NCBI GenBank assembly: GCA_024276015.1
Contig: JAJRXZ010000020.1
Location: 8,245 to 72,244, forward strand
Length of the DNA stretch: 64,000 bases
Reading direction: 5' to 3'
From: Spirochaetota bacterium
Lineage (GTDB): Bacteria; Spirochaetota; UBA4802; UBA5550
Shown here: positions 1 through 64,000 of the stretch, piece after piece
How positions within the stretch are numbered: the stretch's first letter is position 1
Layout of the letters: each line of letters opens with the position of its first letter
Position numbers and translations under genes: made by a program
Notes under the pieces: model-generated
Told to the model about the DNA's origin: nothing
The model's input: the letters and a program-made list of their open reading frames with translations, nothing else
The model's database searches: none

Positions 1-1637
1 TTTAGCGCCGCAATCTCTATCCCATCTCCGCCGCTTCCCTTTTCATTGAAAAATCTTTCAGGAAGGTCGTCTTGGGCAGCTGAAAAACCGTTCATTGAAT
101 TCATTATTCGTTCATTGTAATATATCCTCTCTCCGGCTTTATAAAGATCCTGCGCAGATATATCCAATCCCGTAACGCCTGTAAAAGCTCTGGCATATTC
201 TTCAAGAGATGCGGCAAAAAAAATAAACTTGCAGGCTGTGAGAGAATCGATAACTGCATTCAAGTCTTCATTGATTTTAATAATTCTTGCTTTACCATTG
301 AAAGTGAATCTGTCGGTTGCAGCGGGTTTCCTCAGTATTTCATGGGCAACAGGATAAGCCCTTAAATGACAGGCTCCTCTTGTTGAAGTTGCATAAGCCA
401 GAGCCATGCCGTATGCGCCTCTGGGGTCGTAAGCCGACAGTTCCTGTTTTTTTACTGTTATAGCTGCATCGGGTCTGCCCATTTTTATTGAGTACTCCTT
501 TGACCCATTTTTCAGCAGAGCTCCTTCGTTTCTTGAATAGGCAATGTCATACAACAGATTAATTATTTCATGGGGCAATAATCTCTTATCATGTATTTCC
601 GAATAGCATGCAAGTGTGCCTGCTGCCGATATTGTATCCATACCCAATTCATTGCAGATGCGATTTGCATTTACTACGGCGTTTATATCGCTGTTGTTTA
701 AAAGAGCGCTGAAGTGAGACATAGTTTCAAATTCGGGGATCACAGTTTTGTCTCTGCCGATTTTTTTGCATAATATAGTGCATCCCCAGCAGCCGGTTTT
801 TTTTGTGTTATATAATTTTTTATATTGCCAGGCATTCATATTTTCTGCAGCATGAAATCTTGTGGCTCTGAAATTATCGGTGGGCATCATCCTTCGCGAA
901 TGCATAAGGTCATAGAGTGCTCCTGTTCCGAATTCCGATATTCCCAGTTCACCTTTTAATACGGGCGATGCCGAAACAAGGCGAAGGATTTCCTCTCTAG
1001 CAGTCATTGTAAGAGTTTTATCAAAACAATCGATTTTGGCGGTTCCCTCTACATATATATATTTTATTTTTTTTTCTGCCATTACAAGGCCGATTCCGTT
1101 TCTTCCCGAAAAGAAATGCCTGTCAACTGCAATGCCGGCAAACCTGACTCCCTTTTCGGCAGCAGGACCGATTACAGCAGCAGATCCCTTGCGGGGCAGC
1201 TTTTTGAGAACCGAGCTTATCTCCAGACCGGCAGCATCGGAGGCATCAACAAATTCGACATTCTCATTTACAATCTTAATTCCGCAGAGATTTTTGCTTC
1301 GGCCTGTTAAGATAATTCCGTCCCAGCCGGCTCGTTTTATGGAAACGCCAAGTCTGCCCCCTGCGGAAGTGTCACCTATTGTTCCTGTTAGAGGCGATCG
1401 CGACATTATTGTCATTCTGCCGGATGTGGGCACAGGTGTTCCCACAAGAGGCCCCGTAAGAAAGAGAAGGGGCATTTCCGGGTCTGACCAGTCTTTAGTT
1501 ATGTGGGGTCTGAGAAAATATCCCCCCAAGCCTTTGCCGCCAATATATTTTCTGTAGATTTCTATGCCTGGTTCAATGATTTCGGTTTCTTTTGAAGTTA
1601 AGTCGATTTTAAGTATTTTCCCTTTCCAGCCTTTCAT
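1..1637 (-). CDS. Aldehyde:ferredoxin oxidoreductase (tungsten AOR family). Only the N-terminal ~545 aa are in the window; the C-terminus runs past the left edge.
   Basis: I translated the minus strand by hand from the ATG at 1637..1635 and found it open to position 1. The N-terminus MKGWKGKILKIDLTSKETEIIEPG... and internal segments (GIGLVMAEKKIKYIYVEG, DPRGAYGMALAYATSTRGACHLRA, TACKFIFFA) match AOR-family proteins. It is missing from the ORF track because no stop codon lies inside the window. Confidence 0.85.
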   Translation of the reverse strand, partial: MKGWKGKILKIDLTSKETEIIEPGIEIYRKYIGGKGLGGYFLRPHITKDWSDPEMPLLFLTGPLVGTPVPTSGRMTIMSRSPLTGTIGDTSAGGRLGVSIKRAGWDGIILTGRSKNLCGIKIVNENVEFVDASDAAGLEISSVLKKLPRKGSAAVIGPAAEKGVRFAGIAVDRHFFSGRNGIGLVMAEKKIKYIYVEGTAKIDCFDKTLTMTAREEILRLVSASPVLKGELGISEFGTGALYDLMHSRRMMPTDNFRATRFHAAENMNAWQYKKLYNTKKTGCWGCTILCKKIGRDKTVIPEFETMSHFSALLNNSDINAVVNANRICNELGMDTISAAGTLACYSEIHDKRLLPHEIINLLYDIAYSRNEGALLKNGSKEYSIKMGRPDAAITVKKQELSAYDPRGAYGMALAYATSTRGACHLRAYPVAHEILRKPAATDRFTFNGKARIIKINEDLNAVIDSLTACKFIFFAASLEEYARAFTGVTGLDISAQDLYKAGERIYYNERIMNSMNGFSAAQDDLPERFFNEKGSGGDGIEIAAL

Positions 1638-1663
1638 TTTGATACAATTAATATATTCATAAA

Positions 1664-2458
1664 CTATTCAAGCTCCACTGCGATCCTGAAACCGTAATAG
1701 GGGCTTCTTGCCGTGGGGCATCTTCTGAACCTGTATTCCCTTAATCTTTGCAGATCATGGCTTAAAAATGATCCGCCCCGTAAGATCTTGTATGTTTTTC
1801 CATATTCTTTGTTAGGTATACCACCCGGATATTGTTCAAACCAGTCTATTGTCCATTCCCAGATGATGCCCGGTTTAATTATCCCGTATCTCTTTAATTC
1901 ATTTGAAAAATGTTCCGGATGATACTCCTTAATAAAATTCTTTTCTGTTTTTATAATATTCTCTATACCGGGACAACCTGTTAAAGAGGCAAATACTTCC
2001 CATTCTGTTTCGCGGGGCAGTCTGATCTTCTCTCCGCATTTTGATGAGAGCCAGCGGCAGTACATTTCCGCGTCGTTCCAGCTCACCTGAATAACGGGAT
2101 GGATTGTTTCCATCTCACGATAAAGTCGATCCTTTTTGTCGGCAAAAGGTTTTTCCCAGGATACTCCGCTTTTTTTCATCCATCTCTTTTCCCATACCCA
2201 CCCCCATTTCTCTTTCTCAGCTTCAGTGACGTATCCTGTCTCCTTAACAAATTTTCTAAAATCCCGGCAGGTAACAGGTTTTTTAGCAATTGCAATATTA
2301 TCAAGGAAGATTTCCTGCAAAGGGCAGGAATTCTCAAAATATTCCCTTTTTAAATCTGTACCTGACAATAATTGAGATACTGAATTAAGAATGTTCTGCG
2401 ATATTCCTATCAGGTATTTGCCCCGCGGTATTTTTATATAATCATGGGAAGTGAACAT
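1664..2458 (-). CDS. Formylglycine-generating-enzyme (FGE/SUMF1) domain protein
   Basis: 264 aa. The C-terminal half carries FGE-sulfatase family hallmarks: RLPRETEWEVFA, W..EWT.DWF, RGGSFLS, SPYYGFRIA. Confidence 0.7.
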   Translation of the reverse strand: MFTSHDYIKIPRGKYLIGISQNILNSVSQLLSGTDLKREYFENSCPLQEIFLDNIAIAKKPVTCRDFRKFVKETGYVTEAEKEKWGWVWEKRWMKKSGVSWEKPFADKKDRLYREMETIHPVIQVSWNDAEMYCRWLSSKCGEKIRLPRETEWEVFASLTGCPGIENIIKTEKNFIKEYHPEHFSNELKRYGIIKPGIIWEWTIDWFEQYPGGIPNKEYGKTYKILRGGSFLSHDLQRLREYRFRRCPTARSPYYGFRIAVELE

Positions 2459-2471
2459 GTTAGACTGTTGC

Positions 2472-4397
2472 TTAATCTATTTTGTCAAAAAGAGTGTATA
2501 TGTCGCTGCCGTCCTCAGGATATTCCGCACTGAGGGAAGTTATTAATAGCTGAAACTCTTTATTATTAAATGTTGCGGCCATCTCATGAGAAATAGTATT
2601 TGAAAGGGGCACCGAATATTTTTTGTCTTTCCCAGGCAGCACTATTAGTATTTTATTGCGTCCATGGCGGATTGAAAAATCATTATCCGACAATCTGCTT
2701 TTAACAATTTCTTCAAATTTATCAAAAAGTTTTTCAAAGGCTTTATATCCGAAGAGATTATAATATCTCTTGTAATTTTTGATGGATAGAAGAACCAGAG
2801 TTAAAGGGATGTCAAGGTTTTGCGAATTTTTCAGCTCTTCCCGGATCCTGTTAAAGACAATTTCGATATTGTCAATATAGTTTGAGTGTCGTTTCTCTAT
2901 CTCCATCATGTTTTGGATATGACTGAAAATAAAACCTGTAATTCTTTTGATCTTTTTGTCTATCTCTTCGAGAATAGCCGATCCGGCGATCTTATTTATT
3001 ATAATGAATCCAAGAATATTATTTCCTATGGCAAAAGGATAGATCCTGAAAAGAAGCATTTTATCCGTCTGGTCAACAGTAAATGCGCCTGTGACCAGGT
3101 CGGAGTTTCTAAAATTATCAATAAAAACAGGGACGTCGGCTTTATTGATATATCTGATAAAATCGCTGTTATCCTTAAATTTGATATTGGATTTTTTCAT
3201 TGACAGAAGATCTTCGGCTTCCACAAAGATCGGATAGAAATTTCTGTCGTCAGGGTTTTTAATGTACAATGAAAATATCTGTATACCCATTTTGTTAAAC
3301 TCATCCTGCACATCGGCTTCAATTTTTTTCAGGCTGATATTGTGAAGTATTCTCTCTTCAAAACGGTCAACGTCGCGAATATAGCTGAAATCTTTGCTGA
3401 GATTTTCATTTACTTTCATGATCATTTCCATAGTATTAATGTTATTTAACGCTATGGCGGAAACTTCTCCGACAAAATTCAGGAATTCTTTATCTTCTTC
3501 GCTGTACTCTTCCTGGGATACCTTTTCGCCGAGAAGAACAGTACCGAGAATTTCATAGTTTTGTTTCAGAGGAACGAGAAGTTTAACATCTATGGAAATA
3601 TATTTATAGTAATCGTCGATCAGCGCAGGATCGTTTTTGTAATCGTCAACGTCAATAATTTCTTTTTTTTCAAACATTATGCCCAGTATGCCCGATGCGG
3701 GGTCAAATACGAGATCTTCGTTTTCAATTACAACTCCTCTGGATTCAACAATTCTCCATCTGTTTACGTTTTTTGTATCTCTGACCATTATAGACGAAGA
3801 TGAGGCTCCGATCTGCCCCATCAGTGAGAAAAGGATAACATCGTAAAGCTCCTCTGTTGAACTTGCTCTGATAATTTCCTTCTGAATTTCATATAGAAGC
3901 ATGAAGTCGTTGAATTTCAGCTCGTTTGTTTCTTCGTGATCATCGTTTATTTTTTCTTCAGTCAGGGAAGTTTCTTTGTTGTCCCGTTCATTATCGGTTG
4001 TTTTAATATCTTCCCTTTCTTCGTATAGTGCCGAGGCGATTGTTTCATCATATTTTATATGAATATTTTCTTCCTTATCAGGGTTAGGATCATTGATGCT
4101 TTCGGGTTTTTCTTTATTAATTGTTTCGGGGATGTCATATTTCGGTTTGATTTCGTTGTCACTCTGTTCTGCCGAATCGCCAATAGCATCATTAATTTCT
4201 TCTTCAACAAGCAATCCCTCATATTTTTTATACTGATCAGGTTCATCCTGGTTAATGATTTCAAAGTCAGGCGGGGTATCATCCGGTATATCTTCTTCCG
4301 GAGGGCTGATACTCTTTTGGACTGTTTCTTCTGTAAGAGTTTCGTCAAAATGATCAGAGGCTTTTTTATATTTGAATGCTTTTTTTAGAAGACCCAT
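2472..4397 (-). CDS. Acidic N-terminus, GAF-like domain(s), and a degenerate GGDEF domain that keeps an RxxD I-site (putative c-di-GMP-binding effector)
   Basis: 641 aa. The first ~150 aa are D/E/P-rich. The middle has GAF-like segments (...IMVRDTKNVNRWRIVESRG...LLVPLKQNYEILGTVLLGE...). The C-terminus aligns to the GGDEF fold (LTLVLLSIKNYKRYYNLFGYKAFEKL...SRLSDNDFSIRHGRNKILIVLPG...SAEYPEDGSDIYTLFDKID). GG(D/E)EF is replaced by RHGRN, but RLSD sits five residues upstream, as the I-site does in PleD-type cyclases. Its ATG overlaps the stop of the upstream gene (TAATG). Confidence 0.55.
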   Translation of the reverse strand: MGLLKKAFKYKKASDHFDETLTEETVQKSISPPEEDIPDDTPPDFEIINQDEPDQYKKYEGLLVEEEINDAIGDSAEQSDNEIKPKYDIPETINKEKPESINDPNPDKEENIHIKYDETIASALYEEREDIKTTDNERDNKETSLTEEKINDDHEETNELKFNDFMLLYEIQKEIIRASSTEELYDVILFSLMGQIGASSSSIMVRDTKNVNRWRIVESRGVVIENEDLVFDPASGILGIMFEKKEIIDVDDYKNDPALIDDYYKYISIDVKLLVPLKQNYEILGTVLLGEKVSQEEYSEEDKEFLNFVGEVSAIALNNINTMEMIMKVNENLSKDFSYIRDVDRFEERILHNISLKKIEADVQDEFNKMGIQIFSLYIKNPDDRNFYPIFVEAEDLLSMKKSNIKFKDNSDFIRYINKADVPVFIDNFRNSDLVTGAFTVDQTDKMLLFRIYPFAIGNNILGFIIINKIAGSAILEEIDKKIKRITGFIFSHIQNMMEIEKRHSNYIDNIEIVFNRIREELKNSQNLDIPLTLVLLSIKNYKRYYNLFGYKAFEKLFDKFEEIVKSRLSDNDFSIRHGRNKILIVLPGKDKKYSVPLSNTISHEMAATFNNKEFQLLITSLSAEYPEDGSDIYTLFDKID

Positions 4398-6475
4398 TAT
4401 GATATGCCCATATCGTTTAATACTTTAACGTATAAGTCGAAATATTCCGAATTTGCAAAATTTTTTATCGTACTCTCCGGAAGTTTTTCAAAGAGGCCGT
4501 CAAGATAGGTTAAGAGTTTCTTAAGATTCATCTGCTTGTCTTCGGGAAATTCTTTTATAAATCTGTCAACGTCGCTGTTGTCTTCAAGAATAACAATATT
4601 GTCGGTAATGTCCTGAATTTCTTCGTCAGACGGGTCATCTTCAATGGATTTATCTTCTGTGATAAATGCTTCCTGTTCAATTATTTCAAAGTCCTTCTCT
4701 TCATGAAGGATATCCGGAGATCCGATTCCAGCATCTTCTTCTTTATGTTCTGCTTCTTCAATTATTTCGAATCTGTTTTCTTTGAATATTCTGTCAGCAG
4801 CTTCTACTTCCTCTTCAAAGTGTTTTTCTCTTTCCGAATCGTTCTCGTATTTTGCATCGTCATGGACTTCTTTCCCATAAAGGCGTTTAATTTCATTTAT
4901 ATCTTCTTCAAAAACCAGCGCGTTCGTTGACGAGAGATCCTCTTCAATTGAATTTTTATCTTCTTCTGAGAGGCTTCGACTGTCCGGAGTCAGATAGTTG
5001 ATGAATTTTTCTTTAATTTTTGAAAGGTCAATTTTGCCAAAATCGGATTTGATCAATTCATATTCTTTTTCAAGATCGATATGGGAATATTCTTCATGGA
5101 ATAATCTTTCTTCAATGTTATCTATTTCATTAAGGCTTAATCCGAAAAGTTCAATTGCTTTGGATATCTTTTTTTCATCATCCTCTTCTTTGCCAAGATA
5201 GAGGCTGTCTATCTCTTTGATATAATCGCTGTAATCGTCGCCAATAATGGCGTTCTCTATGAAGTCTAATTCGGAATCTCTGTATTTATATTCATCATCT
5301 TCAAAGTCGAGCCAGAGCTCTTTGTATTTATCATCGCTTTGGGTTAAAATGGCTGCCAGTTCCGGATCTTCTCCCGACACATCTATTTTATCCTCTGTCA
5401 GGATTTTAGGTTTGCCTTCAACAATATCGACTATATCTGAAGTAATTTTTTCCAGTTCGTCCTCTTCAAACAATTTTGTTTTTTCACTCTTCTCTTTGTA
5501 TAGAGATTCATCGTCAAAGAAGAGCACATTTTCTTTTCCCGCGGCAATTTTCCGAAGATTTTCCGGGAGAGTTTCCGTTTTAACTTCAACTTCGGATTCG
5601 GGATCTTCATGGGGCTTATCTTTCTGAGGCTGGAATTCATCTGAAACAGCTTCATCAATTTTAGGTTCTTCAATAGTTTCTTCTATTTCAGACGCTTCAA
5701 TATTGTTAAGCTCCGATTCTTCCGCATCCGGTTTCGTATCGGATCTAATATCGGGTTCAGGTTCGGGTTCAGGGTCTTTTTTCTGAATACTTTTTTCTTT
5801 TTCAGAAAGATTGGGCCCGCTCTTTACTTCGGCCTTTGGAGATTTTTCATCGGTTTTTTCGGATAATTCTGTTTCTGCAGTTATAGTATCATCACTTTTA
5901 TCAATGGTATCCTCTTTTAAAGGAATAAGGTCGAATTCTTCCAGACCTAATATCAGGTCATCCTCGGTGAGGAATAAAATGTCTTCATTTGCAATTGCTT
6001 CTGCTTCTTTCAAGTCTATGTTTCCTATGTCGTTAATATTAAAGTCTTCAGGTAATTTATCTATCATACCTTCGGGAATATTAATTTTTATTTCAGAAGT
6101 TTTGCCGGTTTTAGTGTCCTCTATGTTTTGATCTTCTCTGTTTCCCGGCGTTTCTTTATTATTTTCCTTTATTGAATCTTCCCGGTCTTCTGTATTATCC
6201 ATTGCCGCTTCAGACAGATCCTTCTGAACCGGACTGTCCTTTTGCTTAATTGCGCTTTCTTCCGATGTTGACTCTTCGGCTGCATTATAGGGATCATCCT
6301 TATCTCTTTCCGATTCTTCGCTGTGATGGCCTTCTCCGGATACGAAGTCCTGATCATTTATAGTAATATCTTCTTCTGTAAAATTATTACGGGTAATTGT
6401 GTCAGTCTTTATATCAGAATCTTCAAAGATATCCCTGTGAATATCATTTATATTATTCTCCTTGATCTCTTTCAT
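4397..6475 (-). CDS. Poly-acidic protein (692 aa, extremely D/E-rich, low complexity), hypothetical
   Basis: Long minus-strand ORF. D+E are dense throughout, with runs such as PEPEPEPD. It is translationally coupled to the GAF/GGDEF-like gene downstream. I did not recognise any catalytic domain. Confidence 0.55.
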   Translation of the reverse strand: MKEIKENNINDIHRDIFEDSDIKTDTITRNNFTEEDITINDQDFVSGEGHHSEESERDKDDPYNAAEESTSEESAIKQKDSPVQKDLSEAAMDNTEDREDSIKENNKETPGNREDQNIEDTKTGKTSEIKINIPEGMIDKLPEDFNINDIGNIDLKEAEAIANEDILFLTEDDLILGLEEFDLIPLKEDTIDKSDDTITAETELSEKTDEKSPKAEVKSGPNLSEKEKSIQKKDPEPEPEPDIRSDTKPDAEESELNNIEASEIEETIEEPKIDEAVSDEFQPQKDKPHEDPESEVEVKTETLPENLRKIAAGKENVLFFDDESLYKEKSEKTKLFEEDELEKITSDIVDIVEGKPKILTEDKIDVSGEDPELAAILTQSDDKYKELWLDFEDDEYKYRDSELDFIENAIIGDDYSDYIKEIDSLYLGKEEDDEKKISKAIELFGLSLNEIDNIEERLFHEEYSHIDLEKEYELIKSDFGKIDLSKIKEKFINYLTPDSRSLSEEDKNSIEEDLSSTNALVFEEDINEIKRLYGKEVHDDAKYENDSEREKHFEEEVEAADRIFKENRFEIIEEAEHKEEDAGIGSPDILHEEKDFEIIEQEAFITEDKSIEDDPSDEEIQDITDNIVILEDNSDVDRFIKEFPEDKQMNLKKLLTYLDGLFEKLPESTIKNFANSEYFDLYVKVLNDMGIS

Positions 6476-6764
6476 TTTTTATCTCAACATGCACACTCAA
6501 TAATATGTATTCTTTGTAAAAGTTGTCAATTATTTGTTAAGCAAATTGTCGCCGATTATTTTTTTTTATTAAGTTTTTTTATTATTTTATTATAATGTAA
6601 TAAAATATCAGCAACATGTTCAATGTGTTCTGATTTTTTTAAGAATAACATTAAATTTTGCAAATAATAAAATTTATATCTATAAAAATTTAACCTGTAA
6701 GCATTATAATTCAATTTATTATCGGCATATTTCTTTTTTTTATTTATTTTATATCAATGATAAG

Positions 6765-6803
6765 TAATATAAAAGAAAGAGGATGTCTCTGTTGACATCC
6801 TCC
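6765..6803 (-). terminator. Intrinsic terminator closing the atp operon
   Basis: 8-bp perfect stem AGGATGTC / GACATCCT (6780-6787 and 6794-6801) with loop TCTGTT. On the minus strand it is followed by the T-rich stretch tctttctttt. It lies 27 bp past the atpC stop. Confidence 0.7.
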
Positions 6804-6829
6804 TTGGGGCAGATATATTTATTATGATC

Positions 6830-7228
6830 CTATCTCTTTGCCACTTTTAATCTGATTTTAAGCTTATGTTCTTCTGCGCTGAGAATCAAACCTTCTTCAC
6901 TAAAGGGATCAATCCTGTTTTCTCTGATTTCCCGGATCTTTTTACTGATCTCGTCGCTGTCCAGTTCATCTTTTGTAAATGCGTTTTCAGCAAGGATATT
7001 CATTTTGTTATCAAATATCTCTACCAGCCCCCCTTCAACAACAAGATAATCGGTTTTGTCTCCGTTTCTTAGTCTTATCTCACCGTATCCCAATTGAGTG
7101 ATCAGCGGTGTGTGGTTGATTAAGAAACCCATCTCACCGTCGTATGCCTGTACAACTGCAAAGTCTGCTTCGCCTTCATAGAGATATTTTTCAGGTGTAA
7201 GTATGCTGCATTTGATCTTTTTTCTCAT
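6830..7228 (-). CDS. atpC: F-type ATP synthase epsilon subunit
   Basis: 132 aa. N-terminal beta-sandwich motif (LTPEKYLYEGEADFAVVQAYDGEMGFL) and C-terminal helical region. It is the last gene of the atp cluster. Confidence 0.85.
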   Translation of the reverse strand: MRKKIKCSILTPEKYLYEGEADFAVVQAYDGEMGFLINHTPLITQLGYGEIRLRNGDKTDYLVVEGGLVEIFDNKMNILAENAFTKDELDSDEISKKIREIRENRIDPFSEEGLILSAEEHKLKIRLKVAKR

Positions 7229-7231
7229 TAT

Positions 7232-8650
<1,419 letters not shown>

Positions 8651-8692
8651 TCATCTCCTTATTGATTTGCATGTTTCATTATTGATTTATGT

Positions 8693-9577
8693 TTAATCAA
8701 GAGCTGCCGCTCCTCCACATATTTCCGCGATTTCGTTTGTAATTTTGGCCTGTCTTGCCCTGTTATATGTTACTGTCAGTTCTTTAATTATTTCTCCGGA
8801 TGCATCGGTTGCATTTTTCATTGCAATTCTTCGTGCAAATTGCTCTGAAAATGACGATTCAATAAAACAGTTAAAAACTTTTACATTAAGGTATAAAGGC
8901 AGAATGTATGATAATATTTTCTCAGGATCCGGATCAAAAATATATTTTGACCTGAGGCGCTGTGAATATTCTTCCTCTTCTTCTATTTCGGGCGGAGTTA
9001 TGGGAAGCAGTTTAAATATTTCCGGTTTCTGTGACGATCTGGTTATGACTTTTGTATAGGAAATATATATTTCGTGCATTTCACCGCTGATGAAGAGATC
9101 TCTCAGTTCATTACAGAAGCGCGAGGCAAAATCAAAGGTTATTTTGTCTTCCGGATTCGGTATAAATTTATAGATCGGTTCGTTTATGAATTTCAGATAA
9201 TTTGAACCTTTTTTACCAATAACATAATTAAATGTTTCCTTGCCTTCGCCTGTTAACTTCTCTCTTAATGTGAGAGAGTTGAAAATAACATTTGTATTAA
9301 AACTGCCGCAGAGACCTCTATTGCCGGTTAACTGAACGATCATTATCTTATTGGGGTTTACAAATTCACTGAAGAGAGGGTCGTAAAGTTCGGTAATTTC
9401 AGAGTTAAGCAGGTTTGTCATAATCTCGTTTACTTTAGATTCATATGCCTTTGACATTTCCAGGCGCAGCTGCATTTTTTTCATTTTTGCACTGGCAACC
9501 ATTTCCATGGTGCTTGTAATTTTTTTTGTATTTTTGATCGATTTTATTCGATTCTTTATATTTCGTTGATTTGCCAC
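8693..9577 (-). CDS. atpG: F-type ATP synthase gamma subunit
   Basis: 294 aa. Sits between alpha and beta. Conserved C-terminus (...TNEIAEICGGAAAL). Confidence 0.9.
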   Translation of the reverse strand: MANQRNIKNRIKSIKNTKKITSTMEMVASAKMKKMQLRLEMSKAYESKVNEIMTNLLNSEITELYDPLFSEFVNPNKIMIVQLTGNRGLCGSFNTNVIFNSLTLREKLTGEGKETFNYVIGKKGSNYLKFINEPIYKFIPNPEDKITFDFASRFCNELRDLFISGEMHEIYISYTKVITRSSQKPEIFKLLPITPPEIEEEEEYSQRLRSKYIFDPDPEKILSYILPLYLNVKVFNCFIESSFSEQFARRIAMKNATDASGEIIKELTVTYNRARQAKITNEIAEICGGAAALD

Positions 9578-9604
9578 AACAATACCTTTTAAAGATTAGA
9601 AATT

Positions 9605-11134
9605 TTATTCAGGCAGCTTGGATATGTAATCATTTACAAATTCTGCGGTTATTTCATTCAGCCTGTCAGGATCTTCAAGCTCGCCGGTTTCGGTTATTCC
9701 CGATAAAATTTCCGGATGAGTTTCTCGTAAGAATTTAAGATATTCCGATTCAAAATTCTGTATATTTTCAACCGGAACCTGGTCGCATAGTCCCTGAGTT
9801 CCTGCAAAAATAATTGCAACCTGTTCTGGAACATCCATAGGAACATATTGCCCCTGTTTCAGAATTTCTACAAGCCGTACTCCTCTGTCCAACTGTTTCT
9901 GCGTTGCAGCATCAAGTTCCGTACCCATCTGCGCAAATGCTTCAAGTTCTCTGAATTGCGCAAGGTCAAGTCTCAGGGATCCTGCATATTTTTTCATTGC
10001 TTTGATCTGGGCGTTGCCCCCGACTCTGGAAACCGATATTCCAACATCAATGGCAGGTCTTATTCCGGAAGCAAATAGATTTGGGAGAAGATATATTTGG
10101 CCGTAGGTAATGGAGATCACATTAGTAGGGATATATGCCGATACTTCACCCTCCTGAGTTTCAATTATCGGCAGCGCTGTAAGAGAGCCGCCGCCTCTTT
10201 CATCCGATAATTTGGCAGATCGTTCAAGAAGCCTTGAGTGGCAGTAAAAAATATCGCCCGGATATGCTTCTCTGCCGGGAGGTCTTCTTAAAAGGAGGGA
10301 TAGCTCTCTGTATGCATTTGCCTGTTTTGAAAGGTCGTCGTAAATACATAAAGTGTGCTGATTCTTTTCATACATAAAGTATTCTGCCATTGCGCATCCC
10401 GCGTATGGAGCTATATACTGCATAGGCGCCGGGTCAGAAGCGTTGGCTGCAACTACAATGGTATAATCCATTGCGCCGCTTTCCTGAAGTTTCTGAACAA
10501 CTCCGGCAACAGTTGATGCCTTTTGTCCGATGGCAATATAAACACATTTTACTCCTTTACCCTTTTGATTTATAATAGTGTCAATTGCAATCGCCGTTTT
10601 GCCGGTTTTTCTGTCGCCGATGATCAACTCCCTCTGGCCCCTTCCAATAGGCGTCATAGAATCAACAGCTTTGATCCCGGTTTGAAGAGGCTCTTTTACA
10701 GGCTGTCTGTCTGCAATTCCGGGCGCATTGTATTCAACTGGCCAGTACCTGTCGGTAGAGATAGGACCTTTGCCGTCCAGAGGTTCTCCAAGCGGCGTTA
10801 AAACTCTTCCCAGCAGCTCTTCACCTGCAGGTACTGCCAAAACTCTGTTTAATTTTTTAACAGAATCGCCTTCTTCAATTTTGAGGTAGTCTCCCAGAAT
10901 TGCAACACCGACGGAATCTTCTTCAAGGTTCAAAACCATACCCTGTATGCCGTTTTCAAATTCAACCATTTCTGCTGCCATTGCGTTTTGAAGGCCGTGT
11001 ATTTTTGCGATCCCATCGCCAATTTGAGTTACTGTTCCAACTTCTTTTATATCGAGTTCGGATTTGAATCCTTCTATTTCCTGCTTAATTATTGATTTTA
11101 TTTCGTTAGTTTTAATCTTCATAAGCTGCTTCAC
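9605..11134 (-). CDS. atpA: F-type ATP synthase alpha subunit
   Basis: 509 aa. Walker [19 protein letters not shown]. Conserved F1 alpha sequence. Confidence 0.95.
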
Positions 11135-11681
11135 TCCCGACTTTTGTGAATAGTAGGTTATTCCTTAGTTTTTTTAAATCATTTATAAGTGATCCGTCTA
11201 TAACCAGATCGTTGATTTTTATAATAATCCCGCCCAGGATGGACTCATCAATTTTTTCCCGGATTAAAATATTTTTATTTAATGTTTTGTTTAGTTTGAC
11301 GGATATCTCTTCCCTGGCCGATTGTTCCAGTTTCTCTTTTGTTATTACAGTTACTTTTTGTCTGTTATGCAATTTATCAATTTCATCCAGCACGGCATTA
11401 TAAATATTATTGAGTTCTTTTAAACGCCTGTTGCGGATAATTGTCTTAAAAAAATTAATTGTGTTGTCATGAAGTTTCCCGGAGAATACTTTAGCAATTA
11501 ATTTTGATTTATTATTATCTGAAATGTCCGGTGATGTTAGAAAACTGCTGAAATCTTTATCATCGTTGTATAGATCAATAAGAAATTTTAACTCTTCTTC
11601 CAGTTCGGGAAGGATGTTCTTTTCGTTTCCTATTTCTACAAATGATCCGGCATATATTTTTGCAACATTACTATAAGACAC
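11112..11681 (-). CDS. atpH: F-type ATP synthase delta (OSCP) subunit
   Basis: 189 aa. Sits between atpF and atpA and overlaps atpA by 23 nt. OSCP-like helical N-terminus. Confidence 0.75.
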
Positions 11682-11742
11682 GTTTTTTCCTTAATAATTT
11701 CAATATAATACATAATACGTATAATTAAGAACAGCTCAGTAA

Positions 11743-12252
11743 TTACTGAACTGTTCTTAATTTATCCAGCGTCTCTTGAACGAGAGATTTTTGGTCTTCC
11801 GGGTTTAAGTTTTTGTTTATTATTTTTGAAGCAATTTCAGTTGAAATATTTACAATTTCCGATTTTATTTCAGCCAGAGCTTCTTCTTTAGCAAGCTTAA
11901 TTTCCTGTTTTGCTCTTTCTGCAAGTTCTCTGGAATCATTGTTTGCTTTTTCAATGATCTCATTTCTGATTTTTTCTGCTTCAATTTTACTTTTTGCAAT
12001 AATTTCAGCAGCTTCATCTTTAGCCCTGTCCATCATCTCTTTATGCTGAGCAAGAAGCTTTTCAGCTTCGATCCTCTTCCTGTCTGCGCTTTCAATGTCT
12101 CCGCGGATTCTTTCCGACCTGGCATCCAGAGCATCAACAATAGGCTTCCAGGCCATTTTCCATAGAATGAGCATTAACACCATAAAAGTGATTATAGTCC
12201 ACAGAAACAGTCCCGGATCGACTCTCAGTAGTCCTTCTTTAATGAAATCCAT
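11743..12252 (-). CDS. atpF: F-type ATP synthase subunit b
   Basis: 169 aa. Single N-terminal TM (LFLWTIITFMVLMLILW) followed by a long charged coiled-coil. Confidence 0.8.
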   Translation of the reverse strand: MDFIKEGLLRVDPGLFLWTIITFMVLMLILWKMAWKPIVDALDARSERIRGDIESADRKRIEAEKLLAQHKEMMDRAKDEAAEIIAKSKIEAEKIRNEIIEKANNDSRELAERAKQEIKLAKEEALAEIKSEIVNISTEIASKIINKNLNPEDQKSLVQETLDKLRTVQ

Positions 12253-12300
12253 ATTGCTACCTATTAATTTTGATCAACCTCTTCACGAGCCCGGTTTATA

Positions 12301-12588
12301 CTATTTGCCTTCAACAGACTGTGTTGTCTTTTCAACCTGTTGCGGTGCCGGTTTTTCCACCGGTTTATGAGTGGCAAGCATAAAAGTAACAACAAGTGCA
12401 AAAAATGTAAAACCTTCAATAAGAGCTGCAGCAATGATCATTGCAGTTCTTAAATCTCCGCTAACTTCGGGTTGTCGGGCCATACCTTCAAGTGAGGCGG
12501 CTGCTAATTTGCCAATCCCCATAGAAGCGCCAAAAACGATTAACCCGGCTCCTAATCCGGCTGCTACATACGCTAATCCTAGTTCCAT
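12301..12588 (-). CDS. atpE: F-type ATP synthase subunit c, with a ~25-aa C-terminal extension
   Basis: 95 aa. Helix 1 is GLGAGLIVFGASMGIG, loop ARQPE, helix 2 AALIEGFTFFALVVTFML with the conserved carboxylate E. A non-canonical tail HKPVEKPAPQQVEKTTQSVEGK follows. Confidence 0.85.
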   Translation of the reverse strand: MELGLAYVAAGLGAGLIVFGASMGIGKLAAASLEGMARQPEVSGDLRTAMIIAAALIEGFTFFALVVTFMLATHKPVEKPAPQQVEKTTQSVEGK

Positions 12589-12699
12589 TTATCAAATCCT
12601 CCTAAAAGATTTTTAAACTTATAGTATATAATAGTCTTAATATTATATTTAAAGAACAATTTCAAACATATTTTGTCCGGCCGAAACCATAAAACTCTC

Positions 12700-13578
12700 T
12701 TAATGAGCATGCATCGATGAACCGATATACATTGCAGACAGAGATGCAAAGATATATGCTTGTATAAATGCAACAAGTAATTCAAGTAAATAGATCATTA
12801 GGGACCCTGTGATCGAACCGAGGCCTACAAAGTAACTCTGAAACATAATCGAAAGATAAAGGAAAATAATAATTACAATATGACCTGCTGTCATGTTGGC
12901 AAAGAGTCGTATAGTAAGCGCAAAGGGTTTGATGAAAATTCCCAGTAATTCAATGACCCAGAGTAACGGAAAGAGAAATAAGGGTACGCCGTGAGGTACG
13001 ATCCCCTTAATGATCCAGAAGGGACCCTGTCTTACCGTACCGACAGCAATTACGCATATTAATGTTATTACTGCAAGGCCGGCCGTTACTGCAAGATTTC
13101 CTGTTGAAGTCGCCATTCCGGGAATCAAACCGATAAAATTGGCAAAAAGAATGAAAAAGAAAAGATTCAGAAAATAGGGCATTGCCTTTTTGATATATTT
13201 ATGGTCAAAATTAGGTTCAACTATTTCGTCATGGACAAAACCGATGAGGGATTCCCAGAAATTTACCCATTTCGATTTGGATCCCATAATATCCTTTTTG
13301 ATTCTTTTTGCAAGAGGCACAAAAATTATTACGGCTAAGAACAGCGCTACCCAGAGCATTATTACCCATTTTGTAATTCTCATGTCAAAGATGCCGAATA
13401 GCTTTTTGTTCAGATAGGTATTATTGATCTCCCCTATAAGATCTCCAATTCCGAAGAAACCTTCTGTAATGGGATGATCCGTGATGTGATGCATTACTAT
13501 ATCATAGATCGATTCTTCTTCGCCGCCTTTACCGCCGGAACTTACATAGGAATTAACAAACTGTAAAAAACGCAGCAT
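12700..13578 (-). CDS. atpB: F-type ATP synthase subunit a
   Basis: 292 aa polytopic membrane protein carrying the essential-Arg motif RLFANMTAGH. Confidence 0.9.
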   Translation of the reverse strand: MLRFLQFVNSYVSSGGKGGEEESIYDIVMHHITDHPITEGFFGIGDLIGEINNTYLNKKLFGIFDMRITKWVIMLWVALFLAVIIFVPLAKRIKKDIMGSKSKWVNFWESLIGFVHDEIVEPNFDHKYIKKAMPYFLNLFFFILFANFIGLIPGMATSTGNLAVTAGLAVITLICVIAVGTVRQGPFWIIKGIVPHGVPLFLFPLLWVIELLGIFIKPFALTIRLFANMTAGHIVIIIFLYLSIMFQSYFVGLGSITGSLMIYLLELLVAFIQAYIFASLSAMYIGSSMHAH

Positions 13579-13948
13579 TGTAACCTCTTACATGAAAGAA
13601 TATAAACATTCTGGTTTAAAATTTAATTTTTATTATCTATTATTACAATTTAAAGATTGATTTGTGATATTATATTCAACAATTTTTTATTTTATTCCAC
13701 AATTTTTGCGAATGACAAAAATTTTTTCCCTAAATAATGAATATTTCGGATTACAATTTTTTTTCTTTTTATTTCAATATATTTAATATTGAGTATATTA
13801 TATTAAAATTTAATTACATATTTTATTTGCTTTATAGAGTTTTACAAAGTCTTATACTGATTCCAAATGAAACATGAAGTTGTCAAGTTTTTTTCCAATA
13901 ATAACTTGAATTTGGGAGTTATTTTACGGTTACAGAAAAAAAATCCTG

Positions 13949-14203
13949 TTACATCCACCTGTTTTTTTTCTTTTCATCATCTTGAAGGTTATTATTAACA
14001 TCTTTTCCTTCTAAAAGGTCTTTTATGAGAAGATAAAATCCGATTATCATTCCCAAAAATGTTCCGGCAATAAGAAAAAGAGGCGATCTATTATAGTGTT
14101 CATCCAGCTTTTGTCCGCCCAGAACGAAAAGAAGTATTGTAACTGCAAGCTGAATACCTGCCGTGGCGTAACTATATGGGCCTTTTTGAAAATTCTTATT
14201 CAT
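13949..14203 (-). CDS. AtpZ/AtpI-like small membrane protein (ATP synthase-associated)
   Basis: 84 aa with two predicted TM helices. It lies upstream of atpB, separated from it by a 370-bp AT-rich leader. Size and topology fit the AtpZ/AtpI family. Confidence 0.55.
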   Translation of the reverse strand: MNKNFQKGPYSYATAGIQLAVTILLFVLGGQKLDEHYNRSPLFLIAGTFLGMIIGFYLLIKDLLEGKDVNNNLQDDEKKKNRWM

Positions 14204-14350
14204 AGCTCTTTATATAGAAAGCTCTACATAATGTGCAGTGTCAATGAAATAAGTAAATAATTATAAAAAATTCAAATAAGTTAAATCAAATGACGATATT
14301 ATTAATGCTGCGATTTGAAAGCGAATAATAACTATATAAGGAAATATTTT

Positions 14351-14605
14351 ATGAAAATTACCGTGAATTTGATCAAAGTTGACAATGAATTTATTGCCAA
14401 TTGTCCCGAGCTGGATATAAATTGTTACGGTTCCGATAAAGATGAAGCTATAAGAAGAATTCAAAGTGTCATATACTTCTATATTGACTCTGCCAAAGAA
14501 CTGGGGCTGGACGTTGAAAATTTGCAGGAAATAATTATTGACGGCGAGACAGACCAGACATATCACCATAATACCAGTCTGCTAAGCTCTGATTCGATCA
14601 ATTGA
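14351..14605 (+). CDS. HicB-like (UPF0150) antitoxin-family protein with no HicA partner
   Basis: MKITVNLIKVDNEFIANCPELDINCYGSDKDEAIRRIQSVIYFYIDSAKELG follows the HicB N-terminal pattern (MKYTAVIEKEDDGGYVAYVPELPGC..G.T.EEAL.N..EAI). An AAGGAAA ribosome-binding site lies 7 nt upstream of this ATG. The track ORF begins at 14315, but the second ATG is the likelier start. Confidence 0.55.
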   Translation: MKITVNLIKVDNEFIANCPELDINCYGSDKDEAIRRIQSVIYFYIDSAKELGLDVENLQEIIIDGETDQTYHHNTSLLSSDSIN

Positions 14606-14625
14606 ATTGTGTTGCTATTATAATT

Positions 14626-14660
14626 GCAAAAAAGCGATGAGAAGATCATCGCTTTTTTGT
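14626..14660. terminator. Bidirectional intrinsic terminator
   Basis: aaaaa-AAGCGATGA-gaaga-TCATCGCTT-tttttg: a 9-bp stem flanked by an A-run and a T-run, between the convergent hicB-like gene and the SurA/PrsA-like gene. Confidence 0.75.
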
Positions 14661-14673
14661 TTGATGTGCAAAG

Positions 14674-16062
14674 TTATTCGCCCGAAAGCATATTTTCATT
14701 AATTTTAAAGTCGTTTTTCTTTAAGAGTTCTTTTTCCCAGGTCTGTCTTTTTTTAGATCGTTTTCTGTTAAAGAGCATATAACGGATCCTGTCTTTAACA
14801 TCTTTGAAGGGTAATACCTTTTTTTCGGTTTTATTGCCTTTTTTGATCCTTCTTGTATAGGCTCTTTTTTTGTTCCTGTCATATTCGGCTTTGACTTCAT
14901 TGTCAGTGACTTTAATATCCGACATAATAACATCGTTTTTATAGGCATTTGCCAGAGAATATTCTCCGGCAAATTTCCAGTCCCTTAAAAATTCAGGATC
15001 TTTATGGATTCCTCTTTTGTATGCTTCTTTTAAAAGCAATTTTTGCCTGAAAATTCTGGAGGCAAGTTGTTTTTTCCTTCTTTCCGTTAAATCGTTCTGT
15101 CTCCTGTTCAATCCGGGTCTCATCCTGTAGGAGATGTCTATTATTCTGTCAAAATCCGAAACTTTAAATTCATTACTGCCAATTTTAAAAAGAACTTCAT
15201 CGGGGTCGTTGAAATTTGCATTTCCGATCATACTCTTGACATCATTGGATTTTAACAGTTTATTCTCAAGGGCTCTTGCTGCATTTGTCTTTAATCTTCT
15301 TTTGAGCATTGCGGACTTTCTCTTATCCGATATTACGGAGTCGATATTTTTATCTGTGATTTTGGTTTTATCTTCAGTGAGGATAATATATATTGAATTT
15401 CTGATCCGCAGGGGAGTTTTAGTATATTCTCCCGCCTTCAGTGAAAAGGCTTTATTTACCAGTTCAGGTTCTCTCATGCCGCGAATAATGTAGCCTATGC
15501 TTCCGCCTCTGTTTTTTGAAGGGTCTTCCGAGTATTCTTTTGCAAGGTTTGCAAATTGAGCGTTATTATTCAATTTGTCAATTACGGATTTTGCAATATC
15601 CATTTTCTTTTTGAGCTGAGATTCTATTTCGTCTTTTGTAAGATTGACTCTTTTGTTTTTAACAATTTTATAGTTTTTTATGTTAAACTTTATTATCTTT
15701 ACTTTTACTGCCTTTTCGCTGAAACTTAAGCTGGTTCTGACTTTTTTGATAAAAAAACCTGTTAGAAAGTTGTCTTTTATTAGACTTAGAAGTTCTTTTG
15801 TATTTTCTTTTTTGTCATATCCGGCTTTAATTGCTTCCATATATGTCAGTTTGTCTATGGCGATCTGTTTGAGTTTTATCTTCTGGTTCGATTTTTTCTT
15901 CAGAATAGACTCTTTGGAAAGTTTTCTGAAATCAAGCCAGGCATTGAAATCTCCTCTTGTTATCTGTCCGCCTTTGAATGATGCCAGTATGTCCTTGTCA
16001 CTTTTACATGAATTAACAGATAAAAGGATCAGAGTAATGAGAATGATGGAATTTTTATTCAT
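14674..16062 (-). CDS. SurA/PrsA-family peptidyl-prolyl cis-trans isomerase (parvulin), lipoprotein
   Basis: 462 aa. Signal peptide ending ...LLSVNSC. Parvulin PPIase core AQFANLAKEYSEDPSKNRGGSIGYI...ELVNKAFSLKAGEY. Long SurA-like chaperone regions. Confidence 0.75.
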   Translation of the reverse strand: MNKNSIILITLILLSVNSCKSDKDILASFKGGQITRGDFNAWLDFRKLSKESILKKKSNQKIKLKQIAIDKLTYMEAIKAGYDKKENTKELLSLIKDNFLTGFFIKKVRTSLSFSEKAVKVKIIKFNIKNYKIVKNKRVNLTKDEIESQLKKKMDIAKSVIDKLNNNAQFANLAKEYSEDPSKNRGGSIGYIIRGMREPELVNKAFSLKAGEYTKTPLRIRNSIYIILTEDKTKITDKNIDSVISDKRKSAMLKRRLKTNAARALENKLLKSNDVKSMIGNANFNDPDEVLFKIGSNEFKVSDFDRIIDISYRMRPGLNRRQNDLTERRKKQLASRIFRQKLLLKEAYKRGIHKDPEFLRDWKFAGEYSLANAYKNDVIMSDIKVTDNEVKAEYDRNKKRAYTRRIKKGNKTEKKVLPFKDVKDRIRYMLFNRKRSKKRQTWEKELLKKNDFKINENMLSGE

Positions 16063-16300
16063 TTAATTGCTCCTCAGATAGTACAAATTATTATTTTCCG
16101 GTATTGAATATTATTAATATATTTTCAGACATCAAATTATGTCAAATTTATTTTTAGGGTCATTTCGGATTTGCGGGAAATATGGGCATAAATATTATTT
16201 TGTTAAGTCCCTTAACTTATTCTTGAACACTCCTAAATTCCCCATAGGGGACTTTAATTTTATGTAACAGTGCAAAGAAAATCTCGCTTTATGATCTATG

Positions 16301-17383
16301 TTAAATCTGAATTTTTGCTCCCAGCTGCAAATTAATATCCTTCTTATTTCTCAGGTTAACCATCGATTCGGCAGTTATGTGGATCAAAAAGAGGCTAATG
16401 TCGAAACCGATAATATATAAAGGGACATATATTTTCGGGCTGTAGCTGTTAGATGACGCAAGCGTCATTGTGCCGAGGGTATCAGTACCTGCTGCTGCAA
16501 TGTAAGTTGAGCTTGTTGTTGTAACGGTTCCCGTGCCTTCAACATCAAGGCTGAAATGGCCAAAGTTAAATGATATGCCAAGCCCTGTGTACATACTGAA
16601 TATCCAGAGAAAATCAAAATAAGCAATGATCTGACTGTTGGCAGAGAGAATATACCATTTTATATCGGCAGTATAATCCGATGTCAAGTCAAGCGACACG
16701 TCTTCTGTTGTTGATACGGGAGAGGGGATGTCAACCTGGATGTTCCCGAGAGGATATTCCAGCTGTCCTCCCACCTGCAGAAGGCCTTTCAGCATATCTG
16801 CGCCTATGCTGAAAGTTACGCCTCCAAGCTCCAGAAGTCCCGGCAATATGGTATGATCCTGTATCAGATTATATCTTATTTTCCCGCCCACAGAATAAAG
16901 GTTTAATTTATTTAACTGAAGATAGGTTTTGCTGTATGGAGGATTATACATACCGGAACTGAATACCAGAGTTTTGAACATTATATCGAGTCCTTTTCCC
17001 AAGCCAAGGCCGAAATATGCAGCAGGGTTAACTCCTCCGGCAGGATACTTTCTTTCTTCTTTTTTTTCGCTGTCAAAGTATTCCATATTTGTCAGACCCG
17101 CTGTAAGTGAAGCGCCGATGAAAAAGTGGGGGAAACCGCCGAGGTATGCCTTTCCCATGGGGTATCCTGCAAAATTTGACAGGGCAAATCCATTGGCAAT
17201 ACCGGGGCCGAAATAATCCACGCTTTCCTGGATCAATGTTCCGATCTCCGAGATACCGGCTGCAGCAATATCCGGAGCATTACTGGTATCAATGGTAGTT
17301 TCAGAATAAACTCCTGAACAGATTAAAAATAAAAGAAGGATCATGAATATTACAATGCGGGTCTTTTTCATAGGATCTCCCAT
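16301..17383 (-). CDS. Secreted or outer-membrane protein, hypothetical
   Basis: 360 aa. N-terminal signal peptide (MKKTRIVIFMILLLFLICSGVYS), Gly/Tyr-rich, with alternating hydrophobic segments consistent with beta strands. The family is unknown. Confidence 0.5.
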   Translation of the reverse strand: MGDPMKKTRIVIFMILLLFLICSGVYSETTIDTSNAPDIAAAGISEIGTLIQESVDYFGPGIANGFALSNFAGYPMGKAYLGGFPHFFIGASLTAGLTNMEYFDSEKKEERKYPAGGVNPAAYFGLGLGKGLDIMFKTLVFSSGMYNPPYSKTYLQLNKLNLYSVGGKIRYNLIQDHTILPGLLELGGVTFSIGADMLKGLLQVGGQLEYPLGNIQVDIPSPVSTTEDVSLDLTSDYTADIKWYILSANSQIIAYFDFLWIFSMYTGLGISFNFGHFSLDVEGTGTVTTTSSTYIAAAGTDTLGTMTLASSNSYSPKIYVPLYIIGFDISLFLIHITAESMVNLRNKKDINLQLGAKIQI

Positions 17384-17505
17384 ATTATAACTGTCACCAA
17401 CGATATACGATACATAATAAATTAATTTAACCTAAATATGATCCGATGTCAATTCAAATTGTATGCTTTAATATATACTCTCTGCGGTTGAAACGATATA
17501 TTCGG

Positions 17506-18264
17506 TTATATTGTAAGTATTAATGGTCCTTCCTTTGTTACTGCAACCGTATGTTCGAACTGGGCTGAAAGTTTGCCGTCGGCTGTATATATTATGCCGC
17601 TTTTCCTGTTTCTTATAACTTCGGAGCTTCCTTCATTAATGATGGGTTCAATTGCTATAACGAGCCCTTCCTTTAATAGTATTCCGGTACCTTTTCTCCC
17701 GAAATGAGGAACAGAAGGGGCTTCATGGAGTGCAAATCCCGTGCCGTGGCCGGCATATTTTTTTACTATGCTGCAGCCTTTTTTCTCTGTATATTTTTGT
17801 ATTTCACTTCCCATATCTCCCAGTCTTGCGCCTGCATACATTTTTTTAATTCCCATCATAAGAGATTCCCCGGATATTTCAATAAGCTTTTGTGCTTTCT
17901 CGGATATTGTGCCCGCCGGTAATGTTACACAGGAGTCGCAGAAAAAGCCGTTAAGGACAATACCGGCATCAATTTTCACAATATCACCGTTATGTATTAT
18001 TCTTTTTTCAGAGGGGACGCCATGGGCAGCTTCATTATTAATGGAGATACATGAAGCGTAATTATAATGAGGCAGGGTTTTGAATGCGGCTCTTCCTTTT
18101 CTTCTCGTAATAAATTCGTCAATATAGGTATCAAGCTCCCATGTTGATAAACCTTTCAGGTCTGCATTTGACAGAGACCTGAACATATCGGAAAGAATGA
18201 TGCCCGCTTCTCTGATCCTTTTAATATCGTCGGGCGATTTCAGCCTGATCTCTCCTTCTGACAT
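17506..18264 (-). CDS. map: Methionine aminopeptidase type I
   Basis: 252 aa. Metal-ligand context HGVPSEKRIIHNGDIVKIDAG...CDSCVT...HGTGFALHE...IAIEPII. Confidence 0.9.
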   Translation of the reverse strand: MSEGEIRLKSPDDIKRIREAGIILSDMFRSLSNADLKGLSTWELDTYIDEFITRRKGRAAFKTLPHYNYASCISINNEAAHGVPSEKRIIHNGDIVKIDAGIVLNGFFCDSCVTLPAGTISEKAQKLIEISGESLMMGIKKMYAGARLGDMGSEIQKYTEKKGCSIVKKYAGHGTGFALHEAPSVPHFGRKGTGILLKEGLVIAIEPIINEGSSEVIRNRKSGIIYTADGKLSAQFEHTVAVTKEGPLILTI

Positions 18265-18283
18265 AGGAGATCAATACTGCCGG

Positions 18284-19363
18284 TTACGCTTCAAGAGCTT
18301 TTTTTTCTTTATCGGAATCACTGTTTTTTGCTGCCGCCTCTTTTGCTTTTTCTTCGGCTTCAAGCCCCGCAGCTTTTAATATTTTCTTTTCAATTTCATC
18401 TGTAATTCGGGGATTCTCTCTGAAGAATTTTTTTGAATTTTCTCTTCCCTGTCCTATCCTCTCTTGTCCGTATGAATACCATGTTCCTGTCTTCTTTACT
18501 ATTCCGAATTTTACGCCAAGATCAAGAATTCCTCCTTCACGGGAAATCCCGGAGTTAAATATTATATCAAATTCTGCCTGTTTAAAGGGCGGCGCTACTT
18601 TGTTTTTTACCACTTTTACTCTTACTCTGTTTCCTATTGCCTCGTCGCCCGACTTCAGGGTCTCTATTCGCCTTATATCCAGCCTTACAGATGAATAGAA
18701 TTTCAGGGCATTGCCGCCTGTTGTTGTTTCAGGAGACCCGAACATAACTCCGATCTTATATCTGATCTGATTAATGAATATTACGCTTGTTTTGGATTTG
18801 GATATGATACCTGCAAGTTTTCTCATTGCCTGGCTCATAAGTCTTGCCTGAAGTCCCATGTGGGCGTCGCCCATGTCTCCGTCAATTTCCGCTTTCGGCA
18901 CAAGAGCGGCAACGGAATCGACAACTATTACATCAACAGCACCAGATCTTACAAGAGCTTCTGTTATCTCAAGAGCTTCTTCGCCTGTATCAGGCTGTGA
19001 TACAAGTAATTCGTCTGTATTTACGCCCAGTTTGGAAGCATACTGAGGATCAAGAGCATGCTCTGCATCGATGAAAGCTGCAACGCCTCCTTTTTTTTGA
19101 GCTTCTGCAACAACATGCAGAGTCAGAGTGGTCTTCCCCGAGGATTCGGGCCCGTATATTTCAATTATTCTTCCTCTGGGAACTCCTCCGATCCCAAGTG
19201 CCAGGTCCAATTCGAGCGAACCGGTTGGTATGGAAGGAATTCTGTTCCTGGGATTATCATCTCCAAGCCTCATAATAGAGCCTTTACCAAATTGTTTTTC
19301 AATCTGATTAATGGCCGATTCCAAAACCTGGTCTCTTTTAGTTGTGTCCTGTTTGCCAGTCAT
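18284..19363 (-). CDS. recA: Recombinase RecA
   Basis: 359 aa. [13 protein letters not shown] (Walker A), [15 protein letters not shown]. Canonical RecA. Confidence 0.95.
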
Positions 19364-19669
19364 ATTTTGCCTCTGTAAAGTATTATTATTTTTTTAATTA
19401 TTTATAGAAGATTATACATTGATGCAGAATCTCTATATTATGTTATATATATTATATACGAATCAACTCCTGAAATAGTAAATTTTATGTCTCTTAATTT
19501 TGTAAAGTAATAAATTAATCGAATAAAAAGTCAACTAAAATTACTAAAAATATGTTAAGTATGTGATTTTTTTATCCTTGTCATCAAATATCGGTTAATT
19601 TATTTTGTTTCGATTATAAGTTCGTTTATATAAATGATTCTGATATTTTAATACGCTTTTAAAGGATTT

Positions 19670-21640
19670 ATGGGTCTCAGAGGTTTTATTCCGGTTTATA
19701 CGATCGCATTTTTAACTGTATCATTGATCCAGAAGATCTATCTTTATTATTTTAATTCAATTGAAAGAGTTCTTGAATTAAGTTACTTCTTAACATTTCC
19801 CCTTATGTTTTTTGAAGATATTATAGCGGCAACTGTAATTTTTCTTTTCATTGATTACGGTTTATACTGTTTAAATAGAAAAAAAGGAATTTTTATCAAT
19901 GGTTTTTTAAAGACTATTTTGAATGCAATCTTTTTTTTGATCATTCTGTATTCCTTTTTAATGCTGAAATTTTATTCACTCTTCGGATCTTATTTAACAT
20001 ACGGTTTATTAATTCAGGCGCATAAGATCGGCAATTATAGGATGGGAATTATGCAGGAGATGGACAGAAGCGTACTATATCTTATTGTTTTGTCAGTACT
20101 ATTTTATTTCTCTGCGTATATATTGTACCGGTTGGCAGGCGATAGAAGAAGAAAAATCGGTTCTGAAATATATACCGGAGATATAAAGGAGGGTATAAAA
20201 CAAAAAGGAACAATGATCCCTTTAATAAAGGCATGTAAAAAATGTATTAGTGTCTTTGTCATAATTGTATTCTATCTTTTTCTTTCGCAGGAAGCTGTAG
20301 AGATATTTCATAAGGATAAGAATCTTTTCTCAATAGACCGAAATCCTCTTGTGGAGATCATTGCTTCGTTTTATGAAAATGAAGCCTATGCAGGGGAGAC
20401 GGTTGAAAAAGACGAAGGTAAAACAGGGGGAAAGAATACCGGTTCGCGGTCCCACAGTATTGTTAAAGAGAATTCAATTGTAAGGGGAATTGCTTTAAAA
20501 AATACCGATAAGGATCTGTTAAAAAATATGAATGTTGTTTTTTATCTGTTTGAATCCACATCGGGAAATTATACGGGAGTTCTTAATGATCAATTTAAAC
20601 CCTTTACTCCGAATATTATGAGGATTGCTTCCGCATCGCTTTTTTTCGGGGATCACTACTGTCAGGAACCGGCATCTTTAAAATCGCTCTATTCGGTTCT
20701 TTCGGGAAGGTATTCCTATAAAACAAGAAACTGGAGACGGTTTATTAGAAAAACGAAGAACGACATAACAATTGCGGAAATTCTTAAAAAAGAAGGCTAT
20801 GACACAATTTTTATTACTACGCAGGATGGAAGGATCTATTATCAAAACAGGCTCCTTGAGAAACGCTTTAATAAAATAATAGATAAAAATGAAATAAAGC
20901 GGAGAGGGTTAAAATATAAGGATTTTTCCATAAGTATTGACGACAGGGTTTTAATAGATCTCTTTGATGAATACTTATCCGATCAGAAAGAAAAATTTTT
21001 TGCATTCATATCAACCGGTTTTCCGCATCACCCTTACCTGATCCCTTCAAAGGAATTTAAAATTACCGGCGGGAGAAGATCCTTTGACCGCTATAAAAAT
21101 TCTCTGTATTTTTCAGACTATGTTCTGGGCAGGGTTTACGATCTTCTTGAGAAACATAATTTGAAAGAGAATACGATTTTTGTAATATTTTCCGACCATG
21201 GAGAAGCCTTTTATCAGCATCGCGGCAACTTTATTCATTCCATTTATCTTTACGAAGAAAATGTTAAGACATTTTGTATAATAAGCAATCCTGTCCTTTT
21301 TGATCGGAGGTTGTTCAGGCATGTAACTGCCCATATAGATATAGTGCCTACTGTTCTGGACATTTTGTCATTAAAACCGGATCTCTATAATTTTGACGGA
21401 ATAAGCCTGCTAAAACCTCACAGGGAAAGAGCTGCATTATTTTATACAAGCTGGTCTGACCTTAATCTCGGGTTAAGAGACGGAAAATGGAAGTATATTC
21501 TTAACACGCGTTATAATTCTCAGGAGCTTTACGATCTTTCGACGGACCCCTCTGAGAAAAATAATATATCATCCCAATATCCGGAGCTGTCTGAAAAATT
21601 TAAAGAAAAATTGCTGAAGCTTGAAAAATATATTCGATAG
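19670..21640 (+). CDS. LtaS-like sulfatase-superfamily membrane protein (phosphoglycerol/phosphoethanolamine-transferase-like)
   Basis: 656 aa. About five N-terminal TM helices, then an alkaline-phosphatase/sulfatase-type domain (...FFAFISTGFPHHPY...NTIFVIFSDHGEAF). Confidence 0.6.
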   Translation: MGLRGFIPVYTIAFLTVSLIQKIYLYYFNSIERVLELSYFLTFPLMFFEDIIAATVIFLFIDYGLYCLNRKKGIFINGFLKTILNAIFFLIILYSFLMLKFYSLFGSYLTYGLLIQAHKIGNYRMGIMQEMDRSVLYLIVLSVLFYFSAYILYRLAGDRRRKIGSEIYTGDIKEGIKQKGTMIPLIKACKKCISVFVIIVFYLFLSQEAVEIFHKDKNLFSIDRNPLVEIIASFYENEAYAGETVEKDEGKTGGKNTGSRSHSIVKENSIVRGIALKNTDKDLLKNMNVVFYLFESTSGNYTGVLNDQFKPFTPNIMRIASASLFFGDHYCQEPASLKSLYSVLSGRYSYKTRNWRRFIRKTKNDITIAEILKKEGYDTIFITTQDGRIYYQNRLLEKRFNKIIDKNEIKRRGLKYKDFSISIDDRVLIDLFDEYLSDQKEKFFAFISTGFPHHPYLIPSKEFKITGGRRSFDRYKNSLYFSDYVLGRVYDLLEKHNLKENTIFVIFSDHGEAFYQHRGNFIHSIYLYEENVKTFCIISNPVLFDRRLFRHVTAHIDIVPTVLDILSLKPDLYNFDGISLLKPHRERAALFYTSWSDLNLGLRDGKWKYILNTRYNSQELYDLSTDPSEKNNISSQYPELSEKFKEKLLKLEKYIR

Positions 21641-21785
21641 AGAATATTTTTTCTTGACATGATTGTAAATTTAACTATTGTTTATACCGGTTTGAATATA
21701 AACATACCATTTAATACCGATAATAATTTTAAATAGTTTTTTAACTGGTTAGTCAACCGAATAAATTGCCGGAGTTTTTCTATAT

Positions 21786-22517
21786 ATGTTGAAACGGGCT
21801 TTTTTTGTTATATTTTTTATTGTAATATCCCTTAATAGCGGTTATGCAAAAGAGAAGGTTTTTATTGACAATTGGGATATTCAGCAGTATCGGGGGCAGT
21901 TGGGTCAGTGGAAACTCATAGGATCAAAAAAAATATTAAGATATTATGCTAAAAAGTATAAAGTTACTCTTAGTCGTATAAGCAAACTAAAGGGCGGTCG
22001 TTTATTAAACGAAGAGTATGTGTTTATTCCCTTTTCCAAAGAATACCTTAAAGAGCTGGCAGCAAAGGGGATTAAAAGAAACTTCGTTTATAAATCTAAA
22101 AGTGAATATATATGGCCTGTTGAAGGTATAGACAGAATTACATCCGCCTTTGGTATGAGATGGGGCACTTTTCACAATGGAGTGGATCTGCCTAAAAGAA
22201 AGGGAACGCCGGTAATTGCCGCAATGGATGGGAAAGTTATTTCCGCTTCATATTCGGGCGGCTACGGCAATTCAATTTATGTTGAATGCAGAAATAATTT
22301 TTATACCAGGTATTCGCACAATTCGGTTATGCTTGTAAAAAAGGGTGATTATATCAGGAAAGGGCAGATTATAGCATTTCTGGGCAGTACCGGCAATTCA
22401 ACCGGTAATCATCTCCATTTTGAAATAAGATACAAAAATATACCTCTTAATCCTCTCGATTTTCTTCCTCCGAAGAAAGAACTCTACTATGGGAATAAAA
22501 ATATAGGGAAAAAATAA
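21786..22517 (+). CDS. M23 family peptidase (LytM-like)
   Basis: 243 aa. Signal peptide. HNGVDL...GYGNSIYVE...STGNSTGNHLHFEIR. Confidence 0.85.
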   Translation: MLKRAFFVIFFIVISLNSGYAKEKVFIDNWDIQQYRGQLGQWKLIGSKKILRYYAKKYKVTLSRISKLKGGRLLNEEYVFIPFSKEYLKELAAKGIKRNFVYKSKSEYIWPVEGIDRITSAFGMRWGTFHNGVDLPKRKGTPVIAAMDGKVISASYSGGYGNSIYVECRNNFYTRYSHNSVMLVKKGDYIRKGQIIAFLGSTGNSTGNHLHFEIRYKNIPLNPLDFLPPKKELYYGNKNIGKK

Positions 22518-22553
22518 AAAGGTAAGAAATATATAATTATTTTATTATCTGAC

Positions 22554-22590
22554 AAAAAAGGAAGATATATAATATCTTCCTTTTTTTTTA
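22554..22590. terminator. Bidirectional intrinsic terminator
   Basis: aaaaAAGGAAGATAT-ata-ATATCTTCCTTttttttt: an 11-bp perfect stem with an A-run before and a T-run after, between convergent genes. Confidence 0.75.
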
Positions 22591-22606
22591 TTTTTTATAG
22601 AGTATT

Positions 22607-23560
22607 TTATTCTGATTTTAACAGTTTTTTCTGCTCCGGGCTCATTCTGTAAATGTCGTCAATCATATCGTTTATCTCTTCTTCCCCAAAAAAAGATTTT
22701 TCAATTGCTTTGGCTTCTTCTGCAGTTCCATAATAAGCATCCCTTGTCAGATGGCCTATCAATTTTTTTAAGTCTTCTTGTTTATTATGGTAGATCAATA
22801 ATATATTCGGCCCTGATTTATAGCCCCAGTGGAATCCGTCGGGGATTGTAACGGAAAATGTTTCTGTAATTCCGTCGCCGTCTGCGTCTTCGGCATAGTA
22901 TAATTTTCCGTCAATGGTTTTCCCGGATACGGAAATGAAATATTTGGTCGGCCCTCTGTCGTATACTCTTTTGGGCAGTGGTTTCCTCACAACATAGAGA
23001 CCCGATTCTTTCCGATTGATCATTAATGTCTTAAAGATCTGAAGGTGTTTTAAAATAAGTTTATCTCTGATATTCTTATAGAATTTATCAAATTTTCCGC
23101 CAAGGCTTTTGGCTCCCGACTTACTGTCCTCTTTTGTGGGATCCACTATTTTTTTCTGCAGCTCAATTCTTCTGTCGGTGATCCTCATAAAATCGGGTAA
23201 ACCGTCAATCTTATTGACCCATAGATCGGGAATGAGTCTGCTCTCCATCTCGAGGATCAATCTTCTTGTTTCTACAGTTTGGGGATTGTCATAACCGTCT
23301 TTGAAAAGGTACATTTTTTTATCTTTTACTATCAAGAGTGCTGCAATTGAATTGTCTGTTTTATCAACTTTGTATTCAATCGGTTCGGTCTCAATATGCT
23401 GGAATACAAGTCTGTCTTCGTTATATCTTGAAATGTTTTTTATTTCGATGACTTTATAGGGAATTTCTTTTGATAAAGCATCGGTGACCTGTATAATTAA
23501 TATAAACATCAGCGAGACCGAGAGGTATTTCCTTAAATTACGCAACATAATGTCCTCCAT
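22607..23560 (-). CDS. Secreted hypothetical protein
   Basis: 317 aa with an N-terminal signal peptide. It contains DADGDGITE, an acidic Ca-binding-like loop. No family assignment. Confidence 0.45.
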   Translation of the reverse strand: MEDIMLRNLRKYLSVSLMFILIIQVTDALSKEIPYKVIEIKNISRYNEDRLVFQHIETEPIEYKVDKTDNSIAALLIVKDKKMYLFKDGYDNPQTVETRRLILEMESRLIPDLWVNKIDGLPDFMRITDRRIELQKKIVDPTKEDSKSGAKSLGGKFDKFYKNIRDKLILKHLQIFKTLMINRKESGLYVVRKPLPKRVYDRGPTKYFISVSGKTIDGKLYYAEDADGDGITETFSVTIPDGFHWGYKSGPNILLIYHNKQEDLKKLIGHLTRDAYYGTAEEAKAIEKSFFGEEEINDMIDDIYRMSPEQKKLLKSE

Positions 23561-23666
23561 GCAATTATAGCAATTGAAAACTGATATGCAAAAGTCCTTT
23601 CTGCATAAAACCTGTTTAACACTGTTATTATTCCCATTTTGTAACTTTTTGTCAAATATTTTATAT

Positions 23667-24938
23667 CTATTTTTTATTATATAGATCTATATTTTTTTTC
23701 AGCTTTTTCCATTTTGCTTTATCCAGTTTTGTCCAGCTTTCCACAACGTGCTTTGTTAAGAGTGCTTCTTTCTCTTTTTTTCTGCTGTTCTTTTTTGGTG
23801 TCTCTTTTTTTAATTTTGATCTGGCATGAAATTCTTCATGTTCCTTTTGTGTAAGCGCAATTTCAGATTTAATAAAGCCTTCCATTATTTTTGAGGATAT
23901 TCTTTTTTCGGTAATTGAGCCTATAATTGATAAAACTTTCTTTTTGTTTACCAGATTTTCGATCAATACTTCCGGTGTAAAAGAGGTACCGTAAAGAGAC
24001 CCTGTTACAGCTCCGGCAACAGATGCGAGGGGAGCGCTTGACCCGCCTTCATAGGCAATGTTAAATAGTATATCTTTGGGATTTTTCCTTAAATGGCGGA
24101 CAATATAAAAAGCATAAGGTATAATTGCCAGAGGATGGTTTACAGTTGCCCTCTTTACAGGATCTTTTAAATATCTGTTAAGATTATCGATTATTTTTAG
24201 TTCGGCTTTATCCTTTTGATCCTCATTGTTCAGTTCGCAAAAAATGTCATAGTAACTTTTACTGTGCGCAAGAAGTTTGTCAGGATTTAACTGATGGTCA
24301 AACACGATATGGGTGTTCTTTTTAATGTATCGGGATACGCTTTCGGCAGCGTCAATTGCCCTGTTTATAAGGTTATTGGAAGCTGCTGAAGTTTTTATGG
24401 AGCCTGCGAGGAATTCCAGAAGGATCATCGCTCCGGAAATTGTAAATTCATCGGAAGTAAATCTGCCCATAATGTCCGCTGTTTTTCTAAAATAAGAATC
24501 CGCACTTTCTTCACTGAATGAAAGCGGGAAAACTATGGGAACAACTCTCGTACAGGGCCGATCAAAATATCTGACTGCTTGGCTTCTCTTCTGCATGGTT
24601 TTGATAAATTCTCTCTCGGCGGTTCCCGTATGTCTGAAGATGCTGTATTTATCCGAATAGGTGCTGATAGATCTTTCGATCATTTCCATAAACATGTCCG
24701 TATATTTGCGGGGCTTTGTCAGTGAGAAGGATGAAATTATCATAAACTGAGATATTGACGAATATAATCCGCCTTTTCTCCATTTATCAATTGTTTTCCT
24801 GTTCAAAAGGGGTTCAATATAATTGTTTATTTCTTTGTAGTCGGATAATATTTTCCCCTTGGAGAGACCGTCAATGGCGGTACACAATGCGTCGCCCAGA
24901 ATTGAGTTTAAGAGAATCCCTCTTATTTTATCTGACAT
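23667..24938 (-). CDS. ADP-ribosylglycohydrolase family protein with a Lys-rich C-terminal tail
   Basis: N-terminus GILLNSILGDALCTAIDG and C-terminal GGSSAPLASVAGAVTGSLYG match the ADP-ribosylglycohydrolase fold motifs (GDALG / GGDTDT.A.I.G...G). The last ~60 aa are K-rich. Confidence 0.6.
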   Translation of the reverse strand: MSDKIRGILLNSILGDALCTAIDGLSKGKILSDYKEINNYIEPLLNRKTIDKWRKGGLYSSISQFMIISSFSLTKPRKYTDMFMEMIERSISTYSDKYSIFRHTGTAEREFIKTMQKRSQAVRYFDRPCTRVVPIVFPLSFSEESADSYFRKTADIMGRFTSDEFTISGAMILLEFLAGSIKTSAASNNLINRAIDAAESVSRYIKKNTHIVFDHQLNPDKLLAHSKSYYDIFCELNNEDQKDKAELKIIDNLNRYLKDPVKRATVNHPLAIIPYAFYIVRHLRKNPKDILFNIAYEGGSSAPLASVAGAVTGSLYGTSFTPEVLIENLVNKKKVLSIIGSITEKRISSKIMEGFIKSEIALTQKEHEEFHARSKLKKETPKKNSRKKEKEALLTKHVVESWTKLDKAKWKKLKKNIDLYNKK

Positions 24939-25150
24939 CTTTTATGCTTTTCCCTTTATAGGGTATTTTTGTAAAAAATCGATATAAAGTTGCTGTTTTA
25001 GTTTTTTTTTATTTATTTATTTACATTATATTATTTTTTAGATAGTATTAATATACATAATACGGAAAAAAATAATAGTAAAGTAAATGATCTGTTATGA
25101 TATGAATAAATCCCGAACTTACAGGGATAACCGAATACTGGGGGTTAATT

Positions 25151-26227
25151 ATGAAGAGATTCTATCTGTTGTCAATTATTTTAATGGTTGTAATTGCATA
25201 CGGCTGTTCAAAGGAGCAGGGCGAAGATTATGCATCGATAACTTTTTTGATCGGCGATGTAACAAAAAATAACGTAAAAGCCGACATCGGCGATATGATA
25301 AAAGAGAAGGATATTATTGTTACCAGCGCCGATTCCTTTTGTGATGTGAAAATAGGCGGGTCCATTATCAGAATAAAGGAGAAATCAAAAGTTGAAGTGG
25401 CAAGCCTTATAAAAAAGAATAATCTCGAAAATACCTCTCTTGGACTCAGTGTGGGAAAGATGTTATGCAAACCGAAGAAGCTGTTAAAATCCGAAAGCTT
25501 TATAGTAAAAACTCCCACTGCGGTTGCAGGCGTAAGGGGAACAAAGTTCACAGTTGAAGCCGACAAAATGAAAACAACGAGAATAAAGGTCTTTGACGGC
25601 AAAGTTAAAATAGCTAAAAGGATAAAGCAGTTTGAAGGCAGTATCGACAAGGTACTCGAAGCAGCGCCGGTAGTAAAAGAGGAGATGAAAGTTGTTGTTA
25701 CGGCCAAGGAGGTTGAAAAAGTTGAAAAAGCCGCTGAGAAGCTGCTGAAGAACGGAAGCGAAAAGGAAATGGCTGCTGTTTTAACAAAGTTAAAAAAGGA
25801 CGTGGTTGTTTCTAAGGACAAAATTACAAAGTTTAAAGTGGAAGATTTTGCAAAGGAAAATAAAGAGATAATTGCAATACAGGTAAAACCGAGAGAAGTT
25901 ATCCGCAAGATCATTAAGGTGATCAAGCAGGAAAGAGAGATGCCGAAACCGGACGGAAGGCTTTTGATAACAAGATACGAGATATATTTTATTAAAAACG
26001 GCAAGGTGATCTGGGAAGGAGCCGTAGTGGAAAATCCGATTAAGAAAGACGGGAAAATATATATTGCTTCCGGTGATTATATATTCTGCGCCTCCAGTGA
26101 CGGACCTGTTCTCTGGAGAAAGAATCTAAGCAATGACGGAAAGCTTAAGATCGAAGGCGATGTTTTGAAGGTTTTTTCTCAGGGTAAAGTCACCAACCTT
26201 GATCCGGAAACAGGGCAAAAATTGTAA
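25151..26227 (+). CDS. FecR-domain-like lipoprotein, hypothetical
   Basis: 358 aa. Signal peptide with lipobox (VIAYGCS). A FecR-like beta segment (IIRIKEKSKVEV...VAGVRGTKFTVEA). A K/E-rich middle region. Confidence 0.4.
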   Translation: MKRFYLLSIILMVVIAYGCSKEQGEDYASITFLIGDVTKNNVKADIGDMIKEKDIIVTSADSFCDVKIGGSIIRIKEKSKVEVASLIKKNNLENTSLGLSVGKMLCKPKKLLKSESFIVKTPTAVAGVRGTKFTVEADKMKTTRIKVFDGKVKIAKRIKQFEGSIDKVLEAAPVVKEEMKVVVTAKEVEKVEKAAEKLLKNGSEKEMAAVLTKLKKDVVVSKDKITKFKVEDFAKENKEIIAIQVKPREVIRKIIKVIKQEREMPKPDGRLLITRYEIYFIKNGKVIWEGAVVENPIKKDGKIYIASGDYIFCASSDGPVLWRKNLSNDGKLKIEGDVLKVFSQGKVTNLDPETGQKL

Positions 26228-26261
26228 TTCGCTATTAATTATTAATACAGATAAATAGAGC

Positions 26262-26290
26262 AAAAGAGCCCCTCACGGGGCTCTTTTCTT
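26262..26290. terminator. Bidirectional intrinsic terminator
   Basis: AAAAGAGCCCC-tcac-GGGGCTCTTTT: an 11-bp GC-rich perfect stem followed by a T-run, between convergent genes. Confidence 0.8.
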
Positions 26291-26332
26291 GTCGAATGAC
26301 ACGGGGGTATATAAGAGTAAGATGCAGACGGA

Positions 26333-27439
26333 TTATTCATTAACGGTTTCAATTATTGACAGAACCAGTTCAGTGCCCTTCAGGAGGTCTTTTATTAAAA
26401 TATATTCGCTGCAGCTGTGAACTTTATTCATTCCGCATGACAGATTTATTGCCTTGATCCCTGCGCCGTTAAGTATATTTGTATCGCTGCCGCCGCCGGA
26501 AATTTCAAATTCGGGTTTAATACCGATCTTTTTCATTGCTTCCTGAGTGATTACGGATATTTTATCATTCTTGCCGATTGAAAAGCCGTTATACTCGAGA
26601 TTTCTTTTAAATCCGTACTTTGCTCCATGCCGTGCTGTTATCATTTTAAGTTTTTCTTTGATCGTTTTTTCAATCAATTTTAACTTTACATTGCTTATTG
26701 ATCTTACTTCCAGTTTGCAGTATGCTTCCTCTGCCACAATATTAGTAGCCCTGCCTCCGGAAATGATGCCAACGTTGACGGATGTTTCATTGTCAATTCT
26801 TCCGCCCGGAATTTCGGATATTACTTCGGAAAGTACTTTAATGGCATTGATCCCTTTTTCCGGTTCGATCCCGGCATGGGCTGCTTTGCCGTAGAGAAAA
26901 ATATCAATTATTGAGTGATAAGGCGCCTTTAATACGATCTTCCCCACTCTGCCTCCGCTGTCAAAAATAAAGGCAAGCCGCGATTTAACAAGGGACATAT
27001 CAAATCCTTTTATCCCGCATAGACCCACTTCCTCTGCGCAGGAAAATATAAGTTCTACGGGACCGAATTTTATTCTGTTTTCTTTCAAATAATGCAATGC
27101 TTCCAGGAACATGGCTATTGCAGCCTTATCATCGCTGCCAAGAATTGTTTTGCCGTTGGATGAGATCCTTTTGTCGGTGATCAGCGGTTCGACATTTTCG
27201 CACGGCACAACAGTATCCATATGAGCTGAAAAAAGTACGGTTTTACCTTTTCCGCCTCCTGAGGTTGAGGCATATATATTATAAGAATTGCCGCACTTTA
27301 GTTTTCTGTATCTTATTTTCAGCATTTTCAGGTAGCCGGTAATGTATTCAATTACCTCCTTTTCATGCCAGGAAGGGGAAGGGATTCTTACAAGTTCGGT
27401 AAAGGTATTGATGAGTCTTTTTTTATTGATTTCATACAT
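26333..27439 (-). CDS. M20/M42-type metallopeptidase (peptidase T-like)
   Basis: 368 aa. SAHMDTVVP, GSDDKAAIA, FSCAEEVGLCG: M20-family metal-binding motifs. Confidence 0.65.
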   Translation of the reverse strand: MYEINKKRLINTFTELVRIPSPSWHEKEVIEYITGYLKMLKIRYRKLKCGNSYNIYASTSGGGKGKTVLFSAHMDTVVPCENVEPLITDKRISSNGKTILGSDDKAAIAMFLEALHYLKENRIKFGPVELIFSCAEEVGLCGIKGFDMSLVKSRLAFIFDSGGRVGKIVLKAPYHSIIDIFLYGKAAHAGIEPEKGINAIKVLSEVISEIPGGRIDNETSVNVGIISGGRATNIVAEEAYCKLEVRSISNVKLKLIEKTIKEKLKMITARHGAKYGFKRNLEYNGFSIGKNDKISVITQEAMKKIGIKPEFEISGGGSDTNILNGAGIKAINLSCGMNKVHSCSEYILIKDLLKGTELVLSIIETVNE

Positions 27440-27440
27440 A

Positions 27441-29945
27441 TTAAATTTGCCGCTGCGAAATTTCGTTTTTAAATTTTCTTACTTTAATCGTATACTTGTC
27501 AATTATTTCGTCTCTCTGTTTATTGGTCTCACCTTCCGCATAAATATGTACTATGGGCTGAGTTGCATCAGGAAGGATCAAAACCCATGCATTATCCTCA
27601 TAGATTTTAATGCCGTCAATAAGTTCGGTTTTTTCAGGATCAGCGTCTATGTTAAGCATTCTCATTACGGCTGCTTTTTCTTCTATAGTGCAATGAATGA
27701 GAGTATTTGTCACGTTGCTTGCAGGCAGGCTCTCCTTGATCTCATATAAAGGTTTGTCTTCAATCGTAAGGAATTTTAATACTCTCAGGAAGGTTATCAT
27801 GGGGTCGTAAATCTGTTCTAAGTAAGGGTATCGTTCCTCTGTATCTGTTCTGAAAATATCGGAGATCTTATCCGGTGAATATAGTTTTGAACTTGTCCTT
27901 ATTACTTCGCCGCCGTGAGAAGTGATCATGTTCTCAATCTTTTTTGATATTGTAACAGGGATCTTGATTATTTTTGCGTTTTTATATTTTAAATAATAGA
28001 TGGACAGGATGGCGCTTATATCGTTGTTTGTTAATGTATTCCCGGTCTCGTCAACTATGGTGATTTCTGTCCCGTGAGGATTTACCAGCACTCCTATTTC
28101 ATTATTTATCTTTGCCATTTTGACCATTTTTTTCAATGATATTCTGATTTCGTTTTTTATGTCTTCTTCGCTGATGAATTCCCTTGCCTGCCCTCTATGC
28201 ACAGTTGCATTGCATCCGAAGTAATTAAGCAGTTCCGGGAAAACGTATGATGTTGTTCCGTGAAGGCAGTCTACCAGCAGGTTCCATCGCCTTTCCTTCA
28301 AAATATCGAGATTTATATAGTTGCCTATATTTGTAATATACGATTCGATATGATGTGTGGGATAAACCAGTTTTCCTGTTTCAAAGGCGTCCTTTCTGGG
28401 ATAATCGCCTCTGAAAAAAATGTTTTCAATTTTTTTCTCTTCGCTCAGAGAAATTTGGAAACCGTGCTTGTCAAATATCCTGATCTGCAAAAACTGAAGA
28501 CCCGTAAATGGAGAGATCTGGATGTAAACTCCCATGTCGGCTTTAAAAAATTTAATACTGTATCTGATTATAGGAACGGATTCAATTTCCATATCAAAGA
28601 CATCGGTGCCCATTGACAAAAGGCCCGCTGTAAAAGCTCTTTTTATAATTCTTGCTGCAGATGTGGAATCGCGCCCGATTACGATCTTTGAATTTTTTCC
28701 CAGGTAGGCCCCGAGGGCAGAGCCGAGTTTAGACGCGAATTCGGGATTTATCTTTAGATTGAATCTTCCCAGAATCCCGTCTGAACTGAAGAGAGTCTTT
28801 TTTTCGGTCTGTCCCCAGATAAGGTCTGTGGTCAATCTTGTTTCCTGCTCAATGAATTTATCGGGCCATACTCTTATGCCCGAGGGGATGATCACGTCCT
28901 TTCCGAGTCTGCAATCGTCGCTTACAACGGAACCTTCATAGAGCGTTACGCCTTCCTGCAGAACGCAGCGTTTTCCTATGTTTGCGCCGCGCAGTTCGCA
29001 TTTAGGGCCGATCACTGTGCTGTGAAGGATCACGCTTCTTCTTATTGAAGCATTATCTTCAATTATGCAGTTGTCTCCGATTACGGAGAATTCCGAGATC
29101 TCAGCGCCTTTTTTTACGCGGACAAAGTTGCCCAGAATAACCGGAGCCTTTATGTCCGCTTCAGGGTGAATATCGACATCTCTTCCCACCCAGATATTTT
29201 TTGAGATCTGTTTGCCCGGGATTTCAATGCTTACAAGCCCGTCAAGGATGTCTTTGTGTACCTGGCTGTAAGTGTTGAGATTGCCCACATCGCACCAATA
29301 ACCTTTTGCAACATAACCGTAAAGAGGGACCTTGTTTTCCATTAAGATGGGAAACAGGTTTAATGAAAAATCGAACTTTGTATTTGCCGGTACATACTCA
29401 TTGATGATATCCGGTTCTATCATATACATTCCGGTGTTGGCAGTATCGGTAAAAACTTCACTCCATGACGGCTTTTCAAGGAATTTTTGAATTCTTCCGT
29501 TTTCGTCTGTTATGACGATGCCGTATTCCGTTGGTTTGCTTACGCGTGTTAACATAATTGTAAATTCGGATTGCTTGCTTTTATGGTAGTTAAGGATCTC
29601 CGTAATATCAAAATCGATAATTCCGTCCCCGCTTAATACAATAAAGGTGTCGTTGTGTTTGCCGATGGCCTGTTTCACGCCGCCTGCTGTTCCCAGGGGC
29701 GTTTCTTCAACGGAGTAGGTGATATTTACGTCCCATTCGGAACCGTCGCCGAAATAGTTTTGTATGTTCTCGGGCAGATAATAGAGGCTGATTATAATAT
29801 CTGTTATATTATGTCTTTTTAACAGATTAACCGCATGCTCAATAACAGGTTTGTTTATTACAGGGATCATCGGTTTGGGTCTGTTGCATGTTAAGGGTCT
29901 CAGTCTTGTTCCTTCGCCGCCTGCCATGATAATTGCTTTAACCAT
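27441..29945 (-). CDS. Bifunctional sugar-1-phosphate nucleotidyltransferase / phosphohexomutase-like protein
   Basis: 834 aa. The N-terminus MVKAIIMAGGEGTRLRPLT...PKPMIPV is an NDP-sugar pyrophosphorylase signature. A left-handed beta-helix region follows. The C-terminal half resembles the alpha-D-phosphohexomutase (PGM/PMM) family. Confidence 0.6.
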   Translation of the reverse strand: MVKAIIMAGGEGTRLRPLTCNRPKPMIPVINKPVIEHAVNLLKRHNITDIIISLYYLPENIQNYFGDGSEWDVNITYSVEETPLGTAGGVKQAIGKHNDTFIVLSGDGIIDFDITEILNYHKSKQSEFTIMLTRVSKPTEYGIVITDENGRIQKFLEKPSWSEVFTDTANTGMYMIEPDIINEYVPANTKFDFSLNLFPILMENKVPLYGYVAKGYWCDVGNLNTYSQVHKDILDGLVSIEIPGKQISKNIWVGRDVDIHPEADIKAPVILGNFVRVKKGAEISEFSVIGDNCIIEDNASIRRSVILHSTVIGPKCELRGANIGKRCVLQEGVTLYEGSVVSDDCRLGKDVIIPSGIRVWPDKFIEQETRLTTDLIWGQTEKKTLFSSDGILGRFNLKINPEFASKLGSALGAYLGKNSKIVIGRDSTSAARIIKRAFTAGLLSMGTDVFDMEIESVPIIRYSIKFFKADMGVYIQISPFTGLQFLQIRIFDKHGFQISLSEEKKIENIFFRGDYPRKDAFETGKLVYPTHHIESYITNIGNYINLDILKERRWNLLVDCLHGTTSYVFPELLNYFGCNATVHRGQAREFISEEDIKNEIRISLKKMVKMAKINNEIGVLVNPHGTEITIVDETGNTLTNNDISAILSIYYLKYKNAKIIKIPVTISKKIENMITSHGGEVIRTSSKLYSPDKISDIFRTDTEERYPYLEQIYDPMITFLRVLKFLTIEDKPLYEIKESLPASNVTNTLIHCTIEEKAAVMRMLNIDADPEKTELIDGIKIYEDNAWVLILPDATQPIVHIYAEGETNKQRDEIIDKYTIKVRKFKNEISQRQI

Positions 29946-30174
29946 TTTATTCTCCCGTAAAAAAATTTATTTCAATTTTTTTATAGTGATTATTTATAGA
30001 AAGAAGTTTTGTCAATAGTCTGTTTTATATTTTTTATGTATTATATACAAAATATTATCATCATTTAATTGGAAATGTCAACAAAAAAGTTTAATTATTT
30101 TTAATATTGAGCAATATAAAACAGTATGTATGTTGATATATTCAGGCCGGACCCGTTACAAAGGGAATATCCTG

Positions 30175-30699
30175 TCAGTATTTATAAATGGCTTTACCAA
30201 TGATCAAGTCGTCTTTGACAGGCCCGAAAGTGCGGCTGTCAAAACTGAAGTCAATATTGTCTCCGATAAGGAAGTATTCATTTTCTCCTAATCTGATTGG
30301 CGGCATGTTATCCCTGTAAGAAAAAACCGCAGGAAAGATCCTTTTGTCCCCGGATTTGGTTTTCCATTTGAATGTGACCCTTTTGCTGTTTATATAAAAG
30401 ACTTTATTTCGTATTTCAACAGTATCGTTTGCCCCGGCAATAACTCTTTTAAAAAGAACTTTCTTCTGTTCAAGGGGATTGCTCAAGAGAACCGCATCTC
30501 CTATGGAGGGCTCTGTTCTTTTCAGTATAATAACGGTATCGCCTTTTTTATATTGGGGCAGCATTGAGTTGTCCTTTAGCACAAAGGATCCCATAAAGGT
30601 TCTGCAGATGAAAAAACCGCCTATTATTCCGGCCATGACAAAAATAATCTTTTTCAAAGGCGATATTTTATCCGGATCCTTTTCATAATAATATAGCAT
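30175..30699 (-). CDS. lepB: Signal peptidase I
   Basis: 174 aa. N-terminal TM, SMLP (catalytic Ser box), GDNIDFSFDSR (box E). Confidence 0.85.
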   Translation of the reverse strand: MLYYYEKDPDKISPLKKIIFVMAGIIGGFFICRTFMGSFVLKDNSMLPQYKKGDTVIILKRTEPSIGDAVLLSNPLEQKKVLFKRVIAGANDTVEIRNKVFYINSKRVTFKWKTKSGDKRIFPAVFSYRDNMPPIRLGENEYFLIGDNIDFSFDSRTFGPVKDDLIIGKAIYKY

Positions 30700-30869
30700 C
30701 GGTTAGTCCTTTCAGCGTTAGTAAATTAATTTTAAAATGATATTGAACAACTATTGTGCTTAACCGCGATTAGATCAATATAAATTTCTCAAAATTATAC
30801 TATTATGTCATATTAAGATGTTTACAATTAATAATTATCCTGCGAATGAAAAAATAGTCTATTATTTTC

Positions 30870-30898
30870 TTGACACAGAATAATAGTTTTAATAATAT
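30870..30898 (+). promoter_or_regulatory. Candidate sigma70-type promoter upstream of the FlaA-like pair
   Basis: TTGACA (30870-30875), a 17-nt spacer, then TAATAT (30893-30898), about 130 bp upstream of the first FlaA-like ATG. Found by eye only. Confidence 0.35.
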
Positions 30899-31025
30899 TA
30901 AAAATTAATTATATAAGTTTTTTTTTATTCTAAATTTTTGCTATTTTTCTGTCGAAATTTAATATGGAGTTAGTGATTTTTTCTATGATCGGGAAGAAAA
31001 AATCGTATTAATAAAGGAGTTTACA

Positions 31026-31805
31026 ATGGAAAGGACGGCCAAGATTTTAACATTGTCGATTATTATAGGAGTTCTGGTCCTTTTTCTCGGCAATGGAACC
31101 CTCGAATTAATTGCACAGCCGGCTGCAGGCAAAAAAGGCGGGGGAACAACCACCAAAAGCAAAAAGAAACAGGATGGCTTAGTCGTTGACTGGTTAAATG
31201 ATTTTGAAGCCTGTGAGGACTGGAGAGCAATTTCTACATGCCCTATTGGTGAGACCAAAATTCGAAAAATTCCCGGAAAACCGAGACCGGTAAATGCCGA
31301 AGGAAAGTTGATCAATGAGAAGGGTGAGCCCGGTGAATTTGCAAATGAAATAGTTGATGAAAACGGATTAACTCATAAGAACGAGTATGTACTGGGTGTG
31401 AAAACTTATTTTCTTGAGAGAGGATTTGACAGAGTTGAAGTCTTTCCGCCTAATGAATATATTATAAGAGGAAAAGCCAGAGAGATGAAAGTCTGGGTTC
31501 TGGGAAGAAAATTCCGCCATACTCTCTTTGTCAAACTAAGGGATTACAGAGGGAGGATCCATAAAATTAAAATCGGAAGACTTGATTTCTGGGGATGGAA
31601 AGAATTGTCCGTAATTATTCCCGGCTGGCTGCCTCAGTCAACCAGTTATGCCGTTCTTGATAAAAATCTACACTTTGTATCTTTTTATGTTGAAAGTGAC
31701 AAGTATGAGGTCCCTGGCACTTTTTATTTTTATCTGGACCAGTTCAGGGTTAGCACCGATCTGTCAGAATACTCAGGTGATGAAACAATACAGGATACAT
31801 GGTAA
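31026..31805 (+). CDS. FlaA-like protein (flagellar filament outer-layer / sheath family of spirochetes), paralog 1
   Basis: 259 aa with a signal peptide. The conserved core MKVWVLGRKFRHTLFVKLRDYRGRIHKIKIGRLDFWGWKELSVIIP...YFYLDQFRV resembles FlaA-family blocks as I recall them. It is a clear paralog of the next gene. Confidence 0.5.
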   Translation: MERTAKILTLSIIIGVLVLFLGNGTLELIAQPAAGKKGGGTTTKSKKKQDGLVVDWLNDFEACEDWRAISTCPIGETKIRKIPGKPRPVNAEGKLINEKGEPGEFANEIVDENGLTHKNEYVLGVKTYFLERGFDRVEVFPPNEYIIRGKAREMKVWVLGRKFRHTLFVKLRDYRGRIHKIKIGRLDFWGWKELSVIIPGWLPQSTSYAVLDKNLHFVSFYVESDKYEVPGTFYFYLDQFRVSTDLSEYSGDETIQDTW

Positions 31806-31865
31806 AATATGATGACTATATTAAATTTGGAAATTTTAAGGGAATGTTAAGAAGGGAGGCTTACA

Positions 31866-32750
31866 ATGGTTAGTTTTATAAAAAGACTGGTATTGATTAC
31901 ACTGTGTCTTAATATCATAGTTTTGGTGAGTATTCCCAAAAATGCTGAATCTAAGATTGTAACCAATGTGCCGTCTGATATGAGTGGAGAAGAACTGAAG
32001 GCGCTCGTAATAGAAGATTTTGAAAAAGCAACAGTTGGAGGGGACGGGTGGATCATTAAATCAACTCCAAGACAATTTAAAAAGGCCGAGACTTCAAAAA
32101 AGTTAAAAATGAAAAATCCGGTTCCTGCCCTTGAATTAAAGCTTGTAAAGGGGAAACCCAATGCCATGGTTGTTGAGGAATGGTCATTAACGGGTCAGGG
32201 AAAAGTTAAAGAGAAGTGTCTTGGCGTTCATTTTAAATTCAGATATCCGGGATTCAATTCCGTCCATATTTTGCCTCCGAAAGAGCTGGACTGGAGAGAG
32301 AAAAAACCGGCTTATACATATCAGCCCAGCACTAATAAAAGTATTCAGGAAAGAGGCATACAATTGCCGGGCAGAGCAAGAGGCATCTCTCTGTGGGTGC
32401 ATGCAAGAGGAAGACCCTATACGCTGGAAGTATGGATAAAAGACTACAAAGGCAATACCCATGTCTTGCCCTTCGGTTCTATCAATTTTGTGGGCTGGAG
32501 GCCCATGAAAGTATATATACCGACAACGATACCTCAAAAAGCAACATCCTATCCGGTGACAAGGATCACAAAAATAACCAGATTTGTGATCAGGGCAATG
32601 CCGGATGCAGTTCCGGGAGATACTTACGTGTTTTTTGATCAGTTAAAAGTTTTAACAGATACATACGAAGTTAACTTTGATGGTTCCGATCTCCATAAGG
32701 CTTTTGAGAAAGGATCGTCAAGCAGCAGCGGTAAAAAAGGGACAAGATAA
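31866..32750 (+). CDS. FlaA-like protein, paralog 2
   Basis: 294 aa with a signal peptide. ISLWVHARGRPYTLEVWIKDYKGNTHVLPFGSINFVGWRPMKVYIP...YVFFDQLKV aligns block by block to paralog 1. Confidence 0.5.
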   Translation: MVSFIKRLVLITLCLNIIVLVSIPKNAESKIVTNVPSDMSGEELKALVIEDFEKATVGGDGWIIKSTPRQFKKAETSKKLKMKNPVPALELKLVKGKPNAMVVEEWSLTGQGKVKEKCLGVHFKFRYPGFNSVHILPPKELDWREKKPAYTYQPSTNKSIQERGIQLPGRARGISLWVHARGRPYTLEVWIKDYKGNTHVLPFGSINFVGWRPMKVYIPTTIPQKATSYPVTRITKITRFVIRAMPDAVPGDTYVFFDQLKVLTDTYEVNFDGSDLHKAFEKGSSSSSGKKGTR

Positions 32751-32875
32751 TAGATATATTCATAATTATATAAAAATATTTCTTAATTTTTAAATATTAT
32801 GAAAAGAATACCCATCATTATCAACGGATGGGTATTTTCTGTTATTAAAATATCATATTTTTTCAGGATATATTT

Positions 32876-35578
32876 ATGACTGACGCAAAAGTAATGGATA
32901 AACTTAATTCGCTTTTTAAAGAAGAACAGTGGGGGAGAATTGAACCGAAGGATATTGGTACCTCGAAATTTAAGATTCTCGATGATCTTTTTAATTCAAT
33001 TGTTTCAGAAGATCTCATCAGCGAAACTTATGATATATGCAAAAAGCATATTGAAGAAAACAGAGATTCAATAACTGCAATGTATTTAATGGGGTTGATC
33101 GGTTACCACAGGGACAATATTGAAGATTCCATTATGCTGAGAAAACTTATTGATATTTTTATTGATAATCATAAATGGGCTGTTGTTGAAATAATTTCAG
33201 AGAAGATCCTTGAATATGGCGAGAGCAGTATTGCCCTGAGAGCGCTGGCTATGAGCCTTGAGAGACTGGGAAGAAGTAAAGACGCAATCCCTGTTCTTGA
33301 GAATCTTCTTAAGATAGACAGGTTTGATGCGGAAGTATCGAAGAAACTTTCTCTTGCGATCATTGACGAAAACCCGGAAAAAAGTATTCAATATATGAAA
33401 CTTTCAATTGAAGGTTTTATCAAAAACAATGAGTTTGACGAAGTAATAAATCTCTGGAATAAACTTGTTTCCGTATCGTGGGAAGATACTTCTTTTTTTG
33501 ACAGAGTTGAAAGAATGCTTGTTGATGCGAGACATACCGAATTGGTATCCACTCTGTTGAAAACGCTGCTGAATAAATACAAAGAAGAAGAGAATGTGGA
33601 TTACTCCATTGAACTGCTGAAAAAGATCTTAACATACAGACCTGCCGATTCTCATGCAAGAAGGGAACTCATTAAACTATATACTATAAAATACGGCAGT
33701 CATTCTCAATTTAAACAATTCTTAAAATTGTCGAAACTTGAGGATTTCCGTTCTCATGTTAAATATGCCATTATGGATTTTGAGAAAAACATTGTCTTTG
33801 ATAAGGGAAATTATGTTTTTCATAAGTCCTGGAAACTTGGAAAGATCGTTGATATTGAGAGTGAATTCTTAACGATTGATTTTATCGACAAAACCGGCCA
33901 TAAAATGTCCATCGGAATGGCTCTGCAGTCATTAACGCCCATAAATAAAGAACATCTCTATGTGATTGAATTTGAAGATACGGAAATGATAAAAACTCTT
34001 TTTGAAGATGATTTTATGCAGTTTTTTCAGATCCTTGTGAAGTCTTACGGAGGCCAAATTACCTTATCGGATATTAAACACGAACTTATTCCCAAGTTTG
34101 TGAAAGAAAAGGATTGGGCAAAGTGGTGGAGTAAGGCAAGAACAAAGATCAAAAAGGATCCTCTTTTCGGCGTCTCGGATAAGAGAAAAGACCTGATCTA
34201 TATGAGGGATAAACCTCTGACTTTTGCCGATGAGCTTCTCGGAAATTTTATTAAAACCGAATCGTTCAGTGAGAAGCTTGATATTGCAATTGAGTTTATC
34301 AATAATATTACTAAAAGCGAAGGGGCAAAAGTTGTCCAGTATTTTATCGATTATTTTCTGGATGAAGTGAAGGGCAAGTCCGAAACAAGGCAGGTTTTGT
34401 CATACTTTATATTAAAAGATCTTGCCGAATTTACCGATACGTCAAAGTTAAACCTTGATTCAATCAGGTCTAAAGTTCTTCATTTTATCAAAGGAAGCAA
34501 TGAACTCAATTTAATTTCAATTAAAATAAGTTCTTATGATTATAAAAAGCAGTTCGTTAATCTGATCATGGAATCCCGCGATGACTGGACTGAAGTGGTT
34601 TCACAGATACTCTTTGAGATCCCGGTGAGGATACATAAGTTCATAATCAATGTTCTCATCAGAGCGCACGCCTATGGAATAATTAACAGGTTTATTGACA
34701 ATGTTACAACCGGTTCAAGGCAGTATCCTGAGGTCTTTATATGGGCAGCAAAGAACATTCTTAATAAAACATGGGATTATGACTGGCTTGACTATTCAAA
34801 ATCCGCTTTGATCATTGCCTATTTCAGACTGATGAATGAACTGAAAAAGATCGAAACGGACAGCAACAGGCTCAAGAATATGACAATTGATATTCTTTTC
34901 TCCAATGACGAATTTGCTCTGAGGGAAATTGTCAGGGAATTTGACAGTAACTTTCTCAGTAAAATATACGATCTTGTCAGTAATGTCTCTTACATTGAAG
35001 AGGGGCAGGTCGATAAAGTGCTGGAAATTATCAAAGAGAAGTATCCCGGGTTTAAAGTTGGCCAGACCGGCTCCTCGGAAGAGGCGGAGTCGGATTTTGA
35101 GAAGCTCATTGTTACTCAAAAGGGATATGACAGGAAGAAAGCCGAACTGGAGAGACTTGTTAATGTTGAGATGATCGATCTGTCAAAGGAACTGGCAAAG
35201 GTTTCCGAAGTCTCGGGCGATCTGAGGGAAAATGTTGAATATACTGCACTGATGGAAAAGCAGGCTATATTAAAAATGGCAATTTCAAGGCTGGATAATG
35301 ATATCAAAAAAGCGGATATCCTCAATGTTGAGAAAATATCAACCGAATGCGTTAATATTGGCACCAAAGTTAAATTTAAGGATTTAAAAACCGGAGAAGT
35401 GAATAGTTATTCAATACTTGGGCCCTGGGATGCGGATTTTGAATTGAAAATATTGTCGTACCGCTCTCCCATTGCCAAGGCGTTACTTGGCAGTAAGGTA
35501 AATGACGAAGTGGAAATCAGGATCAATGATGAGAATAAGCGTTACAAAATTATTTCTATTGAAAAATGCAGTCTTTAA
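32876..35578 (+). CDS. greA: Transcript-cleavage factor GreA-family protein with a ~750-aa N-terminal extension
   Basis: 900 aa. The last ~150 aa match GreA: a coiled-coil (GYDRKKAELERL...SGDLRENVEYTALMEKQAILKMAISRLDNDIKKADIL) and an FKBP-like C-domain (IGTKVKFKDLKTGEVNSYSILGPWDADFELKILSYRSPIAKALLGSKVNDEVEI). The N-terminal 750 aa are helical-repeat-like and of unknown function. Confidence 0.8.
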   Translation: MTDAKVMDKLNSLFKEEQWGRIEPKDIGTSKFKILDDLFNSIVSEDLISETYDICKKHIEENRDSITAMYLMGLIGYHRDNIEDSIMLRKLIDIFIDNHKWAVVEIISEKILEYGESSIALRALAMSLERLGRSKDAIPVLENLLKIDRFDAEVSKKLSLAIIDENPEKSIQYMKLSIEGFIKNNEFDEVINLWNKLVSVSWEDTSFFDRVERMLVDARHTELVSTLLKTLLNKYKEEENVDYSIELLKKILTYRPADSHARRELIKLYTIKYGSHSQFKQFLKLSKLEDFRSHVKYAIMDFEKNIVFDKGNYVFHKSWKLGKIVDIESEFLTIDFIDKTGHKMSIGMALQSLTPINKEHLYVIEFEDTEMIKTLFEDDFMQFFQILVKSYGGQITLSDIKHELIPKFVKEKDWAKWWSKARTKIKKDPLFGVSDKRKDLIYMRDKPLTFADELLGNFIKTESFSEKLDIAIEFINNITKSEGAKVVQYFIDYFLDEVKGKSETRQVLSYFILKDLAEFTDTSKLNLDSIRSKVLHFIKGSNELNLISIKISSYDYKKQFVNLIMESRDDWTEVVSQILFEIPVRIHKFIINVLIRAHAYGIINRFIDNVTTGSRQYPEVFIWAAKNILNKTWDYDWLDYSKSALIIAYFRLMNELKKIETDSNRLKNMTIDILFSNDEFALREIVREFDSNFLSKIYDLVSNVSYIEEGQVDKVLEIIKEKYPGFKVGQTGSSEEAESDFEKLIVTQKGYDRKKAELERLVNVEMIDLSKELAKVSEVSGDLRENVEYTALMEKQAILKMAISRLDNDIKKADILNVEKISTECVNIGTKVKFKDLKTGEVNSYSILGPWDADFELKILSYRSPIAKALLGSKVNDEVEIRINDENKRYKIISIEKCSL

Positions 35579-35670
35579 AATAAGAATTAAGCTTTATTCC
35601 AAGAAATATTATTTAATTATACTACTTTTATTTGACAAAATATGATAGCTTAAATTAATTAAAAACAGAT

Positions 35671-35754
35671 GCCGCGATGGCGGAATTGGTAGACGCGCTA
35701 GGTTCAGGGTCTAGTGAGCAATAGCTTGTGAGGGTTCGACTCCCTCTCGCGGCA
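35671..35754 (+). tRNA. tRNA-Leu (anticodon CAG)
   Basis: I folded it by hand. Acceptor stem GCCGCGA/TCGCGGC, D-arm GCGG..CGC, anticodon stem CTAGG/TCTAG with loop TTCAGGG (anticodon CAG), a long variable arm, T-arm GAGGG-TTCGACT-CCCTC, and discriminator A. CCA is not encoded. Confidence 0.85.
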
Positions 35755-36053
35755 TATTCATTGACACCTTCATTTTCAGGGCTTTCATGCCTCTGATATT
35801 TATTTAAGATGAACTGCCTGTATATTTATGCGGATCTTCGATTTTAATTAAAGAAGTGAAGCCTAAAATGCATTGAAGAATATTGAGAAGAGTTCCGAAA
35901 TATTATAGTATACCGATCATCATTGAAAATTTCTATATCAATGAATCGGTATATGATCTGATCAGGGTTTTGTCCTTTTTAAAGGGACAAAATCGATGCT
36001 TTTTGATATAACTAATATTATGCTTATATTTTTTTATGTAAACAGGGGCGGAT

Positions 36054-36506
36054 ATGGATAATAAATTTCAATATTCGGATATAAAAAAAACTAAGGAGGA
36101 GATCTTATTTGCCATTAAAGAAAGAGTAAATGAGATCACTTCCGGTGATATTCAAAATCCCTTATATCTTAAAGGCGCTGCGGTTTGTGATACTGCAAAA
36201 TCGGTTTCCGGCAGTGTTAAGTATTTCGATATTCAGTGCATTTTTTATGACGAAAGAGGCAGGCTTTGCGGTGATCTGCTGGGTATTGAAAACAAGAGAG
36301 AGAAGAATATTATATTCGGCAGGCTGATTGAAGAGTTTGATATAGAGGCATTGAGGACTATTTTAAACTGTCTCTACGTCAGAAACCGGTTCTATAATAA
36401 AAGCGGCAATGTGGAAATTCAAGGTAATATTAAAAATAGGATTTTGTCTAAAAGGTTTTCACTTAAAAGCTTATTTGCCGGTCAGATCAGATCTTCAAGT
36501 TTATAG
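36054..36506 (+). CDS. Hypothetical protein
   Basis: 150-aa ORF immediately downstream of tRNA-Leu. No recognisable domain. Confidence 0.4.
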   Translation: MDNKFQYSDIKKTKEEILFAIKERVNEITSGDIQNPLYLKGAAVCDTAKSVSGSVKYFDIQCIFYDERGRLCGDLLGIENKREKNIIFGRLIEEFDIEALRTILNCLYVRNRFYNKSGNVEIQGNIKNRILSKRFSLKSLFAGQIRSSSL

Positions 36507-36511
36507 AGATC

Positions 36512-36874
36512 ATGATTGAAAAAGATAAATATGATGAGATGATGGTTCAGATTGAGAATCGTATTTTTGATGTGCAGATATTGTTGTGCCGTTTTATCAC
36601 CGCAATTATGGAAGAGTTAAATGTAACAGAGTATGAGCTGGATGGTTCTTTTCCATTCATAAGAGATGACGGATCTTTGGTAATATGTACAGAGAAAATT
36701 ATCTACGACAATGAAACCGAAGATCTGATGATTATCTCTAAGAACTATCAGAAAAAAATAAATTGGACTGAACTTGATATTTCAATACTGCATCAAATTG
36801 CAAATGAAATTCATATGAAATACGTTTCAGACAGAATATTAAAGGAATTATCATCAAAGGAAGAAGTGCATTGA
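36512..36874 (+). CDS. Hypothetical protein
   Basis: 120-aa ORF, 5 bp after the previous gene and probably co-transcribed. No recognisable domain. Confidence 0.4.
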   Translation: MIEKDKYDEMMVQIENRIFDVQILLCRFITAIMEELNVTEYELDGSFPFIRDDGSLVICTEKIIYDNETEDLMIISKNYQKKINWTELDISILHQIANEIHMKYVSDRILKELSSKEEVH

Positions 36875-36901
36875 TGGTAATCCCTTTAACAGAATGCTGT
36901 T

Positions 36902-37450
36902 CTATTTGTTTACTTCCTGTGAAACAATATTAAGAACTTCCGTAATTATTGCTCTGCTTTGAGATTTGCTGTTTACTTTCTTTATAAATTTTACTTTTTT
37001 GTCCTTTCCTATTACAATAACAACGCTGTAATCATTGCAATTGCCGAGGTTCCACTTTTTGGCCACTGTTTTATCGGTATCTGTCAGTATAGTTGAATTG
37101 TATTTTTTTATCTTTCTTCTGATAATAAAACGGATAGCTGCATTGGGTTTCCATGTGTCTGCGCAGTTGGCAATGCCCATGCCCTGATATTTGGATTTAT
37201 CGTAGTTCATTGCTTTTAACGAATCGGCAAGAGGATCGTTTACATCCGAAGCATCAGGATCTGCATAGAATATTGTTAATACCTTCTTGCCTACATTGGG
37301 AATCCAGGCCGGATTATTATTGGCATCCTTTATTTTTAATGATGATACGCTGCTGCCCACAGTCAGAGCAAGGGCATCCCCATTCAATCCTGCCAGCAAA
37401 AATCCTAAAGAGACAGCTGCAATTAAAAGAAGTTTTAAATATTTATTCAT
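36902..37450 (-). CDS. Secreted hypothetical protein
   Basis: 182 aa. Signal peptide MNKYLKLLLIAAVSLGFLLAG. Mature part of unknown family. Confidence 0.5.
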   Translation of the reverse strand: MNKYLKLLLIAAVSLGFLLAGLNGDALALTVGSSVSSLKIKDANNNPAWIPNVGKKVLTIFYADPDASDVNDPLADSLKAMNYDKSKYQGMGIANCADTWKPNAAIRFIIRRKIKKYNSTILTDTDKTVAKKWNLGNCNDYSVVIVIGKDKKVKFIKKVNSKSQSRAIITEVLNIVSQEVNK

Positions 37451-37522
37451 TGAGTATTCCTCCGGTGAATGTATATGAAATTTTAATTATTAATATGAAA
37501 TCGATTTTGTCAAGGTTTAATT

Positions 37523-37558
37523 ATATATAAAATCGGGATCGATCCCGATTTTATATAT
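37523..37558. terminator. Perfect 36-bp palindrome, probable bidirectional terminator
   Basis: atatataaaatcgggatc|gatcccgattttatatat is an exact reverse-complement pair centred between 37540 and 37541. It contains two GATC sites, starts 1 nt after the stop of the 603-aa gene, and is flanked by A/T tracts. Confidence 0.6.
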
Positions 37559-37559
37559 C

Positions 37560-39371
37560 TTATCTATTCTTGTACTTGCTGCTGAACATCCTGGTTATCG
37601 GGTGATCATGAGGCATATTTTCCGGTAAAGGATTATCTGTTCTTCGGATTTTGTTTCCCTGGATAGGAAGCACCTCAAGTATGTCAGAATAGGATATCCA
37701 CTGCGGTAAGTCCAGTTTCTTGCCTTCAGGGTGATTCCACGTCTTGTACCAGAATATTTCGTTAACAGATTTTCTCTGTTCCATGGCCTGTATTTCGGCG
37801 ATCATTGCGTCCTGGATGCTTTTAGCAGAAATTGCAATTACCGAGATCATCTTGTTTTCTCCCGGTAATTGCGGCGCCAGAATATCCCAGAATCCGTATC
37901 CCCAGCCCTTTTCAAGCTGCTCGCTGCTGTCCATTAATTCAGCAGAGTGAATCGGGCCTGTCAGGCAGAATGCTCCGTATTTCAGATCCTCATCTTTCGG
38001 GATTTCCGTAGTCCCGTCGAGATGTATGGAATTTAAGCCTGCCTGAATCGCTTCTCCTGCAGCATGTTCTGCCATATCAACAGGAATATCAGAATTTTTT
38101 AAACCGTTAAGATCAATATAGATGAAAACCATTTTATGGGCGTCTTCCTGAGGCTTTAATACTTTTTTGCCGAGTCCTGTAACCAGTTCTGCAAGGGTTT
38201 TATATGAATTGAAATCCGTATTTTTATCAATGGAACCGTCTTTTAAATTATTTTCGTATGCATCGATTATTTCCTTTGTGGCGTTTGTTATGCCTTCGTC
38301 AATTCTTTCTCTGATCCGTATCAGGATCTTTTTCCCCTGAGGAGTGTTCCCGTCAACTGTAATGGTTTTAATGATATCATTGAGACCGGCACTGTCTATG
38401 ACCGCATTAAATGATCTTTCATACCTGTTAATGACTTCCGGAGGAACCGATCGTGAAAAATCGACATTTCTTCTTTCGCTTTTTCTTTCAATTAATTTTG
38501 CAGCAGCCAGATCCATCATGCCTTTGTCAAATCGTTTTCTATGAGCAGGCTGTTTAAAACCTATCTGAATAATAGCGGAAATTCTTCCTCCTCGATCCAT
38601 ACCGGGAAGAATGACCATTTTTTTCAGGTTTTCATATCCTGCTCTGTTTTCGTTCCTGATCAGATCCGTTGAGAGTGAGTGCTTAATTACATTCACTCCT
38701 ATATGGCCGCCCAGGACTCCGCCGATCGCGCTTTTTATATTGCTCTCAAATGTGCCCATATCAATCTGCTCAAGACTGAGAAGGCTTGGAGGAATCGGCT
38801 TTCTTCTGAGTTTCAGCATGTCCACAAAAGCGCCTCTGTAACCTGTGTTTATCAATATAACTGTTGCAAAGGCATTCTCCACAAGCTTTTCATTTTTGAC
38901 CATTCTGTTAAAACTGCCGATGATTTCGAAAATATCTTTGTTAAATGTCCAGTCAAAGTACATACCCTGCCAGTGTTGTGAATATGTGGCATTGGCTGCC
39001 TTCAATCCGCAGCTTATTACCTGCGCAAGGCTGTATTTGCTGGGGATGTCGGTTATTTCAAAGGAAGTAAATTCCCGGCCGTTGTATTGCCCCGATCCCC
39101 ATATCTCTCTTATTGCTCTGTTTTCTTCTTCTGTGATATTCAGAGGGTATAATATAAAGGGGATTTGACAGTTCCCGGGATGCTTTTCAGGATACCACTG
39201 AGATCTGTGTATTCCTTCTGTCCCTTCGGGGGATACGATCCTTCCTTTCGGTTTTCCCAGAATTCCGGGATTATATTCTGATGACATTTGTGACCTCCAA
39301 TAGTATCTGAATGAGAATTTTTCGGATCGATTTCTGCAAAAGATCCGTTTTTTATACAGAATATGCAGCAA
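37560..39371 (-). CDS. Conserved-looking protein of unknown function (~575-600 aa)
   Basis: Long ORF with a globular, non-repetitive composition. Gly-rich segments IGGVLGGHIGVN and ILPGMDRGGRISA could be nucleotide- or phosphate-binding loops. I could not assign a family. The true start may be the internal MSSEYNPG at 39287. Confidence 0.5.
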   Translation of the reverse strand: MLHILYKKRIFCRNRSEKFSFRYYWRSQMSSEYNPGILGKPKGRIVSPEGTEGIHRSQWYPEKHPGNCQIPFILYPLNITEEENRAIREIWGSGQYNGREFTSFEITDIPSKYSLAQVISCGLKAANATYSQHWQGMYFDWTFNKDIFEIIGSFNRMVKNEKLVENAFATVILINTGYRGAFVDMLKLRRKPIPPSLLSLEQIDMGTFESNIKSAIGGVLGGHIGVNVIKHSLSTDLIRNENRAGYENLKKMVILPGMDRGGRISAIIQIGFKQPAHRKRFDKGMMDLAAAKLIERKSERRNVDFSRSVPPEVINRYERSFNAVIDSAGLNDIIKTITVDGNTPQGKKILIRIRERIDEGITNATKEIIDAYENNLKDGSIDKNTDFNSYKTLAELVTGLGKKVLKPQEDAHKMVFIYIDLNGLKNSDIPVDMAEHAAGEAIQAGLNSIHLDGTTEIPKDEDLKYGAFCLTGPIHSAELMDSSEQLEKGWGYGFWDILAPQLPGENKMISVIAISAKSIQDAMIAEIQAMEQRKSVNEIFWYKTWNHPEGKKLDLPQWISYSDILEVLPIQGNKIRRTDNPLPENMPHDHPITRMFSSKYKNR

Positions 39372-39496
39372 ATTATATTGAACAACTATTTATAATTTCA
39401 GATAATATTATAGTCAATGTTAATTTAAAATTTATTTAGAAAATTCCGTAAGATATCAATATAATTTTATTGAAATAATAGGATCATATTTTTACT

Positions 39497-40063
39497 ATGC
39501 TGTTAATGTTGAAATTGAATACTTATTATCCCTCGAGATCCGCCGGTTCTGTTCATTCTTTTTTCAAGTGTGTTTTTATGATAATTAATTATTTAAAAGA
39601 AATTGGGGCGGAAAAATGTTTTATCTTTTTATTGTTGATTGCATCCTGTTCCGGCAGGGTTGCCGGCGGTGATTTCGAGGCTTTTTTTAAGGATCTATGC
39701 AGCGCCCATACTTTGCAGTCCGCACTTCAGTATTATACGGAAGGCACGGAAGATGCGTTGAAAAGAGCTGTGAAAAAAGGTATTGTCCATAATAATAACA
39801 GATTGGCTTTGTTGCCCCGATTTAACGCTGAAACCGAAATAAAAATATTAAAAGAGGAAATATCCGGTTCGGATGCGAATGTGACGGTTAAATATATTAA
39901 CCATCCTGTTGAAAATATGATCGGTTTTAAAACGGTCTTCAGGTTCAAATGGGAAAATAACAGGTGGAAATTGGATATGGAAAGGGAAATTGATAGTTTG
40001 ATCAAAAGAAATAATAGCGGAGCTGGAAGCGAATATCTGAGAAAAAAATTTAAGGGATATTAA
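39497..40063 (+). CDS. Hypothetical lipoprotein
   Basis: Probable start at the internal Met of MIINYLKEIGAEKCFIFLLLIASCSG (lipobox-like ASC), around 39578. No known domain. Confidence 0.4.
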   Translation: MLLMLKLNTYYPSRSAGSVHSFFKCVFMIINYLKEIGAEKCFIFLLLIASCSGRVAGGDFEAFFKDLCSAHTLQSALQYYTEGTEDALKRAVKKGIVHNNNRLALLPRFNAETEIKILKEEISGSDANVTVKYINHPVENMIGFKTVFRFKWENNRWKLDMEREIDSLIKRNNSGAGSEYLRKKFKGY

Positions 40064-40617
40064 ATAAGAGAGATCCCGAGATTTAAAATAATATCGTACA
40101 TGAGTTCCATGTTCTCATTATTATCGGGGAAGAGTTCGATCAGCATATTGCATGTAATGAATGCCATATTAAGAGAGCCCATCTCCATGTAGAGGTTGAT
40201 CAGATTAAAGTATGTTTCTTCAATTTCCGGATCGATTTCAATCGATTTGTTATAGTAGTAAACTGCAAGCCCGTGATTTTTAAGCTCCCAGTAAATTCCG
40301 GCTAAATTTGCAAATGTAATTGCGTCATCGGGATTAAATCTGGCAGCTCTTTCCAGAATTTTTTTTGATTTATCGATCTGACCCAGTTCGAAAAGTGAAA
40401 TTCCAAGACCGTTCAGTATTTCCGCATTTTTATTGTTGTCTGTAAGTCCCATTGAGAAGAGTGTAAATGCTTTATAATATTCTCCTTTCTCAATATATTC
40501 ATAGCCCAAGTCAATGATCAGATTTTGATTGTTTCTGATTTTGATCAGTTCTTCATTATCAAAAAGGGTATCCAGGGGAATTGTTTTTGAAATATTTTTA
40601 TTAATATTGTTATTCAT
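40060..40617 (-). CDS. TPR-repeat protein
   Basis: 185 aa with three to four 34-residue TPR-like repeats (AEILNGLGISLFELGQIDKSKKILERAARFNPDD...). Confidence 0.6.
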   Translation of the reverse strand: MNNNINKNISKTIPLDTLFDNEELIKIRNNQNLIIDLGYEYIEKGEYYKAFTLFSMGLTDNNKNAEILNGLGISLFELGQIDKSKKILERAARFNPDDAITFANLAGIYWELKNHGLAVYYYNKSIEIDPEIEETYFNLINLYMEMGSLNMAFITCNMLIELFPDNNENMELMYDIILNLGISLI

Positions 40618-40732
40618 TTAGTTATTAAATTGGATTTTATATTTATGAACAATCCGCTATTGCTTATAACTAAATATAACTTATTAATTCGGATAATTAA
40701 TGTGTCAATGAAATTAAGAATTTTTTTTAAAA

Positions 40733-41461
40733 TTATTCAATCTTTAGTATTGAAGAGATATTCCCTGTAATATCCGATGCTGAATCTTTATTAAAGCGGT
40801 CGGGTTCCCATTTGCCGTCAACAATGAATTTATAGAGATATTGTCCCGGAGCGATACGTTTCCTTAATCTCCAGATACCGTCATTGCCTTTTAATAAGGG
40901 GTCATTTTCGGGGTTCCAGTTATTAAAATCGCCCACAAGAGAGATAAATTTTGCCTTTGGCCTGAAAATTCTGAATTCAACAATATTTTTGTTAATTATT
41001 TTGTAAGATACTAATCTGCTTTCTTTTCGTGTAAAGTTATTGGAAAGAGAGATATATGAACCGGCTCCATCATCCCTTCTGAGGGGATTTACAGTGTCCA
41101 TGATCCAGATGGAATCGACATTGAATTTGTATTTTATTATACTGCTTTTAAATATATCATCAAGGAAATAGTACCACACTCCATTGTCATTTCTGGTCAT
41201 TTTTCTCATTCTCCAGTTAGAAAAATTTCCGGCAATGAAGACAGAAGCAGCCTTTCTGTTTTTGTAGGTAAATAATATACCCTTTGATATTATCGGTTTA
41301 TGAGTTGTAAGATTGCCTGTGTTTACTAATTTAATAATTTCAGGCGGCCCCGAGTTTTTTAAATATCTCAGGTTATAATAATATTCGGTTCTGATATTTT
41401 TCTCCGGCTGCGAAAACCCCATAAACAGCATTGAAAGGGAAATTATTGCCGCTTTTTTCAT
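40733..41461 (-). CDS. Secreted protein with two CBM48/AMPK-beta-like (glycogen-binding, E-set) modules
   Basis: 242 aa. Signal peptide. Two repeats of the VFIAGNFSNWRMRKM...NGVWYYFL and ISLVGDFNNWNPENDPLL...GIWRLRKRIAPGQYLYKFIVDGKWEPD type. Confidence 0.5.
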   Translation of the reverse strand: MKKAAIISLSMLFMGFSQPEKNIRTEYYYNLRYLKNSGPPEIIKLVNTGNLTTHKPIISKGILFTYKNRKAASVFIAGNFSNWRMRKMTRNDNGVWYYFLDDIFKSSIIKYKFNVDSIWIMDTVNPLRRDDGAGSYISLSNNFTRKESRLVSYKIINKNIVEFRIFRPKAKFISLVGDFNNWNPENDPLLKGNDGIWRLRKRIAPGQYLYKFIVDGKWEPDRFNKDSASDITGNISSILKIE

Positions 41462-41722
41462 TATAAATTGTTTCCTTATCTGAATTTTTTGCTACATTAT
41501 TGTTAAGAATAATTTGATCTTTTACGGTTTTTTATTTTGATGTAAAACCTATAACTTGTTGATTCCTATAGTAAATATGTCGATAATTGAAGGAGAAATG
41601 TTTATAATAAATTAATTAAAAAAATTAATTGATTTTAAATTAATCTTTAAAATATCTATATTATGTCGCTTGAATGGTTATCGAATTATTTTCAGATAAT
41701 AGATTAAATCAGGAAATCTTGA

Positions 41723-44700
41723 ATGGCTGATAAAGAAACAACAATTGAGTATACTCAGGAAGAGCTTAATGAAATTGACAGGATAATAGACGTTGTCAAC
41801 CGGGAAATTTCCCCGCCCTTTACGGATGATGCTCTGTCTCAGGAGGAGAAAGGGGCCGAAGAAGAAGGATCGGATTCCGATTTTCTGGATGAAATAACTC
41901 CGGGCGAAATCCCGATTGACGAGCCTATAGGCGAACCTGATGATCTCGACCTCCCGTCGGGCGATCTGGATATTGTAACCGGTGAAGATGTTGAAGGGAT
42001 CGAAATGCAGCAAGATATATCTCCGGCAGGGGACGCTGCCGCAGAAATTCCTTCCGAGGAGATAACCGGACTTGAACCGGACTTGCTTGAAAGCGTTACC
42101 GGCGTTGATGAAATGGAGGCAATTCCCGAGGAGATAACAGACGTGCCCGGTGAACCCGCGGGAGAGGCTCGGGACGAGGAAATTCTCGATATTTCCGATA
42201 TAATCGAAGAAGTCGAGGAACCCGGCGTTCAGGAAGAAGACCTTCCGGATCTCCTTGATGAACTTGCGCCGTCTGCCGAGCCCGAAGAGATTGAACCTCT
42301 TGATGAAATGGGCGAGATAGATTCGAAGGAAGAACAGATCCCGGAGATTGATGAGATAAGCGATTTGGAAGGGGAGGAGGCTCACGAGCCCGCATCTCCA
42401 GAAGAAGCCTCTCCGCTTGATCAGTTAAATGCCCTGACCGAGGACGAACCGGAGTCCATTGATCTTCAGGACTATGCGGATGATCAGTTTGTAGGAGGCG
42501 GTGAAATCCCCGCAGTTGAAGATGCTGAACCCGAAGTTCCCGAAGAGCAGCCTGACGACGCAATGATCTCAGAGCCTGAAGCTCTTGCTGAGGATGTACC
42601 TGAAGAAGTAACGCTTGAAAAGGATGAGGATGCGGATATCCCCGATTTATCGGAGCTCCCTGTTGAGGATATCAGTGAGATCCCTGAAGCGGAGGATATT
42701 GATATTCCTGAAATAGAACTTGACGCTGTTTCGGAATCTGCAGGCGATGCGGAAACTCCTACTGATGAAGATTTCATGCCGCCTGAAAGCACCGAGGCCC
42801 AGGCTTATGACGAAGGTGTTGATATGGATATTCAGGAACCGGAAGATATTGACGTAGCTGATATCAGCGAGTCAGTTGAAGATGTTCCGGGCGGAGTTGT
42901 GGATATATCGGATGCAGGTGACGAGCCCCTTGTTATTGAGCCTCTTGACGAAGATGAAGGCATTATCGAAAAGGCGGAAGACGGTCCTGTTGAGACAGAG
43001 GAAGCTCTTGAACTGAGCGATAATGAACTGAAGAAACTGAAGAAGGCCATACTTCTCTTTAATCCTGCCTTGATTAAAGAGATCAAGAATACAATAATCA
43101 ACGACCTCCTGCCTGCTGATGAGATAAGACAGATGATCGATATGATCTTGTCGGGCAGGCCCGAAGATAATATTCACAGGTTTCTTGAAAAGAAACTTAA
43201 AAAGAAGATAGATCTTCTTGATGAGGCGGCTGTGCCGGGCAGAAAAGTTATTACTTCAAGACCCGAATATACAAGAGAAGGAAGAGAAAGGCAGAAGAGA
43301 ATTGTCAGATTAACAAAGATTTTTGGCAGCGCAGCAGCTGCCGCTTTTGTTCTCACAATAGTGGGATATCAATTTGTTTATAAGCCGATCATGGCCAAGA
43401 AAATAATAAACGAGGGAGCTGCAATAATTTTAAGCAGCGGCGATTATCAGAAAAAACACAAAGACTATAATAAAGCGGAGCTTCTCTTCAAACAAGTAAA
43501 CGAAGATTATGTTAAGAACTTTATTTACGGGTATAATGCTTATGGAAGAGCTTACTTTGAAAAAGGGCAGTATGAGCGCTCCCTGAAGAAACTTGACGAA
43601 GCATATAAAATTGACAGTACCAATGTGGATACGCTGAATCAACTGGGCTATTTCTATTCAAAAGTTCCTGCTGAAAATTACAAATTCTTAAAAGAGAGCG
43701 TTAATAAAAAATATTACAAAGAGAAGAAACTTTCACCTGCTGAAAAAACACAGTTAAATATTGCCGTCGATTTTTTTCGCAGAGCTCTCATTATAGAAAA
43801 AGACAACATTACTTCATTGATCGGAATAGGCAATGCTTATTTCTATCAGGGGCAATATTTGAAAGCAAAGAAGTACTACGAAGATATTTTGAGAGTTGAC
43901 AGGGATTCCGTGATCGGTTATTCGGGGCTCTTAAATCTCTATATAGAAAGGAATGCATTTCCTCAGGCTGCATCCATATTTAACGATCTCAGAGAAAAAG
44001 AGATGCTTCAGGACATGCCGTCGGCTCTTCTTGGCAAATTAGCTGAATATTTTCTCAGCAAAAGAAGAACCAAACAGAGTAATGTAAGGATCGATTACGG
44101 CGTAAGATCACCGAGACTGAAAGATATTGATGATAATACATATCCGGCAGTAAATACGGTTCTGATGGCCCTGAATAAGAGGGATCCGAAATATCCTCCT
44201 CTCCAGCTTCACTTCGCAAATCTTAACAGAGCTCAGAAGAATAATTATGCAGAGAAGAGATATATTGAAAGAGCGCTTAAACTCTCTCCCGATTATTTTG
44301 ATGCTCTGAATTTTATGGGAGAATATTATTATAATGCAAGAGAACCTGTAAATGCCTATAGGTATTTAAACAGAGCTGTAAGATCTTACGGAAATCAGCC
44401 CTCTTTTACGAGAGAAGATTTTTATAAAGGTCTTTCTCAAATAGGTAAAACATATTTATTGCTTGGAAATATCTTTTATTATTTTTTCGATAGAGTAAGC
44501 TTCAGATTCGGCAGTCTGGAAGATGATCTTGTTGACAGCGAGGCTGATAAACTGGCAAATTATAATGTTGCCAGAGATAAATATGAGAAGGCGCTGAGTG
44601 AAAATTACAGATCTCCGGAGCTTCATTATAATCTTGGCAGAATATATTATCTGAATAAACTTTATAAAAAAGCTCTCAATCAATGGCTTAATCTCTACGA

Positions 44701-45112
44701 AGAGTTTGTAAATAGTCCGGAGCTGATGTTTGCTCTTGGCAATGCTTTTTATCATCTCGGAAATTTTGAAGCGGGTAAGGGCGAATACCTTAAACTTATT
44801 TCCGTATTGGAACGGGATGCCGAATCGATAAAATTTGTCGAAGCAAGCAGAAAGGGGCACATCAAACTTTTCGGCACTCTGTCGTCGGCGTATAATAATC
44901 TGGGTGCTATTTATCAGCTTCAGAAGGATGAATCAAGAAGCGGTTTAAGTTACTGGAAAGCAGTTGACTATGCGAAGAGGCTCGGCATTGAAAATCATTT
45001 TGCCAGAGTAAATCTGGCCAGATCCTACAGGCCAAACAGGAAAGTCGAACCCGTAATAGATGAGAATATCCCTTACAGCATTGACATATTCAGAGAAGAT
45101 ATGAGACAATAG
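41723..45112 (+). CDS. Giant protein: ~400-aa poly-acidic disordered region, a TM segment, then a TPR-repeat array
   Basis: 1129 aa. Residues ~30-430 are D/E/P-rich low complexity. A hydrophobic helix (IFGSAAAAAFVLTIVGYQFVY) sits near residue 535. The C-terminal 550 aa hold multiple TPR-like repeats (GNAYFYQGQYLKAKKYYEDIL...). Confidence 0.6.
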   Translation: MADKETTIEYTQEELNEIDRIIDVVNREISPPFTDDALSQEEKGAEEEGSDSDFLDEITPGEIPIDEPIGEPDDLDLPSGDLDIVTGEDVEGIEMQQDISPAGDAAAEIPSEEITGLEPDLLESVTGVDEMEAIPEEITDVPGEPAGEARDEEILDISDIIEEVEEPGVQEEDLPDLLDELAPSAEPEEIEPLDEMGEIDSKEEQIPEIDEISDLEGEEAHEPASPEEASPLDQLNALTEDEPESIDLQDYADDQFVGGGEIPAVEDAEPEVPEEQPDDAMISEPEALAEDVPEEVTLEKDEDADIPDLSELPVEDISEIPEAEDIDIPEIELDAVSESAGDAETPTDEDFMPPESTEAQAYDEGVDMDIQEPEDIDVADISESVEDVPGGVVDISDAGDEPLVIEPLDEDEGIIEKAEDGPVETEEALELSDNELKKLKKAILLFNPALIKEIKNTIINDLLPADEIRQMIDMILSGRPEDNIHRFLEKKLKKKIDLLDEAAVPGRKVITSRPEYTREGRERQKRIVRLTKIFGSAAAAAFVLTIVGYQFVYKPIMAKKIINEGAAIILSSGDYQKKHKDYNKAELLFKQVNEDYVKNFIYGYNAYGRAYFEKGQYERSLKKLDEAYKIDSTNVDTLNQLGYFYSKVPAENYKFLKESVNKKYYKEKKLSPAEKTQLNIAVDFFRRALIIEKDNITSLIGIGNAYFYQGQYLKAKKYYEDILRVDRDSVIGYSGLLNLYIERNAFPQAASIFNDLREKEMLQDMPSALLGKLAEYFLSKRRTKQSNVRIDYGVRSPRLKDIDDNTYPAVNTVLMALNKRDPKYPPLQLHFANLNRAQKNNYAEKRYIERALKLSPDYFDALNFMGEYYYNAREPVNAYRYLNRAVRSYGNQPSFTREDFYKGLSQIGKTYLLLGNIFYYFFDRVSFRFGSLEDDLVDSEADKLANYNVARDKYEKALSENYRSPELHYNLGRIYYLNKLYKKALNQWLNLYEEFVNSPELMFALGNAFYHLGNFEAGKGEYLKLISVLERDAESIKFVEASRKGHIKLFGTLSSAYNNLGAIYQLQKDESRSGLSYWKAVDYAKRLGIENHFARVNLARSYRPNRKVEPVIDENIPYSIDIFREDMRQ

Positions 45113-45115
45113 TAC

Positions 45116-45565
45116 TTATTTTTTATCATTGATCAGGACCGCATATTCAAATCCGTCAAGGAGACAGCGAAAAGAAGCTTCATTAATGTTTTCGGAAAAT
45201 GCATTTACTTTCCATACTCTGTCGCCGTCGTTAAATATGATAGTTACGTCAACTTCGGTGCTGGTCCCTCTTTTTGAATCCAGTATATTTGCTCTGTAAT
45301 CAACAAGTTTAACTCTCGCCAGCTCAGGGAAAAGCGGAGTGAGACTTTTTTTTAAAACTTTTGCCAGTGCGTCAACCGGACCTCTTCCGTTGGATGCCTC
45401 GTGAATGATCCTGTTTTTTGCTTCAACCTGTACGGTTGCCTCGGGAGCTTCTCCATTGTCAATAAGCCTGTAGGTGCCGATTATTTTAAAGGGCGGCTCG
45501 TAGTTGCTCATCGAACGCGCAATTGACAGAAGTTTTGTTGCATCTTCAATCTCAAAGTTAAGCAT
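45116..45565 (-). CDS. Standalone LeuA-dimer (isopropylmalate/citramalate synthase regulatory) domain protein
   Basis: 149 aa. YRLIDNGEAPEATVQVEA...EASNGRGPVDALAKVLKK...RVKLVDYRANILDSKRGTSTEVDVTI resembles the C-terminal allosteric domain of LeuA/CimA. No catalytic TIM barrel is attached. Confidence 0.5.
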   Translation of the reverse strand: MLNFEIEDATKLLSIARSMSNYEPPFKIIGTYRLIDNGEAPEATVQVEAKNRIIHEASNGRGPVDALAKVLKKSLTPLFPELARVKLVDYRANILDSKRGTSTEVDVTIIFNDGDRVWKVNAFSENINEASFRCLLDGFEYAVLINDKK

Positions 45566-45589
45566 TGCATTTTTCCTGTAATGATCTGA

Positions 45590-46090
45590 TTATTTTCGGT
45601 CTCTGGCAATTATAGATCCGTTTTTTGTGAATAGTTCTTCAACTAATCCCGAATTGTATTTTAAAGTCATACTCTCTTTTCTGATGCTGTATTCCTGTAA
45701 ATCCGGATTAACATCGTGATACCAGATCTTCTTACCGGTTTTTTTATCGACTTTTATTAAAAAATATCTGCTCTGATCGTCAATAAAGATTAGAAATATA
45801 TAACCGTTAAAAAGCTGCTGGAGGAAAGATCTTCCCGGGATAAACCATAATGTTGCGCCGTTTTCTTTGCTGACGGCAAGAAATTGTCCGCTCTTTTCAT
45901 CAATATAACAGGCTATATAATAAGACTCCGGATCTTCAATGATCTCAATTATTGAGTTAATATCTTCAATCTTTTTTGCCCAGCGGTTTTTTTTGCTGGC
46001 TGAATCCCGGCATAAGAGAATTGTTTTTTCATTATCAAAATAAAGGATATCCCCTGACATATTAAAGGTTTGAGAGTATTCTCTATTCAT
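45590..46090 (-). CDS. Hypothetical protein
   Basis: 166-aa ORF with no recognisable domain. Confidence 0.4.
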   Translation of the reverse strand: MNREYSQTFNMSGDILYFDNEKTILLCRDSASKKNRWAKKIEDINSIIEIIEDPESYYIACYIDEKSGQFLAVSKENGATLWFIPGRSFLQQLFNGYIFLIFIDDQSRYFLIKVDKKTGKKIWYHDVNPDLQEYSIRKESMTLKYNSGLVEELFTKNGSIIARDRK

Positions 46091-46098
46091 CTATTTCC

Positions 46099-46839
46099 TT
46101 ATAATAATTTTTTAATCTTCATTCCTTCAATGATAAGTCTTGCTACTTCATCGCTTTCATATTTTGCATCATTTATTACCAAGTGGTAATTGTGGGGGTC
46201 GCTTAGATCGAATTTTACATATTTTTTCACGTAATTTTCGCGTTCTTTCGATTTTTTCAGGATCATATCCTTAGCTTTTGCCCTTGATATGTCAAATATT
46301 GACGATATTCTTTCAATTCTCCAGTCAAGGTCGGCAACCAGTCTCACATGGAAACCTTTTTCCATATTTTTTGTAAATACATTGGCTGCTCTTCCGACAA
46401 GTATCACATGTCCGTTTTCCGCCATAAGTATAATTGTTTCAACAAGTTTTTTATAAACAGATACCTGTGACGGAAAATTACTGAAGGCTGTTTGCAATAT
46501 TTCGGTGAGTGCGGTTCTTGCATTTGAGGTCAGCGTTTCTCCCAGGCATTGGCATATTCCCATATCGTTCAGAACATCATTCAGTATCTTTTTATCGTAT
46601 GCGGCCCATGGCAGTTCTATATTCTCATCGCTGTTTAAAATTTCGGCAATCTTTCTGCCAACCTCATATCCGCCGCATCCATATTCTCTTGAAATTGTAA
46701 TAAAAGGCAAAAATTCCTTTTTTATAGTTTCATCTTTTTTTGTGAAGACTTTTCTTGGCGTATCAATTTTATGTTTACGTTCGTGCCAGTATTTCACCTG
46801 TTTGTTGACGTTATTGTTAATTGATTTGTAATCGTTCAT
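46099..46839 (-). CDS. Cytidylate-kinase-like family protein
   Basis: 246 aa. P-loop variant FITISREYGCGGYEVGRKIAE, typical of the cytidylate kinase-like family. Confidence 0.6.
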   Translation of the reverse strand: MNDYKSINNNVNKQVKYWHERKHKIDTPRKVFTKKDETIKKEFLPFITISREYGCGGYEVGRKIAEILNSDENIELPWAAYDKKILNDVLNDMGICQCLGETLTSNARTALTEILQTAFSNFPSQVSVYKKLVETIILMAENGHVILVGRAANVFTKNMEKGFHVRLVADLDWRIERISSIFDISRAKAKDMILKKSKERENYVKKYVKFDLSDPHNYHLVINDAKYESDEVARLIIEGMKIKKLL

Positions 46840-46984
46840 GTGGTTTCTCCTTAAATGTCCTTCAATAATTCAATATAACAAATTATGTAAATATTGAACG
46901 AAAAAAATAAACACTACTAATTCCATAGAGTAAGTATTGTATTCAATATACTAATTTTATTAAGAAGAGGGAAACTTTTTTCGT

Positions 46985-47836
46985 CTAAATAAAATATCCG
47001 ATCCTTTCACCCATTCTTACTTTATCGCCGGTTTTTATGCTGTCAAAGGACATAATATTATTCTGAAAAAGGAGTATAACCGTTGAACCAAGATGAAAAA
47101 TACCTAATTCATCTCCTGAAGCAATTTGAGATTTCTGCCCTTCTGAAAAAAATATTTCACTCCTTTTTCTGAAAAGTCTGTTTGTTTCAATATCCGTATA
47201 GGAGAGAGAGATTCTCCCGACACCTGTAGCGCCTATTTTGCAAACTGCCACATGGCCGCATTCTGTTTTAATATATGAGATTATTCTTTCGTTCACTGAA
47301 AAGAGCCCTTTCATTTTTTTTACCATATGATCCTGCACAGTAAAGAGTCTGCCGGGGATATTAAAATAACCTTCAATTATACCCTTTACAGGAGAATGAA
47401 TTCTGTGATAATCCGAGGGAGACAAGTATATTGTAATAAAATTTCCGTTTTTAAAGCGTTCAGCCGAATCCGAAGGAATAAGATCGCGCAGTGAGTAGTT
47501 TATGCCCTTTGCCTGCATGATCTCAGTATTGTCAATAATTCCGAATTGATCTATTCTGCCGTCAACAGGAGAGACAATAGAACTTTCGGATCTGTCTATT
47601 TTATGGATCCCATTCTTAAGTTTCCTTGTGAAAAACATATCAATATTTTTAAATCCATTCTCAGGGGTTTCATACTCATCTCTGTTAACATTAAATTTAG
47701 AACAATATAAGTTGATAAAGATATTTAAAAGGAATTCGGGGAAATGAACTCTTGCAATAATCCCCATAATTCTCGATATAAGATTTGTCGGTATCAGATT
47801 GCAGAAAAATAGCGCAGTTTTTTTATTATAGCTCAT
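46985..47836 (-). CDS. psd: Phosphatidylserine decarboxylase proenzyme
   Basis: 283 aa. Ends with the conserved ...GIFHLGSTVILLF self-cleavage (LGST) motif. Confidence 0.8.
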   Translation of the reverse strand: MSYNKKTALFFCNLIPTNLISRIMGIIARVHFPEFLLNIFINLYCSKFNVNRDEYETPENGFKNIDMFFTRKLKNGIHKIDRSESSIVSPVDGRIDQFGIIDNTEIMQAKGINYSLRDLIPSDSAERFKNGNFITIYLSPSDYHRIHSPVKGIIEGYFNIPGRLFTVQDHMVKKMKGLFSVNERIISYIKTECGHVAVCKIGATGVGRISLSYTDIETNRLFRKRSEIFFSEGQKSQIASGDELGIFHLGSTVILLFQNNIMSFDSIKTGDKVRMGERIGYFI

Positions 47837-48011
47837 TAATCCGAGTCTCCGGTAAAGATCAATATAAATTGTTGTTAGAAACTAAATTCAGGCGTCGTTC
47901 TGTCAAGTTTTTAAATAACTTTAAATAGCAGCCCTCACTTATTATAGTAATGAGTTAATTTTTGTTTGACAATATGGCAGATAATTATTTAAACATTTAC
48001 ATATATCTTAG

Positions 48012-48455
48012 TTGATTATGCTTATGAAATATTTAATTTGTATTTTTATAATTTTAGCTTATTCTATAAGAACGCCTTTACTCTATTCGGAGGAAAGGTT
48101 TGAACCCTGGGGAGCAAAAATAAGAGTTGCCGATAATAATAAAAAACTGATTTCTCCAAAGGGTATTTTAAAAAACAGAATAGCTAAAGGGAAATTTTTT
48201 CGGGTTAAATCCGTATTTAACGGGGTACAGGGCGGCGCATTCTTTCTTATAAGGTTTTTTCAGGTTGCCATATCGCCTCAGGACGGGCCCAGTTGCAGAT
48301 ATATACCAACCTGCAGCGCTTACGGCAAACATGCTGTTGAGAAATACGGCGCTCTTTTCGGGTCAATTCTTGCCGGAGAAAGGCTTCTAAGATGCAATCC
48401 CTATAACCGGCCCGGCTACGACCCATTGCCTGACGACATACTTAATGAAAAATAA
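48012..48455 (+). CDS. yidD: YidD-family membrane-protein-insertion-efficiency-factor-like protein with an N-terminal extension
   Basis: 147 aa. The C-terminal ~80 aa carry the YidD/DUF37 signature ...FLIRFFQVAISPQDGPSCRYIPTCSAYGKHAVEKYGALFGSILAGERLLRCNPYNRPGYDP. The N-terminal 60 aa are extra and include a signal/TM segment. Confidence 0.7.
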   Translation: MIMLMKYLICIFIILAYSIRTPLLYSEERFEPWGAKIRVADNNKKLISPKGILKNRIAKGKFFRVKSVFNGVQGGAFFLIRFFQVAISPQDGPSCRYIPTCSAYGKHAVEKYGALFGSILAGERLLRCNPYNRPGYDPLPDDILNEK

Positions 48456-49359
48456 TCTTAATAATATAATATTATTTTTAAAGTGTTTGTTCTTAATTAT
48501 TTTCTGGTGGAACGGGATTTTATTTGCAGGCGGCGCTTTAAAAAGTAGTAGTGACCTTGAGATAAAACAGAAAAGATTTATTCTTCAGCTCTTTAACCGA
48601 AAACGGTATTTTGATTGTATCGGCGAAACGAGAAGGCTTCTTTCATTTAACAGGAATATCGATAGGAATGAAGACTATAATTTTTTTATTCTGGGCAACT
48701 ACTTTTCAGGGCGGCAGTATAAAACGGTTATATTTGATCTGGACGGAAATAAGCCCTCACTTCGTGAGAAGGTGCTTCTTTCCCAGTCTTATCTCAAACT
48801 CGGAATGTTTTCCGAAAGTTACGCTATTCTGAAGGATATCAATTATAACGGTATCAGGCAGGATAAGAGGTATAACTTCTTTTTAAGAAGGGTTGAACCG
48901 CTTATTAATAGCGGATTTTATAGTATGGCTCTGAAGGAACTTCAAAGTGCGGAGTTATATATTCCTGCTGAAAAATACATTCAACTGCAAAGATCCTTCA
49001 ATAAATTTAAAAGGTCAGGTTTTAAATTTCCTGAAATTTCTATTGCGCTTTCTGCAATTATTCCGGGTGCGGGGCATATCTACTCGAAAAGATATATTGA
49101 CGGTATAATATCTTTTGCGGGCATTGCAGCAACCGCAGGCAGCGCATATTATTTTCTCAGAAAAGGCGACAGAGGGTCGGGGTACACTTTTGCTTTTTTT
49201 TCGGTGCTCTTTTACGGCGGGAATATTTACAGCGCATATAATAGTGCAAATAATTATAACAGGATGCTGCGCCGTAAGTTTGTAAAAGAGATGTATCAAA
49301 AGCATATCCCTCCCTATAGACCCGAAGAGGAAATCGATCTGAAGAGGTTATTTAATTGA
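48445..49359 (+). CDS. TPR-like / PGxGHxY membrane-domain protein, paralog A
   Basis: 304 aa. N-terminal TM, central helical-repeat region, and a C-terminal hydrophobic hairpin AIIPGAGHIYSKRYIDGIISFAGIAATAG. Its start overlaps yidD by 11 nt. Confidence 0.5.
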   Translation: MKNNLNNIILFLKCLFLIIFWWNGILFAGGALKSSSDLEIKQKRFILQLFNRKRYFDCIGETRRLLSFNRNIDRNEDYNFFILGNYFSGRQYKTVIFDLDGNKPSLREKVLLSQSYLKLGMFSESYAILKDINYNGIRQDKRYNFFLRRVEPLINSGFYSMALKELQSAELYIPAEKYIQLQRSFNKFKRSGFKFPEISIALSAIIPGAGHIYSKRYIDGIISFAGIAATAGSAYYFLRKGDRGSGYTFAFFSVLFYGGNIYSAYNSANNYNRMLRRKFVKEMYQKHIPPYRPEEEIDLKRLFN

Positions 49360-50207
49360 GAATAATATTTACAGCTCTAATTATAAATTTTTTAATTACT
49401 AATGCGCTTTTTGCCGGTGAAAAGGATCTGATCAATTCAGCGCGGGTTTTTTTTAATAACGGGGAATATTATAATGCGGTTACGGATCTATTAAGATACC
49501 GGTATCTTTATCCCAAAGGAGAGTATTATCCTTACAGTATGCTCCTTCTGGGGAAGTCTTATTTTAAAGGGAATAACTATGCTCTTGGAACGGATTACCT
49601 CTCATCCTGTTATACGGCTTTTCCCGGCAGTGAGATCGGAGAAGAAGCGCTTTTTACTCTTGGCAGCATGAGGCTGGCTGCAGGTTCTCCGTATTATGCT
49701 TTAAGAACTCTTCAGAAATATCAATATGTCTATCAAAATGGCAGATTCAGGGAGGAAGCAGTTTTAAAAATAAGTTACGCTTATGCTTTGACGCCGAATT
49801 TATTTTCTGCCTTAAAGAGTATTCGTGACTATAAAAAGAGATTCCCCAACGGCAAATATATTAAAGAATTAAAGGCGCTGGAAAATGATATTCTTTATGA
49901 AATGAACAGACCAAAAAAAAATCCCTGGATAGCCGGTCTTGGTTCTGCTGTTTTGCCCGGCTTCGGACATTTCTACACTGAAAATTATAAACTGGGTTTT
50001 CTCTCCTTTTTTACAAATGCTCTGCTTATCTATTTGATCTATGACGGTTACCGAAAGAGCAATACAATGCAGATGGTTGTTTTTTCCTTTGCAGAGTTTT
50101 CATTTTATCAGTATTCAATATACGGAGCTTTGAACGATGTTTATTTATACAACAGCAGGAAGGATCATTATAAGAAGATCAGACTGAGAATAGGAACAGA
50201 ATTTTAG
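49356..50207 (+). CDS. TPR-like / PGxGHxY membrane-domain protein, paralog B
   Basis: 283 aa with the same architecture. C-terminal AVLPGFGHFYTENYKLGFLSFFTNALLIY. Overlaps the previous gene by 4 nt. Confidence 0.5.
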   Translation: MRIIFTALIINFLITNALFAGEKDLINSARVFFNNGEYYNAVTDLLRYRYLYPKGEYYPYSMLLLGKSYFKGNNYALGTDYLSSCYTAFPGSEIGEEALFTLGSMRLAAGSPYYALRTLQKYQYVYQNGRFREEAVLKISYAYALTPNLFSALKSIRDYKKRFPNGKYIKELKALENDILYEMNRPKKNPWIAGLGSAVLPGFGHFYTENYKLGFLSFFTNALLIYLIYDGYRKSNTMQMVVFSFAEFSFYQYSIYGALNDVYLYNSRKDHYKKIRLRIGTEF

Positions 50208-50232
50208 AGGAACAATTTTCGATCACAATGAA

Positions 50233-50808
50233 ATGGATAGGAATGATTTTTGCAAATTATTCGCCGCTTTTTTTATGGCTGCCGCTCTTTTTTACTGCAG
50301 AAGCTATAAGAGCGCAATTGATGTCCCGGAAATATCTTATGACGGATTTATAATTCAGGATGAGTTCAAGGGACTGGATATAAAAGTCTGCCTTCTTTTT
50401 ATTAAAACAAATGAAAAAAAAATTTACAGCTTACTGAAAATTTTTGTCAAAAAGATTCAATATAGTCCCTATTATTACAGCAGAAGTTTTCCTTATTATG
50501 ATACGATCAATATTTCAGAGTTCTCACTTGAAAGGGGAGTTGTTCATGCATCGTCAGTTATAATTCATGAGTTGTACCATATAATTTTTCAGAAAATCAG
50601 AAATGATAAGAGAATATTCGGAAATTCTTTAAAAAAATTTTTGAACGAAAAGGGGATAACTTTGCATGATATATTAAAAATGACCTCAGAAAGGGAAGAG
50701 AAGCTTATATACAGACTGCAGCTGGATTTTATTCTGAAATACGGAGGAAAAAAAGATATTGATTATCAAAAAAAACGGATGAAAAAGATGAGATATGCAG
50801 ATAATTAA
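50233..50808 (+). CDS. Hypothetical protein with an HExxH motif (possible zinc metallopeptidase-like)
   Basis: 191 aa. Hydrophobic N-terminus (FAAFFMAAALFYC). The sequence VIIHELYHIIF contains HELYH. Confidence 0.4.
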   Translation: MDRNDFCKLFAAFFMAAALFYCRSYKSAIDVPEISYDGFIIQDEFKGLDIKVCLLFIKTNEKKIYSLLKIFVKKIQYSPYYYSRSFPYYDTINISEFSLERGVVHASSVIIHELYHIIFQKIRNDKRIFGNSLKKFLNEKGITLHDILKMTSEREEKLIYRLQLDFILKYGGKKDIDYQKKRMKKMRYADN

Positions 50809-50811
50809 TAT

Positions 50812-51474
50812 ATGGAGAGCAGAATGGGAAATTTAGCCGTGCCGGCAGATAGGAAAAATTTTTACAGGAGAAAGCGGGAAACACAATTAATAGACTTTGA
50901 ACTGCTTCTGAAAACGGATGATCTTGAATCTGTTGCCGCAAGAATAATAGAAAGCAGTTATGAAGAAGTAGATTTTATGAGAATGGATACTCTTGACAGA
51001 CTGCTGGATTTCATTTATTTTAAGGTTCAGACCGGTTATATGTATATTCCCCATATGGCTTACGCGACTAAAAGGATGATGGACAGAGAACTTGAATCAA
51101 AGGTCATTGATCTGTTGAATATTCATCTTTACCCGGAGATAGTTTTGAAGCTGCTGAGGTTTTTTACAAGGAATATAAACAATTCCGATTCCAACCTGTT
51201 TTTTGCCTGTCTTATTAAATCCGAGGAGATAGTAAGATCGATTTATGATACTTTCTTGCTGTTTAAAAAGGATATATTTATTACGGATCCGAACAAGAGG
51301 GTATTAAATGTAAAGAGAATTCAACAGTTCTCATCAAAATCAGAGATTAAACTGTCATCTCCTCTTGACGCATGCGCCAGGCTAAAATATATCCTTGAGT
51401 TTTTTATTATCAATCAGAATGTAAACAGTATATACAGCAGAGAAGACCTTCTTTTATCGCGCGGGACAGGATAG
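50812..51474 (+). CDS. Hypothetical protein
   Basis: 220-aa ORF, 3 bp downstream of the previous gene. No domain recognised. Confidence 0.4.
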   Translation: MESRMGNLAVPADRKNFYRRKRETQLIDFELLLKTDDLESVAARIIESSYEEVDFMRMDTLDRLLDFIYFKVQTGYMYIPHMAYATKRMMDRELESKVIDLLNIHLYPEIVLKLLRFFTRNINNSDSNLFFACLIKSEEIVRSIYDTFLLFKKDIFITDPNKRVLNVKRIQQFSSKSEIKLSSPLDACARLKYILEFFIINQNVNSIYSREDLLLSRGTG

Positions 51475-51501
51475 TATTTTGGCGTTCTTATTTATAGCGA
51501 T

Positions 51502-51963
51502 TCAATAGGGCAGATCACGAATTTTTTCAACTATATCATTGCGTTTCATTACCGATTCCCTGATATAGATATTTTTGTATCTTTTTGAATCTTCAATATC
51601 GTGCCTGTTGTGTTTTGGTTTATATGTTTTGATCAGCCAGTACATAATATCTCTGATGTCATCTATTTGTCCTTCCGCAACCGTATATTTATAATAGATT
51701 TTTTCATGGTCAATATCTTTTATCAGAAGGGGCTGGTTTATTAAAATAGGATCAAGTAGTTTTTTCATACTGACCCTGCAGCCGTCTCTCCAGCTGTTGT
51801 AAAATATCAGATAATCCATTCTGTTTGGGGTTATTTTTTCTAACAGACAGATGATACCCGGCGTTTCAGGAAGTATTTTTATAGCAGTATATTTGTCGTA
51901 TTTGTAAAGAGGCGACCATGCCAGTGAAAAGTATACATCTTTGCCGCGTACTTTTTTTTTCAT
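51502..51963 (-). CDS. Hypothetical protein
   Basis: 153-aa ORF that overlaps the next gene by 4 nt. Confidence 0.4.
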   Translation of the reverse strand: MKKKVRGKDVYFSLAWSPLYKYDKYTAIKILPETPGIICLLEKITPNRMDYLIFYNSWRDGCRVSMKKLLDPILINQPLLIKDIDHEKIYYKYTVAEGQIDDIRDIMYWLIKTYKPKHNRHDIEDSKRYKNIYIRESVMKRNDIVEKIRDLPY

Positions 51964-52559
51964 TGTATAATCTCTTTCTGCTTGCTTTTCATTTCATATA
52001 TTAATTTATCCAGAATTGAGATCAGTGCCGTACTTCTCTTTAAAACATCCGATTCTCTGTATAGTTTGTATCTTTCTTTGAAATCCATTACAAAATAATT
52101 CGAAATAAAATCAGTTAACTGGTTTAAGTCAACTAAATAATTTAACAGACCGATCAATTTATCGGAATCGTCAACATTAATAATAAAGATCAGTTCCTGA
52201 GATTTTTTTCTTAATCTGTCTGCAAGAAGACGGCCCGCCGCGTCATTATTTCTGCCTATGGGTTCAGATTCTGCCAGATGATTTTTGTCAATATTAATTA
52301 ATCTTGTTCTTGCCAAACCTTTCAGCTTTAGTCTGAAGGAATTTTCATATTTATTTATATCCGTTATTTCCGCCAGCGTAGCAAGCTTATTTTTATAGAA
52401 AATAATATCAAATAGAGAACGTATCGGATAGGCCAGCACTTTATCTCCCTTTTTTAATCTCCTTGACAGATCGGTTGCTCCAACTATCACATTAATTGTA
52501 CAATATGGGAAAATTACTTTTCTTTTAAGATAGAAAATTGTGTAATTTCTTTCTTTCAT
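51960..52559 (-). CDS. Lon N-terminal (LON substrate-binding) domain-like protein
   Basis: 199 aa. YTIFYLKRKVIFPYCTINVIVGATD...KVLAYPIRS resembles the LON domain opening (LPLFPL...VLFPG...L.I.E). Confidence 0.4.
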   Translation of the reverse strand: MKERNYTIFYLKRKVIFPYCTINVIVGATDLSRRLKKGDKVLAYPIRSLFDIIFYKNKLATLAEITDINKYENSFRLKLKGLARTRLINIDKNHLAESEPIGRNNDAAGRLLADRLRKKSQELIFIINVDDSDKLIGLLNYLVDLNQLTDFISNYFVMDFKERYKLYRESDVLKRSTALISILDKLIYEMKSKQKEIIQ

Positions 52560-52753
52560 CAGGTCACCGATAAATAGATTTTTTACAAGACTGTTTGAGA
52601 CTTCGGATCTATATTAAAGTAGGCACTCCCTTTTCATGTTAAAAAAAATTGAAATGGTTTTCAATAATATTATTTAAAATAATAAAAAAAGATTGTAATA
52701 TTTTTAATGACTTCATATTATTACAGGAAGAAATATTTCATGGAGATGCCGAA

Positions 52754-53071
52754 ATGGATGAAAAAAGAAAATATAAAAGATCAAAAACCGATTTAAAATC
52801 AGAAGTTCATTTTGATGAAGGGATGACTTACAGCAAATCGGTTGATGTCAGCAAGGGAGGTCTATTTATATCGACTCCGGATCCCCTTGAAGCAGGTTCG
52901 GAGGTAAGTCTTTCCCTGCAGATTCCGGGAGAGGACCCTGTTGATATCAGCGGAGTCGTAAGGTGGGTAAGAAGAGAAGAAGATGATAATAATAAAGCGG
53001 GTATGGGTATAGAATTCTTGGATCTGTCTGATGTCGAAATTGAAAAACTGAAAAAGATTGATAATAGCTGA
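52754..53071 (+). CDS. PilZ-domain protein (c-di-GMP receptor)
   Basis: About 105 aa from MDEKRKYKRS. RKYKR is the RxxxR motif. DVSKGG is the D/NxSxxG motif. Beta-barrel-like remainder (VSLSLQIPG...ISGVVRWVRR...GMGIEFL). The track ORF starts earlier, at 52649. Confidence 0.65.
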   Translation: MDEKRKYKRSKTDLKSEVHFDEGMTYSKSVDVSKGGLFISTPDPLEAGSEVSLSLQIPGEDPVDISGVVRWVRREEDDNNKAGMGIEFLDLSDVEIEKLKKIDNS

Positions 53072-53119
53072 TCCCTGAAGTAACTGCAGTTGGGAATTAT
53101 ACTCCCGATGGCATTTGAA

Positions 53120-54493
53120 CTATACTTTTATACCGCCCACTTTACCGATACTCCTGAGCAAATAAAATCCGTATACTCCCAGATCCTTGCCGTATTTTGA
53201 ATAGATCCTTTTTAATATAAAAGCACAGGCGAATTTTATCATATCAGTGCTTCGTATAACCCGGAATATTGTACTGAATTTTTCTTTAAAATAGATAATA
53301 AATATTTCAGTTATAAAGTTGTTCAGTTCATTCTTCAGTCCATCGGTAAAAAACATATTAAAAGGGATTTTTTTATCGGGATGGATGTATTTCTCCGCAA
53401 AGGTTTTAATCCCGTAATCGGTGTGAATTAGTTTTTCCACAACCGTAATGATATCGTTTTTTTCATGGATCAGCCTGTCCGGGTCATCAGTATATATTTT
53501 GTAGATGGATGTTGCTTTTTCATGGATTGTACTATCGGGGATATCATCCAATATATCTTTTTTGCTGCTGCCGAAAATGTCATCTAATATGGCGTCAATT
53601 TTTTTGCCGTATTGCCTTCCAAAGGGGGTTGCCAGCATCCTGTCATTGTATTCATCGGTTCCGGCATCCGCTGCCTCGGAATTGATCCTGTTTTTTTTAT
53701 GTTCCGATTCGTTTTCGCTTGCCTTTGAACTTTCGGGATTATCATTGCTTACTTCGGATTTACGTGTTTTATACTTTTCCATATAGTTCAGTGTTTCGGT
53801 GATCCTGCCGTTTATTATGGCAAGGGAGCCGATCTTTTTACCGGATACTAACAGCAGCTTGGTATTGCGGATTTCGCTGTCGTCGAAAAAGAATTTTCTG
53901 TATGTTCTGTCATTCCACCAGGCCTGCTGATCCATCAGGATAACATAAGCGTCGTGCAGAGAGGCTGCAATGAATCCATGCTGTGTTTTTGTGGATACGG
54001 TTACATTATCCTTTGATAATTCTTTATATATTTTCACATGGTTTTTTAATTCGTTTAAGGGCATTGCCATAGAAGTGTTATTCTTATTCATATTTATATT
54101 GTATTGCTGAGTTTGGTGGCTTAATCTGTTTTCAATAATTGTCCTGATGCTGATGTAAGATGAAATATTGTTGGGAAAAGCTGTGTCGGAAAATATATTT
54201 GAGATATATTCAATATCCAGATCTTTTAAACCTTTAAGAGCAATATTGTATATTTTTGAGACAGCCTGAATATCGATCAGAAGTCCAATAATTTTGTTTA
54301 TCTGCGTACTGTTGAGATCGTATTTGTAATTTATCAGACTGGCCAGTTTGTTCTCAGGTATGATATCCGCATAATCGGTTAACTTATTGATAATTTTCCC
54401 CATTGTTTCACTGTCAATAAATCGGGAGATATTTTCAATATTTGCCAGTGTCTTTGAATCGGCTAATGTTGTTTCATCCATTTTTGATCCCAT
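53120..54493 (-). CDS. Hypothetical protein
   Basis: 457-aa ORF with an acidic, low-complexity middle region (NDNPESSKASENESEHKK). No family assignment. Confidence 0.45.
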   Translation of the reverse strand: MGSKMDETTLADSKTLANIENISRFIDSETMGKIINKLTDYADIIPENKLASLINYKYDLNSTQINKIIGLLIDIQAVSKIYNIALKGLKDLDIEYISNIFSDTAFPNNISSYISIRTIIENRLSHQTQQYNINMNKNNTSMAMPLNELKNHVKIYKELSKDNVTVSTKTQHGFIAASLHDAYVILMDQQAWWNDRTYRKFFFDDSEIRNTKLLLVSGKKIGSLAIINGRITETLNYMEKYKTRKSEVSNDNPESSKASENESEHKKNRINSEAADAGTDEYNDRMLATPFGRQYGKKIDAILDDIFGSSKKDILDDIPDSTIHEKATSIYKIYTDDPDRLIHEKNDIITVVEKLIHTDYGIKTFAEKYIHPDKKIPFNMFFTDGLKNELNNFITEIFIIYFKEKFSTIFRVIRSTDMIKFACAFILKRIYSKYGKDLGVYGFYLLRSIGKVGGIKV

Positions 54494-54643
54494 GCTTGTA
54501 TGTAATCTTAAGCATATTAATATACTTCATTCATGTTTGTAAATAAAAAAAAATTAAGTAATTTTAATTGACTTTTAGTGAATGTTGCTGTTTAAAGTAT
54601 AATCATCTATAATAATTAAATCAGAATAACAGAATATATTTTT

Positions 54644-56668
54644 ATGAACAGTCAGGAAATTCTTCAGGAAGCACCGGCTATTTTAATTGTCGAGGATGAT
54701 CAGTCCTCTGCGGCTTTATTGAAAGAGATGCTGGGAAAGAGCGGTTATAAGACAATCGATATTGCAGAATCCGGGGAAGAGGCTCTGAAACGGATCCTTA
54801 TAAAAAAACCTGAGATCATCCTGATGGATATTGCTTTAAAAGGCGCGATTGACGGAATTGAAACCGCAGAAAAAATACATAACAGCTATCAGATCCCTGT
54901 AATATATATAACCGGCGGTTCTGACGATGCTACTTTTGAAAGAGCAAAAAAGACAATGCCTTATGGTTATATATTAAAACCCTATCAAATGGATCTGGTA
55001 ATATCCAATATTGAAATGGCCTTTTATAGATTTAACATGGAGAGGAAGCTTCGGGAAAGCGAAAGAAGAAACAGGGAAATATTATCCTCAATACCTGATG
55101 TTATGTTCAAACTTGACGGGAACGGAAATCTTATTGCAGCGGAAGATCATGAAAAAACAAAAAAGGTGTGGCCCGGAAAGATAACTGAAAAAGTTATGCC
55201 TGTTATTAAACGAGCGCTGAATGATGAAACTACTCAGATCTTTGAATACTCATTAAGAAGAAGCGGGGATCTTGAGCATTATGAAGCAAGAATACTGAAA
55301 ACGGCTGACAATACTCTTTTGGTGATCGTGAGGGATGTCACTGACAAAAAGAATGCCGAGATCGAATTATTTAAATACAAAAATGATCTTGAAAATATTA
55401 TTAAAAACAGAACCGAAGAACTTGCCGGAGCAAATAAGAATTTAAACATTTTTAATCAAATGATAAACCAGAGCCCCAACAGTATTATATTAACCGATAA
55501 TAAGGGCATTGTTCAATATGCAAATCTCAAGTTTATTGAAATGTCAGGCTACGGCTTTGACGAATTGAAAGGCGTTGATGTAACAAAATGTCCCAATCCG
55601 GTTTTCCCTGAAGAAGAGTTCTGGGATATGATCTCAAGTGTTGAAAACTGGCGCGGCGAAATCTACAGTCTTTCCAAAGAAGGGCAAATATACTACAGCA
55701 TGACGGATGTTAGTAAAATCAGGGATGACGACGGAAAGGTTACTCATTACAGAATTGTATGCCAAGATATTACCGAAAAGATGAAAGAAAAAATTGAAAT
55801 TGACCGCGTTAGGGATACTCTTGAGAAGAGAGACGTTACTGTCATGGATATGGAACTGGACTGGAAAGAGTGGAAAGAAAAGATGCTCAGCAGGAATGTT
55901 TCCCGTACCGATAAATCTCTCTTCAGAAATATAAACAACAGCTTTACTCAGGGCGCGGGCCTGGGTTCTATGATAACACTGCTTGAAATGCTTTCGTCTG
56001 CTGCTGTGAAAAAAGAGAATAAATATCTGGTTGACGGTAATATCTTCGACCTTATAATGGAGAATGTTTTAACAGCCCAGGAAGCCTTTAAAACCTTTGC
56101 AAGCCTGGACTGGATCATATCGCATGAATTTGAACTGGAGAGAGTCTCTTTCAGAGAACTGCACGGGTTTGTGAAAGCGGTAGCGGATAAGGCCCGAGAA
56201 TTATGCAGTATCAGAAAACAGAAGATAATAATCAATCAGCTGGATTTCAGTTATAGTAATCTTTTTATAAACATGAATCAGGAATACCTGTATAAAGCCG
56301 TTTATGAAGTTCTGATCAATGCAATGAAGTTCTCAAAGATCGGTTCTATAATTGTAGTCCTTGTTCACATCTCCAATATGAAAGCTCTTATATCGGTAAC
56401 CAGCGATCCGGATAAAACAGGAGAGGATATTACCGGTATCCCAATTGAATATGAAAAAGTAATTTTTGAGCCCTTTTACAGGCTGTCAAAGAACGTATTT
56501 GAGCAGTATAAGACGCTGGATTTCGGTTTAGGTCTGACTCTTGTTGAAAAAATAGTAACAAAGCATGGAGGCGAAGTATATGCCGGTAATGTTGTTGACC
56601 ATTCCGATTTAAAAAGAGACCCTGTTATTAAAGTTAATACTTCAATTTCCCTTCCAATTGTAAAATAG
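54644..56668 (+). CDS. Signal-transduction protein: REC receiver, two PAS-like regions, and a C-terminal HATPase_c (GHKL) domain
   Basis: 674 aa. REC: ILIVEDD...IILMDIALKG with a phospho-acceptor Asp context. PAS-like segments. C-terminal ATPase motifs YEVLINAMKFS (N box) and LDFGLGLTLVEKIVTKHGG (G boxes). I found no obvious HisKA H-box. Confidence 0.6.
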   Translation: MNSQEILQEAPAILIVEDDQSSAALLKEMLGKSGYKTIDIAESGEEALKRILIKKPEIILMDIALKGAIDGIETAEKIHNSYQIPVIYITGGSDDATFERAKKTMPYGYILKPYQMDLVISNIEMAFYRFNMERKLRESERRNREILSSIPDVMFKLDGNGNLIAAEDHEKTKKVWPGKITEKVMPVIKRALNDETTQIFEYSLRRSGDLEHYEARILKTADNTLLVIVRDVTDKKNAEIELFKYKNDLENIIKNRTEELAGANKNLNIFNQMINQSPNSIILTDNKGIVQYANLKFIEMSGYGFDELKGVDVTKCPNPVFPEEEFWDMISSVENWRGEIYSLSKEGQIYYSMTDVSKIRDDDGKVTHYRIVCQDITEKMKEKIEIDRVRDTLEKRDVTVMDMELDWKEWKEKMLSRNVSRTDKSLFRNINNSFTQGAGLGSMITLLEMLSSAAVKKENKYLVDGNIFDLIMENVLTAQEAFKTFASLDWIISHEFELERVSFRELHGFVKAVADKARELCSIRKQKIIINQLDFSYSNLFINMNQEYLYKAVYEVLINAMKFSKIGSIIVVLVHISNMKALISVTSDPDKTGEDITGIPIEYEKVIFEPFYRLSKNVFEQYKTLDFGLGLTLVEKIVTKHGGEVYAGNVVDHSDLKRDPVIKVNTSISLPIVK

Positions 56669-56727
56669 AAGCGGATGGCTTTTTTAAAATAATATTTATA
56701 CAAAAAAATAATTTCAGGAGGGTATTT

Positions 56728-56910
56728 ATGCCTTTTATAAATGTAAAAGTTGCAGGAACTCTTACTGCAGAACAGAAGAAGGAGATAGCGAGCCGCTTTT
56801 CCGATACTCTTTTCAAGGTGGCTTCAAAAAATCCGGATTCGACTTATATTGTTTTTGAAGAAGTTGAGCGGGAAAACTGGGCTGTCGGCAGCAGGCTTTT
56901 ATCCGAATGA
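56728..56910 (+). CDS. 4-oxalocrotonate tautomerase family protein
   Basis: 60 aa. MPFINVKV... (catalytic Pro1 after Met). The size and beta-alpha-beta pattern are typical of the family. Confidence 0.7.
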   Translation: MPFINVKVAGTLTAEQKKEIASRFSDTLFKVASKNPDSTYIVFEEVERENWAVGSRLLSE

Positions 56911-57070
56911 TCCTATTGGGATCGGTTGGCTGAAAAAAGTTCTTCTGTATTAGATTGGAGATATGCAATTCTTTCTTTATTGATCGCATGAACAGATGTT
57001 TGAAATACGGTAATTGAATTAGTCTTAACAGGTTAAGGGTTGGCGGTTAATAAAACGTTAAAATAATAAG

Positions 57071-57739
57071 ATGTTACTAAGACTGGCAGATATAAGAAAG
57101 GAATACGCTGCGGCAGGCCATAAGAAGCGTATCCTTGACGGATTAGACTTGGAACTAGACAGAGGACAGCTTGTTTCCGTAACGGGAAAATCCGGATGCG
57201 GTAAAACAACCCTTTTGAATATAATAGCAGGAATTACCTATCCTGACAGAGGAAAGGTGTTTATAAATGATAAAAAGATCGGTTTTCTCTTTGACTGTTC
57301 CCTGTCAAGAAGGCGCAACAGAGAGATAGGTCTTATTTTTCAAACATTTAGGCTGCTTGATAACGAGTCCGTACTTTCCAATGTATTTTTGCCTGCAAGA
57401 ATTAAAGGGTCAATAGGAAAAGAAACAAAGGAATATGTCTATGAAATTCTCGGCAAACTGCGGATCTATAAATACAGAAAAAGCAGAGTCGGTATTTTGT
57501 CGGGAGGTCAGAAACAGAGAGTTGCAATCGCAAGAGCCCTTGTAAACAGGCCTTCAATTATTCTGGCAGACGAACCTACTGCAAATCTGGATAAAAAAAC
57601 TTCTGTTGAGATCTTTGATATACTTGAAGAACTGAAGGATGAAGGTAAAGCTTTATTGATTGTAACACACAAAGAATATATGCACAAAAGGTCTCTTAGA
57701 GTATTTAACCTTGAAAATGGAAAGCTGGCAGTTTTGTGA
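57071..57739 (+). CDS. ABC transporter ATP-binding protein (LolD/MacB-like)
   Basis: Walker A GKSGCGKTTLLN, signature LSGGQKQRVAIARAL, Walker B IILADEPT. Confidence 0.85.
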   Translation: MLLRLADIRKEYAAAGHKKRILDGLDLELDRGQLVSVTGKSGCGKTTLLNIIAGITYPDRGKVFINDKKIGFLFDCSLSRRRNREIGLIFQTFRLLDNESVLSNVFLPARIKGSIGKETKEYVYEILGKLRIYKYRKSRVGILSGGQKQRVAIARALVNRPSIILADEPTANLDKKTSVEIFDILEELKDEGKALLIVTHKEYMHKRSLRVFNLENGKLAVL

Positions 57740-59001
57740 TCATGCAGAAAATATATTTAATTCTGAAAGAAGTTTTCAGCAGTAAATTTATCAGCCTTAT
57801 AGTATTTTTTTCCGTTATCGTTTCTGTAATTTCCGCGGGTCTTTTTGATATGATCGGCAATGGTTTTACTAATTATATAAGAAATAAATTTGCCGCTTCA
57901 ATACCGCCCAATACGATTAAAGTATCTCCGAAACCTCCTAAAACCCTTTTGTTTTTCCGGATTAAAAACAGAGGCACTCCTGTTTTAGATGACAGAAAGA
58001 TAAGAAGAATAAAAAAGATCAGAGGAGTAAAAGTTATCTATCCTGTTATGCTGGCTAAAGTTCCGGTACAGGCAAAGATATCTCTCTTCGGACTTAAATA
58101 TTCTACGGATATGCTCTGTGTTGGGGCCCCATATAGGTTGGTATACCGTGACATTAAAAGCAGGAGATTGAGAAGGCTGTGGCTTAAACCTGATTTTGAA
58201 AAAAATATTCCTGTTCTGTTTCCCGGGATATTGCTCCGGGCCTACAATGAGGGTATGGCCGAACCCAATATGCTTCCGAGGATTTCAAAAAAAGGTATAA
58301 TCGGATTAAAATTTCAGATCTATTTCGGGACCTCAAGCCTGAGACGCTTTGACGATCATGTTGAAGTTGATGCAGCTCTTGCGGGATTTACCGATAAGAT
58401 CAATTCGCTTGCTATGGTTGTACCTCTTTCCGTTTCAAAATATTACAATAAAAAATTTGATCCGGAAGGCTGGAGCAATGAATATTTATACGCTTTTGTT
58501 AAAGTTAAGGATCACAAGGCTCTTTTAAAGGCGTCGGCAATGATAAAGAAAATGGGATTTATTGTCGAAACCGAAAAGAGATTATCCAGAGAGATTTTAA
58601 AACTTAAAAAAAATGTTGATTTTCTTATCAGCGGGCTCATGTACCTGATTCTCTTTTTGTCCGCTCTTACTATTTCCTTTTCTACCATGATCGCAACGAT
58701 GAACAGGGTGGAGTATTTCAGGATAATGAGAATGCTCGGCGCTTCAAAGACATTCATAGCTTTTACAATATTTTTTAAATACTCCATCATAGGTATGATC
58801 GGCTCTTATGCAGGAATGATGTTGATAGAATTTGGAGGGCAAAACATAACCGATTTGATCAATGTTTCTATTATAAAAATATCATTAACTGTTTCAAAAG
58901 AGCTTGGTAAAAAAATATTACTTTACGGAGTGTTGATACCTGTTGTTTCAACAGTGCCTTCGTTGATTCGTCTCTATACAAAAGCGTTGAATAGTGATTG
59001 A
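57736..59001 (+). CDS. ABC transporter permease, FtsX/LolE-like
   Basis: 421 aa. N-terminal TM, large periplasmic domain, C-terminal three-TM FtsX-like bundle. Overlaps the ATPase gene by 4 nt. Confidence 0.7.
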   Translation: MIMQKIYLILKEVFSSKFISLIVFFSVIVSVISAGLFDMIGNGFTNYIRNKFAASIPPNTIKVSPKPPKTLLFFRIKNRGTPVLDDRKIRRIKKIRGVKVIYPVMLAKVPVQAKISLFGLKYSTDMLCVGAPYRLVYRDIKSRRLRRLWLKPDFEKNIPVLFPGILLRAYNEGMAEPNMLPRISKKGIIGLKFQIYFGTSSLRRFDDHVEVDAALAGFTDKINSLAMVVPLSVSKYYNKKFDPEGWSNEYLYAFVKVKDHKALLKASAMIKKMGFIVETEKRLSREILKLKKNVDFLISGLMYLILFLSALTISFSTMIATMNRVEYFRIMRMLGASKTFIAFTIFFKYSIIGMIGSYAGMMLIEFGGQNITDLINVSIIKISLTVSKELGKKILLYGVLIPVVSTVPSLIRLYTKALNSD

Positions 59002-59151
59002 AAAAAGTTATTGAATTGTCATTATATATTTTGTATTAATTACCTGTTGCCGGGAGATTGTTAATATGGGATCTGTCTGCCGGAATTTGCCTTTGCTCCT
59101 GTCACAGGAAAAAATATCTCATGGCATCAATTCTTCTTATAGAAATTAGAA

Positions 59152-59577
59152 ATGGAAAATTTATTTATTGATTATGATCGATTTCGCGAGCTCTGTTATG
59201 TTCTTCTTGATTCTGTGAAAGGGAAGAGGAAAAGCTGTTATGCAGTCCTGTGCCCTTTAAGAGGCGGATTCTATTTATCCGATTTCATGAGCCGGCATCT
59301 GAACCTTCCGATCATATATATCGAGATTACATCATATAATGAAAAAAAAGAGGGTGATTTTGTTCTTGGGTACAGACCCGAACTTGAATCCGGAAGAATT
59401 CTTCTCTGTGACGACATATACGATACGGGCAGAACTATCGGAAAAATTCAGGGAATGTATCCCCATGTGGAATTTGAAACCGTCTGTCTTGTTTCGAAAA
59501 AAAAGGATGTTTCTGTGGTTTACGGATGCCTTACTGAAAAAGATCGGTGGGTTGATTTTTTTTGGGAGGTAATGTGA
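59152..59577 (+). CDS. Phosphoribosyltransferase-domain protein
   Basis: 141 aa. PRPP-binding motif ILLCDDIYDTGRT. Confidence 0.6.
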   Translation: MENLFIDYDRFRELCYVLLDSVKGKRKSCYAVLCPLRGGFYLSDFMSRHLNLPIIYIEITSYNEKKEGDFVLGYRPELESGRILLCDDIYDTGRTIGKIQGMYPHVEFETVCLVSKKKDVSVVYGCLTEKDRWVDFFWEVM

Positions 59578-59805
59578 ATATTTGTCAGCAATAGAATTAT
59601 TCTCGGTCTCCATTATCTTAAGAAACATGTTTTTAAGATCATATCCTGAAATTAATTCTTGCATTGTGATACTGTTACTTTAATTTTAAACATGCTGTTA
59701 ATCTCCCTGACTGCTTAATTATTCATAATTCTGGGAATTCGATAATAATTTACACTTTTGAGATTAATAGCATTTTTATCCTCATAATAGATTTTAACGG
59801 AACAG

Positions 59806-60981
59806 TTGGTGAGAAAAAATATATTAATAATCCTTTCAACATTACTGCTTCTGGCAATTCCGGATTTATGGGCAAAAGAGAAAGGAACAGTCAGCGCTTT
59901 ATTTAAGATCAGGAGAATCGGAAATAGTAATTATATATCTCTTTATGATCTGATAAATAATTTTAAATTCGAAAATACTTTCGATATAATATCGAGAAGA
60001 GGGAAATTATATTACAGGAGTCATCGGGTTGTTTACAGAGTGGGTTATTCATATATTTTAGCCGATGATACCCTGATCAAGTCGGAATATCCTGTTATAC
60101 AGAACAGGGGAGAGATATTTTTGCCGATCCTGCAGGCAGAAAAAATAGCGGCCCTTCTATTCCCTGCTTTGAAAACAGAAAGGTCAAAGGGATCTTTAAT
60201 TGTACTTAAAAGGACCCGCAGGAAAAGAACGGGAGATATTAAAATAAGAGGCAGCAAAGGATTAAAGGATAAAATTGATTTTATTATTGTAGATCCGGGG
60301 CATGGAGGAAAAGACCCTGGCGCAATCGGCAGAGGCAGAATAAAGGAAAAAGTAATAACGCTTAAAATTGCGCAGAAAGTGGCAAGGCGTTTAAAGAGGA
60401 GAGTCGGAGGTGTGAAGATAAGACTTACAAGGCGGAGGGATAGATTTCTCGAACTTTCTGCAAGAACCGATATTTCAAATAGGTATCTGAAAAAAGACAA
60501 TAACGGTATTTTTATCAGTATTCATGTAAATGCTTCTCTGTCCGGCAGAATATCCGGATTTGAAACTTACTTCCTTTCACAAAATCCCACAAATGAAGAT
60601 GCCAGAAATACCGCAGCTTTGGAAAACAATGTTATTGTTCTGGAAGACCATAAAGGGAAAAAATACGGAGACATCGATTATATTGAAGCAATGATGATGA
60701 CAACTCAGATTCAGAAAGAGAGTTCCATGCTTGCCAGTGAAATACAAAGAGGTATGAGGAGAAAAATTAAAAGGTTTAAATCGAGAGGGGTAAGAAAAGC
60801 CGACTTTTATGTTCTCAGAGGTTCGCTTATGCCGGCTGTTTTAATCGAGGTAGGTTTTATTACAAATAGAAGAGAGGCAAGATATTTGACTAAAAACAGC
60901 TATCAGGAAAAAATTGCGGCTGGTATTGTTGACGGAGTGATCAGGTTTATTAAAAAGTATTATAAAACGATTAAAAAGTAA
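59806..60981 (+). CDS. N-acetylmuramoyl-L-alanine amidase (AmiC-like: AMIN domain plus Amidase_3)
   Basis: 391 aa. Signal peptide. FIIVDPGHGGKDPGAIG, SIHVNAS, GFETYFL, LIEVGFITNRREARYL. Confidence 0.85.
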   Translation: MVRKNILIILSTLLLLAIPDLWAKEKGTVSALFKIRRIGNSNYISLYDLINNFKFENTFDIISRRGKLYYRSHRVVYRVGYSYILADDTLIKSEYPVIQNRGEIFLPILQAEKIAALLFPALKTERSKGSLIVLKRTRRKRTGDIKIRGSKGLKDKIDFIIVDPGHGGKDPGAIGRGRIKEKVITLKIAQKVARRLKRRVGGVKIRLTRRRDRFLELSARTDISNRYLKKDNNGIFISIHVNASLSGRISGFETYFLSQNPTNEDARNTAALENNVIVLEDHKGKKYGDIDYIEAMMMTTQIQKESSMLASEIQRGMRRKIKRFKSRGVRKADFYVLRGSLMPAVLIEVGFITNRREARYLTKNSYQEKIAAGIVDGVIRFIKKYYKTIKK

Positions 60982-61053
60982 AAACTGCTTGATGAAATAA
61001 AGAGCTGTAATTTACTGTTCATCAGTTTTGGTCAGAGAAGGTCCGGTAAAAGC

Positions 61054-61620
61054 ATGAAAATTAAATTTTACGAAAAAATCAGAAACAATAAAAAAGAGAA
61101 GAACAGGATATTTGTCCTTTTCCTGGGATCCCTTTTCCTGATCGATTACCTGGCATTTTGCTATCATACTGATAAAAATATATTCAATATTTTTCCTTCA
61201 ATCCCGGTATCGGATGAAAGAAAAATAATAGATGTTTATGTTCCGCAGCTCGACGGTAAAACAATATCAAAGGAAGAGAGAAGTGCCCCTCAATTCAACG
61301 ATAAAATGAGATTTGCAGCTTTTCTTTTCTATCAGGTTTTGAAGGGGTCGAAATTTGAGAATACAACCATGATAGCGCCCGTAAATATTTTTATCAGAAA
61401 GATATGGATTTATAACGAAGAAAGAAACAGTAAGAATGGAGTGGAATGTTATATTGATATCGAATTCCCGGTACATGTTGATAATATAAAGATCATTAAG
61501 GGTTCTGAGGATCTCTTTAAAAAAGCAGTTGAAAGAACAATTACTGAAAATATTCCTGAAATAAGGAGCGTGCAAATTCTTGTTCAGGGAATCTACGGCA
61601 GGAGTATCTGGGAAATTTAA
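61054..61620 (+). CDS. Hypothetical membrane-anchored protein, possibly with a GerMN-like domain
   Basis: 188 aa. N-terminal TM (IFVLFLGSLFLIDYLAF). The C-terminal ...IRSVQILVQG resembles GerMN-domain endings. Tentative. Confidence 0.35.
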   Translation: MKIKFYEKIRNNKKEKNRIFVLFLGSLFLIDYLAFCYHTDKNIFNIFPSIPVSDERKIIDVYVPQLDGKTISKEERSAPQFNDKMRFAAFLFYQVLKGSKFENTTMIAPVNIFIRKIWIYNEERNSKNGVECYIDIEFPVHVDNIKIIKGSEDLFKKAVERTITENIPEIRSVQILVQGIYGRSIWEI

Positions 61621-61623
61621 TTT

Positions 61624-62463
61624 CTAATGGGGCCATATCCCGTCAAAAATCTCAGATGCCGGCCCGGTAAGATATATATGGTTATTTTTTTCTTTCCATT
61701 CAATATTAAGATCGCCTCCCCTGAGATGAAGCAGAAGCTTTCTTGATGTTTTTTTGTTTAACACAGACGCAACCGTCACGGCAGATGCGCCTGTCCCGCA
61801 CGACAGAGTTTCGCCTGTTCCTCTTTCCCAGGTCCTCTGAATTACTTCGCTTTCGTTTAAAACCTGCACAAATTCAACGTTTGTCCTCTGAGGAAAGAGA
61901 TCGTGGTTTTCAATGAGAGGGCCGTATTTCCGAACCGGAAAGTTTTCAATATCTTCCACAAAGATTATAACATGGGGATTGCCCATTGAAACCGATGTTA
62001 TTTGAAATTTTGTTCCGTCATCCAGCGGAAGAGTTTCGTCAATTACCATTCCTGTATCGCCGATCATTGGTATTCTCTCCCGTAAAAGAACAGGTTCGCC
62101 CATATCAACAACAACCGATGTTACTTTTCCGTTTCTAACGGATAAATCCGAATGCATGATCCCTGCCAGGGTTTCAATATCGATTTTTTTCTTGTCTGTC
62201 AGCCCTCGATCAAATACATATTTTGCAAAGCACCTTATTCCGTTACCGCACATCTCCGCTTCGCTTCCGTCGGGATTAAATATCCTCATTTTAAAATCTG
62301 CGGATTTTGATCTTTCAATTAAAATAAGCCCGTCTGATCCTACTCCGTAATTCCTGTCACACATTTTTACTGCCAGTTTTTCAGGTGAGGTTATTTTTCT
62401 TTTAATTGAGTTAATATAAATGTAATCATTGCCGGTTCCGTGCATTTTCGTGAACTTAATCAT
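61624..62463 (-). CDS. dapF: Diaminopimelate epimerase
   Basis: 279 aa. FTKMHGTGNDYIYIN, the catalytic-Cys context EMCGNGIRCF, and a second Cys in LSCGTGASA. Confidence 0.9.
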   Translation of the reverse strand: MIKFTKMHGTGNDYIYINSIKRKITSPEKLAVKMCDRNYGVGSDGLILIERSKSADFKMRIFNPDGSEAEMCGNGIRCFAKYVFDRGLTDKKKIDIETLAGIMHSDLSVRNGKVTSVVVDMGEPVLLRERIPMIGDTGMVIDETLPLDDGTKFQITSVSMGNPHVIIFVEDIENFPVRKYGPLIENHDLFPQRTNVEFVQVLNESEVIQRTWERGTGETLSCGTGASAVTVASVLNKKTSRKLLLHLRGGDLNIEWKEKNNHIYLTGPASEIFDGIWPH

Positions 62464-62568
62464 TAGTGATCCTCGTGTTATAAGAATAATGTTTATCGTT
62501 ATTGATGGTCATGGAATTGTAAAGTATTTTCTTTTATATTATATTAAATCACCCTTTGCCGGTTTCAA

Positions 62569-62712
62569 TTACCGACAAAAGAGGTTTGGTTCCGGTGTTA
62601 CATGGCAGACGGTACATTTTTTGCCGAGTATTTTTTCTGCTTCAATCGAATAAACTGAAATTCCCGTTATAAGAATTATAGGAAATATGAATATAGCGGT
62701 TTTGGTTATCAT
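62569..62712 (-). CDS. Candidate small ORF: TM helix plus CxxCH (47 aa)
   Basis: Hand translation gives MITKTAIFIFPIILITGISVYSIEAEKILGKKCTVCHVTPEPNLFCR*. It sits in a 360-bp gap that is otherwise empty. Only a weak GGA Shine-Dalgarno is present, at a long spacing. Confidence 0.2.
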   Translation of the reverse strand: MITKTAIFIFPIILITGISVYSIEAEKILGKKCTVCHVTPEPNLFCR

Positions 62713-62825
62713 TAATAATTTGATCCTTTTGATCTCTTATTTAACTATGTATTAATGTACAATAGCGATAGAGCATTGTCAAATAATAGAGTTATTTTTT
62801 CTGCCGGCAAGAATTTCGATTTTTC

Positions 62826-64000
62826 TCATGCCGAAGTTTCAATACTCAAAGGGAGAGTTAAAATCATCTCAATCCCATTGTCTTTCAAATCTGCCTGAAT
62901 GCTCCCTTTATGCTGAGCCGCTATTTTTCTGACTATTGCCAGGCCGAGGCCGGATCCCGGAAATTCCTGATCAACGGTTCTTATAAAGGGTTCAAATATT
63001 TTCCCAAGTTTATCTTTCAAAATATCCTCACATCTGTTGAATACCCGAATAATTATCCGGTTTGCGTCTTTTTCAATGTTTATATTAATTGGGGATTTAT
63101 CCGGTGAGAATTTAATGGCATTATCAATCAGATTAGTTAAGAGGATTTTAATATCCTCATCAATCGCTTGAATATAGAGAGCCTTTTCCGAAGAATTAAT
63201 ATTTACTCTTAATGATTTTTTGTCCAGGAGGTGATGAAATCTTTGAATTATATCTTTAATTAGTTGTACCGGGTCTAACAGAGATTTGCCCCCGGCTTTC
63301 TTTTTTATATCCAGCTTTGACAGTGTCAGTATCTGCTCAATGAGCCCGTTCATATCTTCTATCTCCGATTCAATCAGTTTAATTTTATTACGGCATTCCG
63401 GATATTTGTGATCGGAGATGTCATTGGATAGTATTTCAAGGGCAACTCTGATCCTTGCCAGGGGGGAACGGAGTTCATGTGAGATATTTGCCGTCAGCTC
63501 CTTTGTGCCTGTAACCATGCGGCTGATCTTTTCTGTCATTATATTGAATGATTCCGCCAGTCTGGTAATTTCATCGTTTCCTTTAATTTTTACATGTCGG
63601 TGGAAATCTCCCATGGATAAACTGATAGCAGATCTTGTAAGCTCTTTCAGAGGCCCCGTGATGTACCTTGCCAGGGGATAGAGGAGGATAGCGATAACAA
63701 TACCGATAGCGGCAAGTCCCAATAGAAATAACTTTTCATCAAAAGATTTTCTCTCCCGCGTGTGGAAAAAATGTACATAACCTTTTTGGCGGTTCGGAAG
63801 ATTGATTTGAAGCCTTGCATATATGAGACGATCTTTGCCTATTCTGTGCAGAAACCGAATATTGCCTTTGGTAATGATCTCCTTTTCCGGAAGAGAAGGT
63901 ATTCCTCCTGTGAATGATTTAAGTATGATATTGTTCTTACTGTTTTCAACCCATATTTTTGCCTGGAATATTTCTGCAAGATTATTTAATAACCTTCCGG
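62826..64000 (-). CDS. Sensor histidine kinase (HAMP, HisKA, HATPase_c). The N-terminus runs past the right edge of the window.
   Basis: H-box ISHELRSPLARI. HATPase motifs LIDNAIKFS and GSGLGLAIVRKI. I checked by hand that the minus-strand frame stays open from 63722 to 64000. The track's TTG start at 63722 is therefore internal. Confidence 0.8.
   Translation of the reverse strand, partial: GRLLNNLAEIFQAKIWVENSKNNIILKSFTGGIPSLPEKEIITKGNIRFLHRIGKDRLIYARLQINLPNRQKGYVHFFHTRERKSFDEKLFLLGLAAIGIVIAILLYPLARYITGPLKELTRSAISLSMGDFHRHVKIKGNDEITRLAESFNIMTEKISRMVTGTKELTANISHELRSPLARIRVALEILSNDISDHKYPECRNKIKLIESEIEDMNGLIEQILTLSKLDIKKKAGGKSLLDPVQLIKDIIQRFHHLLDKKSLRVNINSSEKALYIQAIDEDIKILLTNLIDNAIKFSPDKSPININIEKDANRIIIRVFNRCEDILKDKLGKIFEPFIRTVDQEFPGSGLGLAIVRKIAAQHKGSIQADLKDNGIEMILTLPLSIETSA

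Follow-up and report, generated by a model that had tools for sequence, protein, structure and literature searches.

Genes A and B are a real, conserved gene pair of spirochaetes, and often part of a triplet. They lie on the minus strand of a 64,000-nucleotide stretch of DNA from a Spirochaetota bacterium, here called the window (Table 1). With moderate confidence, the two products can be regarded as a 1:1 sensor-scaffold complex. Neither a description of the A/B pairing nor functional data were found in the literature. An earlier note on this DNA had called the module undescribed. This holds for the pairing, but the family of A is present in Pfam (PF27359) and a homologue of B has been catalogued in Leptospira interrogans.

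Table 1. Features of the A/B locus in the window (positions counted from the first nucleotide of the window)
Feature	Positions	Strand	Description
Gene A	4397..6475	(-)	692 aa; polyanionic, mostly disordered, TP_0179 (PF27359) family by sequence
A N-block, residues 136-187	5915..6070	(-)	KLPEDFN..IGNIDLxEAExIANEDILFLTEDDLIxGLEEFDLIPL
A block 2, residues 315-362	5390..5533	(-)	VLFFDDESL + LEKITSDI helix; weakly conserved
A block 3, residues 385-470	5066..5323	(-)	DFEDDEYKYRDSELDFI..DYSDYI.EID ... ELFGL ... IE..LF.EEY.
A block 4, residues 490-535	4871..5008	(-)	Y..P...SLS.E.K.SIE.DLSS..ALVFEEDI.EI.
A C-terminal domain, residues 618-692	4400..4624	(-)	ITD.IVILED..DVDRF..FPE.K...LK.LL.YLDGLFEKLPE..IK.FA.SEYFDLY.KVLN..G.
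TAATG junction	4395..4399	(-)	one base common to stop of A and start of B
Gene B	2472..4397	(-)	641 aa; MGLL motif, acidic linker, GAF1, GAF2, predicted inactive GGDEF-like domain
B N-terminal motif	4326..4397	(-)	MGLLKKAFKYKK...; consensus MGLLEKALxYK..IN..G..TLIDRI.GPAET
B acidic disordered linker, residues 25-158	3924..4325	(-)	length and sequence vary across family
B GAF1 and long C-terminal connecting helix, residues 159-350	3348..3923	(-)	PF13185
B second GAF-like domain and connecting helix, residues 351-528	2814..3347	(-)	fold only
B GGDEF-like (pseudo-cyclase) domain, residues 529-641	2475..2813	(-)	PF00990 and alignments to solved GGDEF domains
S570-D-N-D573	2679..2690	(-)	canonical RxxD I-site position; Ser where Arg expected
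G579-R-N-K-I583	2649..2663	(-)	GG(D/E)EF equivalent; family consensus D-R-[NH]-K-[FI]
Gene C	1664..2458	(-)	264 aa, predicted cytoplasmic FGE-sulfatase-fold protein; PF03781, E=7.6e-32
Sigma-70-like promoter	6500..6529	(-)	TTGACA, 18 nt, TATTAT; 11/12 matches
Intrinsic-terminator-like hairpin	6776..6805	(-)	just 3′ of atpC

The gene pair and its proteins

ORF analysis confirms the claimed 1-nt overlap of the two genes, in which the A of the TAA of gene A is also the A of the ATG of gene B. In 67 of 68 related loci the stop of A and the start of B are separated by -1 to +5 nt, and loci outside this count display the same junction pattern; the survey covers about 75 spirochaete loci in all, with one exception. 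A tblastn comparison puts B directly 3′ of A in about 78 of the 84 loci, and in the remaining A loci it was recovered by ORF analysis wherever the contig continues. The tight coupling claimed for A and B is thus a property of essentially every related locus, and the pair is kept across the spirochaetes. A recognisable Shine-Dalgarno sequence is not present 5′ of B in the window (-2.4 kcal/mol, the random median). Gene C starts 13 nt past the stop of B, and an FGE-sulfatase-like gene is found directly 3′ of B in about 40 of the 84 related loci, some of which have no upstream atp operon. This third gene, the MGLL N-terminus of B and the phylum-wide distribution are observations that go beyond the earlier note.

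Protein A had been described as almost entirely Asp/Glu, which is not the case: these residues make up only 30.8%, alongside 12% Lys and Arg, and the net charge is -129. It had also been said to lack a recognisable fold. The AlphaFold model is indeed mostly disordered (AF2 mean pLDDT 48) with no known fold, but A has five conserved blocks and a moderately confident helical domain at the C-terminal end. A is a predicted cytoplasmic, polyanionic and largely disordered protein with five short conserved modules, and its C-terminal end is a small helical domain. The protein itself has no match in local copies of Pfam or NCBIfam. However, several of its 23 full-length homologues carry PF27359, and by sequence A belongs to this uncharacterised family, termed TP_0179 after the Treponema pallidum hypothetical protein TP0179, which appears in the literature only as a recombining 'hypothetical protein'. 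An exhaustive HMM search relates 147 clusters (50% identity) to A at E<=1e-30, and the best profile E-values for the family reach 1e-180. Among 65 distinct intact orthologues the net charge ranges from -46 to -186 and the D+E content from 22 to 31%; conserved blocks alternate with variable linkers whose acidity is kept.

The N-block displays invariant or near-invariant columns and is present even in short family members. Block 3 is predicted to be helical (helices 400-478, AF2 pLDDT about 57-68). The C-terminal domain, with helices 633-688 (AF2 pLDDT 73-78), is the most conserved part of A (column conservation 0.76-0.83) and the only part that it shares with Treponema-type TP_0179 proteins (P0043-P0046). 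Four of the five conserved modules contain a motif in which acidic residues come after a hydrophobic strand.

For protein B, the earlier note had proposed an acidic N-terminal segment of about 150 residues followed by GAF and GGDEF modules, and this architecture is borne out. Residues 1-150 contain 44 Asp/Glu, and the pLDDT is below 50 over residues 14-158 (AF2). PF13185 matches residues 179-317 (E=1.7e-7), with an AF2 pLDDT of about 74-91 in the folded part of GAF1. Residues 351-528 display AF2 secondary structure at pLDDT 85-94; this second GAF-like domain has no Pfam match. The C-terminus matches PF00990 over residues 509-640 with 37.4 bits, above the cut-off of 23.8 (profile positions 10-147 of 161); the final helix of this profile is missing from it. 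Hydrophobic segments are absent from B, and none of the cNMP-binding signatures tested was detected.

With Foldseek, GAF1 resembles the GAF domain of Lcd1 with cAMP (5w10, TM-score 0.79 normalised to target) and PDE tandem GAFs; the tandem-GAF matches of B are PDE5, PDE2, PDE6 and CyaB2. Overall, the structures that the B model resembles most are PDE2/5/6, cyanobacterial CyaB2, phytochrome-GGDEF cyclases and Leptospira Lcd1, a cAMP-activated GAF-GGDEF cyclase, at 9-20% sequence identity. As in B, long helices connect the GAF modules of tandem-GAF enzymes to a C-terminal output domain, which is an active enzyme in those systems but predicted to be inactive in B.

The N-terminus of B has a conserved MGLLxKA motif and a predicted helix (residues 3-24); M1, G2, L3 and A7 are invariant across 62 orthologues. 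Because the MGLL codons differ at synonymous sites among loci, the motif is under selection at the protein level. It occurs twice in the Leptospira homologue LIC_11247 and in the L086 protein. The helix is not unusually amphipathic, its hydrophobic moment of 0.36 being reached by 13% of shuffles.

One function or two

The deeply conserved unit is the C-terminal domain of A together with the downstream MGLL start, since Treponema-type loci keep both, though the downstream protein otherwise differs. Treponema-type TP_0179 proteins share with A the C-terminal domain (LK.xL.Y[LM]D.L[FL]E.LPE..I..FA.SEYF..Y.K[LV]) and extreme acidity (D+E 29%), and the next gene begins with MGLL at 0 or -1 nt. Unlike A, they have another N-terminal region (PSIY..RG.IGS..ELD.YGVWVK) and are without blocks 1-4. 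Genes for a protein of 119-146 amino acids and for MptE-like proteins, not a GAF-GGDEF gene, are found 3′ of them; no similarity of the 119-146 aa proteins to the rest of B was detected.

Tight spacing of two genes can evolve solely to balance expression, without a complex. It is nevertheless unlikely that A and B are functionally separate, with an operon for co-expression only, A a hub of the PopZ/HubP/FimV kind and B an independent GAF sensor. The family of A can function in the absence of most of B, because the Treponema-type loci, where the TP_0179 gene is found beside divIC and MptE-like genes, have no GAF-GGDEF neighbour. PopZ, HubP and FimV are acidic hub or scaffold proteins consisting of an acidic disordered region and a conserved terminal domain. 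A resembles them in composition and architecture, with its long acidic disorder, short modules and small terminal helical domain, but only in the sense of how it might work: no sequence or fold similarity was detected (no Pfam/NCBIfam match at E<=1), and unlike these hub proteins A has no LysM or transmembrane anchor. In addition, the junction and the MGLL start persist in loci whose downstream protein is otherwise different, a pattern difficult to account for if the products were not linked. The rates of A and B also co-vary as strongly as those of two domains of B. In a mirror-tree analysis with atpC and atpD distances regressed out, the partial r is 0.72 for the A C-terminal domain and B GAF1, 0.63 for the A C-terminal domain and the GGDEF-like domain, and 0.67 between two domains of B, values that are not probabilities and may reflect shared lineage-specific rate changes. 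The A C-terminus and the B N-terminus, the proposed docking pair, give no signal in this analysis (partial r -0.31).

Register of the GGDEF-like domain

The earlier note had the catalytic GG(D/E)EF of B replaced by RHGRN, with a preserved RxxD I-site (RLSD) five residues upstream that would make B a c-di-GMP effector. The register was set by pairwise HMMER alignments of B with five solved GGDEF domains (6hbz, 4wxw, 4wxo, 3icl and 6eib); all five printed alignments pair 'fsiRHGRNKIlivlpg' of B with 'xxaRyGGEEFvlllp'. The signature is degenerate, as stated, but the replacement is GRNKI. RLSD (568-571) sits seven residues upstream of it, and the RxxD match is the product of a two-residue misregister. 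As the correct register puts SDND at the I-site position, the I-site argument fails. Among 62 distinct orthologues the I-site Arg position is occupied by Ser in 42, Gly in 7, Ala in 6 and Tyr in 3 (58/62); Arg is not among these four commonest residues. Ser538 and Lys540 stand where the metal-binding Asp residues would be, and the acidic metal and GG(D/E)EF positions have given way to a conserved Lys/Arg/Asn set (K540, N541, R544, R580, K582, K590, K592 and K593). The domain is predicted to be unable to make c-di-GMP and to have no canonical I-site.

A 2026 census (PMC12943098) includes LIC_11247 of L. interrogans (UniProt Q72SX5, annotated 'cGMP-specific phosphodiesterase') as a newly recognised putative degenerate GGDEF protein. 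It resembles B end to end, with an MGLL start, acidic linker, GAF, second GAF-like region and degenerate GGDEF-like domain (BLASTP E=1e-27 against B residues 161-629). The aligned I-site position reads SEVD. The L. interrogans census does not credit LIC_11247 with a conserved allosteric site, which among the inactive GGDEF proteins is kept only in LIC_11706 (PMC12943098). LIC_11247 differs from the B family in having GQGKY where the latter has DRNKI or GRNKI, in its duplicated MGLL-like motif, and in its identity of just 20-25% to every B in the set, including those of MAGs labelled Leptospira. By locus number its upstream neighbour is LIC11246/LA2773, a 'conserved hypothetical'.

It is therefore quite improbable that B is a c-di-GMP receptor that passes its signal to the polyanionic A through a preserved RxxD. 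Established c-di-GMP receptors include proteins whose degenerate GGDEF domain has an I-site, as in PelD of Pseudomonas aeruginosa (GAF and degenerate GGDEF) and PopA of Caulobacter, and B shares with both a catalytically dead GGDEF as a regulatory module and with PelD a GAF domain ahead of it. These proteins, however, bind c-di-GMP via an intact RxxD, where the B family has SDND or SDxD, and neither is known to have a polyanionic partner. PelD is also membrane-anchored, whereas B has two GAF domains and no hydrophobic segment. The R568 position (Arg in 50 and Lys in 11 of the 62 orthologues) and Asp573 (kept in 60) might together make up a basic/acidic site of a non-canonical kind close to the I-site position.

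Upstream genes and the proposed complex

In about 60 of the 84 loci the genes atpD-atpC lie directly 5′ of A, which would suit a pair that assists or regulates the F-type ATP synthase, but such a role for A and B is very improbable. In the window the transcript of the atp operon probably ends 5′ of gene A, at a hairpin that has a 12-bp stem with 5 GC pairs and precedes CTTTTATATT. A separate candidate promoter is found about 25 nt 5′ of the ATG of A, within a 354-nt AT-rich spacer (about 27% GC). No site in the 1400-7400 scan is more promoter-like, but this one is to be read as a consensus match only, because such matches in the scanned region are not more numerous than the shuffled expectation. 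In L003/L004 and about 20 further loci the genes 5′ of the A-B-C cluster are unrelated ones (nikR-like, cytochromes), and no atp genes are near Treponema-type loci. The A/B cluster likely has its own promoter and is its own transcription unit. The reading of ORF A as a fortuitous open frame in DNA rich in A/T and in purines, to which its low-complexity composition, low AF2 confidence and missing database match might point, is effectively refuted by intact frames in 65 distinct genomes, with conserved blocks between variable but still acidic linkers, by the family's profile E-values and by the existence of a curated Pfam family.

In the sensor-scaffold complex, the -1 to +5 nt junction would make translation of B dependent on ribosomes finishing A, so that the two proteins would be made in about 1:1 amounts and in the same place, and would act as one complex. 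B may be a small-molecule sensor via its GAF domains, for which cyclic nucleotides are the precedent as ligand, and A, polyanionic and disordered, may be a scaffold or output that would engage B and other partners through its conserved modules. We infer that the Lys/Arg-rich pseudo-active site of B may bind an anionic ligand; the pseudo-GGDEF, basic where cyclases are acidic, would be the best candidate to hold such a ligand or an acidic motif of A. The C-terminal domain of A and the downstream MGLL start would be the most likely docking pair, as both elements persist across the phylum.

The gene pair and its neighbors

The two genes, termed A and B, overlap by a single base: the final base of the TAA stop codon of A is the opening base of the ATG of B (…ATC ATA ATG GGT…). 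Both this overlap and the gene coordinates proposed in the earlier note are borne out by ORF analysis.

Features of the A/B locus and of the two proteins (nucleotide positions are those of the window; residue positions are those of the protein)
Feature	Position	Strand	Remarks
ORF A	4397-6475	-	692 aa; ORF call
ORF B	2472-4397	-	641 aa; ORF call
atpC	6830-7228	-	5′ of A; beyond it atpD, atpG, atpA, atpH, atpF (F-type ATP synthase operon)
Terminator-like hairpin	6805-6776	-	strong, 12-bp stem, immediately 3′ of atpC; consensus match only
Sigma-70-like promoter	6529-6500	-	TTGACA-18-TATTAT, near-consensus, ends ∼25 nt 5′ of the ATG of A; consensus match only
Gene C	1664-2458	-	264 aa; begins 13 nt past the stop of B
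Aldehyde:ferredoxin oxidoreductase-like gene	1-1640	-	MKGWKGKILKIDLTSKE...; after C, extends past window start
A, block 1	residues 136-187		IGNIDLxEAExIANEDILFLTEDDLIxGLExFDLIPL
A, block 2	residues 315-362
A, block 3	residues 385-470
A, block 4	residues 490-535		…SIExDxSSxxALxFEEDIxEI
A, block 5 (C-terminal)	residues 618-692		ITDxxVILEDxxDVDRFxxxFPExK…LLxYLDGLFEKLPExxIKxFAxSEYFDLYxKVLxxxG
B, N-terminal helix	residues 3-24		AlphaFold2
B, disordered acidic stretch	residues 14-158		AlphaFold2, pLDDT <50
B, two alpha/beta GAF-type modules	residues 154-350, 356-528		AlphaFold2; each ends in a helix of ∼50 residues
B, GGDEF-like alpha/beta domain	residues 532-640		AlphaFold2

The A/B pair is phylum-wide and tightly juxtaposed. 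A scan of species-representative genomes yielded 80 loci, almost all in Spirochaetota MAGs, many of them labeled Leptospirales or Leptospiraceae; the nearest relatives of the window are uncultured Spirochaetota MAGs. In tblastn searches with the window proteins, B is directly 3′ of A in ∼78 of 84 loci, and A loci without a tblastn match to B are at contig ends or have a B that was later recovered at the ORF level. In 67 of 68 loci, B starts -1 to +5 nt from the stop of A (mode +2), and loci outside that set have a (M/V)GL[LR]EKA start 1-5 nt past the stop of A. Co-occurrence of the two genes in related genomes, suggested as a check in the earlier note, thus holds. B is not in a constant frame relative to A: spacings of -1, 0, 1, 2, 3, 4 and 5 nt occur in different loci, and a programmed frameshift or read-through fusion of A and B was therefore rejected.

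The only locus with a long A-B spacer (L080, 8780-8917) has 136 AT-rich nucleotides between the genes; A is short there (269 aa by ORF call). Loci L063, L064, L067 and L068 represent a divergent sub-family where A is ∼447 aa and the junction is still +2 nt. B starts with MGLREKAERILRGKF in these, and its identity to the B of the window is only 24-27%; there is no F-type atpC upstream, and only a 27%-identical AtpD-like ATPase is found several kb off.

In the window, the 17 nt 5′ of the ATG of B pair with the anti-Shine-Dalgarno sequence at -2.4 kcal/mol, no better than random positions, which is compatible with B being started by ribosomes that have only just finished translating A. Family-wide, the median before B (-3.95 kcal/mol) does not differ from that of a crude control (-4.05 kcal/mol), and the claim that B is without a Shine-Dalgarno sequence is therefore confined to the window.

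The spacer between atpC and A (6476-6829) is 354 nt with ∼27% GC. It contains the terminator-like and promoter-like sequences listed in the table, and A probably begins its own transcript. A second near-consensus promoter-like site is present in the spacer on the plus strand (6792-6819). By tblastn, atpD-atpC are upstream of A in ∼60 of 84 loci and gene C is downstream in ∼40 of 84. Gene C, which displays an FGE-sulfatase domain (PF03781, E=7.6e-32, Pfam), is a frequent third member of the cluster: roughly half of the related loci carry it after B, and these include loci that have no atp operon. In gene tables, the order (atp) – TP_0179 – GAF/GGDEF – FGE-sulfatase is found in three unrelated contigs, one of which has no atp genes upstream. 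A signal peptide was not found in gene C. Its scores against the NCBIfam equivalogs EgtB, SenA and OvoA are all far under the cut-offs, and no specific enzyme can be assigned for this reason. As there are no cysteines in the A and B of the window, neither can be a classical FGE substrate.

Several other neighbors were observed. In the closest related contig (L002), an aldehyde:ferredoxin oxidoreductase-like gene is likewise 3′ of the FGE-like gene. In some loci (L001, 14720-17725; L003, 12751-14658), A-B-C is followed by genes for PAS-SpoIIE (PP2C phosphatase) and PAS-HATPase_c, a hint of a neighboring partner-switching or kinase module there; these genes are absent from the window. A tRNA-Leu with anticodon CAG (35670-35755, plus strand) is the sole RNA gene detected in the 64-kb window by Rfam and ARAGORN. 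A, B and C have no matches to the PADLOC models of anti-phage defense systems.

Properties of the two proteins

Protein A consists of 30.8% Asp + Glu and 12.1% Lys + Arg, with a net charge of -129. The earlier note was correct in calling it very acidic; its description as almost entirely Asp/Glu is an overstatement at this composition. Searches of NCBIfam and of a Pfam copy that lacks the PF27359 model gave no family at E<=1 for A, and this Pfam copy likewise gave zero matches for six family members. A homology search detected 23 full-length relatives, all from Spirochaetota or metagenomic bins. PF27359 ('TP_0179') is precomputed on several of these and is not on the record of the window protein itself. 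A probably belongs to the TP_0179 family, as indicated by its homology to PF27359 carriers (homologue P0002, E=6e-107, 85% coverage; also P0017 and others) and by a C-terminal domain in common with homologues P0043-P0046. In an exhaustive profile search, 147 clusters (50% identity) match A at E<=1e-30, and the number rises to 1215 at E<=1e-3.

Alignments of 23 and then 65 orthologues display five conserved blocks between variable, gap-rich acidic linkers. Four blocks have a common pattern, a hydrophobic run followed by two to three acidic residues (ILFLTEDD, VLFFDDES, ALVFEEDI, IVILEDNSD), and the first and last blocks are kept in shorter family members. The 65 orthologues range from 434 to 864 aa, with 22-31% D+E and net charges of -46 to -186; thus acidity is kept and linker sequence is not. 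A Pro-Glu dipeptide run, PEPEPEPD, is present in a variable acidic linker of the window protein (residues 235-243, window 5747-5773) and is unconserved in orthologues. The AlphaFold2 model of A has a mean pLDDT of 48, with helices confined to the conserved blocks; the C-terminal helices (633-688) reach 73-78. Nothing significant was found in the PDB by sequence profile or by Foldseek, the fold search being of little meaning with a model of such low confidence. Homology to the terminal domains of PopZ, FimV or HubP was not found in A (Pfam and NCBIfam at E<=1; PDB). A is a real protein under selection: a polyanion, disordered for the most part, with short modules that are folded or can fold.

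Protein B has significant Pfam matches to GAF_2 (PF13185, residues 179-317, E=1.7e-7) and GGDEF (PF00990, residues 509-640, E=2.7e-9, 37.4 bits against a gathering cut-off of 23.8). HMM searches, also proposed in the earlier note, therefore support both domains; the NCBIfam model TIGR00254 scores 31.7, under its cut-off of 37.4. An AlphaFold2 model built with 19 homologues (mean pLDDT 72.8) predicts a second GAF domain, which is assigned by fold only. By Foldseek, the model is closest to phytochrome-GGDEF cyclases, to tandem GAFs from PDE5, PDE2, PDE6 and CyaB2 (E 1e-11 to 1e-9) and to the Leptospira Lcd1 GAF in its cAMP-bound form (TM-score 0.79, normalized to target). B resembles tandem-GAF sensors in its GAF HMM match and in the GAF fold that is present twice, joined by long helices. 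The N-terminal helix of B was considered as a membrane-targeting amphipathic helix. Its hydrophobic moment of 0.36 is not unusual (shuffles, 0.23 +/- 0.12; 13% reach it), and the membrane-anchor idea was dropped on this basis.

The register of the C-terminal domain of B was obtained from five printed alignments to solved GGDEF domains (6hbz, 4wxw, 4wxo, 3icl and 6eib). In all five, R-H-G-R-N-K-I-L-I-V-L-P of B is opposite R-Y/I/V-G-G-E/D-E/K-F-… of the solved domains. This register puts the GGDEF position of B at G579-R-N-K-I583, the I-site position at S570-D-N-D573, the first metal-binding Asp ('DxDxFK' strand) at S538 and the next acidic position at K540. In the strand columns where B has S538-I-K540-N-Y-K543, the sequence of the solved domains is D-[ILV]-D-[HN]-F-K in four alignments and DIDNFK in the fifth. 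The earlier note had taken RHGRN as the GGDEF position and RLSD, five residues upstream, as the c-di-GMP I-site. That register is ruled out by the five agreeing alignments and by the family alignment: RLSD is seven residues upstream of the GGDEF position, and the decisive detail of an RxxD at -5 is, as judged from the aligned sequences, an alignment slip.

The same positions were compared in 62 distinct orthologues. The consensus at the GGDEF position is D-R-[N/H]-K-[F/I], residue 538 is Ser or Thr in 58 and residue 540 is Lys in 61. The I-site Arg position is mostly Ser (42), with Gly (7), Ala (6) and Tyr (3) next in frequency; Arg is not among these four. K540, N541, K543, R544, R577, R580, K582, K590, K592 and K593 are nearly invariant. 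B displays neither the GG(D/E)EF signature of an active diguanylate cyclase (it has GRNKI) nor the metal-binding Asp (it has S538 and K540). With the corrected register and these residues, B cannot be a cyclase and is without a canonical I-site; it is predicted to be a dead, I-site-less GGDEF-like domain. In this respect it differs from I-site GGDEF proteins of the PleD, PelD and PopA type, where an RxxD, missing in B, is present five residues before the GGDEF position. The aligned family has conserved basic residues where cyclases carry acidic metal ligands, which suggests that the pseudo-active site may be re-used for an anionic ligand.

The start of B and the C-terminal domain of A

B starts with M-G-L-L-[E/K]-[K/R]-A-L-x-Y-K, which is usually followed by …G..T[LI][IM]D.I.GPAET. 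M1, G2, L3 and A7 are invariant in the 62 orthologues, and the codons differ at synonymous sites. A profile search with A detected four further, distant TP_0179 proteins of a Treponema-like type. Only extreme acidity and the C-terminal domain (…VLSYMDxLLESLPEEKIEEFAKSEYFxxYKKLFxELGL) are common to these and A. Their loci adjoin divIC (divergent, upstream), one or two MptE-like genes (PF01973, after) and a 'TP_0183_C' gene. The gene directly downstream of TP_0179 (L085, 9606-9965; L086, 4490-4930) encodes a protein of 119-146 aa that starts with MGLLN[KR]A at 0 or -1 nt from the TP_0179 stop. No similarity of this protein to the rest of B and no Pfam match were detected. It was also considered as a minimal GGDEF-like domain, which is not supported: hhalign against the B profile aligned only the MGLL stretch, at ∼2% probability, with single-sequence queries that have little power.

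A second copy of the motif is present in the L086 protein (RGLLNRVSQKM) and in LIC_11247 of Leptospira interrogans (GFLQKALGMRK). With these duplications inside proteins, the sequence behaves as a short protein motif and not as a translation signal. Constant across the phylum are the C-terminal domain of A and, immediately following it, a product that starts with GLLxKA; the proposed docking of the two is based mainly on this persistence.

LIC_11247 (UniProt Q72SX5) bears the label 'cGMP-specific phosphodiesterase' in UniProt. In a census of L. interrogans c-di-GMP genes from 2026, it is one of four newly recognized GGDEF proteins and is predicted inactive; of the inactive proteins, LIC_11706 alone keeps the allosteric site (PMC12943098). 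Its sequence, from the supplement of the census (PMC12943098), aligns with B residues 161-629 by BLASTP (E=1e-27, 24% identity). Its similarity to B is collinear over the full length, the architecture is the same, and both proteins start with MGLL (MGLLERVSKLV in LIC_11247). Its distance is the same to all B proteins compared, and it therefore represents a homologue with the same architecture and not a proven orthologue. The upstream neighbor by number, LIC11246/LA2773, is a 'conserved hypothetical'.

Possible functions and significance

Co-variation of A and B was assessed from pairwise distances in 31 species, with atpC + atpD distances regressed out. The partial r of the C-terminal domain of A is 0.72 with GAF1 of B and 0.63 with the GGDEF-like domain; that of two B domains with each other is 0.67. 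No positive relation was found between the C-terminus of A and the short N-terminal motif of B (partial r -0.31, 31 species). The positive values, which are not probabilities, are compatible with co-evolving partners; lineage-specific rate shifts could also give them.

It is hypothesized that coupling of the translation of B to that of A would give matched amounts of both proteins, which would form a complex. B would sense a small molecule via its GAF domains, and A would be a scaffold or output. The basic pseudo-active site of B might bind an anionic ligand or else one of the acidic motifs in A, and the C-terminal domain of A might dock the MGLL motif. As a whole, this scheme is evenly balanced between right and wrong, mostly on the strength of the part that treats A and B as one functional unit.

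Alternatively, A and B might have independent functions and share expression only, which is unlikely. A broader proposal, highly speculative and quite unlikely as a whole, is that the TP_0179 C-terminal domain and the 'GLLxKA' peptide of the next gene represent a phylum-wide docking pair, formed as the ribosome crosses from one gene to the other, by which exchangeable effectors are anchored to a giant scaffold, disordered and polyanionic. The effector would be the tandem-GAF/pseudo-GGDEF sensor in Leptospira-like lineages and the small protein in Treponema-like lineages. The scaffold would be a spirochaete-specific organizing center or condensate whose state depends on the GAF ligand, and its acidic motifs would be grasped by the charge-reversed pseudo-active site. 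The c-di-GMP I-site model of the earlier note now requires a non-canonical site. With Arg or Lys at the R568 position in 61 of 62 orthologues and D573 conserved in 60 of 62, there is room for one, but with RxxD absent from the canonical position (S570-D-N-D573) the model is very improbable. A role of the pair related to the ATP synthase is scarcely credible.

The observation in the earlier note is largely right. The A-B pairing itself, which it regarded as novel, was not found in the literature, nor were functional data for either protein; with PF27359 and LIC_11247 already on record, the claim to complete novelty is weaker. In the literature searches, TP0179, the Treponema pallidum namesake of PF27359, came up solely as a 'hypothetical protein' that has a recombinant segment, and functional studies were found neither for it nor for LIC11244-LIC11247 and LA2772/LA2773. 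What remains is a spirochaete operon of deep conservation that combines an unusual pseudo-GGDEF domain with an obligate polyanionic neighbor, akin to known degenerate-GGDEF signaling proteins that act through partners; it does not yet indicate a new mechanism.

The pair spans the phylum, including the agents of leptospirosis (LIC_11247 and its neighbor) and syphilis (TP0179 and its neighbor). B represents a clear case of a GGDEF fold predicted to be without catalytic and feedback sites, where a new set of basic residues is conserved instead. With both sites lost, the B subfamily should not be counted as cyclases or I-site receptors in censuses of c-di-GMP genes. For the TP_0179 family, there is now a concrete hypothesis of a partner that is encoded immediately downstream and recognized via its MGLL N-terminus. 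If A is a scaffold regulated by a GAF ligand, this would represent a new organizing principle for spirochaete cells; if it is not, the genes still form a well-defined conserved operon.

Follow-up and report, generated by a model that had tools for sequence, protein, structure and literature searches.

The locus analysed here, a pair of adjacent genes within a 64-kb stretch of DNA (hereafter the window), is very probably a flaA2-flaA1 operon, carried by an uncultured Leptospirales-like spirochaete, that encodes both FlaA proteins of the periplasmic-flagellum sheath. As a locus type it is ordinary and has already been described; what is new is the uncultured host. The evidence presented below comprises the family, fold and orthology of the two proteins, gene order and synteny, purifying selection, and conserved promoter elements; the steps of the proposed mechanism are drawn from orthology and from published work on Leptospira and Treponema. 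The features of the locus are as follows:

30870 to 30898, forward strand: sigma-70-type promoter, TTGACA (30870-30875), 17-nt spacer, TAATAT (30893-30898); read directly and by consensus scan
30931 to 30958, forward strand: sigma-28 (FliA)-type promoter-like element, TAAA (30931-30934) and GTCGAAAT (30951-30958); from a conserved pattern
30969 to 31012, forward strand: predicted 5'-leader hairpin with GGGAA in the loop; minimum free energy fold
31026 to 31805, forward strand: gene for the FlaA2-type sheath protein (ORF1), 259 aa, ATG start, Shine-Dalgarno AAGGAG at 31014-31019
31866 to 32750, forward strand: gene for the FlaA1-type sheath protein (ORF2), 294 aa, Shine-Dalgarno GGGAGG upstream
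32805 to 32847, forward strand: intrinsic-terminator-like hairpin with a 12-bp stem, a 10-nt loop and a T-rich run; RNA fold
32876 to 35578, forward strand: gene for long-form GreA, 900 aa, with GreA_GreB N- and C-terminal domains (Pfam) at residues 745-896

Family, fold and orthology of the two proteins

An earlier note on this DNA had described two adjacent open reading frames for proteins of 259 and 294 aa, and both are present exactly where it had placed them, on the same strand and separated by 60 nt. Their products are paralogues, with 30% identity over 190 aa (BLASTP, E = 4e-22), and the conserved Trp/aromatic core that had been reported for both is found in the BLASTP-aligned region, where they have in common the motifs W..GR, DY.G..H, F.GW, IP..PQ and Y.F.DQ..V. 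The suspected FlaA identity was borne out by the Pfam family PF04620 (FlaA), which scored 87.3 bits with ORF1 (E = 1.6e-24) and 88.2 bits with ORF2 (E = 8.2e-25), in both cases more than 60 bits above its gathering score of 25.

The two proteins match different paralogues within this family. In NCBIfam, ORF1 is best matched by the FlaA2 model (NF047846, 240 bits, versus 57 bits for FlaA1), and ORF2 by the FlaA1 model (NF047845, 188 bits, versus 72 bits for FlaA2). These scores lie below the respective equivalog cutoffs of 440 and 500 bits, which belong to models built on the genus Leptospira; by the NCBI threshold the proteins are best read as orthologues from a sister lineage and not as Leptospira-genus equivalogs. 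Among PDB chains, ORF1 matches FlaA2 with E-values of 2.6e-66 (10lk_V1) and 6.5e-64 (10lm_V0), and ORF2 matches FlaA1 with E-values of 7.3e-49 (10lk_T1) and 2.2e-46 (9cyn_A). Expressed in bits, ORF1 scores 227 with FlaA2 versus 54 with FlaA1, and ORF2 scores 170 with FlaA1 versus 61 with FlaA2. The entries 10LK, 10LL and 10LM, to whose FlaA2 chains ORF1 is matched, are cryo-EM structures of filaments from L. interrogans and L. biflexa, and 9CYN is a crystal structure of L. borgpetersenii FlaA1. From sequence, we assign ORF1 as the FlaA2 orthologue and ORF2 as the FlaA1 orthologue of the Leptospira sheath proteins.

AlphaFold2 models of moderate confidence (pLDDT 68.9 for ORF1 and 75.5 for ORF2) were compared with solved structures using Foldseek. 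The comparison with solved FlaA structures proposed in the earlier note came out in favour of FlaA, as 9CYN was the best PDB match of both models (ORF1, E = 1.2e-12, target-normalised TM 0.62; ORF2, E = 1.5e-20, target-normalised TM 0.76). The next matches of both models are beta-sandwich carbohydrate-binding modules (CBMs), in agreement with a publication that describes FlaA as forming a new CBM family dependent on Ca2+ (PMC13518957). The alternative that had been left standing, namely an uncharacterised family of paralogous periplasmic or surface proteins, is ruled out by the Pfam, PDB and fold matches.

Both models display an N-terminal hydrophobic helix (residues 2-21/22), which in ORF1 is followed by a putative cleavage site L-I-A|Q, with A30 and Q31 (near-)invariant among homologues, and in ORF2 by a putative site A-E-S|K, with S29 invariant among homologues. 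The description of both proteins as secreted is a fair reading of this helix together with the conserved small residues at the (-3,-1) positions, and we reasonably infer that both carry a Sec-type signal peptide cleavable by signal peptidase I, as judged by eye from the sequences and alignments. In the same by-eye reading of the alignments neither protein has a conserved lipobox Cys. ORF2 was also considered as a lipoprotein on account of Cys14 in the segment LITLC; this candidate was rejected, as the Cys lies within the hydrophobic core and is not kept among homologues.

Conservation, gene order and genomic context

Protein searches recovered hundreds of homologues, at 64-82% identity for the FlaA2-type and 52-75% for the FlaA1-type protein; those that carry a name are annotated as "flagellar filament outer layer protein FlaA" or "endoflagellar filament sheath protein". 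Against relatives, the FlaA2-type gene shows pN of 0.11-0.19 versus pS of 0.72-0.86, and the FlaA1-type gene pN of 0.18-0.31 versus pS of 0.78-0.82, these measures being given in place of dN/dS as synonymous sites are saturated in most pairs. Because nonsynonymous differences are few while synonymous ones are saturated, both genes are under strong purifying selection, the FlaA2-type more so. The stronger constraint on the FlaA2-type gene agrees with published work, according to which FlaA2 is the more critical of the two.

At the residue level, the FlaA2-type alignment has a mean column identity of 74%, and the FlaA1-type alignment contains 56 invariant columns, putative Ca2+-binding Asp residues among them. 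The Ca2+ ligands of L. biflexa FlaA2 are Asp52, His102 and Asp219 (PMC13518957). In the alignment with the PDB chain, Asp52 corresponds to D59 and Asp219 to D238 of ORF1, both invariant in the clade; the position of His102 is occupied by E120/Y121 and not by His, with a one-residue length difference adjacent to it. The FlaA1-type equivalents of D59 and D238 are D51 and D258, both likewise without variation across the FlaA1-type alignment. D238 and D258 fall within the core motif Y.Y.DQ, and D59 and D51 within a D-F-E motif that precedes the core towards the N terminus.

Gene order was compared in the best 80 loci from 187 relatives, with one genome scanned per species; these loci come from Spirochaetota and "Leptospirales" MAGs, plus Leptospira (loci L064 and L065). 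In tblastn searches every one of the 80 has a FlaA1-type gene immediately after its FlaA2-type gene, and a greA gene of about 900 codons comes next after flaA1 in each related locus long enough to show it. The latter is a conserved neighbour, which we regard as context rather than as part of sheath function. On the upstream side, the genes for signal peptidase I, an NTP-transferase/phosphoglucomutase fusion and an M20 peptidase are common only to nearer relatives. The same arrangement of flaA2 upstream of flaA1 in one operon has been described in L. biflexa and L. interrogans (PMC13144727), and against L065, a MAG locus labelled L. biflexa, tblastn gives 68% identity for the FlaA2-type and 51% for the FlaA1-type protein. 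The closest genome among the best 80 loci (L001) is at only 82% and the window therefore derives from an undescribed species of an uncultured radiation; its host is an uncultured Leptospirales-like spirochaete.

The claim that no other motility gene lies within 30 kb also held as far as the screen reaches, as neither flagellar nor chemotaxis families of Pfam or NCBIfam were found among 60 ORFs screened in the 64-kb window and tblastn with flagellin gave no match in it, with 13 of the screened ORFs having no accepted family match. The 60 ORFs comprise 53 of at least 110 aa, three shorter ones in the ATP-synthase gap and four more. A few of the 13 have only sub-threshold matches, and lineage-specific sheath proteins may be among them. 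The recognisable neighbours are housekeeping genes, including the F-type ATP synthase operon, recA, methionine aminopeptidase, signal peptidase I and greA. Such isolation is unsurprising because FlaA is exported by the Sec pathway and not by the flagellar type III system, and in T. denticola as well flaA counts as an "orphan" among the flagellar genes (PMC9481697); a position outside flagellar gene clusters is normal for flaA. In a related MAG, HGW-Spirochaetae-1, a 78%-identical FlaA2-type protein (P0013) occurs together with a flagellin (P0263). This co-occurrence, the conserved sigma-28-type promoter described below and the purifying selection on both genes indirectly suggest that the host of the window may also encode flaB, fliA and motor genes. 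The likeness to the Leptospira flaA loci that had been proposed for this placement stands, and extends to gene order and synteny. In six Leptospira or Leptospira-like loci (L059-L061, L064, L065 and L080), flaB is found about 4 kb upstream of flaA2, which makes these six less isolated than the locus in the window.

Promoters, leader and terminator

The TTGACA-17-TAATAT promoter noted earlier is present, and its -35 box is kept: a perfect TTGACA occurs within 300 nt upstream of flaA2 in 70 of 79 related loci, versus 7.0 +/- 2.5 in shuffles, and its reverse complement in only five of the same 79 upstream regions. This sigma-70-type promoter stood up to scrutiny, but the earlier note had overlooked a second, sigma-28-type element 61 nt downstream of it. 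The pattern TAAA-N15-17-NCGA is found in 59 of 79 related loci (5.2 +/- 2.1 in shuffles), or in 71 of 79 with a relaxed -35, mostly at a distance of about 60-90 nt from the start codon. Columns outside the searched pattern are conserved too, such as a C preceding CGA (64/67) and a T following it (49/67). The clade consensus is TAAATTT...CCGAT; the copy in the window has TCGAA instead of CCGAT, and its -10 box GTCGAAAT matches the sigma-28 type more weakly than those of most relatives. A sigma-28 site has been predicted upstream of the mapped transcription start site of L. interrogans flaA (PMC5243855; review PMC12655853), and flaA is driven by sigma-70 in Treponema denticola and Brachyspira (PMC9481697). 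The sigma-28-type element is likely to be a flagellar-regulon promoter, with use of the two promoters predicted from sequence conservation, and this conserved element would tie the flaA2-flaA1 locus to the flagellar regulon.

Between promoters and start codon, GGA motifs other than that in the loop of the predicted leader hairpin occur in ATGGAG, upstream, and in the Shine-Dalgarno sequence itself. Leaders diverge strongly between subgroups, and the idea that they bind CsrA comes from a by-eye reading and single-sequence folds. No Rfam family was found in the promoter, leader and operon region at E <= 1, and at the gathering threshold Rfam recovered one tRNA and nothing else in the whole window. 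Downstream of flaA1, the segment 32751-32875 folds with -25.3 kcal/mol (z = -3.4), and the hairpin within it is predicted to close the two-gene operon before greA. This terminator was overlooked by the consensus scan because the loop limit of the scan is 8 nt.

Proposed mechanism, alternatives and comparison with known systems

We propose that flaA2 and flaA1 would be co-transcribed from the tandem sigma-70-type and sigma-28-type promoters, with transcription ending at the terminator before greA. Both products would be exported through Sec and cleaved by signal peptidase I, bypassing the flagellar type III system, and would fold in the periplasm into Ca2+-stabilised, bent, CBM-like jelly-roll domains. 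In the assembled sheath two FlaA2 protofilaments would flank an antiparallel FlaA1 dimer, and this asymmetric sheath would set the curvature and stiffness of the filament, and hence motility (PMC13518957, PMC13144727).

Two other readings were weighed against this one. The FlaA-domain pair could have been recruited to a non-flagellar role in glycan binding, in the manner of CBMs, in the periplasm or at the surface (e.g. on peptidoglycan or exopolysaccharide), with flagellar genes located elsewhere or lost. One-to-one orthology with the genes of the Leptospira operon, which has been characterised by experiment, and shared synteny with it argue against such a recruitment, as do the conserved sigma-28-type flagellar promoter, the very strong conservation of FlaA2-type residues, seen in their 74% mean column identity, and the flagellin encoded beside a FlaA2-type protein in HGW-Spirochaetae-1. 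To our knowledge, moreover, there is no FlaA-family protein with a non-flagellar role. Set against these points are the lack of a flagellar neighbour across the 64 kb, the NCBIfam scores under the equivalog cutoffs, the CBM-like fold, whose structural matches include many carbohydrate-binding modules, and the published speculation that the outer groove of FlaA1 may touch peptidoglycan (PMC13518957); altogether we consider a non-flagellar role very unlikely.

Still within a flagellar role, the FlaA2-type protein alone could be the functional sheath component and the FlaA1-type a dispensable, drifting paralogue. The FlaA1-type gene does evolve faster (pN 0.18-0.31 versus 0.11-0.19), an L. biflexa mutant deleted for only flaA1 shows little phenotype (PMC13144727), and a filament map of this species lacks visible FlaA1 (PMC13518957). 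However, the gene is intact and adjacent in 80/80 of the best loci, its pN is still far under its pS, and its alignment has the 56 invariant columns with their putative Ca2+-binding Asp residues; furthermore, the FlaA1 dimer has been resolved in filaments of L. interrogans and T. denticola (PMC13518957). We accordingly judge the dispensability of FlaA1 to be very unlikely, and favour a flaA2-flaA1 operon that supplies both sheath proteins.

A more speculative extension of the operon reading, which we offer only tentatively, is that across the Leptospirales-like radiation the flaA2-flaA1 operon forms a fixed regulatory module, with tandem sigma-70/sigma-28 promoters and a folded leader whose GGA motifs may be targets of CsrA, locked beside long-form greA. 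If this were true, sheath synthesis would be coupled to the flagellar hierarchy although the proteins bypass flagellar export. In lineages such as this one, perhaps devoid of the Leptospira-specific FcpA/FcpB, the pair could be the ancestral minimal asymmetric sheath. Beyond correct annotation the significance of the locus is slight. It shows that the pairing of FlaA2 with FlaA1, the order of their genes and the adjacent greA are ancestral to a broad, mostly uncultured radiation related to Leptospira, and the sigma-28-type promoter conserved upstream of flaA2 adds a small measure of comparative-genomics support to the published Leptospira predictions. The 80 diverse orthologous loci could also inform which FlaA residues serve in glycan or Ca2+ binding.

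The closest known system is the flaA2-flaA1 operon of Leptospira, which carries these two paralogues on one strand, likewise with flaA2 first, followed by long-form greA, with the FlaA domain, the jelly-roll fold, Sec-type signal peptides (predicted in the window proteins), an upstream sigma-28-type promoter element, and conserved Asp at two of the three positions published as Ca2+ ligands of FlaA2. In contrast, the window lineage is an uncultured Leptospirales/Spirochaetota MAG of about 37% GC, its FlaA2-type protein is about 18-20 aa longer than that of Leptospira, with an insertion around residues 88-115, and there is no flaB within 30 kb, unlike the Leptospira-like loci with flaB about 4 kb upstream.

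The minor sheath proteins FlaA1/FlaA2 and the major FlaA (TDE1712) of Treponema denticola and the FlaA of Brachyspira hyodysenteriae also belong to Pfam PF04620. The Treponema and Brachyspira proteins form a periplasmic sheath around the FlaB core and depend on Sec for export, properties that are predicted for the window proteins. Treponema flaA is likewise an "orphan" gene outside flagellar operons (PMC9481697), and for Leptospira and Treponema alike two FlaA2 protofilaments have been reported to enclose a FlaA1 dimer in antiparallel arrangement (PMC13518957). Treponema-type FlaA proteins nevertheless have much lower sequence similarity to the window proteins. The PDB chains 9pin/10pl, known to us by the label "FlaA, putative" alone, score 55-80 bits versus 170-227 bits for the Leptospira chains. 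The T. denticola flaA gene further differs in its sigma-70 promoter and its location within an 11-gene cluster, and the major Treponema FlaA is larger, with 349 aa.

More distantly, the beta-sandwich CBMs (e.g. CBM11, CBM61, CBM4 and CBM22) adopt the same jelly-roll fold (Foldseek E-values of 1e-5 to 1e-3), and FlaA2 has been published to bind the FlaB core by glycan recognition. At 7-16% identity they have no detectable sequence similarity to the window proteins, and whereas CBMs are appended to glycoside hydrolases, FlaA proteins are stand-alone subunits that coat a filament.

Promoter region and leader of flaA2

30931-30958, +: sigma-28 (FliA)-type promoter-like element, TAAA...CCGAT, at equivalent positions in the related loci L001-L080
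30959-31025, +: predicted flaA2 leader, with a hairpin predicted at 30969-31012

The sigma-28-type element lies between the flaA2 gene and the sigma-70-type promoter proposed for it in the earlier note (TTGACA-17 nt-TAATAT), and is kept in 71 of the 79 related loci (from the best 80 of 187 relatives). Because both this element and the TTGACA are conserved, the sequence suggests that flaA2 is preceded by tandem promoters, one sigma-70-type and the other sigma-28-type. The predicted leader hairpin carries GGGAA in its loop, and additional GGA motifs are found in ATGGAG and in the Shine-Dalgarno AAGGAG, a layout similar to that of CsrA-regulated flagellin leaders. Three close relatives (L013, L002 and L001) have comparable stems that differ in sequence, and an Rfam search of the leader matched no family. 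The FlaA2-type gene is also evolving markedly slower than the FlaA1-type gene, with a proportion of non-synonymous differences (pN) of 0.11-0.19 versus 0.18-0.31 in the same genome pairs (window 31026-32750).

Genes flanking the flaA pair

27441-29945, -: 834-aa fusion of nucleotidyl-transferase/hexapeptide and phosphoglucomutase/phosphomannomutase domains
30175-30699, -: signal peptidase I (Peptidase_S26), divergent from the flaA2 promoter region
32876-35578, +: GreA protein of about 900 aa, directly 3' of flaA1
35671-35754, +: single tRNA gene (Rfam), just 3' of greA
36054-36506 and 36512-36874, +: small ORFs of 150 and 120 aa

The adjacency of flaA1 to the long GreA is seen in every related locus that reaches far enough, Leptospira included. 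GreA domains are confined to its last ~150 residues, and a Pfam search with the ~740-aa N-terminal part gave no match. The tRNA gene is the sole Rfam match at gathering threshold in the window. The two small ORFs have no match in Pfam or NCBIfam; weak tblastn matches to them (20-42% identity, 40-87 bits) occur 3' of greA in many related loci. On the other side, many relatives have kept the 834-aa fusion 5' of their flaA genes, and the divergent placement of the signal peptidase I gene recurs in the nearer relatives and not in the Leptospira loci. Signal peptidase I substrates include FlaA proteins; the adjacency may be a coincidence.

Other genes in the window and the position of flaB

2472-4397, -: GAF-GGDEF protein
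6830-14203, -: complete F-type ATP synthase operon (epsilon, beta, gamma, alpha, delta, b, c, a)
13949-14203, -: AtpI-like 'ATPase_gene1' small protein, preceding the ATP synthase genes
16301-17383, -: 360-aa protein, sub-threshold match to the Lsa36-family model
52649-53071, +: stand-alone PilZ-domain protein

PilZ and GAF-GGDEF proteins are c-di-GMP signalling components of a kind that frequently modulates motility; neither of these two genes is a flagellar structural gene. The 360-aa protein matches the model of the Leptospira Lsa36-family surface lipoproteins weakly (48.6 bits, below the cutoff of 90), which is a further sign of affinity to Leptospira. Within the locus sequence covered, no flagellin was found in the window or in the relatives other than the Leptospira and Leptospira-like loci (L059, L060, L061, L064, L065 and L080), where a flaB flagellin gene (about 1190-2170, +) lies ~4 kb upstream of flaA2.

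What the first reader, a model, noticed from the sequence alone, without database searches (positions are those of the whole stretch)
32876..35578. 900-aa GreA with a 750-aa N-terminal extension of unknown function
Only the last ~150 residues are a bona fide GreA: the coiled-coil finger plus the FKBP-like domain. The preceding 750 residues are helical-repeat-like and have no recognisable domain. I recall comparably oversized GreA proteins in Treponema and Borrelia. This feature plus the FlaA-like pair is the basis for the spirochete-like lineage guess. The function of the extension is undescribed, and it could tether transcript cleavage to another process.
Basis: partly seen in the sequence, partly recalled or inferred. 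Interest (0 to 1): 0.5.

Follow-up and report, generated by a model that had tools for sequence, protein, structure and literature searches.

The report
Long spirochete GreA with RNA-polymerase-docking extension
This is a genuine 900-residue version of the transcript-cleavage factor GreA, an already catalogued spirochete family, whose large N-terminal part contains two small domains resembling known RNA-polymerase-binding modules and so probably anchors the factor on the polymerase.

Summary
The 900-aa ORF at 32876-35578 (+) is real and intact. Residues 745-900 are a complete GreA with the catalytic acidic tip (D782, E785). The protein matches NCBIfam NF011309 (906-position "long GreA") end to end and above its curated cutoff, and hundreds of ~900-aa orthologues exist in Spirochaetota, including Treponema. 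It is therefore a new member of a known kind.

The extension is not a featureless helical repeat. A confident AlphaFold model divides it into TPR-like repeats (1-306), a Tudor-like β-barrel (307-360), a winged helix (361-448), a second helical domain (449-722) and a disordered acidic linker (723-744). Newer Pfam releases name parts of it HTH_GRAD and GRAD_C.

The barrel matches the RNA-polymerase-binding Tudor domains of UvrD, PcrA and CarD in sequence profile and in fold. It conserves residues at the positions PcrA uses to bind polymerase. The winged helix resembles the polymerase δ-subunit N-terminal domain in fold only.

The extension also occurs as a stand-alone ~730-aa protein.

Best reading, inferred and not tested: the extension docks on RNA polymerase and keeps a flexibly tethered Gre module at the secondary channel. 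I found no experimental study of the extension.

The parts
32876..35578 (+). Long greA coding sequence (900 aa plus stop): a GRAD-GreA fusion protein
   Evidence: ORF list. NCBIfam NF011309 matched end to end, 755.2 bits against a cutoff of 714. More than 120 homologues of about 900 aa at 58-69% identity.
32876..33793 (+). Residues 1-306: TPR-like helical-repeat domain (17 helices). Its most conserved stretch is residues 21-40.
33794..33955 (+). Residues 307-360: Tudor-like β-barrel of the UvrD/PcrA/CarD (RNA-polymerase-interacting) type. Signature residues are H316, W319, G322, F336, H342 and M344.
33956..34219 (+). Residues 361-448: winged-helix module, presumably the region covered by Pfam HTH_GRAD (family boundaries not seen). 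The recognition helix is basic and Trp-rich (W414, W417, W418, K/R422).
34220..35041 (+). Residues 449-722: second all-helical domain, presumably the region covered by Pfam GRAD_C (family boundaries not seen). No specific structural relative was found.
35042..35107 (+). Residues 723-744: poorly conserved, acidic, disordered linker between GRAD and the Gre module
   Evidence: pLDDT below 50 for residues 730-741. Mean identity 0.35 against 0.59-0.67 for the folded modules. Net charge -2 to -11.
35108..35320 (+). Residues 745-815: GreA N-terminal antiparallel coiled coil, the finger that enters the secondary channel
35216..35242 (+). Residues 781-789 (GDLRENVEY): acidic tip of the coiled coil. 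D782 and E785 correspond to E. coli GreA D41 and E44.
   Evidence: Alignment to 1grj. D782 and E785 are invariant in the 31-sequence family alignment. They are 98% and 95% conserved across 98 GRAD-linked GreA modules.
35321..35575 (+). Residues 816-900: GreA C-terminal globular domain. It carries the signature G849-P-W851-[DE] that is typical of GRAD-linked GreA modules.
   Evidence: Pfam GreA_GreB, E=1.1e-22. W851 is 92% conserved among GRAD-linked GreA modules, while E. coli GreA has Asp at the aligned position.

Best explanation
The gene encodes the spirochete-type long GreA.

Shown by sequence and structure prediction: the C-terminal 155 residues are a complete Gre factor with a coiled-coil finger, a conserved acidic tip and a globular domain. 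It is expected to enter the RNA polymerase secondary channel and stimulate cleavage of backtracked RNA as canonical GreA does.

Inferred: the 722-residue N-terminal part ('GRAD' in recent Pfam) is an RNA-polymerase docking platform. It is an autonomous unit, because it also exists as a stand-alone protein. Its core is a UvrD/PcrA/CarD-type Tudor domain followed directly by a winged helix. The Tudor class binds the polymerase β-subunit lobe region. The winged helix has a basic recognition helix and its nearest structural matches are the δ-subunit N-terminal domain, which sits on the β' shelf/jaw next to the secondary channel. TPR-like and helical scaffolds flank this core.

A disordered acidic linker of about 22 residues then lets the Gre module swing into and out of the secondary channel. 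The result would be a resident, tethered cleavage factor rather than one recruited by diffusion. This is architecturally analogous to eukaryotic TFIIS and to HelD, in which a channel-inserting element is attached to a body docked elsewhere on the polymerase.

For: Selection. The extension is at least as conserved as the Gre module (mean identity 0.63 against 0.59), while the linker is not (0.35).

Autonomy. 13 of 150 cluster representatives are complete GRAD proteins of 721-814 aa without any Gre module. They have no greA within ±10 kb.

Physical association. Borrelia GreA co-purifies with RNAP (PMC7237435).
Against: Nothing here tests binding.

- The query's own Tudor region is below Pfam gathering thresholds: 14.5 bits against 23.9 and 13.1 against 23. 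The assignment rests on family-level profiles and a predicted structure.
- The PcrA lysine K712 is replaced by His in this family.
- UvrD/PcrA Tudor domains also bind partners other than RNAP, such as UvrB (PMC8318588). The target could therefore be a different protein.
- The winged helix has no sequence-level relationship to δ or HARE-HTH. It matches forkhead DNA-binding domains almost as well.
- Inter-domain geometry in the full model is unreliable (pTM 0.43).
- rpoB is not in the window, so the presence of a docking hairpin in this organism's β subunit could not be checked.
- Canonical 158-aa GreA works without any anchor, so the benefit of tethering is conjecture.
Confidence: 0.55

Rival explanations
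1. GRAD is an adaptor that couples backtrack rescue to another machine. The Tudor domain, the TPR region or both would bind a non-polymerase partner, for example UvrB or another protein carrying a β-hairpin docking motif, or the conserved TPR partner protein. Transcript cleavage would then be coordinated with DNA repair or with the resolution of replication-transcription conflicts.
For: The PcrA/UvrD Tudor domain binds the same hairpin motif in UvrB and other partners as in RpoB (PMC8318588). 7egt is a UvrD C-terminal domain complex with another protein's N-terminal domain, and it is the best sequence-profile hit. About 300 residues of TPR-like repeats are a typical protein-protein interaction surface. 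A homologous TPR protein of about 312-383 aa is encoded directly upstream of GRAD genes in six Spirochaetia loci.
Against: No partner is identified in this window, and the upstream TPR partner is absent here. Every characterised bacterial protein of this Tudor class (UvrD, PcrA, Mfd, CarD, RapA) contacts RNA polymerase (PMC5397179). This reading is also compatible with the best explanation rather than exclusive of it.
Confidence: 0.2
2. GRAD is a transcription factor in its own right, acting on initiation or polymerase recycling as CarD or the δ subunit do, with nucleic-acid contact through the basic winged helix. The fusion to GreA would only co-localise two independent activities. GRAD would not exist to serve the Gre module.
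Against: 88 of the 101 complete GRAD-containing representatives are fused to GreA. The fusion is stable across two phyla-level groups, Spirochaetota and PVC, which argues for functional coupling.
Confidence: 0.15
3. GRAD is a regulatory or auto-inhibitory module. It would hold the Gre finger away from the secondary channel until a signal, such as a ligand or partner sensed by the TPR region, releases it.
For: The flexible linker between GRAD and GreA permits large movements. GRAD-linked GreA globular domains carry a family-specific Trp (W851, 92%) that could form an intramolecular contact.
Against: No intramolecular interface is predicted with any confidence (pTM 0.43). The one candidate docking motif in the Gre domain, D-x-x-T-G-E at 836-841, is not conserved (T 26%, G 43%, E 31%). 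The stand-alone form cannot be an auto-inhibitor.
Confidence: 0.08
4. Artefact: two neighbouring genes joined by a sequencing or assembly frameshift, or by a mis-called start.
For: None beyond the unusual length.
Against: The reading frame is continuous. An identical architecture and length occur in hundreds of independent assemblies, including cultured Treponema, Gracilinema and Entomospira. A curated full-length HMM is matched from position 4 to 905.
Confidence: 0.01

Closest known systems
NCBIfam NF011309 (PRK14720), the ~906-aa 'transcription elongation factor GreA' of spirochetes
   Same: End-to-end match (profile positions 4-905) at 755 bits, above the 714-bit cutoff. The domain order and length are the same. 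Treponema, Gracilinema, Sediminispirochaeta and Entomospira orthologues have the same Pfam composition.
   Different: Only about 25-40% identical to the Treponema/Entomospira branch in the extension. It belongs to an uncultured Leptospirales-like clade. In this clade greA follows flaA2-flaA1, not the TPR partner gene seen in Spirochaetia.
NCBIfam NF004969 (PRK06330), 'transcript cleavage factor/unknown domain fusion protein' (718 positions), and other ~720-745-aa forms such as Ca. Brocadia. My assignment of this model to the 715-aa Chlamydia GreA is from memory.
   Same: Homologous from query residue 179 to 896. It has the end of the TPR region, the Tudor domain, the winged helix, GRAD_C and GreA in the same order.
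   Different: It lacks roughly the first 180 residues, including the most conserved N-terminal motif. The query scores 241.7 bits against a cutoff of 697, so it is not a member of that equivalog.
Canonical GreA/GreB (E. coli GreA, PDB 1grj; GreB, 2p4v)
   Different: Canonical factors are about 158 aa with no N-terminal extension. The long form has P850-W851 where E. coli GreA has D-D.
C-terminal Tudor domain of the UvrD/PcrA helicases (PDB 7egs, 7egt, 5dma, 9dqs; Pfam PF21196)
   Same: Same fold at rmsd 1.2-1.8 Å over 47-51 residues. The H-x-x-W-G-x-G ... [K/H]-x-[L/M] pattern coincides with the PcrA residues needed for RNAP binding.
   Different: Here it is internal to a large non-helicase protein, not a C-terminal appendage on a long linker. 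The Lys is replaced by His. The query alone is below the Pfam threshold. The binding partner is untested.
CarD and the Mfd RNAP-interacting domain (Pfam PF02559)
   Different: CarD's second domain is helical rather than a winged helix. CarD and Mfd bind the β1 lobe by β-sheet augmentation, whereas PcrA binds the SI1 hairpin. Which mode applies here, if either, is unknown.
N-terminal domain of the RNA polymerase δ subunit (RpoE) of Firmicutes (PDB 2krc, 7f75, 8x6g)
   Different: No detectable sequence relationship. From my own knowledge, δ is followed by a long acidic tail. The GRAD helix 3 and wing are basic. Forkhead domains match nearly as well.
HelD and eukaryotic TFIIS (architectural analogues, not homologues)
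   Same: A secondary-channel or pore-inserting acidic-tipped element joined to a larger body that docks elsewhere on the polymerase. For HelD see PMC7749167. For TFIIS this is my own knowledge.
   Different: The docking domains and enzymology are unrelated. HelD is an ATPase that dismantles complexes, and TFIIS uses a zinc ribbon.

Membership tests
GreA/GreB transcript cleavage factors | N-terminal antiparallel coiled coil (Pfam PF03449) | tested here: met
   Residues 745-815, E=1.2e-12, 48.3 bits against a cutoff of 24.5. Two long helices at 748-779 and 787-812.
GreA/GreB transcript cleavage factors | C-terminal globular domain (Pfam PF01272) | tested here: met
GreA/GreB transcript cleavage factors | Two acidic residues at the coiled-coil tip (E. 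coli GreA D41 and E44) | tested here: met
   D782 and E785 lie in GDLRENVEY, which aligns to GDLKENAEY of 1grj. Both are invariant in A1 and 98% and 95% conserved in 98 modules.
GreA/GreB transcript cleavage factors | Stimulates endonucleolytic cleavage of backtracked RNA by RNA polymerase | not testable with these tools
   Requires an in vitro transcription and cleavage assay.
GreA/GreB transcript cleavage factors | Stand-alone protein of about 155-165 residues (TIGR01462 and the equivalog models) | tested here: not met
   The protein is 900 aa. TIGR01462 scores 132.5 bits, below its cutoff of 139, and all short-GreA equivalogs are below cutoff.
Long GreA, NCBIfam NF011309 (PRK14720) | Full-length match to the 906-position model at or above 714 bits | tested here: met
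   755.2 bits, E=9.9e-227, protein residues 4-900 against profile positions 4-905.
Long GreA, NCBIfam NF011309 (PRK14720) | Domain composition HTH_GRAD + GRAD_C + GreA_GreB_N + GreA_GreB | tested here: met
   The identical protein P0001 carries PF27167, PF03449 and PF01272 but not PF27371. PF27371 is listed for many but not all close homologues. The local Pfam copy lacks the two GRAD models, so this rests on the database's precomputed hits.
NCBIfam NF004969 (PRK06330), GreA fusion of about 718 positions | Score at or above 697 bits against the 718-position model | tested here: not met
   241.7 bits, aligned to residues 179-896. It is homologous but not a member of this equivalog.
PcrA/UvrD-type Tudor domain (PF21196) and CarD/TRCF RID (PF02559) | Score above the Pfam gathering threshold | tested here: not met
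   For the query, PF21196 scores 14.5 bits against 23.9 and PF02559 scores 13.1 against 23. Other family members reach E=1.4e-4 and 4.7e-5.
PcrA/UvrD-type Tudor domain (PF21196) and CarD/TRCF RID (PF02559) | Five-stranded Tudor-like β-barrel fold | tested here: met
PcrA/UvrD-type Tudor domain (PF21196) and CarD/TRCF RID (PF02559) | Conserved interaction-face residues (PcrA H681, W684, K712, L714) | tested here: inconclusive
   The aligned positions are H316, W319, H342 and M344. Two are identical, L to M is conservative, and K is replaced by H. All are strongly conserved.
PcrA/UvrD-type Tudor domain (PF21196) and CarD/TRCF RID (PF02559) | Direct binding to the RNA polymerase β subunit | not testable with these tools
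This needs a pull-down, HDX-MS or cryo-EM.
RNAP δ-subunit N-terminal domain / HARE-HTH winged helix | Winged-helix fold similar to the δ N-terminal domain | tested here: met
RNAP δ-subunit N-terminal domain / HARE-HTH winged helix | Detectable sequence homology to δ or HARE-HTH | tested here: not met
   The profile search of PDB found no δ hit, and the best hit was a forkhead domain at E=0.27. None of 35 family members hit a HARE-HTH or δ Pfam model. I therefore do not file it as a member.
TPR repeat proteins | Pfam TPR model above the gathering threshold | tested here: not met

The most novel reading that the evidence does not exclude
GRAD is a widespread, experimentally uncharacterised RNA-polymerase accessory factor of Spirochaetota and the PVC group, with about 1,100 sequence clusters. 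It would dock on the β lobe through a UvrD/PcrA-type Tudor domain, using the same face as the repair helicase. It would therefore compete with, or hand over to, UvrD/PcrA and Mfd at stalled polymerases. In most lineages it has captured GreA, which would physically link backtrack rescue to the choice between restart and repair. In Spirochaetia it would work with a dedicated TPR partner encoded directly upstream.
Probability: 0.25. Interest if true: 0.6.

Novelty: new member of a known kind. Interest (0 to 1): 0.35.

Why it matters
Spirochetes and chlamydiae include major pathogens, among them Treponema, Borrelia, Leptospira and Chlamydia. As far as the tools show, the long form is the annotated GreA in these groups, yet the held literature only remarks that it is 'unusually large'.

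Recognising a UvrD/PcrA/CarD-type Tudor domain and a polymerase-δ-like winged helix inside the extension turns 'unknown domain' into a concrete hypothesis that can be tested by mutation. The hypothesis is that H316, W319, H342 and M344 mediate docking on the β subunit.

It also identifies stand-alone GRAD proteins and a conserved TPR partner gene as handles for genetics. For this particular window, however, the gene is an ordinary orthologue of a catalogued family.

Tried and rejected
- **Source contig.** Looking up the window protein in the contig index found no record.
- **AFDB.** The afdb50 fold library was not available. Taxonomic names came from cluster look-ups and a third homology search instead.
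- **Literature.** Several were polluted because 'grea' matched 'great' or 'greater'. No paper on the extension, on 'GRAD', or on a GreA-Tudor link was found. This does not prove that none exists, because subscription journals are not held.
- **Second GreA in the window.** None was found with either the module itself or E. coli GreA as query. The rest of the genome could not be searched.
- **rpoB in the window.** Absent, so the helicase-interaction hairpin could not be examined.
- **Intramolecular Tudor target.** The D-L-K-T-G-E hairpin at residues 836-841 of the Gre domain resembles the PcrA docking motif, but it is not conserved across the family. Rejected.
- **Stand-alone GRAD as a split greA.** Rejected. 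There is no Gre gene within ±10 kb, and the upstream ORF is a TPR protein.
- **Winged helix as HARE-HTH or δ homologue at sequence level.** No support.
- **Rfam scan of the window.** Only a tRNA.
- **Promoter and terminator scans.** Uninformative apart from one hairpin downstream of the tRNA.
Full report
**1. Observation**

The window contains one uninterrupted ORF at 32876-35578 on the + strand. It has an ATG start, encodes 900 aa, and has an AGGA about 8 nt upstream of the start.

The coiled-coil tip reads GDLRENVEY at residues 781-789, against GDLKENAEY in E. coli. D782 and E785, the counterparts of the catalytic D41 and E44, are invariant in the close family. They are 98% and 95% conserved in 98 related GreA modules.

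The window holds no other GreA-like ORF. The coordinates, the length and the C-terminal GreA are therefore confirmed. A frameshift or mis-fusion is excluded by hundreds of independent homologues with the same length and N-terminus.

**2. It is a catalogued family**

NCBIfam NF011309 (PRK14720) is a 906-position model named 'transcription elongation factor GreA'. It matches the protein from residue 4 to 900 at 755.2 bits, above its 714-bit cutoff.

A second model, NF004969 ('transcript cleavage factor/unknown domain fusion protein', 718 positions), aligns to residues 179-896. At 241.7 bits it is far below its 697-bit cutoff.

The 5.8-billion-protein search returned more than 120 proteins of 893-936 aa at 58-69% identity. 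Most are labelled GreA from Spirochaetota MAGs. They carry precomputed Pfam domains that include PF27167 and, in many of them, PF27371. Gene tables returned later give the names as HTH_GRAD and GRAD_C. These families are newer than the local Pfam copy, which is why my own scan showed only weak TPR hits.

All 80 related loci retrieved from species-representative genomes are Spirochaetota or 'Leptospirales' MAGs. A search seeded with the Entomospira orthologue found the same architecture in several other groups:

| Organism | GreA length (aa) |
|---|---|
| Treponema primitia | 898 |
| Gracilinema caldarium | 898 |
| Sediminispirochaeta sp. | 896 |
| Many Treponema sp. MAGs | about 890-915 |

For Borrelia, I could only document that GreA co-purifies with RNA polymerase (PMC7237435).

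**3. Anatomy of the extension**

An AlphaFold2 model built on 31 homologues is confident (mean pLDDT 84.6). Its relative domain placement is not reliable (pTM 0.43). It shows these modules:

| Residues | Module |
|---|---|
| 1-306 | Seventeen helices in TPR-like hairpins |
| 313-356 | Small β-barrel |
| 361-445 | α/β module with a three-helix core and a β-hairpin wing |
| 450-722 | All-helical domain |
| 730-741 | Disordered segment (pLDDT below 50) |
| from ~745 | Gre module |

Mean identity to the query across the family is as follows:

| Module | Mean identity |
|---|---|
| TPR | 0.67 |
| Barrel | 0.64 |
| Winged helix | 0.64 |
| GRAD_C | 0.59 |
| Linker | 0.35 |
| GreA | 0.59 |

The extension is thus under at least as much constraint as the catalytic module, and the linker is a true spacer. 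The linker is also acidic, with net charge -2 to -11.

**4. The barrel is a Tudor domain of the RNA-polymerase-interacting class**

The lead was two sub-threshold Pfam hits on residues ~308-368: CarD_TRCF_RID (E=0.1) and PcrA_UvrD_tudor (E=0.11). I then built a 41-sequence profile of the barrel from diverse representatives (A2). The evidence from it and from the structure model is:

- **PDB profile search.** The five best hits are all C-terminal Tudor domains of UvrD or PcrA helicases: 7egt_B E=2.5e-4, 9dqs_A 0.0095, 5dma_A 0.028, 4c2t_A 0.067 and 1qhh_D 0.17.
- **Per-member Pfam scan.** 28 of 41 members hit CarD_TRCF_RID (best 4.7e-5), 24 hit PcrA_UvrD_tudor (1.4e-4), 20 hit DUF3553 (1.4e-5) and 3 hit the RapA Tudor.
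- **hhalign.** The profile against the Thermus UvrD segment gives 95% probability.

In Geobacillus PcrA, H681, W684, K712 and L714 on one face of the Tudor fold are needed to bind RNA polymerase (PMC5397179). In the profile alignment these positions correspond to H316, W319, H342 and M344. All four are invariant in the close family. In 119 sequences drawn from 50%-identity clusters they are 95%, 76% (plus 10% F/Y), 80% and 79% (plus 16% I/L) conserved.

The query alone does not reach Pfam thresholds. I therefore describe the barrel as a Tudor domain of this class, not as a member of PF21196 or PF02559.

**5. The winged helix**

The δ N-terminal domain binds on the polymerase surface between the β' shelf and jaw. 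It shifts secondary-channel elements when it does so (PMC7749165).

At the sequence level there is no support for homology. The best PDB profile hit is a forkhead domain at E=0.27, and no member hits a δ or HARE-HTH model.

The recognition helix is rich in conserved Trp and basic residues: W414 92%, W417 84%, W418 62% and K/R422 91%. Helix 3 plus the wing carry +4 to +8 net charge in an otherwise acidic protein. Either a contact with polymerase or a contact with nucleic acid is plausible. I cannot decide between them.

**6. The rest of the extension**

**7. Distribution and architectures**

An exhaustive HMMER scan with residues 1-744 against 1.84 billion cluster representatives found 1,092 proteins at E≤1e-3 and 536 at E≤1e-10. 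Among the best 150:

| Architecture | Count | Length (aa) |
|---|---|---|
| Full GRAD + GreA | 56 | 884-989 |
| GRAD with shortened TPR region + GreA | 32 | mostly 700-845 |
| Complete GRAD (all four modules), no Gre module, no acidic-tip motif | 13 | 721-814 |
| Fragments | 49 | - |

One short-TPR cluster is from Candidatus Brocadia (Planctomycetota). This matches the region of the query covered by NF004969.

The stand-alone proteins carry HTH_GRAD and GRAD_C but no GreA Pfam domains. They come from Spirochaetes MAGs and are annotated as hypothetical. They have no greA within ±10 kb. GRAD is therefore an autonomous unit that has been fused to GreA. It is not an elaboration of GreA.

**8. Mechanism**

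Shown:
- an intact Gre module with a conserved catalytic tip;
- a strongly conserved multi-domain extension;
- a flexible linker;
- a Tudor domain whose conserved face coincides with the PcrA RNAP-binding face;
- a winged helix;
- the autonomy of GRAD.

From the literature:
- every characterised bacterial Tudor domain of this class (UvrD/PcrA, Mfd, CarD, RapA) binds the polymerase β subunit;
- the δ N-terminal domain binds the β' shelf/jaw;
- Borrelia GreA co-purifies with RNAP.

Inferred: GRAD docks on the downstream face of the polymerase, with the Tudor on the β lobe and the winged helix on β' or on nucleic acid. The ~22-residue linker then lets the Gre finger enter the nearby secondary channel, which would make GreA a resident subunit-like factor.

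I give this 0.55. The main alternatives are:
- an adaptor to a non-polymerase partner (0.2);
- an independent CarD/δ-like activity merely co-localised with GreA (0.15);
- an auto-inhibitory or regulatory module (0.08).

These are partly compatible with one another.

**9. Context**

greA is preceded on the same strand by two FlaA-family genes. The FlaA2-like gene is at 31026-31805 and the FlaA1-like gene at 31866-32750 (Pfam FlaA E about 1e-24; both are below the Leptospira equivalog cutoffs). This order is conserved in 76-77 of 80 related loci, down to 46% GreA identity.

A tRNA-Leu(CAG) lies at 35670-35755. A 13-bp hairpin followed by a T-run lies at 35966-35994.

In six loci outside this clade, a mutually homologous TPR protein of 312-383 aa is encoded 14-61 nt upstream of the GRAD gene on the same strand. 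The six loci are two stand-alone GRAD genes plus T. primitia, Entomospira, Gracilinema and Sediminispirochaeta. That partner is absent from the Brocadia locus. It is also absent from the window and from the flanks of its 80 relatives.

**10. Verdict**

The protein is a routine orthologue of a curated family, so I rate it a new member of a known kind.

The claim that the extension has no recognisable domain is out of date and partly wrong. What remains open is experimental: nobody in the held literature has tested what the extension does.

The Tudor and winged-helix assignment gives a specific, testable docking hypothesis. I could not find it stated in the papers available to me. The existence of Pfam GRAD entries means others have at least delineated the region.

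Noticed in passing
window 31026-32750 (+), directly upstream of greA; L001-L080: The gene order flaA2-like, flaA1-like, long greA (all on the same strand, with a 125-nt gap before greA) is conserved in 76-77 of 80 related Spirochaetota loci, even at 46% GreA identity. The Entomospira long greA also sits among flagellar genes: fliL to fliP upstream, and Rod-binding and cheW downstream. I do not know whether this is only inherited gene order or co-expression.
   Followed up: partly
L081 8995-9972; L083 9005-9985; L084 4980-5978; L085 4829-5980; L086 2001-2939; L088 125-1075: A conserved TPR-like protein of 312-383 aa is encoded 14-61 nt upstream of GRAD genes on the same strand in six divergent Spirochaetia loci. 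Members are 24-47% identical over their full length, with HMM E-values down to 1e-113. This holds whether or not GRAD is fused to GreA. It is absent from the window, from its 80 relatives and from the Brocadia locus. It is a likely functional partner of GRAD.
   Followed up: partly
P0148, P0160, P0163, P0186, P0189, P0209, P0236, P0260, P0234, P0182; loci L081-L083: Stand-alone GRAD proteins of about 721-740 aa have the TPR, Tudor, winged-helix and GRAD_C modules but no Gre module. They fall into two sequence sub-types with different C-terminal endings and are annotated as hypothetical proteins in Spirochaetes MAGs. I could not determine whether the same genomes also encode a long or a short GreA.
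   Followed up: partly
window 35423-35428 (residues 850-851): GRAD-linked GreA globular domains carry a signature G-P-W-[DE]-[SA]-D, with W851 92% conserved in 98 modules. E. coli GreA has G-D-D-E-A-D at the aligned positions. The Trp might mark a contact specific to the long form.
   Followed up: no
window 35670-35755 (+) and 35966-35994 (+): A tRNA-Leu (anticodon CAG) lies 92 nt downstream of the greA stop. It is followed by a 13-bp stem-loop with a T-run that looks like an intrinsic terminator. greA and the tRNA may share a transcript.
   Followed up: no
window 36054-36506 (+) and 36512-36874 (+): Two adjacent small ORFs of 150 and 120 aa have no Pfam or NCBIfam match. Homologues appear downstream of greA, at variable distance, in about 31-34 of the 80 related loci.
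   Followed up: partly
window 37560-39371 (-), 4397-6475 (-), 53120-54493 (-): Three sizeable ORFs of 603, 692 and 457 aa have no hit in Pfam or NCBIfam at the thresholds used.
   Followed up: no
window 41723-45112 (+): A 1,129-aa multi-TPR protein lies in the most G+C-rich stretch of the window (0.444 against about 0.37 elsewhere).
   Followed up: no
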